A DNA stretch of 32,000 nucleotides from Staphylothermus hellenicus DSM 12710. Its GTDB lineage: Archaea; Thermoproteota; Thermoprotei_A; Sulfolobales; Desulfurococcaceae. Positions 1-32,000 of the stretch are shown here, in pieces. Location: assembly GCF_000092465.1 (NCBI RefSeq), contig NC_014205.1:150001-182000 (forward strand), given 5' to 3'. The position numbers were made by a program, and so were the translations under genes. The notes beneath the pieces are model-generated. The model worked only from the letters and a program-made list of their open reading frames with translations. It searched no databases and had not been told where the DNA came from. Numbering within the stretch: position 1 is the first letter of the stretch; every line of letters begins with the position of its first letter.

Positions 1-160
1 CACCGTAGACAAGTTTCCTAAGCCTTGCATATGATGTAACTCCACTTTGTACAGCCTTCTCTATACAGAAATTAACCATATCCCTAAAATCCACCAAAAG
101 CCTCCTAATCTCCCCACTCTTCTCATACTTGAAGGGTACAGTTAGCGTTACCTCAACCAT
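1..160 (-). CDS. IS200/IS605-type OrfB (TnpB-like) protein, N-terminal fragment; gene runs off the left edge
   Basis: Not in the ORF track because it is edge-truncated. Manual minus-strand translation from the ATG at 160-158 gives MVEVTLTVPFKYEKSGEIRRLLVDFRDMVNFCIEKAVQSGVTSYARLRKLVYG..., open to position 1. This resembles N-termini of archaeal IS605 OrfB proteins as I remember them; only 53 codons are visible. Confidence 0.45.
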   Translation of the reverse strand, partial: MVEVTLTVPFKYEKSGEIRRLLVDFRDMVNFCIEKAVQSGVTSYARLRKLVYG

Positions 161-247
161 ATCGATCCTCTCAGTTTTGGCTAGCCATAATAGAGTACTG
201 CCCTAAAGAGTATATAAACACTTCTTGGAAACAAAAGTATATAAATG

Positions 248-643
248 TTACGAAAGCAACACTATATGTTTCTGCCCCTTCTTGTGAATGATTGTTCTCG
301 TTTTCTCCAATACGTGTCTAGTAAGTTCATTATAATTGTAAACAACGAATAAAGGGGTATCGGAGAGTACGCATCCAGTAATTAGTATTGGTTCAGCATT
401 TTCAACGATCATGCATGATGGTGATTTTCCATAGTATTTCAATGCATAAATAATGTATGAGCCAACAGTTGATCCCCTGCTTCCACGGAAAACTAGGGCT
501 TTTCCAGTAATAGATATGTTTTCAGGTCTCACTATGCCCTTAACAGGATCTACCTCGCCGAAGAAGCTAATGCTTCTATTGATAACTACTGGTTCTCCTT
601 CACAGTCGCCGTCAACAACTATTTTTATGGGAAAAGTCTTCAA
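248..643 (-). CDS. Aconitase-X swivel-domain protein (DUF126); likely small subunit of phosphomevalonate dehydratase
   Basis: 131-aa ORF. It has the GKALVFRGSRGSTVGSYIIYALKYYGKSPSCMIVENAEPILITGCVL pattern typical of the AcnX small (swivel) subunit. Its start overlaps the stop of the DUF521-like gene by 4 nt (640-643). Confidence 0.8.
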   Translation of the reverse strand: MKTFPIKIVVDGDCEGEPVVINRSISFFGEVDPVKGIVRPENISITGKALVFRGSRGSTVGSYIIYALKYYGKSPSCMIVENAEPILITGCVLSDTPLFVVYNYNELTRHVLEKTRTIIHKKGQKHIVLLS

Positions 644-1812
644 CCATAAACAGCCTCCACAACCTTCTTAAAAGAAGACAAACTCACCTTTAACCCGTGG
701 AGTCTGCGTAGGTAAAAAGCTGCCTTACCACTATTTGTAACAACTATGTCAAAACCATTTTTCAAACGCGACACTATGGGGCATGTGCCTACTGCAACAT
801 CTACGCCTCGCAGTCTGAGAAACTCTAGTAAATCCCTATATGTTTCAGCATAGATCCCCGGTATGGATACTAATAATGCATTATCTCTTCTAGGAGAGCT
901 TTTCTCCGACAAGTATTTTACCAGCCAGAATAGTTCCGAGGGGTGTAGGTGTGGGCATCCAATATATCCTAGAATTCTCTGATCACTGCTTGGCTCTTCT
1001 CCCATATATTTCTCTAAACTTGTTTTTTCAACAAATATTTTCTCCACATGATCGCTTATCCTATATGTTTCTCTAGGTGTTAAACCATCTATAACAATTA
1101 ATCCGTGGCTACCGCTAGCCGCTGCAGCTGCTAACAGTATTTTTAAATCATAAATATTCTTTGGGGCATTCTCCAAGATCGGTATTTCTCTAACATGCTC
1201 ACCTATCCATAAACCAGTTGCGCCATAGTAGTCCTCGGATAAATTTTTTGGAAGAACTATTTTCTTCTCAGCAACCCTATTATCTAATAAGTGTAGTCCA
1301 GCATAGTATGTATACCCAGTAATAGCAGCTGCTAATGCAAGGGGTCCTCCCTCCCTATTAGTTCTTGCACCATAGAAGCTGTTAGCAATGATAACAGCAT
1401 TACTTTCCCCCCAAGCTAAATGCTCGTTCACACCAGGTATTCTATGGAAATACGGGATACACGTATATGTTGGTTTAAACCCCATTCCTTCTAGAAACTT
1501 GTTAATAACTAATTGTTTATCATAGTATTCCCTACTTATTATATGAGAGTATCCCAGCAAATCTATGCATCCAGGATTCACAGTTGTATATGCTCGGCTT
1601 CTCCCTCCGTTCTCATATAGTTCTTTAATAAATAATAAGCCGGGCTCGCCTATGTTGCTATAAGATATGCCTGATACGTGGGCATGAGTTATTGGAACAA
1701 GTTTTTCTGCTCCAAGAGCTTCTCCAACCTTAACTATTACTTTTAATGCTTTAGCAGCGACCCATCCATATTCTCCATTAATCATTTTCTCCTGTTCACG
1801 GGTAAGATACAC
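640..1812 (-). CDS. Aconitase-X catalytic-domain protein (DUF521); likely large subunit of phosphomevalonate dehydratase
   Basis: 390-aa ORF. The N-terminus LTREQEKMINGEYGWVAAKALKVIVKVGEALGAEKLVPITHAHVSG matches the DUF521/AcnX large-subunit pattern. It lies between a UbiD-like gene and a DUF126 gene, with a 1-nt overlap at 1812. Confidence 0.85.
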   Translation of the reverse strand: MYLTREQEKMINGEYGWVAAKALKVIVKVGEALGAEKLVPITHAHVSGISYSNIGEPGLLFIKELYENGGRSRAYTTVNPGCIDLLGYSHIISREYYDKQLVINKFLEGMGFKPTYTCIPYFHRIPGVNEHLAWGESNAVIIANSFYGARTNREGGPLALAAAITGYTYYAGLHLLDNRVAEKKIVLPKNLSEDYYGATGLWIGEHVREIPILENAPKNIYDLKILLAAAAASGSHGLIVIDGLTPRETYRISDHVEKIFVEKTSLEKYMGEEPSSDQRILGYIGCPHLHPSELFWLVKYLSEKSSPRRDNALLVSIPGIYAETYRDLLEFLRLRGVDVAVGTCPIVSRLKNGFDIVVTNSGKAAFYLRRLHGLKVSLSSFKKVVEAVYG

Positions 1813-3089
1813 TATGGTATCCCCGCATACCTGTATTTATCCCATGGTTCATTGAATGGTTTGGTAGCGTCAATAATTACTTTATCACCCACCCCCTCAT
1901 TTCCACGTGGATCCAGTGTGCTTCCCCTCATGTTTCTCAGTATAATAATGTCTTCGCTTCCCCTAACCCTTGTAGCTAGAGCCCATTCAATCATGTATGG
2001 ATCATCTATGTCTATGTCATGATCAACTATTATGACGTGTTTAACGCTTGGATGACCATTTATCACGGCTAAACCTATATTCCTAGCTTCCCCAGGCTTG
2101 GTCTTATGTATTGATACAACTGCGTGGAGCCATCCACCACTACCAATTGTTAACCTAACACCTTTAATGCTCGGAGATATCTTCCTTACCGAATCATATA
2201 TGAGTGGTTCACGGGGGAAACCCATCAAGTATATATGCTCCCATAACCCGGGGACAATAGCATGGTATAGTGGAGGTATTTCTCGATGAACATATATAGC
2301 CTCCATTTTGAAAACAGGTTGTTTCCTCCTCTTATCAGGTATTCTCAATATATCAACAAATGGCCCCTCCCAAGCTGTTTCACGAGTAATAACTCCTTCA
2401 ACAACAATACTAGCTGTTGCTGGAACAGGTATTTGGTAAATAGGTGTTTTAACAACACGGTTATCTCCTGAAAGCTTAGCAGCAACAGCTACTTCATATA
2501 CTCCTAGAGGAGGATTTGTAGCGGCAGCGATCTCAGTGTATGGATCTACTCCTAAAACTATTGCTGCAGGAGCATCATATCCTTTCTCATGGTGTTTCTT
2601 CACAATATAGTCTAGATGCCTTGGAACTATTCGTAGAACAGCTTTTTCATCGCTTAGAAGCATTGTTCTATGATAGCTAGCATTACATATATTATTAATA
2701 CATGAAATATAGATTGAGCTTGTAAGATAGTATCCGCCATCCTCCCCATAATACTTTATAAATGGTAGTTTTTGTAAGCCAAAATCAGATGTTCTATAGT
2801 AATCATTGAAGCTATGTGTATCAAGATCTGCGGGATTATTTAGTGCATCAAGTATCCTATTATATACTTCGACATCGTTGCTTGACCCAAACAACCTATA
2901 TAGATCTTCTCTATTGCTTAGAATATTTGCATAGCATTCAGCAACAGAGTCGTTCAAGGAGAAGAACACTAGTTTATCCCTGTTATTACTTATAATCCTA
3001 GTTGGTTCATATTCTCTATTAAGTTCTCCTACATGAATAGTTTTCTTCCCTTCTCTCTCAAGCCTTAACAAGTACTCGTTTATATACAT
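1812..3089 (-). CDS. UbiD-family decarboxylase; likely trans-anhydromevalonate-5-phosphate decarboxylase
   Basis: 425-aa ORF with UbiD-like length and layout, including the C-terminal ...VIIVDHDIDIDDPYMIEWALATRVRGSEDIII... block typical of UbiD enzymes. It is co-operonic with both AcnX subunits. The specific substrate is inferred from that context. Confidence 0.75.
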   Translation of the reverse strand: MYINEYLLRLEREGKKTIHVGELNREYEPTRIISNNRDKLVFFSLNDSVAECYANILSNREDLYRLFGSSNDVEVYNRILDALNNPADLDTHSFNDYYRTSDFGLQKLPFIKYYGEDGGYYLTSSIYISCINNICNASYHRTMLLSDEKAVLRIVPRHLDYIVKKHHEKGYDAPAAIVLGVDPYTEIAAATNPPLGVYEVAVAAKLSGDNRVVKTPIYQIPVPATASIVVEGVITRETAWEGPFVDILRIPDKRRKQPVFKMEAIYVHREIPPLYHAIVPGLWEHIYLMGFPREPLIYDSVRKISPSIKGVRLTIGSGGWLHAVVSIHKTKPGEARNIGLAVINGHPSVKHVIIVDHDIDIDDPYMIEWALATRVRGSEDIIILRNMRGSTLDPRGNEGVGDKVIIDATKPFNEPWDKYRYAGIP

Positions 3090-3095
3090 GGGAAT

Positions 3096-4343
3096 CTACT
3101 CCAAGATATTCTCAGTGTATTCCTCTGTTAATCTAATATGTGAAAACCTAATTATAGAAGGTTCTACTCTATACTTTGATCTAACATGTATTGTTTCGTT
3201 TCTGAAATCTATCTTCAATACTTGTCCAGGATATTCATCCCCATTCTTATCAACTATTGCGACATAAAGGTTTTTCTCGAATCCACTAATCAGTGTCCTT
3301 ATTTTTTGGACATTAAACCTGGTTTTGAGCTCGTCGAATCCCTGAAGCTTTACTGGCTCGGATAATACGAGATATAATTTGTCAGGAGTTTTAGCAGCAT
3401 ATAATACTTTTTCCAGTGGTGAAACGTTGAGGGAGTCTAAGCTGATAGGCTTCCCCATAAATAAGGGCATATTTGTTATTAATACATTTTTCAATGATAC
3501 CTTAATTATTTGTGAATCCACTAAGAATTCACGGTATTTATCGCTTCTCAAAGCCCTTCTCTCTTCACGGCTACGTTGCTTCCTGATCCTTGGAGCCTTG
3601 ACCTTGTAAATATTTGTTCCCAGCAATGATAATTTATCGAAGAATTCCCAGTATTCTTCGCCGATAACTATCGTTGCATCAGGCTTGACTTCTTCTACCA
3701 GCCTATACTTATACATTAATGCGTAGCTGTCCCCGATCCATCCATCAGTATCTATTATTATTGGTTTTCTATGATCTTTTTCTGCAGTATTGATTAGTTC
3801 CTTTAATTTATCTATAATCAAGCCTATATGGTGTTGAGGCTTAATGTCCCCGATAAATCTGAGCTTGAAGGGTTTAAGCATTCTCATCCATATAACTTGT
3901 TGTGTAGGATAAGACATCGAGATAAAGCCTGGTGGGCCAATATCTGCTTGTCCAACATCAGCATCTATTAGTGCTGGATCCAAATTATTGTCGAGAGCCT
4001 TATTAGATAATAGTGTTGAGAAAGAAGATTTGCCGTAGTCAACCCCTCCCAAAATCATGATTCTACGATAACCTTTACTAAGTATTTCATTAGCTATAGA
4101 GACCCATTCATGATATGGATCATCTTCCTCAACAGCTTGTATAGACGCTTCAGACCCTAGGTTTACGTCGAGTTTTGAATCAGTAAGAGCAACAACAATA
4201 TAGCTTCTAGTCTTGTGAACTATGAATTTATCGTTTGTATTGAATTTCTTACCTAGAACCTCTACTGCTCCAGAAGCGATGTTTATGGCTGCAGGACCAA
4301 ATATCTTGATTGCTTCATCTTTTCTTAGCTCAACCGTGGGCAT
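3096..4343 (-). CDS. Clp1/Grc3-type polynucleotide 5'-hydroxyl kinase
   Basis: 415-aa ORF. It has the Clp1-style P-loop ILGGVDYGKSSFSTLLSN followed by the signature LIDADVGQADIGPPGFIS. Confidence 0.7.
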   Translation of the reverse strand: MPTVELRKDEAIKIFGPAAINIASGAVEVLGKKFNTNDKFIVHKTRSYIVVALTDSKLDVNLGSEASIQAVEEDDPYHEWVSIANEILSKGYRRIMILGGVDYGKSSFSTLLSNKALDNNLDPALIDADVGQADIGPPGFISMSYPTQQVIWMRMLKPFKLRFIGDIKPQHHIGLIIDKLKELINTAEKDHRKPIIIDTDGWIGDSYALMYKYRLVEEVKPDATIVIGEEYWEFFDKLSLLGTNIYKVKAPRIRKQRSREERRALRSDKYREFLVDSQIIKVSLKNVLITNMPLFMGKPISLDSLNVSPLEKVLYAAKTPDKLYLVLSEPVKLQGFDELKTRFNVQKIRTLISGFEKNLYVAIVDKNGDEYPGQVLKIDFRNETIHVRSKYRVEPSIIRFSHIRLTEEYTENILE

Positions 4344-4345
4344 TT

Positions 4346-4993
4346 CTAATAAACCCTAATACCTTTCCTTAAAGCTATTCTTAAAGCTGCATAAGCATCC
4401 TTATTCCTATATGGTTTAAGTATTTCCAATAATTTCTTGTTTAAAGAGCTTGTCTGAGACGATCTATTGCTTCTAGGGGTTGTTTCGTATTCATCCACAA
4501 CTTCTATGTCAACATTTATTTTTCTCCTAAGATTCGAAGCTATTTCTAACCCATTATAGCCAGCGCCTACTCTAACAATTCTTCTATGAGCAGGAATACT
4601 TGATAGATACATTAGTATTTTATCGCTAACCTTATCCAGGGAAACATATCCATGATACAGTATTTCCCCATCACCTATAACTACTATGTAGGGCTTATTA
4701 CCTGGATCAATACCTATTGATACCTCTCTATACTCTGTCTTAAACATTGTAGCCAGTATTGATTCCTCGAGACCCCTAAGTGAATCGTTTGGATCATATA
4801 TTATTTTCACATCATCCCTAACAGATGCTTCACGAACAAACTCTTCATAATCAGTATATAAAACACTATAATAAGGTAGATTCTCGGCCCCATCATAAAC
4901 AGTATAGTTTATTCTACGATTCCCTAAAATATCAATTACCCGTATAAACCATCTAGGCTCATATACTGCTATAACCAGTGGTCTCCTAATCAA
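4346..4993 (-). CDS. Hypothetical protein, possibly RNase-H-fold (RuvC/YqgF-like)
   Basis: 215-aa ORF packed 2 nt from the Clp1-like gene. The segment VSIGIDPGNKPYIVVIGDG looks like the first acidic strand of an RNase-H-like fold. The functional call is weak. Confidence 0.5.
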   Translation of the reverse strand: MIRRPLVIAVYEPRWFIRVIDILGNRRINYTVYDGAENLPYYSVLYTDYEEFVREASVRDDVKIIYDPNDSLRGLEESILATMFKTEYREVSIGIDPGNKPYIVVIGDGEILYHGYVSLDKVSDKILMYLSSIPAHRRIVRVGAGYNGLEIASNLRRKINVDIEVVDEYETTPRSNRSSQTSSLNKKLLEILKPYRNKDAYAALRIALRKGIRVY

Positions 4994-5143
4994 ATCCTCT
5001 GTAAAACCCCGTCCTACTTAATCATTGTTATACAGAGTATTCTACACTATGCTTATGGTCCTGAAGATATATTTATTATAAATTATTTTATTTTTTCTGA
5101 ATAAATACGCATTATTTATTGGATTATTGAGAGGTTTGCTTAT

Positions 5144-5788
5144 TTGTCGAGGAAAACAATGGTAACGGGTAATCCTGGTCTGGACAGGGTTATTCGTGGT
5201 TCTAATTCTGTCTTGTTTTTTGGCGGGGCAGGTTCTGGTAAAACTACTCTTTTATTAACTATTGCTTCTAATATATGCATAGATAAAAATGATCCATGCC
5301 TATATATTAGTACTGAGGAAACCCTTCACTATGAACGAGTAGCTAGGTCTCCGCAAAAATTTGCTAATGTATTTTTTACTGAGATATATGATTTTGATGA
5401 ATTATTTGATTTCATCGTTTTCAAACTACCCATCTTAGGGTTTAGGAGGGTATTTATTGATAGTATTAATTCTCTCTACCGTGTAATAGCTTCTGAGGAG
5501 GAATCTATTACTAGGTATGGATTATTGCTGGGTATGCTTTGGAAAAACACTGTTGATCGTGGAGGGTTCTTATTTGGTTCAGCACAGGTTAGAATGGGTT
5601 ATGAAGATGAGGAATACGAGGTTGTTGCTAGTGGTATGAATATATTGGATTACTGGTTTAAAACAATAATTTATCTTGGATGGGAGGATGCTAAGAGGAT
5701 GGCTCGTATAGTTAAGCCAGTAGAATACTCTGATGAATCATATTATTTTTTGATAAGTGGTGAGGGTATTGAGTGGGTTCATGATTAG
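5144..5788 (+). CDS. RecA-superfamily ATPase (RadB/KaiC-like paralogue)
   Basis: 214-aa ORF. TGNPGLDRVIRG...LFFGGAGSGKTTLLLTIA is a Walker A motif in RecA/RadB-like context. The track start at 5144 is TTG; the ATG at 5159 (MVTGNPGLD) is an equally plausible start. Confidence 0.7.
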   Translation: MSRKTMVTGNPGLDRVIRGSNSVLFFGGAGSGKTTLLLTIASNICIDKNDPCLYISTEETLHYERVARSPQKFANVFFTEIYDFDELFDFIVFKLPILGFRRVFIDSINSLYRVIASEEESITRYGLLLGMLWKNTVDRGGFLFGSAQVRMGYEDEEYEVVASGMNILDYWFKTIIYLGWEDAKRMARIVKPVEYSDESYYFLISGEGIEWVHD

Positions 5789-6299
5789 TCCAGAATATTA
5801 TTTTATATATTGGTTTCTAAAATACTATCTACCACCAATGATAGCTAATGCATCCCCTGTTCTAGTCAAGGGTACTCATAGAATAGATTTCTCCCATATA
5901 TTCATAGATGGTAAGCCTTTATTCGGTAAAAACAAGACGTGGGAAGGCTTCTATATTGGTGTTCTAATGGGTTTCCTCGCATCTATTAGTATAAGTATTA
6001 TTCTGTGTGAGGAAGAATATGTATTAATAGGTTTGGGTAGCTCAGTATCTGCTTTAATAGGTGATTTACTAGGCTCATTTATTAAGAGGAGAATAAATAT
6101 TGCTAGTGGAGAACCCTTACCCATAATTGATCAATTAGATTTTGCATTAATGTCTACTTTATACTATTATCTCCTAGGCATGGAAGAATTCGTATCCCAC
6201 CCATTATACATGCTGTATTCCCTCACAATCATTTTAGCACTACATATTATAACCAATAACATAGCATATTATCTGGGAGTAAAAGATAAGAGATGGTAG
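5757..6299 (+). CDS. carS: CDP-archaeol synthase (DUF46 family)
   Basis: A multi-TM protein with GKNKTWEGFYIGV and GDLLGSFIKRR motifs characteristic of CarS. The track start at 5757 is GTG. The ATG at 5781 overlaps the upstream stop (ATGATTAG) and may be the true start. Confidence 0.8.
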   Translation: MVRVLSGFMISPEYYFIYWFLKYYLPPMIANASPVLVKGTHRIDFSHIFIDGKPLFGKNKTWEGFYIGVLMGFLASISISIILCEEEYVLIGLGSSVSALIGDLLGSFIKRRINIASGEPLPIIDQLDFALMSTLYYYLLGMEEFVSHPLYMLYSLTIILALHIITNNIAYYLGVKDKRW

Positions 6300-6387
6300 A
6301 AAACCTTATAACATAGATAATTAGGTTTTTATTAGGGTAAATACATGGTTCTAGACATAGACGCAGCAGGGGATAGGTGAGTATTGT

Positions 6388-6675
6388 ATGAGAATACCAA
6401 AGGTTATAGTAACGTATTGTCCAAGATGTAAAACACATACACCACATACAGTGACTATTTATAAGCATGGTAAACGCAGATCTCTTGCTGAGGGTGAGCG
6501 TAGATACGCTGCTAAAAAGAAAGGCTATGGTTCAAAACGTAAATCTGAACAGAAAAGATTCGCTAAAGTTACAAAAAAGGTTGTTTTAAAACTTAAATGT
6601 AGACAATGCGGATATATAATTCACCGCCGCGGAATACGTATGAAGAAATACGAGTTAGTAGAGGTGACAAGGTAA
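6388..6675 (+). CDS. rpl44e: 50S ribosomal protein L44e (eL42)
   Basis: [22 protein letters not shown]...KLKCRQCGY: a zinc-ribbon CxxC...CxxC basic protein of the right length. GGTGA lies upstream of the ATG. Confidence 0.95.
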
Positions 6676-6884
6676 TGGTTAAGAAGAGAAAAATCCTAAT
6701 CCCCCAACCCAGAAGCAGGTTTTTAAAAGTAGTATGTAAAGTATGCGGAGCAGAAAACATAGTATTCAGCCACGCAACATTCCCCGTTAGATGCAAAGTA
6801 TGCGGAACAGTCCTCGTAAAACCAACAGGAGGAAAGGCATACATTCTAAGAGACCGTGCAGAAATAGTGGCAGAACTAGGCTAA
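6675..6884 (+). CDS. rps27e: 30S ribosomal protein S27e (eS27)
   Basis: An internal ATG at 6675 of track ORF 6606..6884 gives [55 protein letters not shown]. The start overlaps the rpl44e stop (TAATG). Confidence 0.93.
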
Positions 6885-6966
6885 ACACACCTCTATCCTA
6901 TAAAAGGAAACAATATCTTAAACTAAACCTTTAAACCCCTAATTAATAAACTAACAATATAATGGT

Positions 6967-7054
6967 GCGGGGGTGCCCGAGCATGGTCAAAGGGGTCGGG
7001 CTTAGGACCCGATGGCGTAGGCCTGCGTGGGTTCGAATCCCACCCCCCGCACCA
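6967..7054 (+). tRNA. tRNA-Leu (anticodon UAG), encoded CCA
   Basis: Acceptor stem GCGGGGG/CCCCCGC. Anticodon stem TCGGG/CCCGA with loop CTTAGGA. A long variable arm is present, the T-loop is GGTTCGAATCC, and the end is ACCA. Confidence 0.9.
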
Positions 7055-7379
7055 CAACAACATCTTTATCGTTTCTTCCACATTTAACCGAAGCAGTTGT
7101 CTACGCTTACAATTACCTCTGCGGTCCTCAACTATGAGATACCTATATTTTACTATCTTGCTTAACCCTGGTGAATATAGAGATATAAGTCCCTGACTCC
7201 CCTTTTTCAGCCGTCATTTTAGGTCCATGCTTCTCCTCATAAATAATCCAGATTTAACAATTGGGAAACAAGATGTTTAAACATGAAAACCGCGATCAAC
7301 CTAGAATCACTACTCATTTAATTGCTTAATAAGTTGTTCAAGATCAGTATTAAGTAAAAAATATGAAAAACAGATAATA

Positions 7380-7869
7380 GAGGAAAACAGCTTATAATGG
7401 CTTAAAAGCTTATTGAAGCTATAGCCCAGCCGCTGCTGCACTAGCTATGTCTAATAGCGTGGGGTCTTATCTTTTGCGTAGATACCGCTTAGTAAACTTA
7501 TACACTATGTTCCTAGCTTGTCTAGGGGTTATCATGAATAGGGGTTCATGTTTGTATGGGATTCTCCTAGCATATCGCCTCATTATTTCCCAGAATAAGC
7601 TGCTTACTACTGGGACAATTCTAATGAATGTCTGCCTCTTCTTTTCCTGCCTAATCCTGACGGTTTTATTTTTTGAAATTAATGTCTTCAAGCCTTAGCT
7701 CCAACACTTCACCAATACGGCAGCCCGTATAAATCAATATGCTTACTAATGCTAGATCCCTAAGCCTATACCTAGCTCTATCAACATGATACTTAGCCTT
7801 CTTAACCGCTTCTAGGAGAGCCTCATATTTTGGAATGTCCTCGAGTTTGAAAGTTTTCGATCCCGCATC
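7380..7869 (-). pseudogene. Decayed tyrosine recombinase/integrase (N-terminally truncated, frameshifted, with in-frame stops)
   Basis: Manual minus-strand translation of 7869-7669 gives DAGSKTFKLEDIPKYEALLEAVKKAKYHVDRARYRLRDLALVSILIYTGCRIGEVLELRLEDINFKK*. This includes the TGxRxxE catalytic-Arg box. Reading continues after a frameshift in the A-run at 7664-7675 as track ORF 7467..7691 (...NKTVRIRQEKKRQTFIRIVP...ITPRQARNIVYKFTKRYLRKR). In yet another frame it gives IRPHAIRHS (HxxRH box) near 7434-7460. No start codon precedes 7869 (TAA at 7870-7872). Confidence 0.65.
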
Positions 7870-8251
7870 TTATACACTACAATTGGAAATTCTGATCAAG
7901 ATCCTTAATAAAGCTTGTTTCCCTTTTTGTCCAAAAACGAAATCCAAACCCCAAATATAACATAATAATAGATATAGAAGCTGTAGCTTTTGATTATCTA
8001 CCCCTTCATCTCAGACCTAATAAAAATTACTTCATATTGCATTTAAAGTGTTAAACGAGAAACAAAACTAATAGTTTGGGGGATCATTTTTGAAAAACCT
8101 GAGAATATGTTTATTGAGAAAAGAGAAGTTTCTCCATTTCTCCAAAACATCTATTATTTCTCTCCAGCTTTTATTACTTCTTATATAAATCTTATACAAA
8201 TTAATTTATATATTAGATATACCAAATAATATATGGTTGGAGGTAATCTAT

Positions 8252-8404
8252 ATGGGGAAAGAGTATCAGACTAGGTGGGAGAAAAGTCCTTCGCACGTAT
8301 CTCCTGACATAGGCAAGCATCATGACTGGGACCTTAGAGCCCGCGACGAGATTGGACGGAAAATTACTGATATAGTTCATCTCAGGGTAAAAGAAGAAGA
8401 ATAA
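8252..8404 (+). CDS. Possible small protein (50 aa), unknown function
   Basis: Below the track length cutoff. The ATG at 8252 is preceded by GGAGGT (8239-8244). Translation: MGKEYQTRWEKSPSHVSPDIGKHHDWDLRARDEIGRKITDIVHLRVKEEE*. It is locally less AT-rich than its flanks. No family recognised. Confidence 0.3.
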   Translation: MGKEYQTRWEKSPSHVSPDIGKHHDWDLRARDEIGRKITDIVHLRVKEEE

Positions 8405-8639
8405 GAACATAATTCTATTTTTTAATTTCTTTAGGGTATGATCCTTCCTAGCTTATAACATAGTTTATCCCATCTTTGAATATTCTCTCTTCAACATAAT
8501 GCCTGTTGAATAAATATTAAATAATCTCAGCCACTTTACCGGCACTCATACCAAGATCTTTGCCAGCTTACCTATCGTTAAATCCTGGCTTTTGATCTTT
8601 CACATAATATCCTTATGTCTTTATCGTTTAGATCTTACA

Positions 8640-8912
8640 CTAGGTTATAGCTATAAGCAGTACAAATAAATATATTAAGACGGAGGCTCCAATTGTTCCG
8701 ATTAGGGCTCCGATAATTATTAGTATTCTTAGCCATAGTCTTTTAATCTTCGATGCTGGTAGGGCTATAACTAGGATTATGAGGATCGAGATCAGTCTAA
8801 AGCTCCAAGGATAGGCTATAATCAGAAACGCAGTAATAGCTCCCATCACCATTGAGAACAGGAACCCAGCTATACCTAGCCCAATATTTGTTAATGCCCG
8901 TCCAATACTCAT
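8640..8912 (-). CDS. Small integral membrane protein (about 3 TM helices)
   Basis: 90-aa ORF that is almost entirely hydrophobic segments separated by short basic loops. No family recognised. Confidence 0.5.
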   Translation of the reverse strand: MSIGRALTNIGLGIAGFLFSMVMGAITAFLIIAYPWSFRLISILIILVIALPASKIKRLWLRILIIIGALIGTIGASVLIYLFVLLIAIT

Positions 8913-9129
8913 TTTACAGCCCTCAATATAAGTTTCGCATTAAAACTAATAGGATTATCAAACCCATTTCTTCAAGGTTATCCTCCAAGATTGAAATATG
9001 GTTCTCTAATGATTAAAATAAAATAGTTAAACAGGTTTAGCCGGGTATTTTTATGGCTTATATGTTTATGTTTGTTTTTGCATATATTTTGTGGAGAAAA
9101 ATGTTTTCCGGGAATAATGGGAGGGATTG

Positions 9130-9945
9130 CTAGAATATGCTTTTTAGTCTTCCACCGTCGACTGGTATTGATGCTCCATTAATATATGATGCGTATGGGC
9201 TGATTAGATATGCTACTAGGTAGCCTACTTCTTCTGGTTCCCCTATTCTGCGTAGTGGTATTTCCGTGGTTATCTCCTTTATTATTTCTTCTTCGCTTTT
9301 ATTCTCCCTCCTGGTTCGGTCTTCTATTAGTTGTTTTACTCTATCAGTCATGATGTATCCTGGTAGTACAGTGTTTACCCTTATACCTTTTGGTCCAAGT
9401 TCTTTGGCGAGAGTTTTTGCTAGGCCGTGAATACTTATTCTTAGAGTGTTTGATAATGCTATGTTTGGTATGGGTTCTTTTACAGCTATACTGGTTAGAT
9501 AGGTTATGGAGGGGTTCTTTGATTTTTCAAGGTAGGGTAGAGCTTTATAGGTGAGCCATAATGCGCTCTTAATTAATAAGTTGACAGCGTATTCCCAGTC
9601 TTCAAGGGATAATTCTGAGGAATAACCTGGTCTAGGCGGGCCGGTTACATATACTAGTGCATCTAGTCCTCCAAGATAATTAATTGTTTCATCAACGAGT
9701 CTCTCAACATCCTCCCTAATAGTTAGATCTGCTTGAACACCATATACTTCGCTGGAACCAATATTTCTAAGCTTTTCAACAGATTTCTCAAGCCTCTCCT
9801 TATTACGTCCATTAATTACTACTCTACAACCCTCTCTTACTAGAACCTTGGCAATACCGTAACCCATACCTCTAGAAGAAGCTGTTACGAGAACTCTATA
9901 CCCATTTATATTGAACATTATGGTTCCTCCATTATTGTTTTTCAA
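9130..9945 (-). CDS. Short-chain dehydrogenase/reductase (SDR) family oxidoreductase
   Basis: It has the VLVTASSRGMGYGIAKVL Rossmann motif (TGxxxGxG variant), a classical SDR length and a C-terminal ...YINGASIPVDGG. The start is probably the second Met (MFNINGY, about 9918). Confidence 0.85.
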   Translation of the reverse strand: MKNNNGGTIMFNINGYRVLVTASSRGMGYGIAKVLVREGCRVVINGRNKERLEKSVEKLRNIGSSEVYGVQADLTIREDVERLVDETINYLGGLDALVYVTGPPRPGYSSELSLEDWEYAVNLLIKSALWLTYKALPYLEKSKNPSITYLTSIAVKEPIPNIALSNTLRISIHGLAKTLAKELGPKGIRVNTVLPGYIMTDRVKQLIEDRTRRENKSEEEIIKEITTEIPLRRIGEPEEVGYLVAYLISPYASYINGASIPVDGGRLKSIF

Positions 9946-9996
9946 AACATAATTATTCTCTAAAGAGAACTAATAATATATTGTATCGATGAATCA

Positions 9997-10944
9997 GTGA
10001 TCTTGGAAATGGTGTGTGGAATGCTTATTATTAAAGGTACTGGTTTTAATGTGGGTATTGTGTCGGAACAGTCTTTCCTCAATAATTTGTTTTATTCTCT
10101 AAACAACTTGTTTCCTAAGAGATATATTCCGAAATATACGGTGTCAACTAGTAGTGGAGAGGGAGGAATAGATGCTTTTATATCGTGGATTAGTGGTGAA
10201 GGTTTTTCTGTTGAGAAATATGTGTTGAGAGATAATGGTGTTGACGAATACTTTGTTAGATCAAATCTGCCTAGACCCTATATTAATGAGTCCCCATATT
10301 TTTTCCTATTACAAGTAATTGCTAGGAGTATTGTGAAAAACAATTACTTGGTCTTAACGGATAGTATTAGTTTTGTATTTAATGATGAAACTTATTTGTT
10401 GGCTGGTTACCCACATACGGGTAAGAGTACATTATTAGCATTAGCCTTAATGAATGATGCGATACCGTTATCGACTGAGAACACTGTTGTATCTGTTAGT
10501 GAGGATGGTGTGAGAATTGTTGGTGGAACAAGTGTTTTAGTATATGATCCCCGGATTGAGGATATTTATGGTGTTAAGCTAGAATATGATTCGATGACTC
10601 GTCACGGATACAGGATTGTTGATTTGGAGAAGCATTATCCGTCGAGAAATAATTATTATGGAGAACTGGTTGATGCAATATATGTTCTCCACTCATCTTT
10701 TAAGTCGGTAGGGGTTGATGCTGAGCCTGTTAAGGGACGTAAAATCCTTAAGACACTCTGGTATTTCGCATCTGCATTGTTGAGGGGGCTGGATTATTAT
10801 CAGCCTCACCCGCTTGTATTGTCTACGAGGATTATAGATGATAAGGTAGAATACATGCTTAGACTAGTTAGTGAGAAGTATAGTGGTAGATTCTATGAAG
10901 TATATGGGCGCCACGACCATATATTCAAATACATAGTTGGTTAA
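9997..10944 (+). CDS. Uncharacterised P-loop protein (Walker A context reminiscent of the HprK C-terminal domain)
   Basis: 315-aa ORF with a GTG start. LLAGYPHTGKSTLLALALMNDAIPLSTENTVV resembles the G-x-S/T-GKS...AL-L...D-D/E-x-V arrangement of HprK-like kinases. This is weak and by eye only. Confidence 0.55.
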   Translation: MILEMVCGMLIIKGTGFNVGIVSEQSFLNNLFYSLNNLFPKRYIPKYTVSTSSGEGGIDAFISWISGEGFSVEKYVLRDNGVDEYFVRSNLPRPYINESPYFFLLQVIARSIVKNNYLVLTDSISFVFNDETYLLAGYPHTGKSTLLALALMNDAIPLSTENTVVSVSEDGVRIVGGTSVLVYDPRIEDIYGVKLEYDSMTRHGYRIVDLEKHYPSRNNYYGELVDAIYVLHSSFKSVGVDAEPVKGRKILKTLWYFASALLRGLDYYQPHPLVLSTRIIDDKVEYMLRLVSEKYSGRFYEVYGRHDHIFKYIVG

Positions 10945-10952
10945 AGAATTAT

Positions 10953-11258
10953 TTGGGAGAGAACATGGGTTTAGGCTTGCTGCTCATTCTTTTAGGAGCT
11001 ATTCTCATCGTTATAGAGATAGCTACGCCTGGCTTCTTCATAGCTGTTCCAGGAACTATTCTTATCATTTATGGTGTATTACTCGCGTTGTTTCCAGAGC
11101 TTATCAATATCCCATATGTTCCCTGGATATTGTTCTTCCTATCTTTCCCCATAGGCTACATAACATATTTGATTTATAGGAAACTATCTCCTCCATCACC
11201 ACCTGTTACCGAGAGCTATGAGGGGTTGGTTAGTAAGGTAGGGGGTAGAAACATATAG
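10953..11258 (+). CDS. NfeD-like membrane protein, apparently C-terminally truncated (OB-fold domain missing)
   Basis: It has three TM helices, then the linker SPPSPPVTESYEGLVSKVGGRNI*. Short NfeD proteins normally continue from the GLVGKxG motif into an OB-fold domine of about 60 aa; here the frame stops about 5 codons in. It sits upstream of a stomatin fragment, the canonical NfeD partner. Confidence 0.6.
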   Translation: MGENMGLGLLLILLGAILIVIEIATPGFFIAVPGTILIIYGVLLALFPELINIPYVPWILFFLSFPIGYITYLIYRKLSPPSPPVTESYEGLVSKVGGRNI

Positions 11259-11300
11259 TGTTGCTTTCTTAATGTTTATATGTTGGTGTTTCAGGGTGGA

Positions 11301-11308
11301 TTTATATA
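11301..11308 (+). promoter_or_regulatory. Candidate archaeal TATA box (TTTATATA) upstream of the G+C-rich element
   Basis: TTTATATA lies in an AT-rich spacer. A start about 25 nt downstream would fall near 11331 (TTGATGATGAGG...). Confidence 0.3.
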
Positions 11309-11344
11309 TGTGTTTGTTTAATTGTTGTGTTTGATGATGAGGTT

Positions 11345-11520
11345 TGGATCCCGCGCCCAATATGTAGGGGTTAGGCTAAGCCTGAATGGGCGCGGGGATT
11401 AGAAGTATCCGAAGATGTGGGGAGCAATCCGTTCCCCCCGAAAGCCCCTCGATGAAGATGGGAGGGGGGAAGGCTAGCCGTAGCATTTGTTGCATTCGTT
11501 GCTTTTGCTACGGCTAACCA
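11345..11520 (+). ncRNA. Unclassified G+C-rich structured RNA candidate
   Basis: A sharp G+C-rich block sits in an AT-rich genome. It contains three perfect stems:
- 11350-11359 CCCGCGCCCA pairs with 11387-11396 TGGGCGCGGG.
- 11445-11450 CCCCTC pairs with 11462-11467 GAGGGG, around a GATGAAGATGG loop.
- 11475-11485 TAGCCGTAGCA pairs with 11506-11516 TGCTACGGCTA.
UGAUGA-type motifs occur at 11332-11340 and 11451-11455. No ATG/GTG/TTG-initiated ORF explains the block. The strand is assumed from the upstream TATA. Confidence 0.4.
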
Positions 11521-12175
11521 GAACGGTGTTCGCGTAGAAACAGTTGAGATCAGGGAGGTTGAGCCTAGTCCGCGTGTTAAGAAAGCGATGGAGGAGCAAA
11601 CTAGTGCTGAGCGTGAGCGTAGAGCAGCTATTCTAAGAGCTGATGGTGAGAAGAGGGTTGCAGTACTTAAGGCTGAGGGTGAGAAAACTGCTCAAATACT
11701 ACGCTCTGAAGGCGAGCGTATGGCTAAGATTCTGAGAGCTGAGGGTGAGAGATTGGCAACTATTCTTAGAGCACAAGGTGAAGCACAAAGACTTAGAATA
11801 CTGAGTCTTGGAGCAGCCAGTCTACACAGCCACGCATTAACAGTTATGAGCCTAGAAACATTGAAAGCAATGGCTGATGGTAAAGCAACAAAGATCATAG
11901 TTCCATTCGAAGTATCCAGACTAGTAGAAGCATTATCAGCATATATAGGGAAAGGAGTTAGAGAACCGCAAATACCACAAGTAGACATAGAAAAACTAGT
12001 AAAACTAATAGGGGAACCAGAGAAAATACTGGGAAAAATACCTAGCTACGAAGAATTATCAGTAGAGGTGAAGAAAGCAATAGAAGAAGCAAAAAAGAAA
12101 AAACTAACACCAACAGAACTATCAAGAGAAGAAAAAGAACTACTAGAAACACTGGAAAAAGAAGAGAAAACATAA
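11456..12175 (+). pseudogene. Stomatin/SPFH (band-7) protein, C-terminal part only; SPFH core missing
   Basis: Track ORF 11588..12175 begins ...EEQTSAERERRAAILRADGEKRVAVLKAEGEK..., the coiled-coil tail of archaeal stomatins. The same frame is open upstream to 11456 (..NGVRVETVEIREVEPSPRVKKAM..), which is the end of the SPFH domain. That stretch has no in-frame ATG/GTG/TTG and a TGA at 11453-11455. About 150 aa of N-terminal TM plus SPFH domain are absent. Confidence 0.6.
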
Positions 12176-12208
12176 ACCCTCCAACACAAATAAGTATAAA
12201 CAGGAAAA

Positions 12209-12359
<151 letters not shown>

Positions 12360-12430
12360 CCTTTCTAACAAAACAAATAAAACAATAAAACCCAACAAAC
12401 ACATTAACAACTAGGAGAAAACAGAGACAA

Positions 12431-12506
12431 GGGCCCGTAGCCTAGCCCGGATCAGGGCGCCGGCCTTCGGAGCCGGAGATCCCGGGTTCGAATCCCGGCG
12501 GGCCCG
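12431..12506 (+). tRNA. tRNA-Arg (anticodon UCG)
   Basis: Acceptor stem GGGCCCG/CGGGCCC. Anticodon stem CCGGC/GCCGG with loop CTTCGGA. T-arm CCGGGTTCGAATCCCGG. No encoded CCA. Confidence 0.9.
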
Positions 12507-13059
12507 CTAACTCCATTAGCTTGGTAGAATAGCTCGAAATACTCTGCCATTAGTTCTCGTTCTTGTGAAGCCTTGAAAACTCGCTCCTGATCTCAAAAAT
12601 GAGTATTTATAGTGAGTTCTGATTGGTATGGGAAAATCAATGTTCATCTCCAAACTAGTTAGGCTCAGTATTCTAGGCCTTGTAAAGGATAAGATTGGAT
12701 ACACGAGTACATGTATGGTTTTAGATACTGCAGAGAAGCATGCTAAGTTAGTTCTAAAGGAGAAGCAATTAATGATACTATTAACAGGTATCAATAAAGC
12801 CTGGTTCTAGAAAGGAATAGAGCTTCTAGTAAGAGTGTGAAGGGGGACTCCTGTTGCAGTGGAGGTCATAATACGTGGTCCTGCAAGAATATTCTCTTAA
12901 AGATCTTGGGTGTTGTTGCAAAGATTCTGAGTTATCTCTATAGGTGCAAGGTTATTATCTCCATTAGATTAAGAGAGGTTGGAGCGTTAATTTTAAATAA
13001 GGGTATTAAAATAAAAATAACAAATTTTAATATACACAATAAAGTATCGGTGTTTCCGA

Positions 13060-13773
13060 ATGAAACGTAGATATGTTTCATTAGCTATAATAATCTTGGC
13101 TGTAACTATAGTAGCTGTCGTAAATGGAACAGCATTCATATATAGAACATTGCAGGGGAACGTACAGGTAACAGATATAACAAGCGGCCAGAACGAGGGA
13201 ACCATAGCCCAATATGGTATGGCATGTACAGGGTTCTATGTTAAGGGTGCAGACTCAGGAAACACAATACATTCAGATATATTACCAGATGCCGGCACCA
13301 ATCATGATGTATCAATAACCAGCTCTGGCAGTGAATGGTACGGTGTAAAAGTAGACTGGGGTGACATAGCTTGCCAGTGGGACAACACAACTGATCAACA
13401 AACATACACTCTCTACAAGTCGGCAACAATAAATGTTAAAGTAACCAATGGAGACTGGTACTTCAAAGACTTACTTGGCTTCGGCTACCCAAGCGTTATC
13501 ACCGGCCCAGACACAATATATGTAAGAATAAAGGTAGCCAGCCCCCTAACCAACTCTAATATAGATAGTGCAAAACTAATAATCTATGATGCATCAACCC
13601 AGAGTCAGGCAGGTGTAATATATTTGAGGAGCAATACTCTTAGCAATCCAATCCAGCTATCCCCTGGCGATGGGTTCCAGATAGACCTAGAACTTTCTGC
13701 AACAGGGTCGGTGAGCTCTGACAGCTTCACAGTATTGTTCTATGTATCAAGCAGTAACGAGGCTCCAAGGTAG
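13060..13773 (+). CDS. Secreted protein with N-terminal signal/anchor; candidate TasA/camelysin-like fibre subunit
   Basis: 237 aa. The start MKRRYVSLAIIILAVTIVAVVNGTAFIYRTLQGNVQV is a basic n-region, then a TM helix, then a GTAF-type segment like the TasA N-terminus. The remainder is Ser/Thr/Asn-rich and beta-type. It is the first gene of a cluster containing a SipW-type signal peptidase. Confidence 0.55.
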   Translation: MKRRYVSLAIIILAVTIVAVVNGTAFIYRTLQGNVQVTDITSGQNEGTIAQYGMACTGFYVKGADSGNTIHSDILPDAGTNHDVSITSSGSEWYGVKVDWGDIACQWDNTTDQQTYTLYKSATINVKVTNGDWYFKDLLGFGYPSVITGPDTIYVRIKVASPLTNSNIDSAKLIIYDASTQSQAGVIYLRSNTLSNPIQLSPGDGFQIDLELSATGSVSSDSFTVLFYVSSSNEAPR

Positions 13774-13882
13774 CATCCACATCATGCAGTAAATGTATTG
13801 AAAAATTAAAGTTTTTTACAATACTCAATACTCGTCCCTTATTTATACATAGGCTTTTGTTCATATATTAACTGGTGGGTCT

Positions 13883-15076
13883 TTGATGCCAGGAGTATGG
13901 AGGGTTTTATCGTATGTTGGTGTTATAGTTGTTCTAGCATTGTTTGCTGGGAAGCTGCTGGGTCTGCCGGTAGCTTTGATGATTGTTTATGGTTCCTCTA
14001 TGGAGCCTAGCCTTAAGCCTTTTGATCTGGTTCTCGGTGTTCACCCGGATATTGTCGGGGGTGTTGGGAGGGGTGATGTTGTTGTATGGTGTGATCCAGG
14101 CGATGTATGGAGGACTAGCTGTGTTGTTCACAGGGTTATTGATGTACGTGGGGCTGGTGGAGAAAACATTGTGATTACTAAGGGTGATGCTCTAACATAT
14201 CCTGATCCACCGGTTCGTTTATCTAGGGTGTCCTATGTGGTTGTTGCACATGCCCCCAACCTTGTCACTCTTCTATTGCTTACTTTAATCTATGTGATTG
14301 GTATAATATACCACTCTGTTTACCTTCCCTATATTTCTCATAGACGCCGTCTAATTGTTTATCCGGGAACAATTGCTTTACTCTTGGTGATATACTATGT
14401 AATAACCAATACCATCTACATAGGCTCAGGTATGCTCGACACTTCACCTACGACTATTAGCTTCCCAAGGCTTTATAGGGAAGATTTATCCTTCAATACC
14501 TACTCGGGTCTTGTAAATATATCGCTTAGCTACAACTCTTCTCTCTCCCCTATTAATAGCCCTAAGTGTGGAGTAATTGAACCTATCAATGCAAGCCTCA
14601 TACCTGAAAAATTCACTATAGCTAATGGTAGTGCTAACATAATTATACGTATACCGCCCAATGTTTTCCAGGAGCTCTGGAGAATAGATTCAAAACGTGT
14701 CTCCTCATGGAGTCTTCCATCTCCTCCAGCTAAGGTGTCTACATCCATATTGCTTAGCTGTGTACTCCGTTTTAATGGAGGGATCCTTAAAAGCACTTAT
14801 TCCCTCAAATTTAACTGGATAGAGCCTGTAGCTAAGCCATATGGTGATGACAAGGTAGTTGTAGAGAATCATAACCCTGTCCCGATTAATGCGAGTGTTG
14901 AGGTTTATAGCTACTACCAGGATAAGGTGATCTATAGGGAGAGCATTGTATTGAAGCCTTTCACCAATAATATTATAGATTTGCCTAAGACTGGGGAGGG
15001 GGATGTACTTGTAGTCTATATCCACTATGTCTTCCTAGGACATGTTAGGAGCATAGGGGTGGTTGTGCATGCCTAG
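13883..15076 (+). CDS. Signal peptidase I, archaeal/ER type (S26B, SipW/Sec11-like) with a long C-terminal extension
   Basis: An N-terminal TM helix is followed by VYGSSMEPSLKPFDLVLG (Ser box), GDVVVW, VVHRVIDV (His box) and ITKGDA. About 250 further residues include extra TM helices and a beta-rich domain. The ATG at 13886 is probably the start. Confidence 0.75.
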   Translation: MMPGVWRVLSYVGVIVVLALFAGKLLGLPVALMIVYGSSMEPSLKPFDLVLGVHPDIVGGVGRGDVVVWCDPGDVWRTSCVVHRVIDVRGAGGENIVITKGDALTYPDPPVRLSRVSYVVVAHAPNLVTLLLLTLIYVIGIIYHSVYLPYISHRRRLIVYPGTIALLLVIYYVITNTIYIGSGMLDTSPTTISFPRLYREDLSFNTYSGLVNISLSYNSSLSPINSPKCGVIEPINASLIPEKFTIANGSANIIIRIPPNVFQELWRIDSKRVSSWSLPSPPAKVSTSILLSCVLRFNGGILKSTYSLKFNWIEPVAKPYGDDKVVVENHNPVPINASVEVYSYYQDKVIYRESIVLKPFTNNIIDLPKTGEGDVLVVYIHYVFLGHVRSIGVVVHA

Positions 15077-15761
15077 TAGGAGGGAGAACTCTATTATACA
15101 AGTCTATGAGCAAGTAGCTATGGAGGCAACTCGATACTATTGGCTTGGATCCCTGGCAAGAATAGGGCTTGCCTCATCATCCATAGTTGTCTTAGCCGCC
15201 TCAACCCTTATCCTCTGGATAACCTTAAACCCACTATACGTGTTTAAGGATCCTCTCATAAATGGTGAGGTAGGCTTCGTATACTATAGCCTATATAGCT
15301 TTGGAAAGCCTCTCCAAATCCCAGTACTAGATTCACTCACCAAGCTCTCCTTCATCTTAATCTTCAGCTCCACACTATCATCTGCCTTAGTTGCTCCAGC
15401 ACTTGTAACTGTTCTTGTAAAGCCGAAGATGCCACGTATCTACTTAGAGGTTGCTGCAGCTGGTAACGCTATAGGAGGGCTGAATACCTCGTTACTAATA
15501 TCATTCCTACGAGTCCTATACATGAACATAATATCTTCCATACCCATTACAGCTTCCATACACACTCAATACGGCGTTTTCATATTCTACAGGTCGACTA
15601 GCTGGTACACTGAGGTAGGATTATTGAGCCTACGCCTATGGCCCATATACCCTGTACTAGCAGGTGTACTCATAGGATCTGCTGGAGCAACAATATATTA
15701 CATAACCAGATACTATGAGGAAATACTTGAACTACCACCTATTCCAGTAAACCCAACATAA
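15063..15761 (+). CDS. Polytopic membrane protein of the signal-peptidase cluster
   Basis: 232-aa ORF overlapping the upstream gene by 14 nt, with several hydrophobic helices. After the first TM it carries PLINGEVGF, which resembles the post-TM motif of both flanking secreted proteins. Confidence 0.6.
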   Translation: MCMPSRRENSIIQVYEQVAMEATRYYWLGSLARIGLASSSIVVLAASTLILWITLNPLYVFKDPLINGEVGFVYYSLYSFGKPLQIPVLDSLTKLSFILIFSSTLSSALVAPALVTVLVKPKMPRIYLEVAAAGNAIGGLNTSLLISFLRVLYMNIISSIPITASIHTQYGVFIFYRSTSWYTEVGLLSLRLWPIYPVLAGVLIGSAGATIYYITRYYEEILELPPIPVNPT

Positions 15762-15790
15762 CACAAACAAAAAATGGGGTGAGCTAGAAT

Positions 15791-17329
15791 ATGACTAGAA
15801 TAAATAGGATAACGAGGAGTCTAGCAGCTGTAGCAGCTGTAGCAATTATACTATCAGCCATAGTAGCCTACCAAACAGTATTTACTGGCAGAAGCCTTAA
15901 TGGAGAAGTAGAGGTTCAACCAGAATCTATCATATGGTACGAGGACCCAGGAACACCAAACGTAGACGTATCTATAGAGAACGGGTTGAAAGCAAACATA
16001 ACAATAACCACCCATCCCCCAGACATAGTTTTGAAGGAGAGACATGCAATATACAACAATACATTCGACCAATATCCGTCAGAACTCAACGCATCTCCAG
16101 GCTGTAGCAATGTATGGGGATGGGACTCCACAGGACATTACATCTATTATCCCATCTCTGGGGAGGGATGGTATTGTTATATCTACCCTTCAAACATTGA
16201 TATCAGTAGCTACGTGGGTAATGGAAGCAAAGTCTATGTAGCTGCTATAACGTGGCGTAGCGCGTTTTATTATGCGGGCGTATTCCGAGTTGGCTACACA
16301 TTTCTAAACGATACTACATGGGATAATTACCTCATAGGCTTGCGTAACGAGCTCTTACAGGGAAGAACAGGGGATAATGCTAATGCTACAGCATATTACT
16401 ACGACTACTTTGTTAATGGAAACTACATAGGCTATTATATATACCTGCTTAACCAGTCGTCTCTCCCAAGTGGTGCATTGGGGTTTGAGTACGGGTACCG
16501 CCACAACTTGAGTGCTGGCATGGATTTCTCTACATGGAATGCCGGGCTTTGGGGCAAGGGTCTTACAATTAATAGCTCGGATACCCTTCAGGTTCTTGAG
16601 GCCCATATAAATGAGACGTATAGGATTATGCCTAATAGGGTTGGGGTTGGTGTGCATGTAGAGAACTTAGAGGGGACGCAGAATAGTGAGAAAGTTTACT
16701 TCGATAACTTGGTTATAACGGTTAATGCTCCTCCATGGCTTGTTAATGTATCTGGGCTTCAGCCTGGTTGGCGTGTTGTATTGGAGAACTCTACTGGAGG
16801 AGTTATAGATGATGCTATTGTGGGTAGTGATGGTATTGCTGTGCTTGAGGTTTGGGGCTACTTAATAATTCCTAATGCTACTATCAAAGTATATGATTCC
16901 TCTGGAAACCTCATTGTTAATAAGAGTTTTGACCGTGTGATAGGCGGTGATCTCTACGAGCTTACAGGATTTATGGGTACCATTATCAATATATACTCAA
17001 ATCTAACCACAGGATTCAGGTCTGGACTGGGGCTTGTCTCAACAAACTCTACAGTAAACGATGCCTATGTATACATATACCTCTATAACATGTCTGGATA
17101 CAGGGTTGGCCCAATAGGGATCAGGGATGGAAATATAGCCGTTAATACTACGAACTATATCTGGATGAAACCACCATCTAGCTGGAGCAGTAAATGGGGG
17201 GCCGGCTACGTAGAGCTAGTAGCATATATGCCGGGGGGAACCTATAAACTCAGGTTAAAGCAAGAATTTACTCTCTCACCTGGCATATACATCTATGGTT
17301 ACATAGACATAACTATAAGGTCGTCATAA
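15791..17329 (+). CDS. Large secreted/surface protein with N-terminal signal anchor
   Basis: 512 aa. The start is MTRINRITRSLAAVAAVAIILSAIVAYQTVFTGRSLNGEVEVQ. There are many N-x-S/T sequons, Tyr/Gly/Asn-rich beta-type composition, and a GGTGAG Shine-Dalgarno-like element upstream. Confidence 0.7.
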   Translation: MTRINRITRSLAAVAAVAIILSAIVAYQTVFTGRSLNGEVEVQPESIIWYEDPGTPNVDVSIENGLKANITITTHPPDIVLKERHAIYNNTFDQYPSELNASPGCSNVWGWDSTGHYIYYPISGEGWYCYIYPSNIDISSYVGNGSKVYVAAITWRSAFYYAGVFRVGYTFLNDTTWDNYLIGLRNELLQGRTGDNANATAYYYDYFVNGNYIGYYIYLLNQSSLPSGALGFEYGYRHNLSAGMDFSTWNAGLWGKGLTINSSDTLQVLEAHINETYRIMPNRVGVGVHVENLEGTQNSEKVYFDNLVITVNAPPWLVNVSGLQPGWRVVLENSTGGVIDDAIVGSDGIAVLEVWGYLIIPNATIKVYDSSGNLIVNKSFDRVIGGDLYELTGFMGTIINIYSNLTTGFRSGLGLVSTNSTVNDAYVYIYLYNMSGYRVGPIGIRDGNIAVNTTNYIWMKPPSSWSSKWGAGYVELVAYMPGGTYKLRLKQEFTLSPGIYIYGYIDITIRSS

Positions 17330-17627
17330 CTATTCATATTCGCTCTCTTACTTACAGCTTCATACACTACGTTTAGAAAAATAATTGTAGACCTCATAGG
17401 ATGGATAAAAGCATGATATAGGTGAGAACGCTTAGCTGTAGAAACAAAAACACATAACCACATCTCGATAATTAAGGAGAGCCTTATCATTAACCCTAGG
17501 CTAAGGCGGGAGAATAAAAGCCTATACCTCCCTATATAGCATATTTTCTAAGCCCTAATGCTAAACATAGTATTCTCTGGTGGATAAGGGATGGAATGGG
17601 CTTAGAAAATATTCAAATTACTTGCTA

Positions 17628-17652
17628 CTTTCAATTCTTTCTATGTTGTTAC
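17628..17652 (-). CRISPR. Orphan single CRISPR repeat (GTAACAACATAGAAAGAATTGAAAG on the minus strand)
   Basis: It is identical to the second repeat of the array at 21112-21136. It ends in ATTGAAAG, the crenarchaeal crRNA 5'-handle sequence. A leader-like sequence immediately precedes it on the minus strand. No further repeat is seen leftward. Confidence 0.7.
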
Positions 17653-17810
17653 TTTGGTTCGAATAAATTGCTACATTTTATTTTTTCTTCGAATCAGATA
17701 TATATGTTTTTCCATAATTGATCCATGCTTGATCCTGTTCGAACAATTATCTATAGACTTAATAGTATCTCTGACCCCCTTGAAGGGTTTGTGAAAAATA
17801 TTCGATTAGG
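17653..17810 (-). promoter_or_regulatory. CRISPR leader (left copy, minus-strand orientation)
   Basis: About 150 nt align by eye at roughly 80 percent identity to the reverse complement of 20885-21045. It abuts the orphan repeat, is AT-rich, and contains three TTCGAA palindromes. Confidence 0.6.
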
Positions 17811-18337
17811 CTACGTGGTTGTTTGTGTGTTGTTTTGGTAGGGAGACTGCTCGGCTATATATTTGCTACAAGGATAATTAATGATCATAGACTGGATGGA
17901 TTCCAGAAAGTATTAAAAAGCAATCATATCGGGTAAAAATAATTACGGAGTCATATAAATGAAACAAGAATAATTTCTCAACCCTCCTCCGATCAGGCTC
18001 TTCTAGAAAAGTTGTCTATATAGAAGCATTAATGACTCTCATGATCCTCTCTCACAGAGGATTTTGCAAACCCCTTTGGAGTATTTATTGATAACTTATC
18101 GGGTTCCCATATAATTTTCTCCATATTTTTTCGTGCTTTGAGCCCTCTAATCTTCTCCTCAGCAGATCCTTGAAGCTCTTATGGCCAATTAATTCTATCC
18201 TTGATATACTTGAAAGATGATGTAAAAATTGTTTCAAAGGGTTAAGACACTTAGATTTCTGGGATACTCTGTTTTTATATGTTAAAGTTTATTATCTTTT
18301 GTAGGGGCAGATCTATATTTGGAGGGTGTAGGAGGTT

Positions 18338-19246
18338 TTGTCTATTATTATTGATTCTGATAGGGGTAGGAGGGTAGCGGAGATCCTATATAATGCTTAT
18401 TATACCACTGGTATTTTCGGGTATAGATCTCCTCCAGAATCTGTTTTGCCTAAGGGTATGGTGAGGGGCTCGCTTCAACATGTTTTGTTTGTTACATTAA
18501 CGGTTTCCATTGATTATATGAGGGATGCTCAAGCATTATGGGAGAGTGCTAGGAGGACTTTCGAGGATCCTATGACTAGGTATTTATTTGATCCCAAGGC
18601 ACTATATGAAACACCCATAAATAAGATTATGAGGGATATGTTGAAATATGGTTTAGCTAAGAGGCCTAGGAAGGACTCATATATTTGGAAAACAGTTGGT
18701 GCAACTTTTTATAAGAAGTGGGGAGGGGATCCACGCAGTTTTCTTAGAAGCTGTGGATGGGATGCACCAACTATTCTTAAACGGTTAAAAAGTGATACCC
18801 ACCTAGATAGGGGTCGTCTGGTTCCTGATTATCCCTATCTTAGAGGGGATAAGATTGGTCCATTATGGTTGAGAATGCTCTGGGATATTGTTGGTGTTAA
18901 GGATTTGAGGAATTTGGATAAAGTCCCTATTCCCGTAGATGTACATGTTGCTAGAGCAACGCTTGCAACAGGTGTTGTTAGGGGGAGGTTTAGTGGGAGG
19001 CTTGAGGATTTATTCGAATATATTAGGAGGGCTTGGTTCCTAAGCGTTAAGGGGTTAAAGGCTGGGGATAGATCCATGATCGCATTGGATCTGGATGAGC
19101 CCCTGTGGCACTTATCCAAATATGGGTGTTCTAGGAGAGATAAGGATACAGGTTATTGTCCGCTACAAAGTTTTTGTGTTGTTAGAGAATATTGTGTTAA
19201 GGGGAGGATCTGGATAAATAATGGATATGTGGTGATGGATACATGA
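18338..19246 (+). CDS. HhH-GPD-superfamily-like (endonuclease III-like) protein with a C-terminal 4-Cys cluster; putative DNA glycosylase
   Basis: 302 aa with a TTG start after GGAGG. YLRGDKIGPLWLRMLWDIVGV is a hairpin-helix-like segment, and VPIPVDVHVARATLATGVVRG is an EndoIII-style DxHVxR block. The C-terminus LWHLSKYGCSRRDKDTGYCPLQSFCVVREYC resembles an Fe-S cluster loop with unusual Cys spacing. By eye only. Confidence 0.5.
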   Translation: MSIIIDSDRGRRVAEILYNAYYTTGIFGYRSPPESVLPKGMVRGSLQHVLFVTLTVSIDYMRDAQALWESARRTFEDPMTRYLFDPKALYETPINKIMRDMLKYGLAKRPRKDSYIWKTVGATFYKKWGGDPRSFLRSCGWDAPTILKRLKSDTHLDRGRLVPDYPYLRGDKIGPLWLRMLWDIVGVKDLRNLDKVPIPVDVHVARATLATGVVRGRFSGRLEDLFEYIRRAWFLSVKGLKAGDRSMIALDLDEPLWHLSKYGCSRRDKDTGYCPLQSFCVVREYCVKGRIWINNGYVVMDT

Positions 19247-19698
19247 AAACACTATGTATTGTTCCTTGTGGGAAGAGGAAGATTTGGGATAAATACCCAA
19301 ACAAGGGCCCTACTAAGGCAAGATACGTATACATAGGAGCTTTCGCGAAGAAGTGTAGGGAATACGCTGAGAAATTCTGTCCAAACTCCTGGGTTATCTT
19401 ATCGGCGAAGCATGGATTCTTGTTCCCAGACGATATAGTTCCTGGACCATACAATGTCAGCTTCAACGATAAAAAGACAAACCCTATATCCATAGAAGAG
19501 CTCAAAGCACAAGCACATATGAAGGGGCTTTACAGATATGATCGAATAATAGTCTTAGCCGGGAGAAACTATGCAGAAATAGTCAAAAAAGTCTTCTCAA
19601 ATAAAGAAGTTGTTACTCCACTAAGCAAATATAAGGGATTAGGCTATATGATGCAAAAACTAAATGAAGCAATAAGGAGAGGAGTACCGCTCCACTAA
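19243..19698 (+). CDS. YaaA/DUF6884-like small protein
   Basis: 151 aa. Its ATG overlaps the upstream stop (ATGA, 19243-19246). It has an N-terminal CIVPCGKRK and WVILSAKHGFLFPDDIVPGPYNVSF, matching my recollection of the DUF6884 pattern (C-S/G-x-x-K ... ILSAKYGL..P...I.PYD). Confidence 0.5.
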   Translation: MKTLCIVPCGKRKIWDKYPNKGPTKARYVYIGAFAKKCREYAEKFCPNSWVILSAKHGFLFPDDIVPGPYNVSFNDKKTNPISIEELKAQAHMKGLYRYDRIIVLAGRNYAEIVKKVFSNKEVVTPLSKYKGLGYMMQKLNEAIRRGVPLH

Positions 19699-19817
19699 AA
19701 CACATTAGATCCAGCTGTATCATCATATACTTAAGTTGATAAAAATATATTACTTGGTCAAAGCACGGGAAACAAATATATCCCCTAAAACCTCTATATT
19801 ATACATGGTTAGATTTT

Positions 19818-20753
19818 TTGTTAAACCATTATTTTTGTATTAGGTGGTTAGTGTTGAATAAGATTTTAGTTTTCGGGATCATTTTTCTCCTAGTCTATGC
19901 TGAGGCTTCAGTATTTACTCCAATAAACAGTATGGTTACTGGTACGGATGTTTCGGGGGCTGGGAGGCCGAAGATATTGTTCATCTATTATTATTGGCTT
20001 CCAAACTATGGTCCAGCATATTGGTTTATACGTAATTTGTCAATGTATGGTGATGTAGTTTTTATCCGGGCAGATGCTCTAGCTAATCAATCGGATCAGT
20101 ATATTATGGATTATTTGAGACAATTCGACATATACGCTACCATTAATGCTGGTTATGGTCCCTGGCTTTGTCTGGTTGATTTTTGGAGTAAGTATCCGAG
20201 ACTAGTCAATATTATTAGGTTATTAGTTAGAGAGGAGGGGAAGAGTATTCTCGTCGTTGTAGCATCAACAAGTAATAGCCACCCAATCTCCGACATGGTT
20301 TATGCTGAATGTCTTGATACCCCGGATTATTGGATCAACTATGAGATCGCATCATCAAACATAACAGTGGGAATCAATAATATAACTGGTAGATCACTCC
20401 ACATACATCTCTACGGTGGAAAACCACTCATTATACTACCCAATAAACATGATTGGCTAAGTCGAAGAGCAGCATTAGCAGTATACGGATACTATGGGAA
20501 AGGAAAATACGCCGTATTAAGCATAGATCTATTCCAATCAAGCAACCACATAAGAGGAGACATTGAAAAACTATTATCAAACATAATACAATGGCTCACA
20601 AACAAGGAAACCCGAGAAAACAAAACAATCATAAACCCACCAATAGAAAACCTAACAATAACATCAACAATCCTCATAACACCACTAATAATCACCCTAA
20701 TAGGAGCATACATAATCAAACAACACAGAACAAACCCACATAAACAACCCTAA
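19818..20753 (+). CDS. Extracellular protein with signal peptide and C-terminal TM anchor, unknown function
   Basis: The likely start is the GTG at 19851, after AGGTGG (VLNKILVFGIIFLLVYAEA). The C-terminus ITSTILITPLIITLIGAYII followed by KQHR is a membrane anchor. Confidence 0.6.
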   Translation: MLNHYFCIRWLVLNKILVFGIIFLLVYAEASVFTPINSMVTGTDVSGAGRPKILFIYYYWLPNYGPAYWFIRNLSMYGDVVFIRADALANQSDQYIMDYLRQFDIYATINAGYGPWLCLVDFWSKYPRLVNIIRLLVREEGKSILVVVASTSNSHPISDMVYAECLDTPDYWINYEIASSNITVGINNITGRSLHIHLYGGKPLIILPNKHDWLSRRAALAVYGYYGKGKYAVLSIDLFQSSNHIRGDIEKLLSNIIQWLTNKETRENKTIINPPIENLTITSTILITPLIITLIGAYIIKQHRTNPHKQP

Positions 20754-20884
20754 AACACAACACAAACAAAACATTATCGACTCCTAAAACCATTAGAAGC
20801 CCAGCCACCTTATGGTCATCAATATATAGTTAAATAGCTAAGCAGTTTCCACACCAGAACAATACTCTAAACCCTATAGAAAAC

Positions 20885-21045
20885 TAGTCGAACAATTTAC
20901 ATTATACAAACCCGTCAAGGGGTCAAAGACACTATTTATCTTATAGTGAGCTGTTCGAACACGATCAAGCAAGGGATCAATTATAGAAAAGCATATATAT
21001 CGGGTTCGAAGAAAAATATAAATGTAACAATATATTCGAGGCAAT
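20885..21045 (+). promoter_or_regulatory. CRISPR leader (right copy, plus-strand orientation)
   Basis: Homologous to the reverse complement of 17653-17810. It directly precedes the first repeat at 21046 and contains TTCGAA at three positions plus variants. Confidence 0.6.
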
Positions 21046-21136
21046 GTAACAACCTAAAAAGAATTGAAAGCCTCTAAATCCATAAGCTTCCTGCAGCGAA
21101 CCTCCTCTTCAGTAACAACATAGAAAGAATTGAAAG
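21046..21136 (+). CRISPR. Vestigial CRISPR array: 2 repeats (25 nt) and 1 spacer (41 nt)
   Basis: Repeat 1, 21046-21070: GTAACAACCTAAAAAGAATTGAAAG. Spacer, 21071-21111: CCTCTAAATCCATAAGCTTCCTGCAGCGAACCTCCTCTTCA. Repeat 2, 21112-21136: GTAACAACATAGAAAGAATTGAAAG. The two repeats differ at 2 positions. Confidence 0.8.
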
Positions 21137-21258
21137 ATTTGTTTTGTAACCCGAGAATTAGGGTCTTTTCCCTCAAATTACCTAATACAGCCAACTATAT
21201 TGCTATAGTAATTATAATTGCAAATTTCTAATTATTGTATTTCTTGGGTAATATAGTC

Positions 21259-22602
21259 TTAAGCCTGCTTTATTTTTTCAATAATATTTTCTTCGGCTAT
21301 GTTTATGTGTTCATTGATGAGTTGGTCTAGTTCTTTTATTTTATTGATTTTTCTAAAGTTTAACGGTATTATTGCGACGTATTTGTTTTTGTCGTTTATA
21401 GGGATTGGTTTGTGTTGGTTGTTTGTTTTTTGTGTGTAGGTTGCGTTGTAGATTATTGCTCCTTTATCTACGTTGTACTCGTTCATGTATCCTAGTACTA
21501 TTCTTAGTTCTCTATAAATATCTTCTAAACTTCGTCTCTGCTTAGCATCCATAACAAATACTATTTCTTCACCGTCTCCCTTGTTAATTGTTATTGTTAT
21601 ATCTGGTCTACCAGCTTCAGGTCCCCCAATTACTTGTTTGTTTCTAGTAAGCCAGCTTTTATCGCTGAAGCCTTTGCTGTGATAGATCCTATAACTAATA
21701 TTTTCCCCGTTCTCCTCAACATTTATTTCTATAAATTCTCCCTTATGATCAACAATTATTTCCTTCACCCCTATCCGTTCTAGTTTTGATAGTAGAGCGT
21801 ATGTGGTTAGATAATGAGTGTAGATCTCGAATATTCTCTCAAGCTCTACTCCTACAATGGATCCTGTATGCTCAGGTTTTCCATGAACAGCGATCTCTTC
21901 CCCGATATTCATGATTGTTTGGAGATATTGTTTAAAACTTTTAGCGAGGAAATAATATCCATAGTTTCCGCGTTCTAGAACTGTGTCACATAGTTGTAGG
22001 AGTGAATCATAATCTTCTCTCTCAACTATACCTGCTAGTTCGGTTATCCAAGATACGCTACTATATGTTTCTCTTAGATCATCAAGTATTAAACCTATAA
22101 TCTTATTTAATAAATAGTTTTCAGCAGATACATTTTCTTCCAAATCCTCAATTATCTCCTTGATTTCCAAAGCAATATTCGCTAATAACAATGTCTCGGG
22201 TGAATCATATAATCTTTTATTAATACTTGATACTATTAAGAGTCTGCCACTACCGTATAGTGCTATTGTTTTTGGAAAATCTATTCTCCCCCTGGCAACA
22301 ATATCTATTCGATCCTCATAACTGGTTTCATAGATCAACTCTAACGGTATTCTTTTCAGAGTTTCTATAACATCTCTTATAGCTAGAACACGTGCAGTGA
22401 GCAAACCAGCCTTATAAGCATCCCTTAAAACACGGTCCTTTACTTCTCCAAAAAACTTTATAGGGTAACCCTTTACATAGCTGTAGAAGAGAAATAATCC
22501 TATAAGCCTAACAGTAACCATATACATGGATTCTAGGAGATCTTGATCTTTAGAACTTTGAGACAATATTACCGACCATTTCAATAAGTCCTTTATAATC
22601 AT
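21259..22602 (-). CDS. McrC-like PD-(D/E)xK nuclease subunit
   Basis: 447 aa, last gene of the operon and directly after the McrB-like gene. The C-terminal GRPDITITINKGDGEEIVFVMDAKQR fits a PD...(D/E)xK active site in the position seen in McrC. The track start overlaps the upstream gene by 53 nt; the internal Met at about 22527 (MYMVTV) is an alternative. Confidence 0.65.
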   Translation of the reverse strand: MIIKDLLKWSVILSQSSKDQDLLESMYMVTVRLIGLFLFYSYVKGYPIKFFGEVKDRVLRDAYKAGLLTARVLAIRDVIETLKRIPLELIYETSYEDRIDIVARGRIDFPKTIALYGSGRLLIVSSINKRLYDSPETLLLANIALEIKEIIEDLEENVSAENYLLNKIIGLILDDLRETYSSVSWITELAGIVEREDYDSLLQLCDTVLERGNYGYYFLAKSFKQYLQTIMNIGEEIAVHGKPEHTGSIVGVELERIFEIYTHYLTTYALLSKLERIGVKEIIVDHKGEFIEINVEENGENISYRIYHSKGFSDKSWLTRNKQVIGGPEAGRPDITITINKGDGEEIVFVMDAKQRRSLEDIYRELRIVLGYMNEYNVDKGAIIYNATYTQKTNNQHKPIPINDKNKYVAIIPLNFRKINKIKELDQLINEHINIAEENIIEKIKQA

Positions 22603-24268
22603 TTAGTTCTCCTGATTCCATAATCTTCTCTAATGCATCAATGTATTTCTTTGGAAGCATTATCTTAGATATCTCGGGATCAAGAATTGAAGCTAGAGAA
22701 CTAGATAATGCTTCATCAATAACATTCTTGATACTCTTCGAAGGATTCATGCTAATAAGATTATATGCATCAATAGCAGATTCAATTATATAAGATATTC
22801 CTAGAGGGAAGTCATTATTAATAAATATTCTATAGATTCTCGTTAACTCCTCAGCAACATCGCTAAGCCTCTGAGTATCAACATTACTGATCTCTTTAAG
22901 TACGTTGCTAGCTTTTCTCGAGACTATCTTCTTTAAAACTTCTTCATTAGCATTAGAGATTTTCTGCGGGAATACTCTTACAATATGGAATCTTCTAAGT
23001 AATGCATAACCTAGTGTGAACAAATGGGTTATATCCCACGTGTTAATTGTTGCTACTATTCTAAATCCCCAAGGCAACGTATTGTTTGCTTTAACATGTT
23101 TTAGTATTGTCTCAGCAGCATCATCTCTATCATCATAGTTTTTAATCTCATCGATAAGTGACTGGGGCAACTTCCATTGGCTAGGATCTATGCCTGGGTA
23201 TATTGTGAAGAATTCTGCTAAAACCTTATCAGCTTCGCAACGATTCAGTTCATCGATAAGCAATAATACACCTTTAAACCCCTTATTCTCACCAGACTTC
23301 TTATCCTCATCAGCTCTACTAATGTATTCAATATGTTTTGCAAGAGCTGATAGAAATACACCACTCTTCCACTTGAATCCTTTAGAAGAAATAATCGGTC
23401 CACCTATGAAATCATAGCGGGTCCACGTAGAAGAAGCAGTAGTGCTCACCAATTCATAATTGAGATATTTAGCTAGAAGCTCTGCTAAATACGATTTACC
23501 AGTACCCGGCGGCCCAACTAATAATAAGTGCTTACCCTTATTATATCCAGCAACAAGATCATCAAGGATCTCTTCAGAATAAAAACCATCATTATCGATC
23601 ACATGATTTTTGAACCCTTCATAATCAATAAGTATTGGATGCGAAGGTTTTGGCTTATGATATTCTTCTTTCATCCCCATAGAATGTATCTTCATGTACT
23701 CACTCTCCCTAAGGGATGCTAGGTACCAGCCCTGTTTTATGATATTCTCACTAATATTCTTGGTCTCTCCATAATTTATAGGATCTTCATATTCTTGGAA
23801 GTTAGATAACCTTAGTAAAAAGAAAGAAATACCGCTTATATTTCCTATTCTTTTTCTTATTTTTTCTTCTGCCCTTTCTAAATATTGATTTAAATCTATA
23901 TTTTTCTGAGTAGAGCTGTTTTTCTGGAGAAGACGCGTAAGCTCATTTCTGAGTTCATACCAGGTATATTCTTTAATGTTCTTATTATCTTCTTCTCGAA
24001 GAATCGATCTACCTATAAAAGCTTTTTTGACTTCTCCTTTCTTACTGTGAATATATATAGCTCTTGACCCCACATAATGTATGATTGTTAATTCACTGAA
24101 TTGTTTAAGGGATTTTATAATGGCATTATATTCTGCTGCATGACGACCCTTTATCGGCCCCCATAAAGCCACTCCTATATGAGCAGGAATAGGCAAACTC
24201 CAATTGTTTATTTCAACCCAGTATTTTGAAGGTTCTAATCTTTTATAGCTATACAAAATATTTTTCAC
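22550..24268 (-). CDS. McrB-like AAA+ GTPase/ATPase with a divergent N-terminal domain
   Basis: 572 aa. It has Walker A LLLVGPPGTGKSYLAELLA, Walker B plus the McrB-type NR motif VLLLIDELNRCEADKVLAEFF, then FRIVATINTWD and GYALLRRF. The first roughly 200 aa are unrelated to the ATPase core. Confidence 0.8.
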   Translation of the reverse strand: MKNILYSYKRLEPSKYWVEINNWSLPIPAHIGVALWGPIKGRHAAEYNAIIKSLKQFSELTIIHYVGSRAIYIHSKKGEVKKAFIGRSILREEDNKNIKEYTWYELRNELTRLLQKNSSTQKNIDLNQYLERAEEKIRKRIGNISGISFFLLRLSNFQEYEDPINYGETKNISENIIKQGWYLASLRESEYMKIHSMGMKEEYHKPKPSHPILIDYEGFKNHVIDNDGFYSEEILDDLVAGYNKGKHLLLVGPPGTGKSYLAELLAKYLNYELVSTTASSTWTRYDFIGGPIISSKGFKWKSGVFLSALAKHIEYISRADEDKKSGENKGFKGVLLLIDELNRCEADKVLAEFFTIYPGIDPSQWKLPQSLIDEIKNYDDRDDAAETILKHVKANNTLPWGFRIVATINTWDITHLFTLGYALLRRFHIVRVFPQKISNANEEVLKKIVSRKASNVLKEISNVDTQRLSDVAEELTRIYRIFINNDFPLGISYIIESAIDAYNLISMNPSKSIKNVIDEALSSSLASILDPEISKIMLPKKYIDALEKIMESGELNDYKGLIEMVGNIVSKF

Positions 24269-24711
24269 CTCTTATCTATTTCTAAAAGTATTCTTAAAGC
24301 CCTAGCTGGTCTAAGTATTCCCGGATATTTTCTTTCTCTAAATCTCTCAACAATTATTCCCGCCCAATACTTTAGATCTAGATATGTAAGTGTTTTAACC
24401 GCTTCCATTGCTTGGAGTTTTTTCTTATAAGTTCTTAAATTGCTAGTGATAACGGCATAGATTAATACTTTTGCATAAGTTTCCCAATTATCCGTTGTAA
24501 AAGTCATAATTTTTCTGCCGCCTTTCTTTTTGAAACCGCTTCTAAGAGCATATTGTATTAGTAATTGTGGATTACATCTAATTTTTACTTCTAATACTCC
24601 TCTACTCCTAGTTGTGCCAGCGTAGAATCTTGAAATTCCCATGTTGTTTCTAGAATAGATTACTAGGTAATATAGAGGCTTAGCTTCATCATCAATAGTA
24701 GAGCTCATCAC
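24265..24711 (-). CDS. Small operon protein, unknown function (occupies the slot of the small DUF3780-type partner in DUF1156/DUF499 clusters)
   Basis: 148-aa ORF with 4-nt overlaps to both neighbours (24708-24711 and 24265-24268), which implies translational coupling. It is basic, and I cannot place its family from sequence alone. Confidence 0.55.
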   Translation of the reverse strand: MMSSTIDDEAKPLYYLVIYSRNNMGISRFYAGTTRSRGVLEVKIRCNPQLLIQYALRSGFKKKGGRKIMTFTTDNWETYAKVLIYAVITSNLRTYKKKLQAMEAVKTLTYLDLKYWAGIIVERFRERKYPGILRPARALRILLEIDKR

Positions 24712-27700
24712 TTCCTCCTCACAATTGTAACTATTATATCGGCGTATCTAATGTATTTGTCAAGTATTCTTTTAAGAGTTGAATTGATAGTTATCTCTTT
24801 TGGAAATTCTGCTTCGAAGCTTCCCTCGACAAATATATTTGAACCCATAGACTCTAGTAGTTCGCTAACTACGTCATAGACTATTGCTGGATCAGCTTGT
24901 TTAAATAAAACATCGCTCACTCCATACTCTCGGCTTTTCACGTGGAGCTCCATTTTATTGACAATGAACACCTTCTCATCCGGTTTACTTAGTAATTCAG
25001 TTAATTTGTTAATGAGCTCCAGTATATCTCTATAATTCTTATTGCTAATTGAGCTCTTAATACTGATTAAAACATCTCCTTCTTCAAGAACCCCTGGTTC
25101 ATGAATATCAATAACACTAGTCTTAGGCTTAACAGTGATTATTTCCTCGTATGAGTTACCATTATCATCGATCGCCCTAATCGTTATCAATGTTTGTTGC
25201 CTGATCCTTGAACCATTTATTTTAATCCACGTCTTAAACGGTACTTGTCCTTCAAGAACTCCATGATCAGTTACTGCATCACTAGACACGGTGATTTTAA
25301 CATTGCCACCATAGTCTCCTAGAGGTTGAGCCTCAATTCTCACATCTACGCTTTCATCAGGTGAGATCTCAATATATGATGGCTCAACTACTAGGTTTAT
25401 CCCTGTTTTCAGAATCTTTTCCTCCTTAACAATGAAGCCGTCTCTAAGAATTATTTCCCAGTCTGGAAACTTTTCGATATCCTTAATTGAATACCTCTTA
25501 TTCCTGTATACAACGTAGTAGTTTAACTTGAGAATACCATTATCTATTCTTGTTCCGTCGTTTTCTTCTATATCGCTTTTGATCTCCTCTAGTATCTCCT
25601 TTAGCGCGTCTCGCCAATGCATTATAATGAAGCTTTCTTGTATTCTTGTTGGTTCTTCTCCTCTGTCCTTATCAGTAAATGATGTAATATCGTTTGGTGA
25701 ATATATGCGTTTAAAGTATCTTCTATTGAACTCGTCTATTAAGGCGATTTCTAGGTTTAATACACCCTCCTTGATGGCATCTTTAATTCTATCTTCTCTT
25801 ACCATAGGTAGTTCGGGCCTTGTCTTAAAGACATTGATAACGTCTCCAACACTGATCTTTCTCCCAGGTTTTATTTCAATTTCAACCTTGCTTAAATAAG
25901 TCTTTAATGATTCAAAATTTAATGATCTAACTATTTTACCAATGCTTGGAGAGCTTAGTGCTGAGACAACTTTTTCACTAATTGATTTATCAGATGATGT
26001 AGCATATGTTTTCTCAACAATTCTTCTAGAATCTTTAACTGCTGGATAATATATTTGATCAAAGAAGTTAAGAATATTTGTTAATAAGATGTTTTCGATC
26101 ATTCTTTTCTGGTACGATGCAATACTTCTCTCAATATCCTTGATCTCCTTGGCATAACCACTATACAGCTCATTTATTCTATCCATAATTATTTCTGCCG
26201 CTCTCAGAAGTGCTTGATACTCGAGAAGGGATTCGAGTTTATCCTTTGTCGAAATAGTTACTGCTACAACGGTATTAGCGTGTGTTCTCTCAATTCCTCT
26301 AAACTTATAGATTAGCTCTTCGATCTCCTTTGGCTTATTATATAGTATAGCAACCAGCTTATAGGAACTGCTATCAGGAACCTCAGCCTCCGACGCGTAT
26401 CTATAAACCGATATATTCTTTGCATCGAATATTTCAGCATATCTAAATCGTTCCATAGAATAGACACTAGCTTCTCGGGCTCTGCCTACTTCGATTAAAC
26501 GTGAAGTCATTAATTTATGTATATTCTCCATAAGCAAGTTCTCGACATGGCTCCTGTTTTCTTCTAAAATCTTTTTAGCTTCTCTTCTAATCCATTCCTT
26601 TATAGATGCAATTCTAGAATACCAGTATCTATCGGTTGATTCATCATAGTGTAGGAAGACAGTATAGTTACTGATCTTGATCTCTGATAATGCATCTACT
26701 ATATCTACCGGCTTATACCTATTAGATTCGAAGAATTTTGGTTCATAAACCATTTGAACGATTTCTTTGCTTGTTGGAAACACTGGTTCTGCTTTAAGAC
26801 TATCATAGGGATAAGTTGATAAGAATATTGTTCTTAGAATTATCTTTATTAGGTTCTTCCTTTCTGATTCTTTAGGGATTTTGTTATCCAGTGCAACTAT
26901 TTCGTCAGCATATATTCTCTGGTAATCACTATAATCTCCCATGAAGAATAGGCCTTCAACACCGAGCTCGACAGGGTCAATATGCCACGGCATAATCAGT
27001 ACTGGATCCTCGTTGCTCCTCAATAGTTTCCTTAACAGTAGCCTAGATATCCTCATTAAGAACCTGGTCCTATTACCAGTAACTCTTTCAGCGATTTCCC
27101 TGAGCACACTGATATAGGAGGGGTGGAAGGGATAGGTCTTTTTAATGTCTTCTCTGAGCTTACTAGTATCTCCAAATACCTCCTTGAACTCGTTATAAGT
27201 ACTTATAAGTTTACGGATCTCATTTTTTGCCTCATCAACTCTGACCTCACTGAAAAGCCTCTTCTTTACAACATTGAAGAGTTCAGTACTCCTAGATATT
27301 GGGGCATATACATTGCCTGCTACACGTAATAGAGCATCCAATAGATCTCTTACAAATTCGCTTATCCTCTTATACCTTGGCTGAGGCTCTATTCCTCCAG
27401 GCTTCTTTTCCGCAGCAATAGTAATTACTAATACATTGTTTGTTGACTCAACTGCTTGCGCTAGTCTATCAAAGAACCTAACTACCTCGCTCACATATCC
27501 CTCCTTATTCTTATACTTTGATGAAAGAATAGAATCTATATAGTCAAGGATCTCGTCTACAAGAATAACAACTTTGCGGCCTTGCAAAAGTTTTTTGAGA
27601 ACACTTTGATCAGGGCATGTCTCGTTTTTATCATCCCTCTCCACAAGCTCGTATCTCTTCAATCTATCTGCTAGATAGCCCCATAAAGTCTTTATTTTAC

Positions 27701-28127
27701 GCGATCCCCCCTCTAATGGCTTTATCGGGCTCGGAGCTAATCTAGAATCCTTACCATATATAACTACTACTTCAACACCCTTAACATTCCTATATAACTT
27801 ATAGACTTCATCTGAGAGGAGATACGTGTAGCTTGGATTTAAAACAGCGTGATAAATAGTTAGTAATGTATGTGTCTTACCTCCGCCGAAAAAAGCTATT
27901 ATTGGATAAACCTTACGTCCCTTCCCCTCAGTTAGAGTATTCCCTATCTCCGATAGAATAGTCTTCATACTATCCGTAAGATATGTTCTTTCAAAAAACT
28001 CTCTGGGATCCATATATATTCTAGGAGCCGTACCATAAACAACCTCATAGATCTCAGGCGCTAGTTTCTCGTCAAAACTAGGATCTAGAACATCCTCCCT
28101 TACAGAAACATGTTGTTTAAAACCCAA
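24708..28127 (-). CDS. Large P-loop ATPase, DUF499/COG1483-like
   Basis: 1139 aa. The N-terminal ...YGTAPRIYMDPREFFERTYLTDSMKTIL...VYPIIAFFGGGKTHTLLTIYHAV matches the DUF499 N-terminal and Walker A signature as I recall it. Walker B-like VVILVDEILDY follows. Confidence 0.75.
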   Translation of the reverse strand: MGFKQHVSVREDVLDPSFDEKLAPEIYEVVYGTAPRIYMDPREFFERTYLTDSMKTILSEIGNTLTEGKGRKVYPIIAFFGGGKTHTLLTIYHAVLNPSYTYLLSDEVYKLYRNVKGVEVVVIYGKDSRLAPSPIKPLEGGSRKIKTLWGYLADRLKRYELVERDDKNETCPDQSVLKKLLQGRKVVILVDEILDYIDSILSSKYKNKEGYVSEVVRFFDRLAQAVESTNNVLVITIAAEKKPGGIEPQPRYKRISEFVRDLLDALLRVAGNVYAPISRSTELFNVVKKRLFSEVRVDEAKNEIRKLISTYNEFKEVFGDTSKLREDIKKTYPFHPSYISVLREIAERVTGNRTRFLMRISRLLLRKLLRSNEDPVLIMPWHIDPVELGVEGLFFMGDYSDYQRIYADEIVALDNKIPKESERKNLIKIILRTIFLSTYPYDSLKAEPVFPTSKEIVQMVYEPKFFESNRYKPVDIVDALSEIKISNYTVFLHYDESTDRYWYSRIASIKEWIRREAKKILEENRSHVENLLMENIHKLMTSRLIEVGRAREASVYSMERFRYAEIFDAKNISVYRYASEAEVPDSSSYKLVAILYNKPKEIEELIYKFRGIERTHANTVVAVTISTKDKLESLLEYQALLRAAEIIMDRINELYSGYAKEIKDIERSIASYQKRMIENILLTNILNFFDQIYYPAVKDSRRIVEKTYATSSDKSISEKVVSALSSPSIGKIVRSLNFESLKTYLSKVEIEIKPGRKISVGDVINVFKTRPELPMVREDRIKDAIKEGVLNLEIALIDEFNRRYFKRIYSPNDITSFTDKDRGEEPTRIQESFIIMHWRDALKEILEEIKSDIEENDGTRIDNGILKLNYYVVYRNKRYSIKDIEKFPDWEIILRDGFIVKEEKILKTGINLVVEPSYIEISPDESVDVRIEAQPLGDYGGNVKITVSSDAVTDHGVLEGQVPFKTWIKINGSRIRQQTLITIRAIDDNGNSYEEIITVKPKTSVIDIHEPGVLEEGDVLISIKSSISNKNYRDILELINKLTELLSKPDEKVFIVNKMELHVKSREYGVSDVLFKQADPAIVYDVVSELLESMGSNIFVEGSFEAEFPKEITINSTLKRILDKYIRYADIIVTIVRRK

Positions 28128-28158
28128 GGCTTTTATCCCCCTATCATATATATTTTAT

Positions 28159-31100
28159 TTACTTTATGTAGTTATCAATCGTTCTATAACTAGGCTTAGC
28201 CGGGCCACATTTAACCCCCATATATTCAAGTATTCTCATAGAAAGTTGCTGCTCTGGATCGCCTTCGAAATAGCTGCAGATAACATATGCTATACCCTTA
28301 GCTTCATTAATAAAGCTAGGCCCACCTGGTTGTTCTTGAAGCTTCGAAACAAGTTTCTCAAATGTGCTTTTATCATATTTAGAAGCATAGTATTCGAGAA
28401 CGTGAAGTGCATCAATACTGTTAGTTATCCTAGGCTTATCCGGATTAATTCCTCTACGCTTCTCCAAGAAAATCCTCAACTTACTGGGTTCAATACTTAG
28501 TGGCGAATTCAATACATACTCTTTTCTACTAGTAGATGCCGCTCGCTTCTCAATCACTATCCTCTTCTTAACCATATCACCCACGTTTATACCTGAAGCA
28601 ATAGATAATATAGTTATACTGCTAGCATCCAGTTTCTTCTCCTTAGAAAGAAGTTTACGAGCAGTCTCAGGATCTCTTAAGAACACTAGCTTGAATAAGA
28701 GATAGAATAGAGCTTCTGGAGAACTAACATTGAACGTAGACATACCAACCAAGTAATCTATTAATCCGCGAGCAGCGGCAGGAAACACTATTTCACGTAT
28801 AATTCTGCCAACAGACTCAATACCTCCCTCGTTATCCTTAATCCCCAAGAAGCTACTAAGCTTATCCCTCTTCTCAGGAAACACTATTTTATCATAGCTT
28901 GTTGCAACTTCTAAAACCCTGCCCATCACGCCTATGAAAGCATCTAATCCTCTATGTTGTTTCCAAACATCCCCTGCGTAGCTTTTAGCAGCTTCCACCG
29001 CTTCGCGATATACATCGCTGAAAACACCTACTCGATCACTATGAGATCTTTTTCTCCAAACAATTACCAAGCTAGTATCTAAGCTACGCTTACCCCTCTT
29101 AACAATAGATTGTTTACTCTCTGTATCAAGAGGCCATGTAGCAGTTATCTTAAAGCCTCCTCGAGCCCATCCAGCCCACAATAGATCTCTCCAAGCATCA
29201 GGATCAGTATGATTATAATATGTAACAAGTAATCCATCATCCTTCAAGTGCTCCCTCATAGCTATGAAAGAATCACCGAGAAGCTCTAAGTAGCGTTCAT
29301 AAGCATATTTTTTAGCATCCTGATTATTTCCAACATAATCCCTGTAGCGTCCAGGATTAAAACTAGCCTCACGCTTAGCAAAAGATTCCCACTGAGTGCT
29401 AATAGGCTTCCAAACAGCACCAACACGCCTAAAAAACAGGTCCTGGTGAAACCTCGGAGCAAGCCTACCATTCTCAACATCACTCAAAGCACGCTTCAAC
29501 CAAATGAAATAAAAATCACTAAGCTCAGCATAAGGAACATCATCACGATAAGGAGGATCAGTAACGATCAAATCAAACTTCTCATCAGAGGCTACATTGT
29601 TAAACACAGCAGCATCATCCAGCAAAACGTCAACCCTATACTTATTACTAGGAATAACTGAAACGAGGTACAACAAGCTCCTAATAAGAGCATTTAATGA
29701 CCTACTCCAAGATCCAGCAAGGTTGTTAATGGGTCTAGCATCCACCCAATTCCAACTCATAGCTATACCTCTTACCGACATGCTCGATGCGATCTTGAAC
29801 CATGTACTATCCCATATATTAACTATAGAATTCAAATATACGAGCTTACATAACGCTATTGCTAAGTATGTTGTTACTGCTTCTGCGTACCTGAATGCCT
29901 CTTCCCTGGTCCAGCCTTTTTTTAGCTTTTCTTCCTCTATTTTCTTGCCAACTTCTCGTATTAGCTTGACTATTTTGATTAAGGTTAGGAGTTGTCGTGG
30001 ATTAAATAGCTTATAGAATTTATCAATACCCCATACAATTGTATGATAGGTGGATGAACAGTATGGCTCTATTGGCTCAGTTGGTAGGTCTGGGTCTTTC
30101 CATATTTGTTTTAGTTTTTCTAGTGCTTTCCATAGTTTTTCTTGGTCTTCTTGTGTTGCCGGTGCGAATTCTATTTCTTTACCCCTAGTTTTTACCTTGA
30201 CTAGTATTCTGGGTCTTGCAGGTGCTTTTTTGAGTTCTTCTAGGCTTGTTTCTCCGGACAAGTATTTTTCGAGGAGTGTGTTCCATTGTTTTAGAGCATA
30301 TTTGGGGTAGAATATGACTTTTTTTCTGAGTGATGAGGGTAGGTTTGATTTTTCGGGATAGTGTTGTCCGGTTTCTGGGTTTATGTATCCTATTTTGTTT
30401 TTGCAGTATAGGCATGTTGCTTTCTCTCTTCTCGCATCAATGTTTTTCTCTGGGACTTCGAGCTCTATGGTTTGTTTTCCTCTAGGTATGATTATTTTGT
30501 TTGATTTAATCTTATCTTTGTCAAGGAAGGGGATTTTGTATTCTTTATTTATATCTACTACCTCAATATCTACTCTATCGTTTCTTTTCACTGGCTTCAT
30601 ATAGGCTATTCTAGTATACTTATTATTTTTCTTCACTCTTGCCAGCCAATAGTTTCCTATTAGTGGTGTATATCTTTTACACCGGGGGCATTGAATCTCC
30701 CATGTTCCTATGTATATTGCTGTATCCTCGTCGTATAGTTCTTTTAGATCCTGATCATTTTTTAATTGTTCAATAATCCATTTACCATATTTTTCCACAT
30801 CTTTAACTAAATTTTTCCATTTAGGATCGCTAACTGCTTTTAGAGGATATTCTAGGACTGCTTTCAAGAATACGGCTGCTGTTGGTAATAGTTCTACTGC
30901 TATTACTTTTCCCACGCCTAGTCTTAGTGCTTCTAGGGGTATTGAGCCGAAGCCAGCGAATGGATCTAGCAGACTTGTTTCTTTAAACAATTTCTTTAAA
31001 CCAGCTAGTTCTCCTTGAAAAACCGGGTTAAACCTGTGCGGTGTTTTCTTGTCTAGTCTTAGAATGTATTGTTTAAATGCTTCTGGATCGATCTTGTCTG

Positions 31101-31170
31101 CTGGTATTATTGATCCCGCTATTACTGCTCTTGCTGTTATTAATGGTTTACGTGTCCACCAGAAAACCAT
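28159..31170 (-). CDS. Zn-ribbon-containing N6-adenine-type DNA methyltransferase, DUF1156/COG1743-like
   Basis: 1003 aa from the track ATG.
- DUF1156-type N-terminus: FWWTRKPLITARAVI.
- SAM motif I: LLDPFAGFGSIPLEALRLG.
- Zn ribbon: CPRC...CLYC.
- Motif IV: LIVTDPPYRDDVPY.
The frame stays open and family-like for 35 more codons upstream (to 31275) but has no canonical start there. Confidence 0.85.
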   Translation of the reverse strand: MVFWWTRKPLITARAVIAGSIIPADKIDPEAFKQYILRLDKKTPHRFNPVFQGELAGLKKLFKETSLLDPFAGFGSIPLEALRLGVGKVIAVELLPTAAVFLKAVLEYPLKAVSDPKWKNLVKDVEKYGKWIIEQLKNDQDLKELYDEDTAIYIGTWEIQCPRCKRYTPLIGNYWLARVKKNNKYTRIAYMKPVKRNDRVDIEVVDINKEYKIPFLDKDKIKSNKIIIPRGKQTIELEVPEKNIDARREKATCLYCKNKIGYINPETGQHYPEKSNLPSSLRKKVIFYPKYALKQWNTLLEKYLSGETSLEELKKAPARPRILVKVKTRGKEIEFAPATQEDQEKLWKALEKLKQIWKDPDLPTEPIEPYCSSTYHTIVWGIDKFYKLFNPRQLLTLIKIVKLIREVGKKIEEEKLKKGWTREEAFRYAEAVTTYLAIALCKLVYLNSIVNIWDSTWFKIASSMSVRGIAMSWNWVDARPINNLAGSWSRSLNALIRSLLYLVSVIPSNKYRVDVLLDDAAVFNNVASDEKFDLIVTDPPYRDDVPYAELSDFYFIWLKRALSDVENGRLAPRFHQDLFFRRVGAVWKPISTQWESFAKREASFNPGRYRDYVGNNQDAKKYAYERYLELLGDSFIAMREHLKDDGLLVTYYNHTDPDAWRDLLWAGWARGGFKITATWPLDTESKQSIVKRGKRSLDTSLVIVWRKRSHSDRVGVFSDVYREAVEAAKSYAGDVWKQHRGLDAFIGVMGRVLEVATSYDKIVFPEKRDKLSSFLGIKDNEGGIESVGRIIREIVFPAAARGLIDYLVGMSTFNVSSPEALFYLLFKLVFLRDPETARKLLSKEKKLDASSITILSIASGINVGDMVKKRIVIEKRAASTSRKEYVLNSPLSIEPSKLRIFLEKRRGINPDKPRITNSIDALHVLEYYASKYDKSTFEKLVSKLQEQPGGPSFINEAKGIAYVICSYFEGDPEQQLSMRILEYMGVKCGPAKPSYRTIDNYIK

Positions 31171-31364
31171 TTCCCAGTATGGGGGTCTGCCTGGTCCTTT
31201 TTCAGAGATGGCTTTTTCTGAGATCTCGATGCTTGGAAAGGATGGGGTCTCTATTAGTTTCTTTTCCAGAATACCTCACCTATTACAGTGTTTTCTTTCT
31301 ATAATTTTTATATTCTGCCTTATAGGTAAATACTTTTCTCGGAAAACCCTATTAGGGCTTTATT

Positions 31365-32000
31365 GTGTTCTTTGGTGATCCTGTTTTGGATCCGTGGAAA
31401 AATATGCCTGTTCACAGAATATTTTCGTTTGTAGAGCATGGTTTATTGCCTGGTATTGTTGACGAGTTTTTCGTTCTAGCTGAGGAGATTGGTTGTAGCC
31501 TAATAGTTGATCCCTTTATTGGTGGAGGAGTTGTTACTGCTGAAAGTATTCGTAGAGGCTTCAAAAGAGAAGATATTGGCTAGATTCCTAGAAATACTTT
31601 AGGAAACAACTAAGCCATATATTCCTACACTGAGAGGCTGAAAAAAATATTATGTTCCAGAACACTTGGAAAAATAGGATTGATTAGGGCAGTAGTTGAG
31701 AATATAAAAGGTGATCTCAAATCATTACTGCTAACGGTGCTTGGGAGAATAGCTGATGAATATTCCCTTCTCAAAAGAACCCCTGCTCCAAGATTTAAGG
31801 GGGAGCCTCCTAGAAGTGATCCTGTAGAAAAATATGTTGAGATACTAGAAGAAGCTCTAAATGATCTAACCAAGGCTGAACCCAGGGGTTCAGCTATATT
31901 ATTACTAGCTGATTCTACCGAATGGCTTCCCGAACACATATGTGGATTACTAACCAGCCCCCCATTCGCAAACAATATTGACTATATAAGGCATACACAG
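31365..32000 (+). pseudogene. Second DNA methyltransferase (motif I DPFIGGG, motif IV SPPF) interrupted by two in-frame stops; continues past the right edge
   Basis: Track ORF 31365..31583 ends ...LIVDPFIGGGVVTAESIRRGFKREDIG*. The same frame continues IPRNTLGNN* (TAG 31581-31583, TAA 31611-31613). It then stays open to the window end: AIYSYTERL...PAPRFKGEPPRSDPVEKYVEILEEALNDL...ICGLLTSPPFANNIDYIRHTQ. It is divergent from the DUF1156-like gene. Confidence 0.55.

Follow-up and report, generated by a model that had tools for sequence, protein, structure and literature searches.

The G+C-rich, hairpin-dense block in the middle of an nfeD-stomatin operon of Staphylothermus hellenicus DSM 12710 is probably the right-hand part of a miniature transposon. 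In a 32,000-nt stretch of this genome (NC_014205.1:150001-182000, hereafter the window; positions are counted from its first nucleotide) we assign positions 11245-11526, with a probability of roughly 0.8, to a ~282-nt protein-less derivative of an IS607-family element, whose G+C-rich portion (11347-11526) would comprise the tnpB 3' end together with the right end (RE), the region in which TnpB guide RNAs (omega-RNAs) are encoded. This kind of element, protein-less and omega-RNA-bearing, is already known and does not constitute a new category of system. The assignment accounts for the G+C spike and the broken operon without any new RNA class, and exact coordinates are now available for one transposon remnant and two pseudogenes (Table 1).

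Table 1. Position and assignment of the features discussed in the text
Feature	Position	Strand	Basis or comment
Second family copy	1..278	-	Left end 278-205, then tnpB N-terminus 160-1 running off the window
Truncated nfeD	10953..11244	+	Frame enters the element, stop at 11258; Pfam, tblastn, blastn
G-run, left junction	11241..11245	+	(G)GG target/crossover dinucleotide before left end G(T/C)AGAAAC
Left end (LE)	11245..11310 (right limit approximate)	+	TATA-like boxes 11275-11283 and 11301-11308
tnpA start remnant ATGATGAGGTTTGGA (MMRFG)	11335..11349	+	Followed by the internal deletion junction
Stem 1 hairpin	11347..11399 (arms 11347-58/11388-99)	+	Homologous to tnpB zinc-finger codons SLCPxCG..NGHR
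Stem A GUGGGGAGC..GUUCCCCCC	11417..11439 (11417-25/11431-39)	+	RNAalifold, pair counts, covariance model alignment
Stem B	11445..11469 (11445-50/11464-69)	+	K-turn/K-loop-like; C-stem CCCCUC/GGGGGG
Stem C, long terminal hairpin, 13 bp in the window	11472..11519 (11472-84/11507-19)	+	Compensatory changes
Right-end terminus AGAACGG	11520..11526	+	Transposon boundary = GG at 11525-26
Predicted guide segment TGTTCGCGTAGAAACAGTTG	11527..11546	+	Flanking stomatin sequence; inferred from known omega-RNA architecture
Stomatin remnant	11527..12175	+	Residues 154-369 of 369; blastn and tblastn against L003, Pfam

The interrupted nfeD-stomatin operon

An earlier, sequence-only reading of the window had described nfeD as cut short and the stomatin frame as opening only at the end of its SPFH domain, with no start codon before 11588; both descriptions are borne out. 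The Pfam match of the ORF at 10953-11258 is limited to the NfeD membrane domain (PF24961), and the ORF corresponds to the first 93 of the 152 NfeD residues in the closest orthologue contig, L003 (tblastn, 10965-11243), its final codons (..GGRNI*) being inserted DNA. The Band_7 match of the stomatin frame covers profile positions 129-176 of 176, i.e. the last quarter of SPFH/Band_7, and the first in-frame start is indeed at 11588. Intact 369-aa stomatin orthologues with identity of up to 95% were recovered in a search with the stomatin fragment.

The alignment with intact operons of relatives that had been suggested as a check set the junctions. Contig L003 has the gene order of the window (SDR, a 310-aa protein, NfeD of 152 aa, stomatin of 369 aa), and the boundaries of the insert and the extent of the replacement follow from this comparison. 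Collinear blocks in blastn (window 10803-11239 with L003 3022-3459, and 11525-12354 with 4151-4979) leave ~285 nt in the window standing for 691 nt of L003, a loss of ~690 nt. The lost DNA codes for NfeD residues 94-152, a spacer and stomatin residues 1-153, in agreement with the earlier estimate that the NfeD C-terminal part and about 150 aa of stomatin are gone, and no relocated copy of these parts occurs elsewhere within the window. Foreign DNA extends over 11240/11245-11526; thus, the proposal of a foreign element in mid-operon holds, with its span corrected from 11259-11587. The insert is missing from the orthologous loci of four relatives (L003-L006). In L003 the ancestral breakpoints are both GG sites (nfeD AAGGTTGG/AGTT and stomatin AAGTGGGG/TGTT, the slash marking the break), and nothing is duplicated. 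The two ends of the element abut separate ancestral (G)GG sites, and we therefore regard the 690-nt loss as element-associated.

Ends and coding remnants of the element

The AT-rich stretch with TTTATATA at 11301-11308, pointed out in the sequence-only reading, corresponds to the transposon left end with its promoter-like TATA boxes. This LE is 90% identical over 40 nt to window positions 278-239 on the minus strand (blastn), and a repeat search found 11242-11292 to be 84% complementary to 228-278. It resembles the LEs of five metagenomic loci (L007, L011, L017, L025 and L117), and its TATA box is kept in short relatives. The start remnant of tnpA lines up with the beginning of the serine-recombinase ORF in full copies and has a counterpart, GTGGCGATGAGGTTGTAT, in L017 and L061. 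Stem 1 has lost its Cys codons in the window and retained its pairing; it is followed by a second gap, in which 62-87 nt are absent relative to tnpB-bearing copies. An invariant linker, GAAAG (11440-11444), comes directly after stem A, and the interior of stem B consists of a GAU bulge (11451-11453), GA (11454-11455), a loop and GA (11462-11463).

Coding content is thus reduced to five tnpA codons and frame-broken remnants of the tnpB 3' end, and because its own tnpA and tnpB are lost the element is non-autonomous. At ~282 nt, with no ORF and both ends of the parent IS kept, it has the make-up of a miniature element. A classical MITE would have inverted repeats at its ends and a target-site duplication; both are lacking here, as an IS607 origin would predict, and the element is therefore only MITE-like.

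A mobile element or MITE had been among the possibilities raised earlier, together with a search for other copies. The ends do match IS607-type elements, and the left end recurs at window 278-205 on the minus strand, in a second family copy. There it stands for the final codons of the AcnX small-subunit gene; next on the minus strand come a TATA-like box and an ORF (MVEVTLTVPFKYEKSGEIRRLL..), the latter leaving the window. For this 53-aa tnpB N-terminal ORF the protein search gave a single match, P0001 (63% identity), located just upstream of a PF07282 (Cas12f1-like TNB, i.e. TnpB) fragment in contig L002; the 3' end of the L002 tnpB resembles the G+C block of the window (GGATGAGGGGAGC..CCCAGAAAGCC..TCGATGAAG). 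An independent short-read contig reached via AcnX (L001) stops at the LE of the second copy. A covariance-model scan of the window detected no additional right-end module, and the window contains no complete tnpB or tnpA.

An IS607-type family in hot-environment metagenomes

A relaxed (degenerate) pattern derived from the G+C block retrieved 114 metagenomic loci. The same pattern had no match in a viral contig collection, the LE 21-mer and a strict core pattern had none in a genome contig collection that lacks the source genome, and exact-protein look-ups with the window ORFs recovered no independent assembly of the junction. The 3' module of the window aligns end to end with family loci and scores 112.9 bits against a family model of which the window sequence is itself part. 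At L007 the LE is 80% identical to 11243-11278 and the 3' region 80.6% identical to 11414-11485; similarity to both LE and RE of the window element was found in L011, L043, L061, L117, L118 and L123.

Complete copies are ~1.85 kb long, with an LE-to-core distance of 1724-1752 nt in the subfamily closest to the window, and encode a 204-aa HTH_17/MerR plus Resolvase protein and a TnpB of 398-436 aa (Pfam matches in L117 and L061: Resolvase with HTH_17/MerR, and PF07282/PF01385). As full copies with the same ends carry a serine recombinase and not a Y1 enzyme, we place the family in IS607 and not in IS200/IS605. The nucleotides before G(C/T)AGAAAC are GGG in 11 of 14 LE flanks and TGG or AGG in the other three, and the right end ..(C/G)A(G/C)AACGG is kept in all long-type copies, with divergence starting directly after it. 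These features, namely a GG terminus, a (G)GG target and neither terminal inverted repeats nor duplication, are those of IS607, which inserts at (G)GG, has GG termini and does not duplicate its target (PMC6188088); for a characterised IS607 TnpA/TnpB pair, TGGG is both target and TAM (10.1101/2023.11.20.567912). Where a TAM of 4-5 nt upstream of the LE was sought, only (G)GG was conserved, and AGAAAC downstream of GG, considered as a general target feature, was absent in other flanks. The family thus delineated is large and as yet unnamed, and has an omega-RNA-like scaffold with four covarying helices. Many of its metagenomic members are degenerate.

The family also includes short protein-less elements: L017 (301 nt), L028 (239 nt), L053 (271 nt), L089 (273 nt) and L060, which is truncated by the contig end. 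L028, L053, L060 and L089 have one layout in four different flanks, indicating that the short form has moved. In common with the window element, these four have the LE, the TTTATAAA box, stem 1 and stems A-C. Stem 1 lies 9-14 nt from the core in the short relatives, as compared with 62-133 nt in tnpB-bearing copies, and the 62-87-nt segment between stem 1 and stem A is absent from the four short relatives as well. An RNA lacking this segment may be incompetent. The parts retained are exactly the covarying helices, which would be expected if the RNA, and not the ends alone, were under selection. One copy of the exact short element is present in the window, and no second was found in the collections, which are without the source genome.

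Conserved helices in the 3' module

The description of the block as G+C-rich and dense in hairpins is confirmed by several measures. Its G+C content is 0.55-0.59 across 11350-11550, against ~0.38 in the surroundings, and it contains the perfect stems CCCGCGCCCA/TGGGCGCGGG (11350-59/11387-96), CCCCUC/GGGGGG (11445-50/11464-69) and GGCUAGCCGUAGC/GCUACGGCUAACC (11472-84/11507-19). A 221-nt stretch has a folding energy of -87.9 kcal/mol, lower than that of all 200 shuffles (z = -4.1); the reverse strand is also stable (z = -5.6). Matches to RNase P, SRP, box C/D or H/ACA RNAs had not been recognised from the sequence, and the Rfam search that had been proposed likewise yielded no credible match: nothing reached gathering thresholds, fragments at permissive thresholds were at chance level (E >3), and the partial matches to box C/D and H/ACA RNAs had E of 6.5 or higher and 10-13 bits, as against gathering scores of 44-49.

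Comparison with relatives, another check suggested for this block, did reveal compensatory changes. RNAalifold predicted stems A, B and C from 26 distinct 3' modules, with 94.2% of cells paired. Double-sided changes were found at 13 of 26 pairs, a value reached by none of 500 shuffles (6.9 +/- 1.3), and when partners were slid by 1-3 columns only 3-6 pairs had double changes. Stem A (helix 1) is 98% paired, and compensatory changes affect four of six pairs in stem B and nine of 12 in stem C across the 26 relatives. In stem 1, the inner 10 pairs form in nearly every one of 34 distinct copies, a percentage inflated by the choice of copies with at least 6 contiguous pairs. Double changes occur there in eight of 12 pairs, as many as four pair types are seen at a single position (in one pair of columns, CG occurs 12 times, GC 12, AU 7 and GU 3, with no copy unpaired), and the covariation score is 0.41 as against 0.20 in shuffles (0/500). 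Stem 1 covaries in spite of its location in coding sequence.

The protein frames over stems A and B differ among family members (P0145 ..RMRGASVPPESLSMK.. and P0123 ..RMRGAPLPQKALYEP..), and the corresponding region of the window resembles one or the other in two different frames. In sequence comparison these differences point to conservation at the nucleic-acid level. G-U pairs are found on the tnpB sense strand only. IS607 transposes as double-stranded DNA, for which end hairpins are unnecessary. On these two grounds we read the helices as RNA. The position of the module fits an omega-RNA: it lies at the tnpB 3' end, the scaffold ends at the RE boundary and the flanks differ between copies, just as known omega-RNAs have their scaffold inside the right end and their guide in the flank (PMC8612924, PMC10055086), in IS607 as well (10.1101/2023.11.20.567912). 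So does its conserved, covarying secondary structure.

A K-turn-like motif in stem B

UGAUGA and GAUGA motifs had been proposed to form K-turns. UGAUGA at 11331-11336 aligns with the tnpA start codon and is not a C box, which leaves it as a transposase start remnant, whereas GAUGA at 11451-11455 is part of a K-turn-like motif conserved in the family. As a sequence pattern, CCCUC-GAU-GA-AGAUGG-GA-GGGGG fits a canonical stem, 3-nt bulge and tandem sheared G-A pairs. At least 76 of 100 distinct family modules, from three subfamilies, show the arrangement C-stem-NNN-GA..GA-C-stem; their bulge is AAU or GAU, and the motif has either a loop or an extended NC (non-canonical) stem. By analogy, stem B is possibly a K-turn and a predicted L7Ae site: sRNAs that P. 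abyssi derives from orphan OrfB 3' ends bind L7Ae via K-turns or K-loops (PMC3124441), and the same is given there for transposase-linked sRNAs of S. solfataricus (Zago et al. 2005, as cited in PMC3124441). The motif ties these older L7Ae-binding, OrfB-derived sRNAs to the present picture of TnpB guide RNAs.

Alternative explanations

The alternative that we take most seriously, although we consider it unlikely, is an inert and decaying relic of IS607 origin that gives no functional RNA and whose hairpins are simply inherited. The loss of tnpA and tnpB, the single copy seen, the 62-87 nt missing from the full-length 3' region and the degenerate state of many metagenomic family members are all in keeping with decay, and the compensatory changes could be older than the internal deletion. 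A relic would not readily explain, however, why the four helices are intact, with compensated pairs peculiar to the window in stems 1 and C, while coding capacity is destroyed, why the compact layout recurs in short elements at different sites, or why a TATA-like box lies ~26 nt upstream of the scaffold, as it does in the short relatives. The opposite view, an independent cellular gene for a structured RNA for instance an sRNA that binds L7Ae and has no link to transposons, would suit the G+C spike in an AT-rich genome, the stable fold and the K-turn-like motif. It is nevertheless highly improbable, given that the block is collinear with the tnpB 3' end and an IS607-type right end at more than 100 loci, is flanked by a matching transposon left end, has no counterpart at the orthologous locus in four relatives and gives no Rfam match. 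The signature of structured RNA that first drew attention to the block stands, but it belongs to the tnpB-3'/right-end module of an IS607-family element rather than to a cellular RNA gene of its own.

Two further explanations concern the junctions and the nature of the hairpins. Collapse in assembly of two copies, one in nfeD and one in stomatin, with the intervening 690 nt dropped, would produce what is seen, since at either junction the element ends exactly at a GG site and two independent insertions would look identical; the break of the short-read assembly L001 at the LE of the other copy also illustrates that the repeat troubles assemblers. Yet the missing 690 nt are found nowhere else in the window, there is no direct sign of a second nearby copy, and biological recombination between two copies gives the same sequence, so that we judge an artefact to be improbable. 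Our initial reading of the element was an IS200/IS605-type (Y1) PATE, with hairpins serving as single-stranded DNA recognition structures and not as RNA. The tnpB link and the subterminal hairpin had suggested it, and PATEs have been described for the IS200/IS605 family (PMC10055086). It was abandoned in view of the full-length relatives with the same ends, whose transposase is a serine recombinase carrying an N-terminal HTH and not Y1, and retains next to no probability: the ends are GG and the targets (G)GG, and the covarying helices reach ~180 nt inward, far past an end hairpin.

Proposed origin and mode of action

If the element is a protein-less IS607 derivative, as we favour, it would have kept the LE with its TATA-like boxes, five tnpA codons and, beyond an internal deletion, the terminal ~180 nt of its parent. 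Transcription would start near 11330, from the TATA box of the LE, and yield an RNA made up of the scaffold (11347-11526) and a guide taken from the adjoining stomatin sequence, from 11527 onward. A TnpB supplied by another copy, for which we assume a partner such as that at window 1-278, might act on this RNA in trans; PATE-like elements often encode omega-RNAs that TnpB from other copies has to use in this way (PMC10055086). The predicted TAM would be of GGG type and the predicted target TGTTCGCGTAGAAACAG; the target would be an empty, GGG-flanked site, and its recognition would favour retention of the element.

The associated deletion could have arisen by any of three routes: an exchange by the serine recombinase TnpA in which one element end recombined with another GG site in cis, homologous recombination between copies at the two sites, or a microhomology deletion at the G-runs. 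A much broader generalisation may be entertained, and we hold it to be speculative and rather doubtful: that IS607-type elements of hyperthermophilic archaea have spawned stand-alone guide-RNA genes (LE, TATA box and a K-turn-bearing omega-RNA scaffold), that the ribosomal protein L7Ae is an integral subunit of the archaeal TnpB RNP, and that the serine TnpA or the guide-directed nuclease deletes adjacent host DNA between GG sites.

Comparison with known systems

Examples of the IS607 family are IS607, IS1535, ISC1926 and CboIStron, with a serine-recombinase TnpA and TnpB. The window element agrees with them in that full-length relatives sharing its ends have a gene for a Resolvase+HTH TnpA and, after it, tnpB, in the GG right terminus and (G)GG targets without terminal inverted repeats or target duplication, and in the structured RNA that overlaps the right end. 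It differs in being without both genes and only ~282 nt long, and in being tied to the loss of ~690 nt of host DNA instead of a simple insertion; its relatives are from hyperthermophilic Thermoproteota. With the PATE/MITE-like elements of IS200/IS605 (Meers et al. 2023, PMC10055086) it shares the absence of proteins, the retention of both ends and a guide-RNA scaffold, and the need for TnpA and TnpB in trans. In contrast to these, its parent is IS607 (serine recombinase, double-stranded DNA circle) and not IS605 (Y1, single-stranded DNA), and it is archaeal and has no palindromic end hairpins for the transposase.

In archaea, the detection of sense RNAs arising at tnpB 3' ends goes back a long time (PMC4615843), and RNA-guided nuclease activity has been proven for archaeal TnpB (PMC10640517). 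Sense-strand sRNAs from orphan OrfB/TnpB 3' ends comprise sRk48, sRk52, sRkB and sRkC of P. abyssi (Phok et al. 2011, PMC3124441), those of S. solfataricus and the sotRNAs of H. salinarum (PMC4615843). As would be the case for the window module, they also arise from intergenic repeats without an ORF, are G+C-rich and have K-turn/K-loop motifs, which in their case bind L7Ae in vitro; unlike it, they come from elements of Euryarchaeota and Sulfolobales, and the window module has no Rfam match. The omega-RNAs of ISDra2 and SisTnpB1 (PMC8612924, PMC10097598, PMC10640517) similarly run from the tnpB 3' end to the RE, with several stems and a flank-derived guide, whereas their primary sequence and helix layout are unrelated to those of the window element, in which there is a K-turn-like motif. 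Their TAMs are TTGAT or TTTAA, as opposed to the GGG inferred here.

Ends and insertion site of the element

The two points at which the intact nfeD-stomatin locus of a close relative (L003) is interrupted in S. hellenicus match each other at 20 of 31 positions (TAAGGTTGG/AGTTGTTGTTGAAACTGTTAAG vs TAAGTGGGG/TGTTCGCGTAGAAACAGTTGAG), and both contain GG followed by 7 nt and GT(T/A)GAAAC. The left end (LE) of the element itself begins GG/GTAGAAAC. The shared feature is absent from the family's other insertion flanks, and the resemblance may reflect either chance or pseudo-end recognition. A short motif, GTTGC(A/T)TT, is present once in the LE and as two tandem copies in the loop of stem C, the long terminal hairpin; these copies account for the VAFVAFVAF translation noted in the sequence-only reading. 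Two GTTGC(A/G)TT copies are also found in the LEs of family members. The stem C loops of other family copies lack GTTGC(A/T)TT. The motif could be a subterminal repeat bound by TnpA, the serine recombinase of full-length relatives.

Coordinates of the features described (window positions unless a locus is named)
Feature	Position	Strand	Remarks
Second copy of the element's transposon family	1-278	minus	
AcnX small-subunit gene	248-643		
Ancestral breakpoints (two)	L003 3452-3482 and 4143-4173; window 11243-11256 and 11527-11548		
GTTGC(A/T)TT motif	11261-11268, 11490-11497, 11499-11506		
tRNA call	12209-12356	plus	Rfam; 148 nt, 37 bits
CRISPR-like arrays (two)	17628-17778 and 20919-21136		Minimal, mutually inverted
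Gene cluster	21259-31170	minus	
Damaged nfeD-stomatin pair of a relative	L006 5056-6456		GCA_053993435.1

Related copies and loci

A second family copy in the window retains the LE and the N-terminus of tnpB and lacks tnpA. Its insertion point is the extreme 3' end of the gene for the AcnX small subunit, the terminal codons of which (..GQKHIVLLS*) are supplied by the LE. An identical protein is encoded on L001, an independent Logan contig that ends 2 nt past the AcnX stop codon. In the tnpB-only subfamily every database relative is short (84-229 aa; proteins P0122-P0172; loci L002, L007, L008 and L009) and corresponds to a C-terminal half with the TnpB domain PF07282, the N-terminal part being called as an ORF of its own with PF27234 (MJ0013). 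Either pseudogenisation is widespread in this subfamily or the gene is naturally split. In another relative (L006) nfeD is frameshifted, and the stomatin call is fragmented and lacks the first ~46 residues. No inserted element is present in this gene pair; the operon may have decayed independently, or the damage may be an error in the MAG.

Genomic surroundings

The first CRISPR-like array consists of a single repeat (17628-52) and the second of two repeats and one 41-nt spacer (21046-21136; Rfam CRISPR-DR27), each followed by a leader-like stretch of ~125 nt (86% identical). Between them lie three ORFs, encoding proteins of 302 aa, 151 aa (DUF6884) and 311 aa; the window contains no cas genes. 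The gene cluster comprises genes for a DUF1156-type methyltransferase of 1003 aa, a DUF499 protein of 1139 aa, a protein of 148 aa, an AAA_5 ATPase of 572 aa and a protein of 447 aa. It resembles a system of the defence-island type and, taken with the transposon copies, suggests that this region of the genome is variable. The tRNA call, not made by ARAGORN, presumably marks a tRNA gene interrupted by a long intron; its position is directly downstream of the stomatin remnant and beside tRNA-Arg (12431-12507).

What the first reader, a model, noticed from the sequence alone, without database searches (positions are those of the whole stretch)
17628..21136. Two inward-facing CRISPR leaders with vestigial arrays bracket a non-cas cassette where an adaptation module would be expected
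Sequences 17653-17810 (minus) and 20885-21045 (plus) are clear homologues, about 80 percent identical by eye over about 150 nt, in inverted orientation. Each runs outward into 25-nt repeats ending in ATTGAAAG. The left side has one repeat (17628-17652). The right side has two repeats and one 41-nt spacer (21046-21136).

In Sulfolobales-type loci this divergent two-array geometry normally encloses the cas1/cas2/cas4/csa1 adaptation cassette. Here the 3 kb between the leaders contains no recognisable cas gene. It holds a glycosylase-like gene, a DUF6884-like gene and a membrane-anchored protein, plus about 0.5 kb of ORF-free DNA (17811-18337).

Either the adaptation module was replaced, or this cassette is a new CRISPR-linked module.
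Basis: partly seen in the sequence, partly recalled or inferred. Interest (0 to 1): 0.75.

Follow-up and report, generated by a model that had tools for sequence, protein, structure and literature searches.

The report
Twin vestigial CRISPR arrays flanking defence genes
Two nearly empty CRISPR arrays, with their promoter-bearing leaders pointing at each other, sit in a defence-gene island of the archaeon Staphylothermus hellenicus and enclose an unrelated mosaic of genes rather than a lost or new CRISPR module, so the locus is a tidy but fairly ordinary relic.

Summary
Two arms (17628-17861 minus, 20831-21070 plus) are 83% identical in inverted orientation. Each ends outward in a 25-nt repeat of the known family Rfam CRISPR-DR27. 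The left arm has one repeat. The right has two repeats and one 41-nt spacer.

The arms look like real leaders. Both carry a TATA-like box about 27 nt from the repeat and TTCGAA motifs at +6, +36 and +86. A second Staphylothermus genome, and the leader of a 65-repeat metagenomic array, show similar features.

The window comes from Staphylothermus hellenicus DSM 12710. The DNA between the leaders is a mosaic, not one cassette:
- decayed vapB/vapC pseudogenes, which account for the "ORF-free" 0.5 kb;
- a horizontally spread operon of an iron-sulfur HhH-GPD glycosylase-like protein plus DUF6884, seen in seven other genomic contexts, one of which carries CRISPR repeats;
- an unrelated membrane protein gene.

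No cas trace was found. In S. marinus most arrays lie far from cas genes, so an adaptation module is not "expected" here. Replacement of such a module cannot be excluded, but nothing supports it. A new CRISPR-linked module is not supported. Interest is low to moderate.

The parts
17628..17652 (-). Solitary CRISPR repeat (left array, no spacer), GTAACAACATAGAAAGAATTGAAAG
   Evidence: Exact match. Rfam CRISPR-DR27, 42 bits, gathering score 35. No further repeat lies outward.
17653..17861 (-). Left leader. TATA-like AAAAAATAAAATG at 17674-17686; TTCGAA at 17658, 17688 and 17738.
   Evidence: 83% identical to the right arm. TTCGAA positions. Sequence read.
17862..18237 (-). Decayed vapC (PIN-like) and vapB (RHH-like) pseudogenes. 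It has an internal 135-nt deletion and stop codons.
   Evidence: 78-85% nucleotide identity to the region upstream of the closest homologue, L013. Translations align to L013 RHH/PIN-like frames. L013's product carries a precomputed weak RHH_12 hit. My own Pfam scan of the fragments found nothing.
18338..19246 (+). 302-aa HhH-GPD-fold, iron-sulfur-loop glycosylase-like protein (Shell_0193)
   Evidence: 657 homologues, 60-68% identical across archaea and bacteria. K172, D201 and four Cys are invariant. AlphaFold2 model pLDDT 86. Foldseek top hits are Qng1/DUF2419 at 1.9e-7, then EndoIII and MutY. Identified as S. hellenicus ADI31335.
19243..19698 (+). 151-aa DUF6884 protein (Shell_0194). Its start overlaps the upstream stop by 4 nt. 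CxxxK and LSAxxG motifs are present.
   Evidence: Pfam PF21818, 1.5e-16. PADLOC PDC-M57A, 2.4e-17. Motifs as described in PMC11701544. The same 4-nt overlap occurs in L010, L018, L020, L021 and L022.
19854..20753 (+). 299-aa membrane-anchored protein (an alternative TTG start at 19818 gives 311 aa). Small family, unrelated to the operon.
   Evidence: Only itself found in the word-indexed search. 17 distant homologues in the exhaustive search. The relative P0138 lies among housekeeping genes.
20831..21045 (+). Right leader. TATA-like AAAAATATAAATG at 21013-21025; TTCGAA at 20954 and 21005; degenerate TTCGAG at 21035.
21046..21070 (+). Leader-proximal repeat, variant with 2 substitutions (GTAACAACCTAAAAAGAATTGAAAG)
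   Evidence: Rfam score 33.7 bits, just below the gathering score.
21071..21111 (+). Single 41-nt spacer with no identified target
   Evidence: No match in the window, in IMG/VR viral contigs or in phage records.
21112..21136 (+). Second (distal) repeat, identical to the left solitary repeat
   Evidence: (I3, 26 of 26).

Best explanation
This is a pair of old, paralogous CRISPR leader-plus-array units in inverted (leaders-inward) orientation. They have collapsed to the minimum: one repeat on the left, and two repeats with one spacer on the right. They lie in a defence-gene island of Staphylothermus hellenicus.

The repeats belong to the crenarchaeal ...ATTGAAAG family (Rfam CRISPR-DR27). From established knowledge of type I-A/III systems, transcription would start at the TATA-like box about 27 nt upstream of the first repeat and read outward. 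If Cas6 and effector complexes are encoded elsewhere in the genome, the right unit could yield one crRNA and the left unit none. This step is inferred, not shown.

The 3 kb between the leaders is not a functional cassette tied to CRISPR. It is an accretion of three independent pieces:
- a dead vapBC toxin-antitoxin pair;
- a horizontally acquired two-gene operon, an HhH-GPD/[4Fe-4S]-loop N-glycosylase-like enzyme translationally coupled to a YaaA-like DUF6884 DNA-binding protein. Judging by its neighbourhoods this is probably a base-excision-type defence or DNA-surveillance module;
- an unrelated membrane protein gene.

Spacer loss by repeat-repeat recombination, together with ordinary defence-island gene turnover, explains the anatomy without invoking a lost adaptation module.
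For: - Repeat identity and family.
- Long arrays with a sister repeat exist: L016 has about 65 repeats and L017 about 33.
- Arm homology is far above chance.
- Leader features: 5 of the window's 16 TTCGAA sites fall in the roughly 420 nt of leader, at matching offsets in both arms. A second Staphylothermus genome (MAG, L002) has a single repeat followed by leader-like sequence with GTCGAA at the same +6 and +37 offsets. The leader of the 65-repeat array L016 has TTTATAAA about 27 nt, and TTCGAA about 52 nt, from its first repeat.
- The source is S. hellenicus, which is reported to have 3 CRISPR arrays and the repeat-binding protein Cbp2 (PMC3236042; PMC3597662).
- S. marinus has 12 arrays, with cas genes near only 3.
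- Mosaic interior: the vapBC remnant is homologous to L013. The 302-aa/DUF6884 operon is conserved in unrelated defence islands. The membrane protein family is found elsewhere among housekeeping genes.
- The flanks are defence genes: a McrB-like AAA_5 protein, DUF499 and a DUF1156 methylase.
- Fold of the 302-aa protein.
Against: - I could not read the rest of the S. hellenicus genome. Whether cas genes, or arrays with the same repeat and leader, exist there rests on the literature only.
- No orthologous locus was available to reconstruct the history. S. marinus synteny ends at tRNA-Leu, window position 7057.
- The leader-proximal repeat is the mutated one and the distal repeat is canonical. 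That is the reverse of the usual decay pattern.
- The conserved leader motifs suggest the leaders may still be under selection, so 'vestigial' may be too strong.
- The defence role of the glycosylase/DUF6884 pair is inferred from neighbourhood and a PADLOC candidate model only. The 302-aa protein itself hits no PADLOC or Pfam model.
Confidence: 0.68

Rival explanations
1. An ancestral cas1/cas2/cas4/csa1 adaptation cassette lay between the two leaders, as in Sulfolobales paired loci. It was later deleted and replaced by the present genes.
For: The geometry (two homologous leaders facing inward, arrays reading outward) matches the Sulfolobales paired-locus layout; the comparison rests on my own knowledge, and the geometry itself. 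vapBC pairs are commonly interspersed among crenarchaeal CRISPR-Cas modules (own knowledge), and a dead vapBC pair is present.
Against: No cas domain was found in any ORF of the 32-kb window. The non-coding DNA between the arms is accounted for by vapBC remnants, leaving only about 110 and 77 nt unexplained. Cas-remote arrays are the norm in S. marinus.
Confidence: 0.15
2. The three genes form a new CRISPR-associated accessory module, functionally coupled to the flanking arrays.
For: The same 302-aa gene lies between a 22-repeat array and solitary or vestigial repeats in a Methanomethylicia MAG, L005/L006.
Against: Six of the seven other contexts sampled have no CRISPR repeats. Partners there are RM, GmrSD, TIR, PLD, DUF499 and TA genes. 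The repeats near the gene in L005 have no leader. The third gene is unrelated to the operon. DUF6884 is decayed in L005-L009.
Confidence: 0.04
3. The segment 17628-21136 is a non-autonomous mobile element. Its roughly 235-bp terminal inverted repeats happen to be built from leader plus repeat, and it is mobilised in trans (for example by a Cas1-type integrase or a transposase).
For: Long terminal inverted repeats bound the segment. Public short-read assemblies break at the arms, at L003, L001 and L004. A 9-nt direct repeat, TCAAATTAC, lies at 17613 and 21173 (D1).
Against: There is no target-site duplication at the actual ends, and the 9-mer lies 6 nt and 36 nt from them. No transposase or casposase is present. 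No other copy was found in the window or in any fetched locus. The arms are only 83% identical, too diverged for a recent transposition. The interior is a mosaic with pseudogenes.
Confidence: 0.05
4. The leader-plus-single-repeat units are maintained on purpose. They may be naive 'ground-state' acquisition sites, or sources of crRNA-like regulatory RNAs whose guide is the fixed flanking sequence.
For: Leader motifs are conserved between the arms and in another species that also shows leader plus one repeat. Type III crRNAs are 3'-trimmed, so a single repeat can in principle give a guide from its flank (established knowledge).
Against: The flank sequences have no complementary partner in the window. 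There are no expression data. The MAG contig ends inside the leader, so its state is uncertain.
Confidence: 0.08

Closest known systems
Sulfolobales paired CRISPR loci (for example the two inverted arrays of S. islandicus REY15A, or S. solfataricus loci C/D) flanking the csa3-cas1-cas2-cas4-csa1 adaptation cassette
   Same: Two arrays in inverted orientation, homologous leaders facing inward, and repeats ending in ATTGAAAG (the 8-nt crRNA handle).
   Different: No cas gene lies between or near the leaders. The arrays are reduced to 1 and 2 repeats. The host is a Desulfurococcales species whose relative keeps most arrays far from cas genes.
Rfam RF01339 CRISPR-DR27 repeat family
   Same: 25 nt, with 24 of 25 identical to the family consensus. 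Two copies score above the gathering threshold.
   Different: The leader-proximal right-hand copy has two central substitutions and falls just below threshold (33.7 against 35 bits).
Orphan or mini CRISPR arrays and solitary repeat units described in prokaryotic genomes and mobile elements
   Same: One or two repeats without adjacent cas genes.
   Different: Here each unit keeps a long, motif-bearing leader, the two units form an inverted pair in a chromosome, and no viral or plasmid copy was found.
HhH-GPD base-excision enzymes (Endonuclease III, MutY, AGOG) and the queuine-salvage glycosylase Qng1/DUF2419
   Same: The predicted fold matches (Foldseek 1.9e-7 to Qng1; 5e-4 to 1e-3 to EndoIII). 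It has a four-cysteine C-terminal loop like EndoIII and MutY. Invariant Lys and Asp sit in hairpin-like and 'VDxH' contexts.
   Different: No sequence-level match to any solved structure or Pfam model. It forms a fixed 302-aa family, always linked to DUF6884. Its substrate is unknown.
DUF6884 / B. subtilis YfjM / E. coli YaaA; PADLOC candidate system PDC-M57 (component A)
   Same: Pfam and PADLOC matches at 1e-16 to 1e-17, with CxxxK and LSAxxG motifs present.
   Different: The partner here (the 302-aa protein) matches no PADLOC model, so this is not demonstrably the PDC-M57 system. No experimental defence phenotype is known to me.

Membership tests
CRISPR array | Two or more direct repeats separated by unique spacers of similar length | tested here: inconclusive
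   The right unit has 2 repeats and one 41-nt spacer, the minimum. The left unit has a single repeat, so formally it is not an array.
CRISPR array | The repeat belongs to a recognised CRISPR repeat family found in long arrays | tested here: met
   Rfam CRISPR-DR27 at 42 bits. Sister repeats occur in arrays of about 65 and about 33 repeats, L016 and L017.
CRISPR array | A/T-rich leader with a promoter upstream of the first repeat, in the correct polarity | tested here: met
   Sequence features only: a TATA-like box about 27 nt upstream, conserved in both arms, and an analogous layout in the L016 leader. Promoter activity was not tested.
CRISPR array | Cognate cas genes in the genome; crRNA produced | not testable with these tools
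   No cas genes occur in the 32-kb window. The rest of the genome was not readable. The literature reports 3 arrays and Cbp2 in S. hellenicus.
Sulfolobales-type paired locus with adaptation cassette | Two inverted arrays with homologous inward-facing leaders | tested here: met
Sulfolobales-type paired locus with adaptation cassette | cas1/cas2/cas4/csa1 (or their remnants) between the leaders | tested here: not met
   Pfam, NCBIfam and PADLOC scans of all three ORFs found no cas domain. The non-coding DNA is a vapBC remnant.
HhH-GPD DNA glycosylase superfamily (302-aa protein) | HhH-GPD fold | tested here: met
   AlphaFold2 model pLDDT 86, pTM 0.83. Foldseek probability 1.00 to Qng1, EndoIII and MutY.
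HhH-GPD DNA glycosylase superfamily (302-aa protein) | Catalytic Asp (and Lys for bifunctional enzymes) and a Cys4 [4Fe-4S] loop | tested here: inconclusive
   K172, D201, C264, C274, C280 and C286 are invariant in 23 sequences. Equivalence to the EndoIII or Qng1 catalytic residues is inferred from motif context, not from a residue-level structural alignment.
HhH-GPD DNA glycosylase superfamily (302-aa protein) | Sequence-profile membership (Pfam HhH-GPD or AGOG) | tested here: not met
   No Pfam hit for the window protein. Many homologues carry only precomputed 'weak' AGOG hits. No PDB sequence hit.
DUF6884 (PF21818) / PADLOC PDC-M57 | Match to the DUF6884 model with CxxxK and LSAxxG motifs | tested here: met
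   61.2 bits against a cut-off of 30. CGKRK and LSAKHG are present.
DUF6884 (PF21818) / PADLOC PDC-M57 | Presence of the other PDC-M57 component(s) | tested here: not met
   No neighbouring protein matched a PDC-M57 model at E <= 0.01.
TIR-bounded transposable element, MITE or casposon | Terminal inverted repeats plus target-site duplication, multiple copies, or a transposase/casposase | tested here: not met
   Inverted arms are present. There is no duplication at the ends, no extra copies in the window or fetched loci, and no transposase.

The most novel reading that the evidence does not exclude
The inverted leader-plus-repeat units may not be relics. They may be maintained 'empty' CRISPR entry sites whose conserved leader motifs (TTCGAA at +6/+36/+86, plus the TATA box) keep them competent for spacer uptake or for making flank-derived guide RNAs. 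Their recombinogenic repeats may also act as capture points for defence cassettes. The captured operon (an HhH-GPD/Fe-S glycosylase-like enzyme resembling the 7-deazaguanine-nucleotide glycosylase Qng1, plus base-flipping DUF6884) could itself be an uncharacterised base-excision defence system against modified foreign DNA.
Probability: 0.1. Interest if true: 0.7.

Novelty: new member of a known kind. Interest (0 to 1): 0.3.

Why it matters
The locus shows how far a paired CRISPR locus can shrink while keeping long, motif-bearing leaders. Standard CRISPR finders need at least 2-3 repeats and would miss the left unit altogether.

The shared TTCGAA spacing in the leaders is a concrete candidate binding site for a leader-recognising factor in Desulfurococcales. 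That could be tested in work on archaeal spacer integration.

Separately, the enclosed glycosylase-like/DUF6884 operon is unusually conserved: 60-68% identity between Crenarchaeota, methanogen-related archaea and bacteria. It consistently sits in defence islands, which makes it a reasonable candidate for experimental testing as a defence or DNA-surveillance system. Neither point overturns current understanding.

Tried and rejected
- **Exact-repeat scans.** Of species-representative genomes: one hit, a Staphylothermus MAG with a single repeat. Of metagenomes: none. Of IMG/VR: none. My first pattern fixed a T where the DR27 consensus has C, so it could not have found consensus-type arrays. The relaxed metagenome scan found two long sister arrays.
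- **Spacer target search.** Nothing in the window, in viral contigs or in phage records.
- **Leader motif scan of viral contigs.** Nothing.
- **Cas pseudogene hunt in 17811-18337.** The region is instead homologous to a vapBC-like region. A direct Pfam scan of the short fragments gave no hits, so the RHH/PIN labels rest on a weak precomputed hit and on my reading of the motifs.
- **S. marinus comparison.** Synteny ends at tRNA-Leu, so there is no orthologous locus. No att-like direct repeat was found.
- **MAG methylase fragment.** It is not related to a nearby S. marinus MTase.
- **Solitary repeats in the Methanomethylicia contig.** They have no leader homology, so they are not parallel cases.
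- **302-aa family in viruses, phages and plasmids.** Absent from viral contigs and phage records. Only remote haloarchaeal plasmid hits, about 24-28% identity.
- **Literature searches.** Searches for the repeat sequence, for PDC-M57 and for Staphylothermus cas genes found nothing useful.
- **S. hellenicus cas loci.** I could not retrieve them.

Full report
**1. The observation**

The 25-nt sequence GTAACAACATAGAAAGAATTGAAAG occurs three times in the window and nowhere else. It lies at 17628-17652 on the minus strand, at 21112-21136 on the plus strand, and with two central substitutions at 21046-21070 on the plus strand. None of 100 shuffles gave a match. The right-hand copies are separated by a unique 41-nt spacer.

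Inward of the repeats, the two sides are homologous in inverted orientation. A local alignment gives 17628-17861 against 20831-21070, with 190 of 229 aligned positions identical (83%). Its score is 204, against 21 +/- 2.7 for shuffled sequence. No degenerate additional repeats lie beyond the outermost ones.

**2. Are these CRISPR repeats and leaders?**

Rfam's CRISPR-DR27 model (RF01339) matches two copies at 42 bits, above the gathering score of 35, and the variant copy at 33.7 bits. The family consensus differs from the canonical copy at one position. A relaxed scan of metagenomes returned two contigs made almost entirely of a sister repeat, GTAGCAACTGAGAAAGAATTGAAAG. One carries about 65 copies and the other about 33, with 37-50-nt spacers. 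The repeat type is therefore used in bona fide arrays.

The polarity is right. The repeats end in ATTGAAAG on the side away from the arms. In crenarchaeal type I-A/III systems this is the 8-nt crRNA 5' handle (established knowledge), so the arms lie upstream, where leaders lie.

Both arms carry an A/T box about 27 nt from the first repeat: AAAAAATAAAATG at 17674-17686 and AAAAATATAAATG at 21013-21025. That is the usual TATA-to-start distance in archaea.

Five of the window's 16 TTCGAA hexamers fall in the roughly 420 nt of leader, at matching offsets of +6, +36 and +86 from the repeat in both arms. The only other genome hit for the repeat is a Staphylothermus sp. MAG. It shows one repeat followed by much more diverged leader-like sequence that still has GTCGAA at +6 and +37. 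The leader stub of the 65-repeat array has TTTATAAA about 27 nt, and TTCGAA about 52 nt, from its first repeat. I accept the arms as genuine leaders. Promoter activity is inferred, not shown.

**3. Where the window comes from, and its surroundings**

Exact protein look-ups identify the source as Staphylothermus hellenicus DSM 12710. The 302-aa protein is ADI31335 and the 151-aa protein is ADI31336; the right-flank 447-aa ORF clusters with ADI31338, which is named Shell_0196, so the two cassette genes are numbered Shell_0193 and Shell_0194 by accession order.

The literature reports three CRISPR arrays in this genome (PMC3236042) and a CRISPR repeat-binding protein, Cbp2 (PMC3597662). The sister species S. 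marinus has 12 arrays, with cas genes near only three of them (PMC2678158).

Synteny with S. marinus (91% identity) runs from window position 275 to 7057 and stops at a tRNA-Leu gene. The rest of the window, including the finding, has no counterpart at that S. marinus site. No att-like repeat was found.

To the right of the finding lie clear defence genes:
- a McrB-like AAA_5 ATPase with a 447-aa partner;
- a DUF499 ATPase and a DUF1156 methylase, which give HmaC/HmaB-like PADLOC matches.

No cas domain occurs anywhere in the 32 kb.

**4. What lies between the leaders**

*(a) 17862-18237.* The 'ORF-free' DNA is 78-85% identical to the region upstream of the closest homologue of the 302-aa gene, on metagenomic contig L013. 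In L013 the minus strand reads as an RHH-type antitoxin followed by a PIN-like N-terminus (MVVDASALV...). In the window the same frames carry a 135-nt deletion and stop codons. I read this as a dead vapBC pair. The family labels rest on a weak precomputed RHH_12 hit and on motif recognition, because my Pfam scan of the fragments was negative.

*(b) 18338-19246.* This gene encodes a 302-aa protein with 657 homologues. The best 120 listed are nearly all about 302 aa and are 59-68% identical, apart from one 83% relative. They come from Methanomethylicia, Methanoliparum, Methanosarcinales, Argoarchaeum and a TA06 bacterium. That pattern points to horizontal spread under strong constraint.
- K172, D201 and four C-terminal cysteines are invariant.
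- The AlphaFold2 model (pLDDT 86) matches the queuine-salvage glycosylase Qng1/DUF2419 best (1.9e-7), then Endonuclease III and MutY.
- There is no sequence-level match to Pfam or PDB.

*(c) 19243-19698.* This gene overlaps the previous one by 4 nt and encodes a DUF6884 protein (Pfam 1.5e-16; PADLOC PDC-M57A 2.4e-17). It has the CxxxK and LSAxxG motifs described for this YaaA-like, probably base-flipping DNA-binding family (PMC11701544).

The same overlapping gene pair recurs in L010, L018, L020, L021 and L022, and in truncated form at contig ends in L011-L013 and L019. DUF6884 is decayed in L005-L009. The neighbours in those contexts are type I/II RM, GmrSD, TIR, PLD, DUF499/HEPN, NucS-EVE and PIN/HicAB genes, which is to say defence islands. 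The family is absent from IMG/VR and phage records.

*(d) 19854-20753.* This gene encodes a protein with hydrophobic N- and C-termini. It has only 17 distant relatives. The one relative I could place lies among housekeeping genes.

The interior is therefore a mosaic of three unrelated pieces, not a cassette.

**5. Is the operon CRISPR-linked?**

One other context looked suggestive. In a Methanomethylicia MAG the 302-aa gene lies between a 22-repeat array (after cas4-cas1-cas2) and solitary or vestigial repeats. However, those downstream repeats have no leader. A sister contig has a DUF1156 methylase/SNF2 helicase operon in place of the cas genes and array. The other six contexts sampled contain no CRISPR repeats. 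The sample is small, but it points to shared residence in defence islands rather than functional linkage.

**6. Most likely history and working**

The arms are more diverged from each other (83%) than the mostly coding S. hellenicus and S. marinus DNA is (91%). Non-coding DNA evolves faster, so this is only a rough guide. Still, the duplication is probably not recent, and the arms look like old paralogous leaders of a former array pair.

Arrays lose spacers by recombination between repeats (established knowledge). One repeat and two repeats are the end states of that process. The inter-leader space has then turned over like the rest of the island.

If S. hellenicus encodes Cas6 and effectors elsewhere, the right unit can still give one crRNA. 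Its target is unknown. The left unit gives none.

One oddity remains. The leader-proximal right repeat is the mutated one, whereas the distal repeat is identical to the left solitary repeat (26 of 26).

**7. Rivals**

- Replacement of an adaptation cassette cannot be excluded, but no trace supports it.
- A TIR-bounded mobile element is unlikely. There is no target-site duplication at the ends, no enzyme, no extra copies, and the arms are diverged.
- A maintained 'empty array' or flank-guide role is compatible with the conserved leader motifs, but has no direct support.

**8. Verdict**

The CRISPR-leader reading is supported. The 'missing adaptation module' and 'new CRISPR-linked module' readings are not. 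This is a new example of a known kind: orphan, collapsed arrays in an archaeal defence island. Two modest leads come out of it: the TTCGAA leader motif, and the uncharacterised glycosylase-like/DUF6884 operon.

Noticed in passing
window 275-7057 versus 7058-32000: Synteny with S. marinus F1 (91% identity) ends exactly at tRNA-Leu (6967-7054). The remaining roughly 25 kb has no counterpart at that S. marinus site, so it may be a genomic island or a rearrangement. No att-like direct repeat was found.
   Followed up: partly
window 21259-31170 (minus strand): A run of defence genes: a 447-aa protein plus a McrB-like AAA_5 ATPase (572 aa), a 148-aa ORF, a DUF499 ATPase (1139 aa, HmaC-like) and a DUF1156 adenine methylase (1003 aa, HmaB/MTase_II-like).
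   Followed up: partly
window 13060-17329 (plus strand): A cluster of a SipW/archaeal signal-peptidase-I-like protein (397 aa) with three hydrophobic or secreted proteins that have no family match (237, 232 and 512 aa). It may be a surface-filament or secreted-protein operon.
   Followed up: no
window 17658, 17688, 17738, 20954, 21005 (and TTCGAG at 21035): TTCGAA palindromes at conserved offsets (+6, +36, +86) from the first repeat in both leaders. The MAG L002 has GTCGAA at +6 and +37. This is a candidate protein-binding motif.
   Followed up: partly
window 17541-17555 / 17598-17612: A perfect 15-bp inverted repeat with a 42-nt loop, lying between the 512-aa gene and the left solitary repeat. 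It may act as a bidirectional terminator (I15).
   Followed up: no
window 17613-17621 and 21173-21181: A 9-nt direct repeat, TCAAATTAC, lies 6 nt outside the left repeat and 36 nt outside the right one. It is probably chance, because the spacing is asymmetric (D1).
   Followed up: partly
Logan contigs L003, L001, L004 (window 17659 / 17727 and 20843-20869): Short-read assemblies of run SRR3925462 break inside the left leader, with 17660-17726 missing from the gene-bearing contigs, and at the inner edge of the right arm. The two arms share no exact 31-mer. The breaks may therefore indicate another near-identical leader copy elsewhere in the genome, or population heterogeneity.
   Followed up: no
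L002 2360-2927 (Staphylothermus sp. MAG JAGHDU010000201): A single DR27-type repeat with leader-like sequence on one side, running to the contig end. On the other side, immediately adjacent, is a truncated 98-aa SAM-methyltransferase-like ORF. This is a second 'leader plus one repeat' state in the genus.
   Followed up: partly
L005 versus L006 (Methanomethylicia contigs): The two contigs are identical from about position 4145 onward. Upstream, one has cas4-cas1-cas2 plus a 22-repeat array abutting a 174-aa helicase C-terminal fragment. The other has an intact DUF1156 methylase-DUF8076-SNF2 helicase operon. This looks like a CRISPR module swapped in at an array end.
   Followed up: partly
window 12209-12356: Rfam reports a tRNA spanning 148 nt, probably intron-containing, which ARAGORN in bacterial mode does not report. 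It lies next to tRNA-Arg at 12431-12507.
   Followed up: no

Follow-up and report, generated by a model that had tools for sequence, protein, structure and literature searches.

Two bodies of work bear on the locus described here. Immunity based on glycosylases has been recognised only lately, and its known representatives, the PabI-type restriction glycosylases, Brig1 and the Dag glycosylases, are single proteins, mostly bacterial. Dag enzymes belong to the HhH superfamily and restrict phages whose DNA carries 7-deazaguanine (2025 preprint, bioRxiv 10.1101/2025.10.29.685425). The second body of work concerns small DNA-associated proteins. DpdC, a member of the YaaA family, converts preQ0 to ADG in DNA, and YfjM, a DUF6884 protein, was pulled down on DNA containing an abasic site or an RNA base. 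The DUF6884 family is defined by the motifs CxxxK and LSAxxG (PMC11701544). A literature search for work linking YaaA with HhH glycosylases found none.

Here we describe a pair of genes, termed H and D, in a 32,000-nucleotide stretch of the chromosome of the archaeon Staphylothermus hellenicus DSM 12710 (NC_014205.1, positions 150,001 to 182,000; hereafter the window), which probably constitutes an undescribed two-part system attacking foreign DNA. More specifically, that the pair is a mobile two-component system acting on DNA bases, and defends its host by excising non-canonical ones, is a reading to which we give about even credence. The features of the pair, in window coordinates, are as follows.

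18338 to 19246, plus strand: gene H, Fe-S-type glycosylase-like protein of the HhH-GPD superfamily, 302 aa, TTG start, recognised by AF2, Foldseek and profile matches
18851 to 18853, plus strand: codon of K172 in LRGDKIGPLWLRML, candidate Schiff-base (lyase) Lys of the helix-hairpin-helix; K in 49 and R in 6 of 57 family members
18938 to 18940, plus strand: codon of D201 in IPVDVH, predicted catalytic Asp of HhH-GPD enzymes; D in 56 of 57 family members
19127 to 19195, plus strand: four-Cys cluster C264-x9-C274-x5-C280-x5-C286, presumed [4Fe-4S] site; each Cys kept in 48 to 53 of 57 family members
19243 to 19246, plus strand: ATGA overlap of the H stop and the D start (translational coupling), read from the open reading frames
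19243 to 19698, plus strand: gene D, DUF6884 (YaaA-like) protein, 151 aa, ATG start, matched by Pfam PF21818 and PADLOC PDC-M57A
19267 to 19281, plus strand: CxxxK motif of D, C9-G-K-R-K13, putative active site; C9 and K13 invariant in 32 homologs
19399 to 19416, plus strand: LSAxxG motif of D, L53-S-A-K-H-G58; S54, A55 and G58 invariant in 32 homologs

Both reading frames and their overlap had been reported in a preliminary description of this DNA and were found again at the same positions, forming a cassette of 1.36 kb. The TTG start of H is supported by its N-terminus, MSIIID, which aligns with the N-termini of 33 homologs. All-vs-all clustering of 1170 neighbouring ORFs produced only small clusters and no third conserved gene, and the 311-aa gene downstream (19818-20753), a singleton encoding a membrane or secreted protein, was rejected as a part of the module. 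A scan of the window for sigma-70 promoters and terminators was set aside because the sequence is archaeal.

Judged from profiles and predicted structure, H is a divergent member of the HhH-GPD superfamily. Its homologs (n=657) are mostly 302 aa long, and its AF2 model (pLDDT 88.7) has the two-domain, all-helical fold with a helix-hairpin-helix that characterises the superfamily. In Foldseek the model matched Qng1/DUF2419 (E 1e-7), EndoIII (E 7e-4), and MutY and MIG (up to 1e-2), the probability being 1.0 for all of these as well as for MagIII. Sequence searches of the PDB with the single protein or with a profile of close homologs returned nothing useful; the matches to AGOG (1xqo, E 1.4e-7) and EndoIII (1p59, E 1.2e-4) were reached only with a profile of 57 diverse family members. 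H fits no curated family: the Pfam AGOG model PF09171 scored 12.4 bits against a gathering threshold of 26.1 (E 0.1, residues 195-233 only), the NCBIfam AGOG equivalog scored 14.6 bits against a cutoff of 383, and the Pfam HhH-GPD and EndIII_4Fe-2S models gave no match at E<=1. Nor did any PADLOC model match H, the 57 family members or the six AGOG-type partners that were scanned.

The EndoIII-like blocks that the preliminary description had singled out are present in H. Within IPVDVHVARATL, D201 falls on Asp172, the catalytic residue of Pyrobaculum AGOG (Pa-AGOG), and on the Asp of the EndoIII motif VDTH, and it stands where HhH-GPD enzymes carry a conserved Asp, about 20-30 residues after the hairpin. 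The hairpin itself reads LRGDKIGP, which places K172 away from the G-x-G-x-K site that is canonical in EndoIII and OGG1; a manual alignment (KIGPLWLRML with KTVVFSVKMF, at a spacing of 29 versus 32 residues to the Asp) suggests that K172 may be equivalent to the catalytic Lys of AGOG. The spacing C-x9-C-x5-C-x5-C, likewise described earlier, is read directly from the protein. It differs from the C-x6-C-x2-C-x5-C of EndoIII, and with the displaced Lys it sets H apart from Endonuclease III/Nth; in the family profile alignment the cluster nevertheless falls on the EndoIII Fe-S cysteines, and at this level of comparison it is homologous to the EndoIII Fe-S site. Among viral proteins, the H model matched an 'endonuclease III' of a haloarchaeal virus (TM 0.62/0.77) and, second best and weakly, a phage protein with an amino-acid:DNA transferase domain (E 0.055). 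P0382, a distant member of the family, carries a fused Q_salvage domain, lies in a housekeeping context and has no Cys cluster.

D is a clear DUF6884 protein (PF21818, 61.2 bits against a gathering threshold of 30, E 1.5e-16) and carries both defining motifs, whose invariance makes it likely that D is an enzyme. A core common to YaaA and DUF6884 proteins had been proposed for D; the DUF6884 half of this proposal is borne out strongly, and the match to YaaA/DUF328 (PF03883, which includes DpdC) is weak and below threshold (17.6 bits against 29.6, E 0.003); the relation to YaaA holds at the level of the fold only. In the model of a natural H-DUF6884 fusion, P0244 (pLDDT 93.6, pTM 0.72), both domain folds were confirmed, and the DUF6884 domain matched YaaA 5caj with a probability of 1.0 and E 0.04. 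The homologs of D (n=503) are 62-73% identical to it. In PADLOC, the phage-defence candidate PDC-M57A matches D (E 2.4e-17), and other PDC-M57 models found nothing in H, the 57 H-family members or the alternative partners. The idea that the glycosylase is the second PDC-M57 component was not borne out; no glycosylase partner scanned matches any PADLOC model, and the literature search returned no paper describing PDC-M57.

The two genes form one operon and, in our reading, one functional unit. Metagenomes provided 74 informative loci in which a close DUF6884 gene occurs; H lies upstream in 54 of them, 45 of these having the identical 4-nt overlap, and the recurrence of this overlap in independent loci means that the coupling is not due to chance. 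In genomes, an adjacent DUF6884 or YaaA-like gene accompanies intact H at about 44 of about 55 loci, including divergent branches and loci with reversed gene order, and most loci carrying the partner have the 4-nt overlap. Eight of the ten long family members are H-DUF6884 fusions, which occur in either order and in several lineages, and the identity matrices of H and D are correlated (r 0.77, Mantel p 0.001, 58 pairs). About one-fifth of H genes have no recognisable partner, and in several genomes such partnerless genes are intact. Overlap, fusions and correlated divergence together show strong co-conservation; the lack of it, named in the preliminary description as evidence against its reading, is not what is seen.

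DUF6884 also has other companions. Elsewhere, close homologs of D (56-67% identity) have as their coupled partner a true AGOG glycosylase (80-100 bits), the McrC of a McrBC system, a PD-(D/E)XK nuclease or a HEPN-like protein, and at one locus a DUF7669-MazE gene stands upstream of DUF6884.

The H family is sporadic in bacteria and archaea, with about 60-70% identity across the domains. In a pattern-seeded scan, close relatives were found in 68 of 185,579 species genomes, scattered over unrelated phyla of both domains at 55-68% identity. The 135 neighbouring genes examined match 148 different Pfam families, and thus H has no conserved synteny. This pattern led us to reject H as a housekeeping AGOG or Nth, as had been argued before, and as far as sequence comparison goes the cassette is mobile and spreads horizontally. 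The commonest neighbours are DNA methylases (7 matches), integrases (4) and helicase or nuclease genes, with no methylase nearby at most loci; restriction-modification, McrBC, GmrSD, TIR, PLD, WYL-regulator, integrase and prophage genes often adjoin the pair. Defence islands are frequent contexts elsewhere. In a TA06 bacterium the neighbours are GmrSD, a type I restriction-modification system and an integrase; in Petrotoga, a type ISP-like enzyme; at locus L166, TIR, PLD, DUF499-HEPN and NERD-UvrD genes; and at locus L168, a WYL regulator, prophage genes, and ERCC4 and helicase genes. Ordinary metabolic genes adjoin the pair at many loci, such as cobalamin genes in Methanoliparum and an ABC transporter in Petrotoga. 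Thermophiles or anaerobes account for many of the hosts. When IMG/VR viral contigs were scanned from a pattern seed, no H homolog turned up, and PHROGs matched DUF6884 only, in a family of unknown function; for these two reasons a viral origin or an anti-defence role of the pair was rejected.

The surroundings of the pair in the window comprise two relic CRISPR units and a restriction-like operon.

17628 to 17724, minus strand: relic CRISPR unit with one repeat (17628-17652) and some 72 nt of leader-like sequence, which would be transcribed leftwards, away from the pair
20974 to 21136, plus strand: relic CRISPR unit, leader-like sequence (20974-21045) followed by a repeat, a 41-nt spacer and a second repeat (21046-21136), identified by inverted repeat, repeat search and Rfam
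21259 to 31170, minus strand: neighbouring defence operon (context, outside the pair), identified by Pfam, NCBIfam and PADLOC
21259 to 22602, minus strand: 447-aa protein of this operon (ORF)
22550 to 24268, minus strand: AAA_5 McrB-like ATPase (Pfam)
24708 to 28127, minus strand: DUF499 ATPase (Pfam, E 0)
28159 to 31170, minus strand: DUF1156 methyltransferase (Pfam)
within 21259 to 31170, minus strand: 148-aa protein (ORF)

The CRISPR units are linked by an inverted repeat, I1, of 97 nt with 86% complementarity, and the leader-like sequence of about 72 nt, common to both, faces inward from each side; no chance matches (0) were expected in the repeat search. Two of the three repeats reach the gathering score of Rfam CRISPR-DR27, that at 17628-17652 scoring 42 bits against 35. 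No cas genes were found in the window when ORFs of at least 100 aa were scanned. With only one and two repeats, a single spacer and no Cas family, the locus is a relic. The earlier placement of the pair between CRISPR leaders is thus right in that leader-repeat units flank it on both sides, but these are remnants of arrays and not an active locus. The restriction-like operon reported nearby is indeed present, as a McrBC-like and DUF1156/DUF499 operon. In NCBIfam, the anti-phage DUF499 and DUF1156 models and McrB each scored below cutoff, and in PADLOC the operon matched MTase_II (E 2e-237) as well as HmaC and HmaB.

In the reading that we favour, the glycosylase H would act on invading DNA of viruses or plasmids, flipping a non-canonical base and excising it, and it would probably also nick the strand via K172. 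The target might reasonably be guessed to be a modified purine, for instance a 7-deazaguanine derivative, because the nearest characterised relatives are AGOG and Qng1; against this guess, Qng1, the best structural match, works on a nucleotide and not on DNA. The DUF6884 protein would be the constant DNA-binding partner, which may either recognise or chemically convert the target base, as DpdC does with preQ0 in DNA, or capture or process the abasic site left by the glycosylase. The outcome would be restriction by base excision, for which no self-modification gene is needed. The defence interpretation of the preliminary description is supported by these data, each of its parts that could be checked having held, and a function directed against viruses is what we infer. 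The relic CRISPR units and the operon in the window, together with the TA06, Petrotoga, L166 and L168 contexts, argue for defence, as do the modularity of DUF6884, with its AGOG, McrC, PD-(D/E)XK and HEPN-like partners, and the PDC-M57A match; the Dag glycosylases, DpdC and the YfjM pull-down offer precedents by analogy. Against defence, an identity of 60-70% between archaea and bacteria is more than a defence gene usually shows, the Dag families being highly variable, and the metabolic neighbours at many loci, the lack of a PADLOC match to the H family or the AGOG-type partners scanned and the one-fifth of H genes without a partner also count.

A broader and more tentative proposal is that DUF6884 is the constant subunit of an unrecognised modular class of two-gene anti-invader systems, translationally coupled in each to one of several interchangeable effectors. 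In the version found in the window it might recognise or chemically unmask a hypermodified base of viral DNA, or else trap the abasic site, and the Fe-S glycosylase-lyase would excise the base and nick the strand. The effectors in this proposal, namely Fe-S HhH glycosylases, AGOG, McrC and other PD-(D/E)XK nucleases, and HEPN proteins, are DNA- or RNA-damaging. If it were true, archaea and bacteria would have a two-step restriction by base excision.

Considerably less probable than the defence reading is a mobile base-excision repair cassette, in which H removes a spontaneous lesion and DUF6884 processes or shields the abasic site, to the benefit of the host and with no targeting of invaders. 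The lesion might be a purine that has been oxidised or deaminated, or the deamination product of a base methylated by neighbouring methyltransferases. The nearest sequence relatives of H, AGOG and EndoIII, are repair enzymes, the DUF6884 protein YfjM is enriched on abasic-site DNA, and sequence conservation as high as this typifies repair genes more than genes caught in an arms race. The neighbours met most often are DNA methylases, and thermophiles or anaerobes are frequent among the hosts. Mig.MthI and Vsr, which adjoin restriction-modification systems, provide a precedent. However, no methylase is found near most loci, and the family occurs sporadically, spread by horizontal transfer and without conserved synteny. 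In addition, the pair is found amid TIR, PLD, GmrSD and WYL-regulator genes, and members of this DUF6884 subfamily are also coupled to effectors foreign to repair, namely McrC, PD-(D/E)XK and HEPN-like proteins.

We consider it improbable that the pair is a DNA modification system, in which the HhH-fold protein transfers a base or group and DUF6884 matures it in the manner of DpdC, so as to mark host DNA. DpdC is indeed a DNA base-modifying enzyme of the YaaA family, the match to the phage amino-acid:DNA transferase shows that the fold has been recruited for DNA hypermodification, and Qng1 handles a 7-deazaguanine nucleotide. Yet the transferase similarity is weak, H is built like an excision enzyme in its catalytic Asp and Lys and its Fe-S architecture, and there is no conserved restriction partner to read a mark; no preQ0, other precursor-biosynthesis or TGT family occurs among the 25 commonest of the 148 neighbour Pfam families.

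Slightly more improbable still is a toxin-antitoxin or addiction cassette that spreads selfishly, with a genotoxic glycosylase and a DUF6884 protein that neutralises it or repairs the damage. The small two-gene format with its overlapping ORFs, the broad horizontal spread and the strong conservation would suit this idea, as would the pairing of DUF6884 with several potentially toxic effectors (glycosylases, nucleases, HEPN-like proteins) and the DUF7669-MazE gene at one locus. But stable fusions in both orders are hard to square with a labile antitoxin, and one conserved small protein is unlikely to bind and inhibit the unrelated folds HhH, PD-(D/E)XK and HEPN; moreover, the invariant CxxxK and LSAxxG motifs suggest an enzyme, and partnerless H genes persist intact in several genomes. 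Finally, a nucleoside or nucleotide salvage pair, which like Qng1 would have free queuosine-like nucleotides instead of DNA as its substrate, has very little probability, for although the best PDB structural matches are Qng1/DUF2419 and P0382 is fused to Q_salvage in a housekeeping context, TM-scores to Qng1 are only about 0.55, the significant sequence-profile matches are the DNA glycosylases AGOG and EndoIII, H has the Fe-S cluster motif and the hairpin Lys that mark DNA-binding glycosylases, the partner family binds DNA (YfjM pull-down), P0382 lacks the Cys cluster, and it is defence genes, not genes for tRNA modification, that abound in the contexts.

If the excision of non-canonical bases by the pair is confirmed, a two-component architecture and an Fe-S-containing effector will be added to glycosylase immunity, and DUF6884, a family without known role whose relative DpdC edits modified DNA bases, will gain its first functional setting. 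The pair is directly testable, since it is small (1.36 kb), highly conserved and present in hyperthermophilic archaea as well as bacteria. It might also yield thermostable enzymes specific for modified bases, and it would give a handle on the little-known DNA modifications of archaeal viruses.

In its comparison with known systems, H resembles AGOG (PF09171; PDB 1xqo, 7olb) in the HhH-GPD fold, in the IPVD-x-[HR]-x-AR block with its aligned Asp and in a Lys about 30 residues upstream of that Asp, and true AGOG-family proteins are also coupled to close DUF6884 homologs. Unlike AGOG, H has an EndoIII-like four-Cys cluster, a different N-terminal half, a sub-threshold Pfam score, a partner gene and a sporadic, mobile distribution that is not that of a housekeeping enzyme. 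With EndoIII, MutY and MIG it has in common the fold (Foldseek E 7e-4 to 1e-2), the aligned four-Cys cluster and the VD-x-H Asp motif, but it differs in the spacing of the cysteines and the position of the Lys, is about 90 residues longer and has no Pfam match. Qng1/DUF2419, the queuosine-5'-monophosphate glycosylase (PDB 7u07, 7ulc, 7ugk), is the best PDB structural match (E 1e-7), is similar in size, has a Lys/Asp pair at similar spacing and is linked to H through the distant relative fused to Q_salvage, whereas it acts on a free nucleotide, has neither an Fe-S cluster nor a DUF6884 partner, and is only 13-16% identical at a TM of about 0.55. DUF6884, the family of D, is distantly related to YaaA, with which it has the fold and the DNA-binding cleft in common, and DpdC demonstrates that a protein with the YaaA fold can alter a modified base chemically within duplex DNA; in contrast to YaaA, D scores below the family cutoff (17.6 against 29.6 bits) and is about 100 residues shorter, and no dpdA or dpdB lies near D. 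The nearest parallels to the proposed function are Dag1, Dag2 and related enzymes, and Brig1, which are mobile glycosylases of defence islands that destroy phage DNA with modified bases. Brig1 has a UDG fold, unlike H. The Dag proteins, compared here by their description only, are single-gene, highly variable products of Vibrio integrons for which no Fe-S cluster or DUF6884 is mentioned, but like H they belong to the HhH superfamily, and they use a Lys/Asp catalytic pair such as is predicted for H; some of them cluster structurally near AGOG (bioRxiv 10.1101/2025.10.29.685425).

On the sequence record, the genes for H (a 302-aa Fe-S-type glycosylase-like protein) and D (a 151-aa DUF6884, or YaaA-like, protein) are one unit. 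Their operon structure in the window is established, and the region has these features, the first read directly from the sequence and the others from the ORF table and the sequence:

18330-18335: AGGAGG
18338-19246, plus strand: H reading frame, 302 aa, TTG start
19243-19698, plus strand: D reading frame, 151 aa, ATG start
19243-19246, plus strand: ATGA overlap common to both reading frames

Support for the TTG start comes from 33 homologs of near-identical length, whose N-termini coincide with the one that it gives, MSIIID.... Every motif quoted in the preliminary description was found in the sequence, and the cysteine spacing that it reported, C264-x9-C274-x5-C280-x5-C286, is seen in the translation.

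Co-inheritance of the two genes and the mobility of the pair are likewise established. Homologs of each protein number in the hundreds, at 60-73% identity and with fixed lengths, and come from unrelated lineages, including Methanomethylicia, Methanoliparum, Methanosarcinales, Argoarchaeum, Hodarchaeota, TA06, WOR-3, Petrotoga, Nitrospirae, Chloroflexi and Bacteroidales, among others. At the genome loci seeded with H (n=68), about 44 of the roughly 55 with an intact H gene have an adjoining DUF6884/YaaA-like gene, mostly downstream with a 4-nt overlap and occasionally upstream or fused, and this adjacency holds in H branches only 35-44% identical to the H of the window. Seeding metagenome loci with D (n=80) placed H upstream in 54 of 74 informative cases, with exactly the 4-nt overlap in 45 of those 54. 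Eight of ten long H-family proteins are DUF6884 fusions, in either order, and the pairwise identities of H and D are correlated (58 pairs; r 0.77, Mantel p 0.001). No third conserved gene was found among the neighbours of the pair loci, and the 311-aa membrane or secreted protein downstream in the window is a singleton. H relatives occur in at least 68 of 185,579 species in a pattern-seeded genome scan, a lower bound that covers close relatives only, and a pattern-seeded scan of the IMG/VR viral contigs turned up none. Some genomes retain 54-72-aa DUF6884 remnants behind an intact H gene, and others hold broken H genes in fragments (decayed copies at loci L001/L011, 8964-9128; L015, 4296-4514; L027, L035, L065 and L070). 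Such decay fits a cassette of accessory character, subject to gain and loss.

Curated libraries offer no placement of H, and no curated model fits its family: Pfam gives only a sub-threshold match (12.4 bits vs 26.1, residues 195-233) to AGOG, the archaeal 8-oxoguanine DNA glycosylase/lyase, NCBIfam likewise gives a sub-threshold AGOG match, PADLOC and PHROGs give no match, and PDB sequence searches with H alone or with a close-homolog profile returned no useful match. A confident AlphaFold2 model built from 34 homologs (pLDDT 88.7, pTM 0.85) is placed by Foldseek in the HhH-GPD superfamily, with the queuine-salvage glycosylase Qng1/DUF2419 as the top match (E 1e-7, TM ~0.55), followed by EndoIII, MutY and MIG (E 7e-4 to 1e-2). 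In the viral structure library, a haloarchaeal virus 'endonuclease III' comes first (E 8e-9, TM 0.62/0.77), and the weak next match is a phage amino-acid:DNA transferase domain protein. Sequence alone reaches significance against the PDB with a profile (A4) built from 57 diverse H-family representatives (28-61% identity to the H of the window), which aligns D201 with the catalytic D172 of Pyrobaculum AGOG (1xqo, E 1.4e-7) and the four cysteines with the Fe-S ligands of EndoIII (1p59, E 1.2e-4). Conservation of the catalytic residues is established within these 57 members, in which D201 is kept in 56, K172 in 49 (R in 6) and the cysteines in 48-53. K172 lies in KIGPLWLRML, 29 residues ahead of D201, a segment that aligns manually with KTVVFSVKMF of Thermococcus AGOG, 32 residues ahead of its Asp; K172 would therefore fit the role of the Schiff-base lysine. 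From the library negatives, the fold and profile matches and this conservation, we conclude that H forms a new and so far unannotated branch within the HhH-GPD superfamily, with an AGOG-like catalytic core and an EndoIII-like cysteine cluster, but one of non-canonical spacing.

D is a solid member of DUF6884 (61 bits, E 1.5e-16, Pfam) and is related to YaaA at the fold level only (17.6 bits). Its CxxxK and LSAxxG motifs, the active site proposed by the Pfam curators (PMC11701544), are intact, and PADLOC matches it to PDC-M57A, a phage-defence candidate (E 2.4e-17). In a model of the natural H-D fusion P0244 (pLDDT 93.6), the C-terminal domain resembles E. coli YaaA (5caj, prob 1.0). Foldseek also matches the same DUF6884 domain (residues ~320-466) weakly to SMUG1/UDG-fold glycosylases (prob 0.5-0.9) and AF0587 (2q07), a hint that UDG-like enzymes, which flip bases, may be relatives of the 'cantaloupe' fold.

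DUF6884 also occurs with other partners. At the 20 D-seeded metagenome loci without an H gene, the upstream gene, where identifiable, is translationally coupled or closely adjacent to the DUF6884 gene. In some cases its product is a genuine member of the AGOG glycosylase family (80-100 bits), with or without a DUF7664 domain at the N-terminus; in others it is the McrC subunit (DUF2357 + PDDEXK_7) of an McrBC system, a nuclease of the PDDEXK_1 family, a HEPN-like protein or a DUF7669-MazE protein. Defence systems typically have this architecture, in which one small subunit stays constant and effectors that damage nucleic acids are exchanged, and it argues that DUF6884 acts on the common substrate, DNA, rather than on the partner protein. 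Three contexts, unrelated to one another, have a Metallophos + SMC_N/AAA_23 (SbcD/SbcC-like) gene pair that starts ~210-520 nt past the DUF6884 gene (L080/L082, 10771-14615; L083, 8673-12511; L167, 11874-16296), behind McrBC-DUF6884 in two and behind the Fe-S glycosylase-DUF6884 pair in one; this could be coincidence or a functional link, for instance in processing DNA ends that are damaged or blocked by protein. The recently named small N-terminal domains DUF7664 (with AGOG at L142, L155 and L158), DUF7662 (proteins P0248 and P0252) and DUF7669 (P0069 and L132) recur on the glycosylase or DUF6884 proteins of the module, at one locus as DUF7669 fused to a MazE-like domain immediately upstream of DUF6884, and may be DNA-binding or regulatory add-ons.

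The genomic contexts elsewhere are diverse, with 148 different Pfam families matched within three genes on either side of the pair at 45 loci, the commonest being N6_Mtase (4), Phage_integrase (4), N6_N4_Mtase (3) and helicase/nuclease families. A TA06 bacterium locus carries GmrSD and a type I R-M system together with a second methylase and fragments of integrase; a Petrotoga locus carries a type ISP-like enzyme; DUF499-HEPN, TIR, PLD, ADP-ribosylglycohydrolase, DUF6361 and NERD-UvrD genes surround L166; and at L168 a gene for a WYL regulator lies immediately upstream, with a prophage to one side and ERCC4 and a 1408-aa helicase to the other. Some loci have an unremarkable setting, such as that of Methanoliparum, where cobalamin genes adjoin the pair and the partner is decayed. 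The pair is not housekeeping, and, judged from individual loci, its contexts are defence-like.

In the window, a 25-nt repeat, GTAACAAC[A/C]TA[G/A]AAAGAATTGAAAG, is present in three copies, none being expected by chance, and Rfam assigns two of them to CRISPR-DR27. The ~72 nt beside each repeat unit are common to both sites and, with the repeat counted in, make up an inverted repeat of 97 nt at 86%; the arrangement is therefore read as two outward-facing leader-repeat units flanking 3.4 kb that contain the pair together with the 311-aa gene:

17628-17652, minus strand: CRISPR-type repeat copy
21046-21070 and 21112-21136, plus strand: CRISPR-type repeat copies
17628-17724: leader-repeat unit with one repeat
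20974-21136: leader-repeat unit with two repeats

In many crenarchaeal loci this position between leaders is held by the adaptation cas cassette. No cas gene was found among the scanned ORFs of the window (100 aa or more), and its CRISPR locus is thus a relic; this suggests that a CRISPR-Cas locus was replaced or decayed and that the pair now stands in the place of that cassette. Just beyond the relic lies a minus-strand operon for a DUF1156 methyltransferase, a DUF499 ATPase, a 148-aa protein, an AAA_5 McrB-like ATPase and a 447-aa protein. The last two genes (21259-24268, minus strand), that of the 572-aa ATPase overlapping the other, are appended to the DUF1156-DUF499 operon; the 447-aa protein has no family match and may be an McrC analogue, and McrBC systems elsewhere are directly coupled to D's own DUF6884 subfamily. 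Three tRNA genes (6967-7054; 12209-12356, long, probably intron-containing and found by Rfam only; 12431-12507), an ORF-poor stretch of ~2 kb behind tRNA-Leu (7100-9100) and a 51-nt inverted repeat (84%, 228-278 / 11242-11292) spanning 11 kb may be what an integrated element has left behind. Archaeal markers in the window include CDP-archaeol synthase, a Clp1-type kinase and the CRISPR repeat ending in ATTGAAAG.

The preliminary description had proposed a glycosylase-based anti-virus module, and a mechanism of this kind can be outlined. H would excise a non-canonical base from invading DNA and probably nick the strand via K172. D might select or convert the base, by analogy with DpdC, a YaaA-family enzyme that converts preQ0 to ADG within duplex DNA; alternatively, D might handle the abasic product, as B. 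subtilis YfjM, a DUF6884 protein, is enriched on DNA baits with an abasic site or ribonucleotide and flips a base in a published AF3 model (PMC11701544). The nearest characterised relatives (AGOG, Qng1) suggest a modified purine or 7-deazaguanine as the substrate, as does the precedent of Dag glycosylases, defence-associated members of the HhH superfamily recently demonstrated to restrict 7-deazaguanine phages (bioRxiv 10.1101/2025.10.29.685425).

The main argument against a defence role is the very high sequence conservation, unlike that of arms-race genes. A mobile base-excision repair cassette, a DNA-modification system, a toxin-antitoxin pair and nucleotide salvage have each to be weighed as rivals, but all four explain the McrC, nuclease and HEPN partners and the defence-island settings less well than defence does. 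A literature search brought up no account in which DUF6884 is paired with an HhH/Fe-S glycosylase, and the H-D pair is a good lead for experiments. Glycosylase-based defence has known examples in the PabI-type enzymes, in Brig1 and in the Dag families, and DUF6884 is already flagged as a PADLOC candidate.

Follow-up and report, generated by a model that had tools for sequence, protein, structure and literature searches.

Staphylothermus hellenicus carries, on the minus strand of the 32,000-nucleotide stretch analyzed here (the window), a tightly packed operon of five genes (positions 21259-31275) in which a DUF1156 methyltransferase (MTase), a DUF499 ATPase and a protein of ~148 aa are followed by a McrB-type AAA+ protein and a McrC-like PD-(D/E)xK nuclease. 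At a rough probability of 0.45, we read this as an exchange of effector cassettes by which McrBC would have become the translocase-nuclease arm of an archaeal, DUF499-centered, BREX-related (Hma-type) defense operon. Such a rare variant could reveal how methylation-based antiviral systems plug in different DNA-cutting modules. An earlier note on this DNA had described the five genes as one tightly coupled unit; that observation is confirmed, and the interpretation built on it is partly supported.

The five genes and their junctions

All five ORFs were recovered in operon organization (Table 1), together with every motif that had been quoted for the MTase, DUF499, McrB-like and McrC-like proteins, and profile searches bore out the family assignments. 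The MTase matches Pfam DUF1156 with 29.5 bits (37.8 bits once the ORF is extended to 31275) and the PADLOC models MTase_II (2e-237) and HmaB (3e-49); it also contains FWWTRKP and is predicted to be of the N6-adenine type. Its frame is open to 31275, where it is bounded by an in-frame stop, the TGA inside GGTGA. The true start is most likely the CTG at 31269 and not the first canonical ATG at 31170: the CTG is conserved in three genomes, the GGTGA precedes it at a spacing identical in the window, Staphylothermus marinus (locus L001) and the metagenome-assembled genome (MAG) L003, and the N-terminal 33 codons are conserved family-wide. The TATA-like box further upstream is a candidate promoter of the operon. 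The DUF499 protein reaches 1244 bits over profile positions 9-1018 of 1024 and matches HmaC in PADLOC (2e-44), and its residues G81-H86 and D191/E192 are invariant among 20 homologues.

Table 1. Features of the operon, in the order of transcription (positions are those of the window)
Feature	Position	Strand	Basis or remark
A/T-rich TATA-like box AATATAAAAATTATAG	31299..31314	-	~30 nt upstream of MTase start; sequence only
GGTGA Shine-Dalgarno-like motif	31276..31280	-	6 nt upstream of CTG start
DUF1156-type (COG1743, HmaB-like) DNA MTase, 1036 aa	28159..31269	-	Pfam DUF1156, PADLOC, NCBIfam anti-phage DUF1156
MTase motif I, DPFAGFG	30946-30966	-	
MTase Zn-ribbon, CPRC/CLYC	30679-30690 and 30403-30414	-	
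MTase motif IV, DPPY	29548-29559	-	
DUF499 ORC/Cdc6-like AAA+/STAND ATPase (HmaC-like), 1139 aa, TTG start	24708..28127	-	Pfam DUF499, PADLOC HmaC
DUF499 Walker A, GGGKTH	27870-27887	-	
DUF499 Walker B, VILVDE	27552-27569	-	
Small conserved protein, 147/148 aa	24265..24711	-	jackhmmer; position after DUF499
McrB-type AAA+ NTPase, 568 aa (TTG 24256) or 572 aa (GTG 24268)	22550..24268	-	AAA_5; BLAST against E. coli McrB
McrB Walker A, GPPGTGKS	23492-23515	-	
McrB Walker B, LIDELNR	23240-23260	-	
McrB NxxD signature, NTWD	23033-23044	-	
McrB RRF arginine finger, LLRRF	22988-23002	-	
McrC-like nuclease, 447 aa (public annotation 420 aa from 22521)	21259..22602	-	conserved PD-(D/E)xK motif
McrC C-terminal core, GRPDITI	21592-21612	-	
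McrC C-terminal core, MDAKQR	21535-21552	-	

The small protein, presumed to be an adaptor or reader, had no match in Pfam (above threshold), PADLOC or NCBIfam, and its AF2 model (pLDDT 90, pTM 0.86), an alpha+beta fold, had no fold match in the PDB. By sequence the protein is not DUF3780, for which the earlier note had proposed a search. A jackhmmer search across the loci recovered 47 ORFs of it immediately 3' of DUF499; in the archaeal family its gene is always 3' of DUF499.

The McrB-like protein matches AAA_5 (1.5e-16) and the E. coli McrB model (1e-06), and BLAST against E. coli McrB (E 4e-13) aligned every motif. Its N-terminal ~200 residues match PDB 6N0S (E 8e-39), the published SmMcrB, whose gene in S. 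marinus is orthologous to this one, and by sequence homology they form a PUA/EVE-like DNA-binding domain. The McrC-like protein belongs to a very divergent family with only 9 representatives in 1.84 billion proteins; it had no Pfam match above threshold, McrBC and DUF2357 included, and weak matches to PDDEXK_7 and Mrr_cat. Its assignment as a PD-(D/E)xK nuclease nevertheless stands, with R-P-D...D-x-K invariant among 10 family members and the motif placed by hhalign on TDITI...VDAKYY of E. coli McrC. In relatives, the McrC-like gene always lies 3' of the McrB-like gene.

As to the junctions, the 31-nt gap between the MTase and DUF499 genes was reported correctly, and each of the two 4-nt overlaps reported by the earlier note is one of two options. 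DUF499 and the small gene meet either in TGATG with a 1-nt overlap (the public call, 147 aa) or in GTGA with a 4-nt overlap. The small gene and the McrB gene may likewise share GTGA (4 nt), but McrB more likely starts at a TTG 8 nt downstream of the small gene, with a GGTGA Shine-Dalgarno motif inside that gene's end. The 53-nt overlap of the McrB and McrC genes is probably real, because the 27-residue N-terminal extension of McrC is conserved in S. marinus and L003; the N-termini of distant relatives likewise align with this extension. In S. hellenicus, S. marinus and L003 alike, McrB starts ≤8 nt past the small gene with its Shine-Dalgarno motif within that gene, and the McrB/McrC overlap spans 26-53 nt. 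The coupling of McrBC to the methyltransferase that had been claimed has to be corrected: its partner in coupling is the 148-aa gene.

The helicase position in DUF499 loci

The pairing of a COG1743 (DUF1156) methylase with DUF499 is normally accompanied by a helicase (Bell 2020, PMC7641849; Rakesh & Krishnan 2026, PMC12839542), as the earlier note had stated, and the archaeal relatives agree: MTase, DUF499, small gene and SNF2 helicase follow one another in 41 of 43 evaluable loci. Directly 3' of SNF2, 23 of 58 loci have a gene for a nuclease of metallo-beta-lactamase fold (MBL/RMMBL) and one (L009) has a standalone EVE gene, which is found elsewhere within the 10-kb flanks of five more; the normal 3' half is thus itself a set of motor plus nuclease or reader. 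McrB or McrC was present in none of the 58 relatives, and no SNF2 gene or remnant was found in the window or downstream of its trio of MTase, DUF499 and small gene. As proposed earlier, it is precisely the helicase position that the McrBC pair occupies, and it does so only in S. hellenicus, S. marinus and L003. Since S. marinus and also L003, whose DUF499 is only 55% identical, repeat the five-gene order and its coupling, the arrangement is not a chance juxtaposition; between the window and L003, identity of the five genes is 40-63%, and all of them retain their ORFs and motifs.

The MTase, DUF499 and the ~148-aa protein are the conserved core of the known DUF499-centered BREX-related/Hma systems. 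In our model, this core would do the sensing and modifying, and the 3' half, usually an SNF2 helicase(-nuclease), would have been exchanged for a McrB motor with a PUA/EVE-like domain plus the McrC nuclease, one motor-plus-reader-plus-nuclease cassette replacing another. The methyltransferase would mark host DNA, while DUF499 and the small protein would scan DNA and license attack on DNA that is foreign or lacks the mark. Hexamers of McrB would load via the N-terminal domain and then bind McrC, and the complex would translocate by NTP hydrolysis, with McrC cutting. McrBC may be controlled by the DUF499/MTase module, or the host may be protected from McrBC by it. Besides the position and the retained coupling, the lack of any other effector inside the operon argues for an exchange. 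Furthermore, the PUA/EVE-like domain is limited to DUF499-linked McrBs (stand-alone relatives align over the AAA+ domain only) and parallels the pairing with EVE reported for the canonical system (Bell 2020, PMC7641849), and a precedent is given by LlaJI, LlaI and BsuMI, methylase-containing systems whose restriction arm consists of McrB/McrC-like subunits.

Possible alternatives: independent layers, cognate restriction or decay

The main alternative, somewhat less probable, is that two independent layers are co-transcribed, an autonomous Type IV McrBC having landed behind the DUF499/MTase module. McrBC would then attack viral modifications read by its PUA/EVE-like domain, host DUF1156 methylation not being among them, and the trio would act by BREX-like, nuclease-free interference with replication or together with an upstream helicase and nuclease; the layers would be complementary, as in BREX with BrxU or the hsd-mcrBC immigration control region of E. 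coli. Several observations argue for this, and most of them also against an exchange. Relatives of the McrBC pair are stand-alone: in metagenomes, the upstream sequence, up to 8.8 kb of it, contains neither DUF499 nor DUF1156 nor the small gene. In S. marinus, a second, paralogous EVE-McrB/McrC pair immediately downstream of the operon shows simple accretion of McrBC modules in the island, and the MAG L005, whose trio is intact, has no McrBC and no SNF2, so a McrBC effector is not required for the trio to persist. Between the two Staphylothermus species, the McrB N-terminal domain is about 30-63% identical, versus 77-94% for the AAA+ part; it evolves far more quickly than the remainder of the operon, as would be expected if it read its targets self-sufficiently. 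Independent defense genes are known to insert at Hma loci, which are hotspots for them, embedded Type IV enzymes (BrxU/GmrSD) are common in Hma and BREX loci, and E. coli mcrBC adjoins hsdSM on the same strand.

The upstream region is a further point for independence. That no helicase is present holds inside the window, but just past position 32000, ~1.3 kb upstream of the MTase, lie genes for an SF1 helicase (AAA_11/AAA_12) and a Cas4-like PD-(D/E)xK protein, and this pair accompanies the trio in all four relatives (4/4 SNF2-less trios). However, a gene of opposite orientation stands in between and the pair forms a separate unit. Independence is further disfavored by the fact that McrBC takes exactly the place of the helicase, ≤8 nt from the preceding gene and without space for a promoter of its own, by the upkeep of the arrangement in a lineage with so diverged a DUF499, and by a trio otherwise devoid of the operon-encoded effector seen in 41/43 relatives.

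A classical restriction-modification pair like LlaJI, embedded in the operon, is unlikely. The McrB N-terminal domain would bind the unmodified site of the DUF1156 methylase, copies without methylation would be cleaved by McrBC, and the role of DUF499 and the small protein would be accessory or regulatory and not that of sensors. The McrB/McrC homologues of LlaJI, LlaI and BsuMI indeed restrict site-specific targets when these lack the modification by which cognate methylases protect them, McrBC-methyltransferase associations are prevalent and probably ancestral (Bell et al. 2024), and a relative of the McrC-like protein, P0124, passes Pfam DUF2357 and weakly matches PDDEXK_7, the McrC architecture of that census. 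However, the N-terminal domain is PUA/EVE-like (a 6N0S homologue) and not the B3-type site reader of LlaJI, and it differs strongly between two species with 83% identical methylases; moreover, the single DUF1156 methylase (LlaJI has two) is inherited with DUF499, not with McrBC, in 54/58 loci.

We consider it very improbable that the locus is a decaying remnant, in which the DUF499 module has lost its helicase and its role in defense, the methylase is an orphan or epigenetic enzyme and McrBC is a neighboring pair reached by read-through from the same promoter. The absent helicase would fit, as would two features of the surroundings, an adjoining 375-aa methylase gene that is broken in S. hellenicus and CRISPR remnants in the island. 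Yet all four diverged genomes have the three core genes at full length and with their catalytic motifs preserved, the genes are 83-91% identical between the two Staphylothermus species, and 36-63% identity of the window to L003 and L005 without frameshifts indicates purifying selection.

Comparison with known systems

The closest known relative of the operon is the BREX-related (BR) or Hma system (HmaA/B/C), the archaeal operon of COG1743, DUF499 and SWI2/SNF2-nuclease, in some cases with EVE (PMC12839542, PMC7641849, PMC11232893). Shared are the DUF1156 N6-type methylase with a Zn-finger insert in its target recognition domain (TRD), the full-length ORC/Cdc6-like DUF499 ATPase, the gene order with a small conserved gene 3' of DUF499 and the association with a PUA/EVE-type reader. 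Unlike BR/Hma, the window operon lacks the Swi2/Snf2 helicase, one of three defining core genes, as well as PglZ and iSTAND (Type-3 markers), its small protein is not DUF3780 by sequence, and McrB and McrC take the helicase(-nuclease) position. No description of this five-gene architecture as a named or characterized system was found in the searchable literature.

With canonical Type IV McrBC (E. coli, the YTH-McrB of Thermococcus gammatolerans and S. marinus McrB, 6N0S), the pair shares the AAA+ core with Walker A/B, NxxD and RRF finger, a variable N-terminal reader domain and an overlapping downstream PD-DxK nuclease gene. It differs from that two-gene unit as genes 4 and 5 of an operon led by an MTase and an ORC-like ATPase, and in its very divergent McrC. 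In BREX or Hma with BrxU/GmrSD and in E. coli hsd-mcrBC, a methylation system and a modification-dependent nuclease likewise adjoin each other or share an operon and form complementary layers; there, however, the methylation system keeps its full gene set, whereas the window operon has a Type IV-like pair instead of the helicase effector.

The earlier note had called McrBC beside a methylase paradoxical and undescribed. This is overstated, given the associations surveyed by Bell et al. (2024), E. coli mcrBC-hsdSM and LlaJI, LlaI and BsuMI, restriction-modification systems that combine methyltransferase(s) with a McrB-like NTPase and a McrC-like nuclease aimed at DNA without the host mark. These systems are bacterial, bind specific DNA sites through a B3-type module, have two dedicated methylases, and lack a DUF499 ATPase and a DUF1156 methylase, but they show that a logic joining McrBC to a methylase can work.

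Gene starts and identities in the methylase-ATPase half

In Staphylothermus hellenicus DSM 12710, a hyperthermophilic crenarchaeon, the ORF listing confirmed that the operon consists of five minus-strand ORFs read in one direction (DUF1156 methylase, DUF499 ATPase, a 148-aa protein, McrB-like, and McrC-like), and all motifs quoted in the earlier note were found in them. The junction sequence bears out the gap of 31 nt between the methylase and DUF499 genes. The gap is A/T rich. About 20 to 30 nt ahead of the TTG start it contains AAAATATATAT and, after this, a run of GGGGG; an archaeal TATA box inside the operon is one possible reading of this element, a simple ribosome-binding region the other. 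The two 4-nt overlaps proposed further downstream hold only as options. A GTGA overlap of DUF499 and the small gene is possible, with a 1-nt TGATG overlap as the other option, and for the small gene and McrB GTGA is again possible, but a McrB TTG start 8 nt downstream, with GGTGA within the end of the small gene, is more plausible and agrees with the public gene calls and with the residue numbering of the crystallised S. marinus domain. The 53-nt overlap of McrB and McrC is considered real because the 27 extra N-terminal residues of McrC are conserved: they are kept in S. marinus and in the metagenome-assembled genome (MAG) contig L003, and the N-termini of distant members of the family can be aligned to them.

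For the methylase, the reading frame stays open to 31275, with its first ATG at 31170. The N-terminal half of the DUF1156 domain, which is conserved, is specified by the 33 codons 5' of this ATG. Homologues from a wide range of archaea have N-termini that align with this stretch, and its inclusion raises the Pfam DUF1156 score from 29.5 to 37.8 bits. The methylase most likely starts at CTG 31269, with a predicted length of 1036 aa, because CTG is the only codon between the bounding stop and the conserved block that is common to the window, S. marinus, and L003, sits at the position of the initiator methionine of other homologues, and each time follows GGTGA by 6 nt. The public calls (1003/1005 aa) thus appear to begin 33 codons late and to lose half of the DUF1156 domain.

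With the score of the extended ORF, the assignment of the first gene to the DUF1156 methylases passed the profile check. The protein also matches PADLOC MTase_II (2e-237) and HmaB (3e-49) as well as the NCBIfam model "anti-phage-associated DUF1156", and it carries DPFAGFG, CxxC..CxxC, and DPPY, as an N6-methyltransferase with a TRD/Zn-finger insert next to the ATPase does in the DUF499-centred BREX-related (BR) systems, also known as Hma. The second protein is matched by Pfam DUF499 nearly over its full length (1244 bits, profile positions 9-1018 of 1024) and by PADLOC HmaC (2e-44), and is therefore the AAA+/STAND (ORC/Cdc6-like) ATPase of these systems, as the earlier note had proposed; Walker A and B are invariant in the alignment of homologues. 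Faster divergence of DUF499 after a change of effector was looked for and not seen: its identity to other lineages, 28%, is the same as the median for the family. DUF499 of the Staphylothermus clade is thus not unusually diverged and shows no sign of having adapted to a new partner.

The family of the small protein directly trails DUF499 in 47 ORFs from loci L001-L064 (Jackhmmer), and hence the gene of about 150 aa belongs to the DUF499 core and is a near-universal fourth gene of the archaeal DUF499 family. A relation to DUF3780, suggested for checking in the earlier note, was not borne out: neither the 148-aa protein nor 10 family members gave a DUF3780 match at E<=1, so that by sequence the standalone DUF3780 gene that marks BR Type 2 is not present here. 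Profile searches placed the small protein in no family above threshold. Its AlphaFold2 (AF2) model has a confident alpha+beta fold (pLDDT 90), for which no likeness was found among solved structures.

The McrB-like and McrC-like proteins

The McrB-like protein matches AAA_5 (1.5e-16), and E. coli McrB is its best named NCBIfam model, although at 1e-06 the match is far below the equivalog cutoff. BLAST aligns it to E. coli McrB across the whole AAA+ core (E 4e-13), and GPPGTGKS, IDELNR, NTWD, and LLRRF fall in register with E. coli GPPGVGKT, IDEINR, NTAD, and LRRRF, that is, Walker A, Walker B, the NxxD signature, and the RRF arginine finger. The proposed McrB-type core is therefore confirmed. 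The protein also has an N-terminal reader domain: residues 11-198 match PDB 6N0S (E 8e-39), the crystal structure of the N-terminal domain of S. marinus McrB, and with 100% identity 6N0S corresponds to residues 3-180 of the protein that S. marinus encodes at the same operon position. The published "S. marinus McrB" is this very protein, and the literature classes its N-terminal domain as PUA-like/EVE. Between S. hellenicus and S. marinus, the N-terminal domain is only about 30-63% identical versus 77-94% for the AAA+ part, while the other operon proteins are 80-91% identical; the fast divergence suggests diversifying selection or domain exchange. The PUA-like version was seen only in the DUF499-linked McrB copies; the metagenomic relatives match over the AAA+ domain only.

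The McrC-like protein is identical to Shell_0196 and belongs to a very small family, with 9 representatives among 1.84 billion proteins. Its R-P-D...D-x-K core is invariant in the family and an upstream glutamate is conserved, giving the C-terminal PD-(D/E)xK core expected of a downstream McrC. The earlier assignment to McrC is upheld by motif, context, and transitive evidence, but for the window protein itself Pfam, PADLOC, and NCBIfam profile searches gave no family above threshold, with weak PDDEXK_7 and Mrr_cat matches only. By hhalign, the motif falls on TDITI...VDAKYY, the catalytic segment of E. coli McrC (E 0.0024, with a probability of only 12%). The N-terminal domain of McrC, DUF2357, engages the McrB hexamer; it was not matched by the window protein in the profile search, is above the Pfam threshold in one relative (P0124, 26.7 versus 23.3 bits), and is weak in another (P0126). 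Furthermore, the gene stands directly behind a McrB-like AAA+ gene in every relative having upstream sequence. A structural proof was sought and dropped: the AF2 model is mediocre (pLDDT 65, with an N-terminal half of low confidence), and a Foldseek search of the PDB gave noise. The 447-aa protein is accepted as "McrC-like" on the other evidence for this reason.

DUF499 loci with and without McrBC

To describe the canonical arrangement, one genome per species was scanned with an alignment of 20 DUF499 proteins, which yielded 58 archaeal loci outside the Staphylothermus genomes themselves; their contents were determined by tblastn with the window's proteins and a Methanocaldococcus helicase as queries. 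A DUF1156 methylase is found in 54 of the 58 loci. Where at least 2.5 kb follow DUF499 (43 loci), a SNF2 helicase lies downstream on the same strand in 41, and the two exceptions are DUF499 fragments. Right after SNF2, 23 of the 58 loci have a gene of about 420 aa for a metallo-beta-lactamase/RMMBL (MBL; beta-CASP-like) protein; the terms lactamase, MBL, and CASP do not occur in the 2026 BR paper (PMC12839542). A standalone EVE gene directly follows SNF2 in Methanocaldococcus (5.5e-29) and is found elsewhere in the 10-kb flanks of five further loci. Since MBL and EVE genes accompany SNF2, the canonical 3' half can be regarded as a motor with a separate nuclease and/or reader.

None of the 58 loci has a McrB- or McrC-like gene by tblastn, yet the neighbourhood mining proposed in the earlier note was successful in two places, S. 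marinus and L003, in which the window's five-gene order recurs. Identities to S. marinus are 83% (methylase), 87% (DUF499), 91% (small protein), and 80% (McrC), and to L003 55% (DUF499), 48% (McrB), and 40% (McrC). In L003, the small gene and McrB are 5 nt apart and McrB and McrC overlap by 26 nt. The five-gene McrBC variant of this known kind of system is rare and new, and it was seen in three genomes of one lineage. A MAG locus of the same DUF499 clade, L005, is more distant (43% identity) and has an intact trio of methylase, DUF499, and small gene, with neither McrBC nor SNF2 nor remnants of either. Neither the window nor the region downstream of the L005 trio contains remnants of SNF2, of a second McrBC, or of MBL, and the window also has no SNF2 ORF. 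Decay of the locus is a very unlikely reading, less probable than an exchange of effectors or an independent module.

These distributions bear on the main alternative, an independent Type IV module that happens to stand beside the trio. The metagenomic McrC-like relatives always follow a McrB-like gene, and their upstream sequence, up to 8.8 kb of it, is free of DUF499, DUF1156, and small genes, indicating that the pair is an autonomous module elsewhere. In S. marinus, a second, paralogous McrB/McrC-like pair, whose McrB has a weak N-terminal EVE match, directly follows the first, and an integrase fragment comes next; S. hellenicus has no such second pair in the window. The L005 trio without McrBC and the fast-evolving N-terminal domain of McrB point in the same direction, as does a helicase-nuclease pair upstream of the operon. 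The latter lies past position 32000 and consists of a 591-aa Cas4-like PD-(D/E)xK protein and a 535-aa SF1 helicase (AAA_11/AAA_12), whose genes overlap by 7 nt. Hence, the earlier remark that no helicase is present fits the operon but not its neighbourhood. Between the pair and the operon lies a Type II-like methylase gene, which is read from the opposite strand. The whole set is also present in S. marinus, L003, and L005, upstream of 4/4 SNF2-less DUF499 loci, and is absent from all SNF2-type loci. The pair may form a separate restriction-modification (R-M)-like unit with the divergent methylase, or may be an alternative effector. The divergent methylase is intact (370-375 aa) in the three other loci; in S. 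hellenicus, an in-frame stop splits it, leaving ORFs of 72 aa (with a DPFIGGG motif) and 247 aa, and it is therefore likely a pseudogene.

Beyond the other end of the operon lies a 25-nt CRISPR repeat (Rfam CRISPR-DR27), which occurs in three copies at two sites, each joined to a leader-like inverted flank of about 150 nt (79-86% complementary). A 3.1-kb segment lies between the two mini-arrays, which are oriented towards each other, and one of them ends 123 nt past the McrC stop codon.

Coordinates of features in the window and in related loci
Feature	Position	Strand	Remark
Five-gene operon	21259-31275	-	
Methylase CTG/GGTGA, window	31267-31280	-	
Methylase CTG/GGTGA, S. marinus	L001:1290-1400		
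Methylase CTG/GGTGA, MAG	L003:4230-4346		
Methylase/DUF499 gap	28128-28158	-	
Small gene	24265-24711	-	
McrB N-terminal comparison, window	23650-24256	-	
McrB N-terminal comparison, S. marinus	L001:8326-8900		
Second McrB/McrC-like pair, S. marinus	L001:11642-14606		
MBL/RMMBL gene after SNF2	L034:16771-18036		example
MBL/RMMBL gene after SNF2	L013:9981-11234		example
MBL/RMMBL gene after SNF2	L025:7924-9222		example
Cas4-like/SF1 pair, S. hellenicus contig past the window	L007:2306-5682	that of the operon	
Type II-like methylase	31365-32000 and beyond (L007:5705-6763)	+	divergent from operon
CRISPR site	17628-17778	+	repeat 17628-17652
CRISPR site	20919-21136	-	repeats 21046-21070 and 21112-21136, 41-nt spacer
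Three ORFs	18338-20753	+	302 aa (no family), 151 aa (DUF6884, 1.5e-16), 311 aa (probably membrane protein); oddly placed between the paired repeat/leader remnants
tRNA gene	6967-7051	+	not adjoining operon
tRNA gene	12209-12356	+	not adjoining operon; 148-nt match, probably intron-containing
tRNA gene	12431-12506	+	not adjoining operon

Overall, the observation of the earlier note is upheld, and its interpretation is upheld in part. We favour, with a probability of roughly 45%, an exchange of effector cassettes in which McrBC has taken the place of the helicase half. In its position the replacement is exact, two for two (a motor and a nuclease), and both versions include an EVE-type reader; the tight coupling has survived deep divergence, purifying selection acts on the core genes, and the operon would otherwise encode no effector. 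An independent Type IV module, for which the relatives of the pair speak, is a real possibility that, on sequence alone, we rank only slightly below the exchange. A little more tentatively than the exchange itself, we propose that the trio may be a portable "mark-and-sense" chassis for unrelated translocase-nuclease cassettes, by which McrBC would have been captured in Staphylothermus. McrBC, classically autonomous and modification dependent, would then be licensed by the ORC-like ATPase and kept off self DNA by adenine methylation.

McrBC is a motor-nuclease with well-understood structure and enzymology, and its substitution for the SNF2 helicase-nuclease would offer a clean natural comparison for how the DUF499 ATPase and the methylase address an effector. 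If McrBC needs DUF499 or the small protein, or if DUF1156 methylation blocks McrBC, the core acts as a general sensor, and effectors are interchangeable cassettes. A true chassis would make this the first externally controlled McrBC and would account for the reader domain of the S. marinus McrB in the literature being atypical; should the two halves work independently, the locus would simply be one more defence island of stacked layers. The locus also gives genomic context to 6N0S, and as a natural experiment on the coupling of core and effector in BREX-related systems with this added context, we consider the variant moderately interesting.

Relation to known systems

An archaeal operon of the order COG1743, DUF499, and SWI2/SNF2-nuclease, with or without a following EVE gene, has been described (Bell 2020, PMC7641849), and in the Hma system the helicase-nuclease HmaA was shown to defend against T4. 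BREX-related/Hma systems occur widely, in 3592 taxa, and fall into three types, each with an ATPase, a DUF1156 N6-methylase, and a Swi2/Snf2 helicase (PMC12839542); in most cases a nuclease is fused to the helicase. Of the Type-3 markers PglZ and inactive STAND, PglZ was matched by 0/5 operon proteins, and the flanking ORFs are unrelated. The 2026 paper mentions neither McrB nor McrC, and the accessible part of its supplements has no Staphylothermus, McrB, or AAA_5 entry (PMC12839542). The literature searched gave no description of a DUF499/DUF1156 core in which McrBC fills the place of the helicase.

The coupling of McrBC to a methylase, called paradoxical in the earlier note, is not so in itself. 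Bell 2024 finds McrBC linked to predicted DNA methyltransferases, calls these links "particularly prevalent", "surprising", and "likely ancestral", and leaves their description to a later paper; the present locus is a concrete instance of the association that this census flagged. Type IV enzymes also occur embedded in BREX and Hma loci, and E. coli mcrBC lies just downstream of hsdSM. In LlaJI, LlaI, and BsuMI, McrB/McrC-like subunits restrict unmodified DNA while methylases protect the host, and the operon resembles these systems in encoding McrB-like and McrC-like subunits together with a methyltransferase. That it acts as an R-M system of the LlaJI kind is nevertheless improbable, less likely than an exchange or an independent module: LlaJI, LlaI, and BsuMI have a B3-type site-specific module and two cognate methylases, whereas the operon has an N-terminal domain homologous to the PUA-like 6N0S domain and a single DUF1156 methylase.
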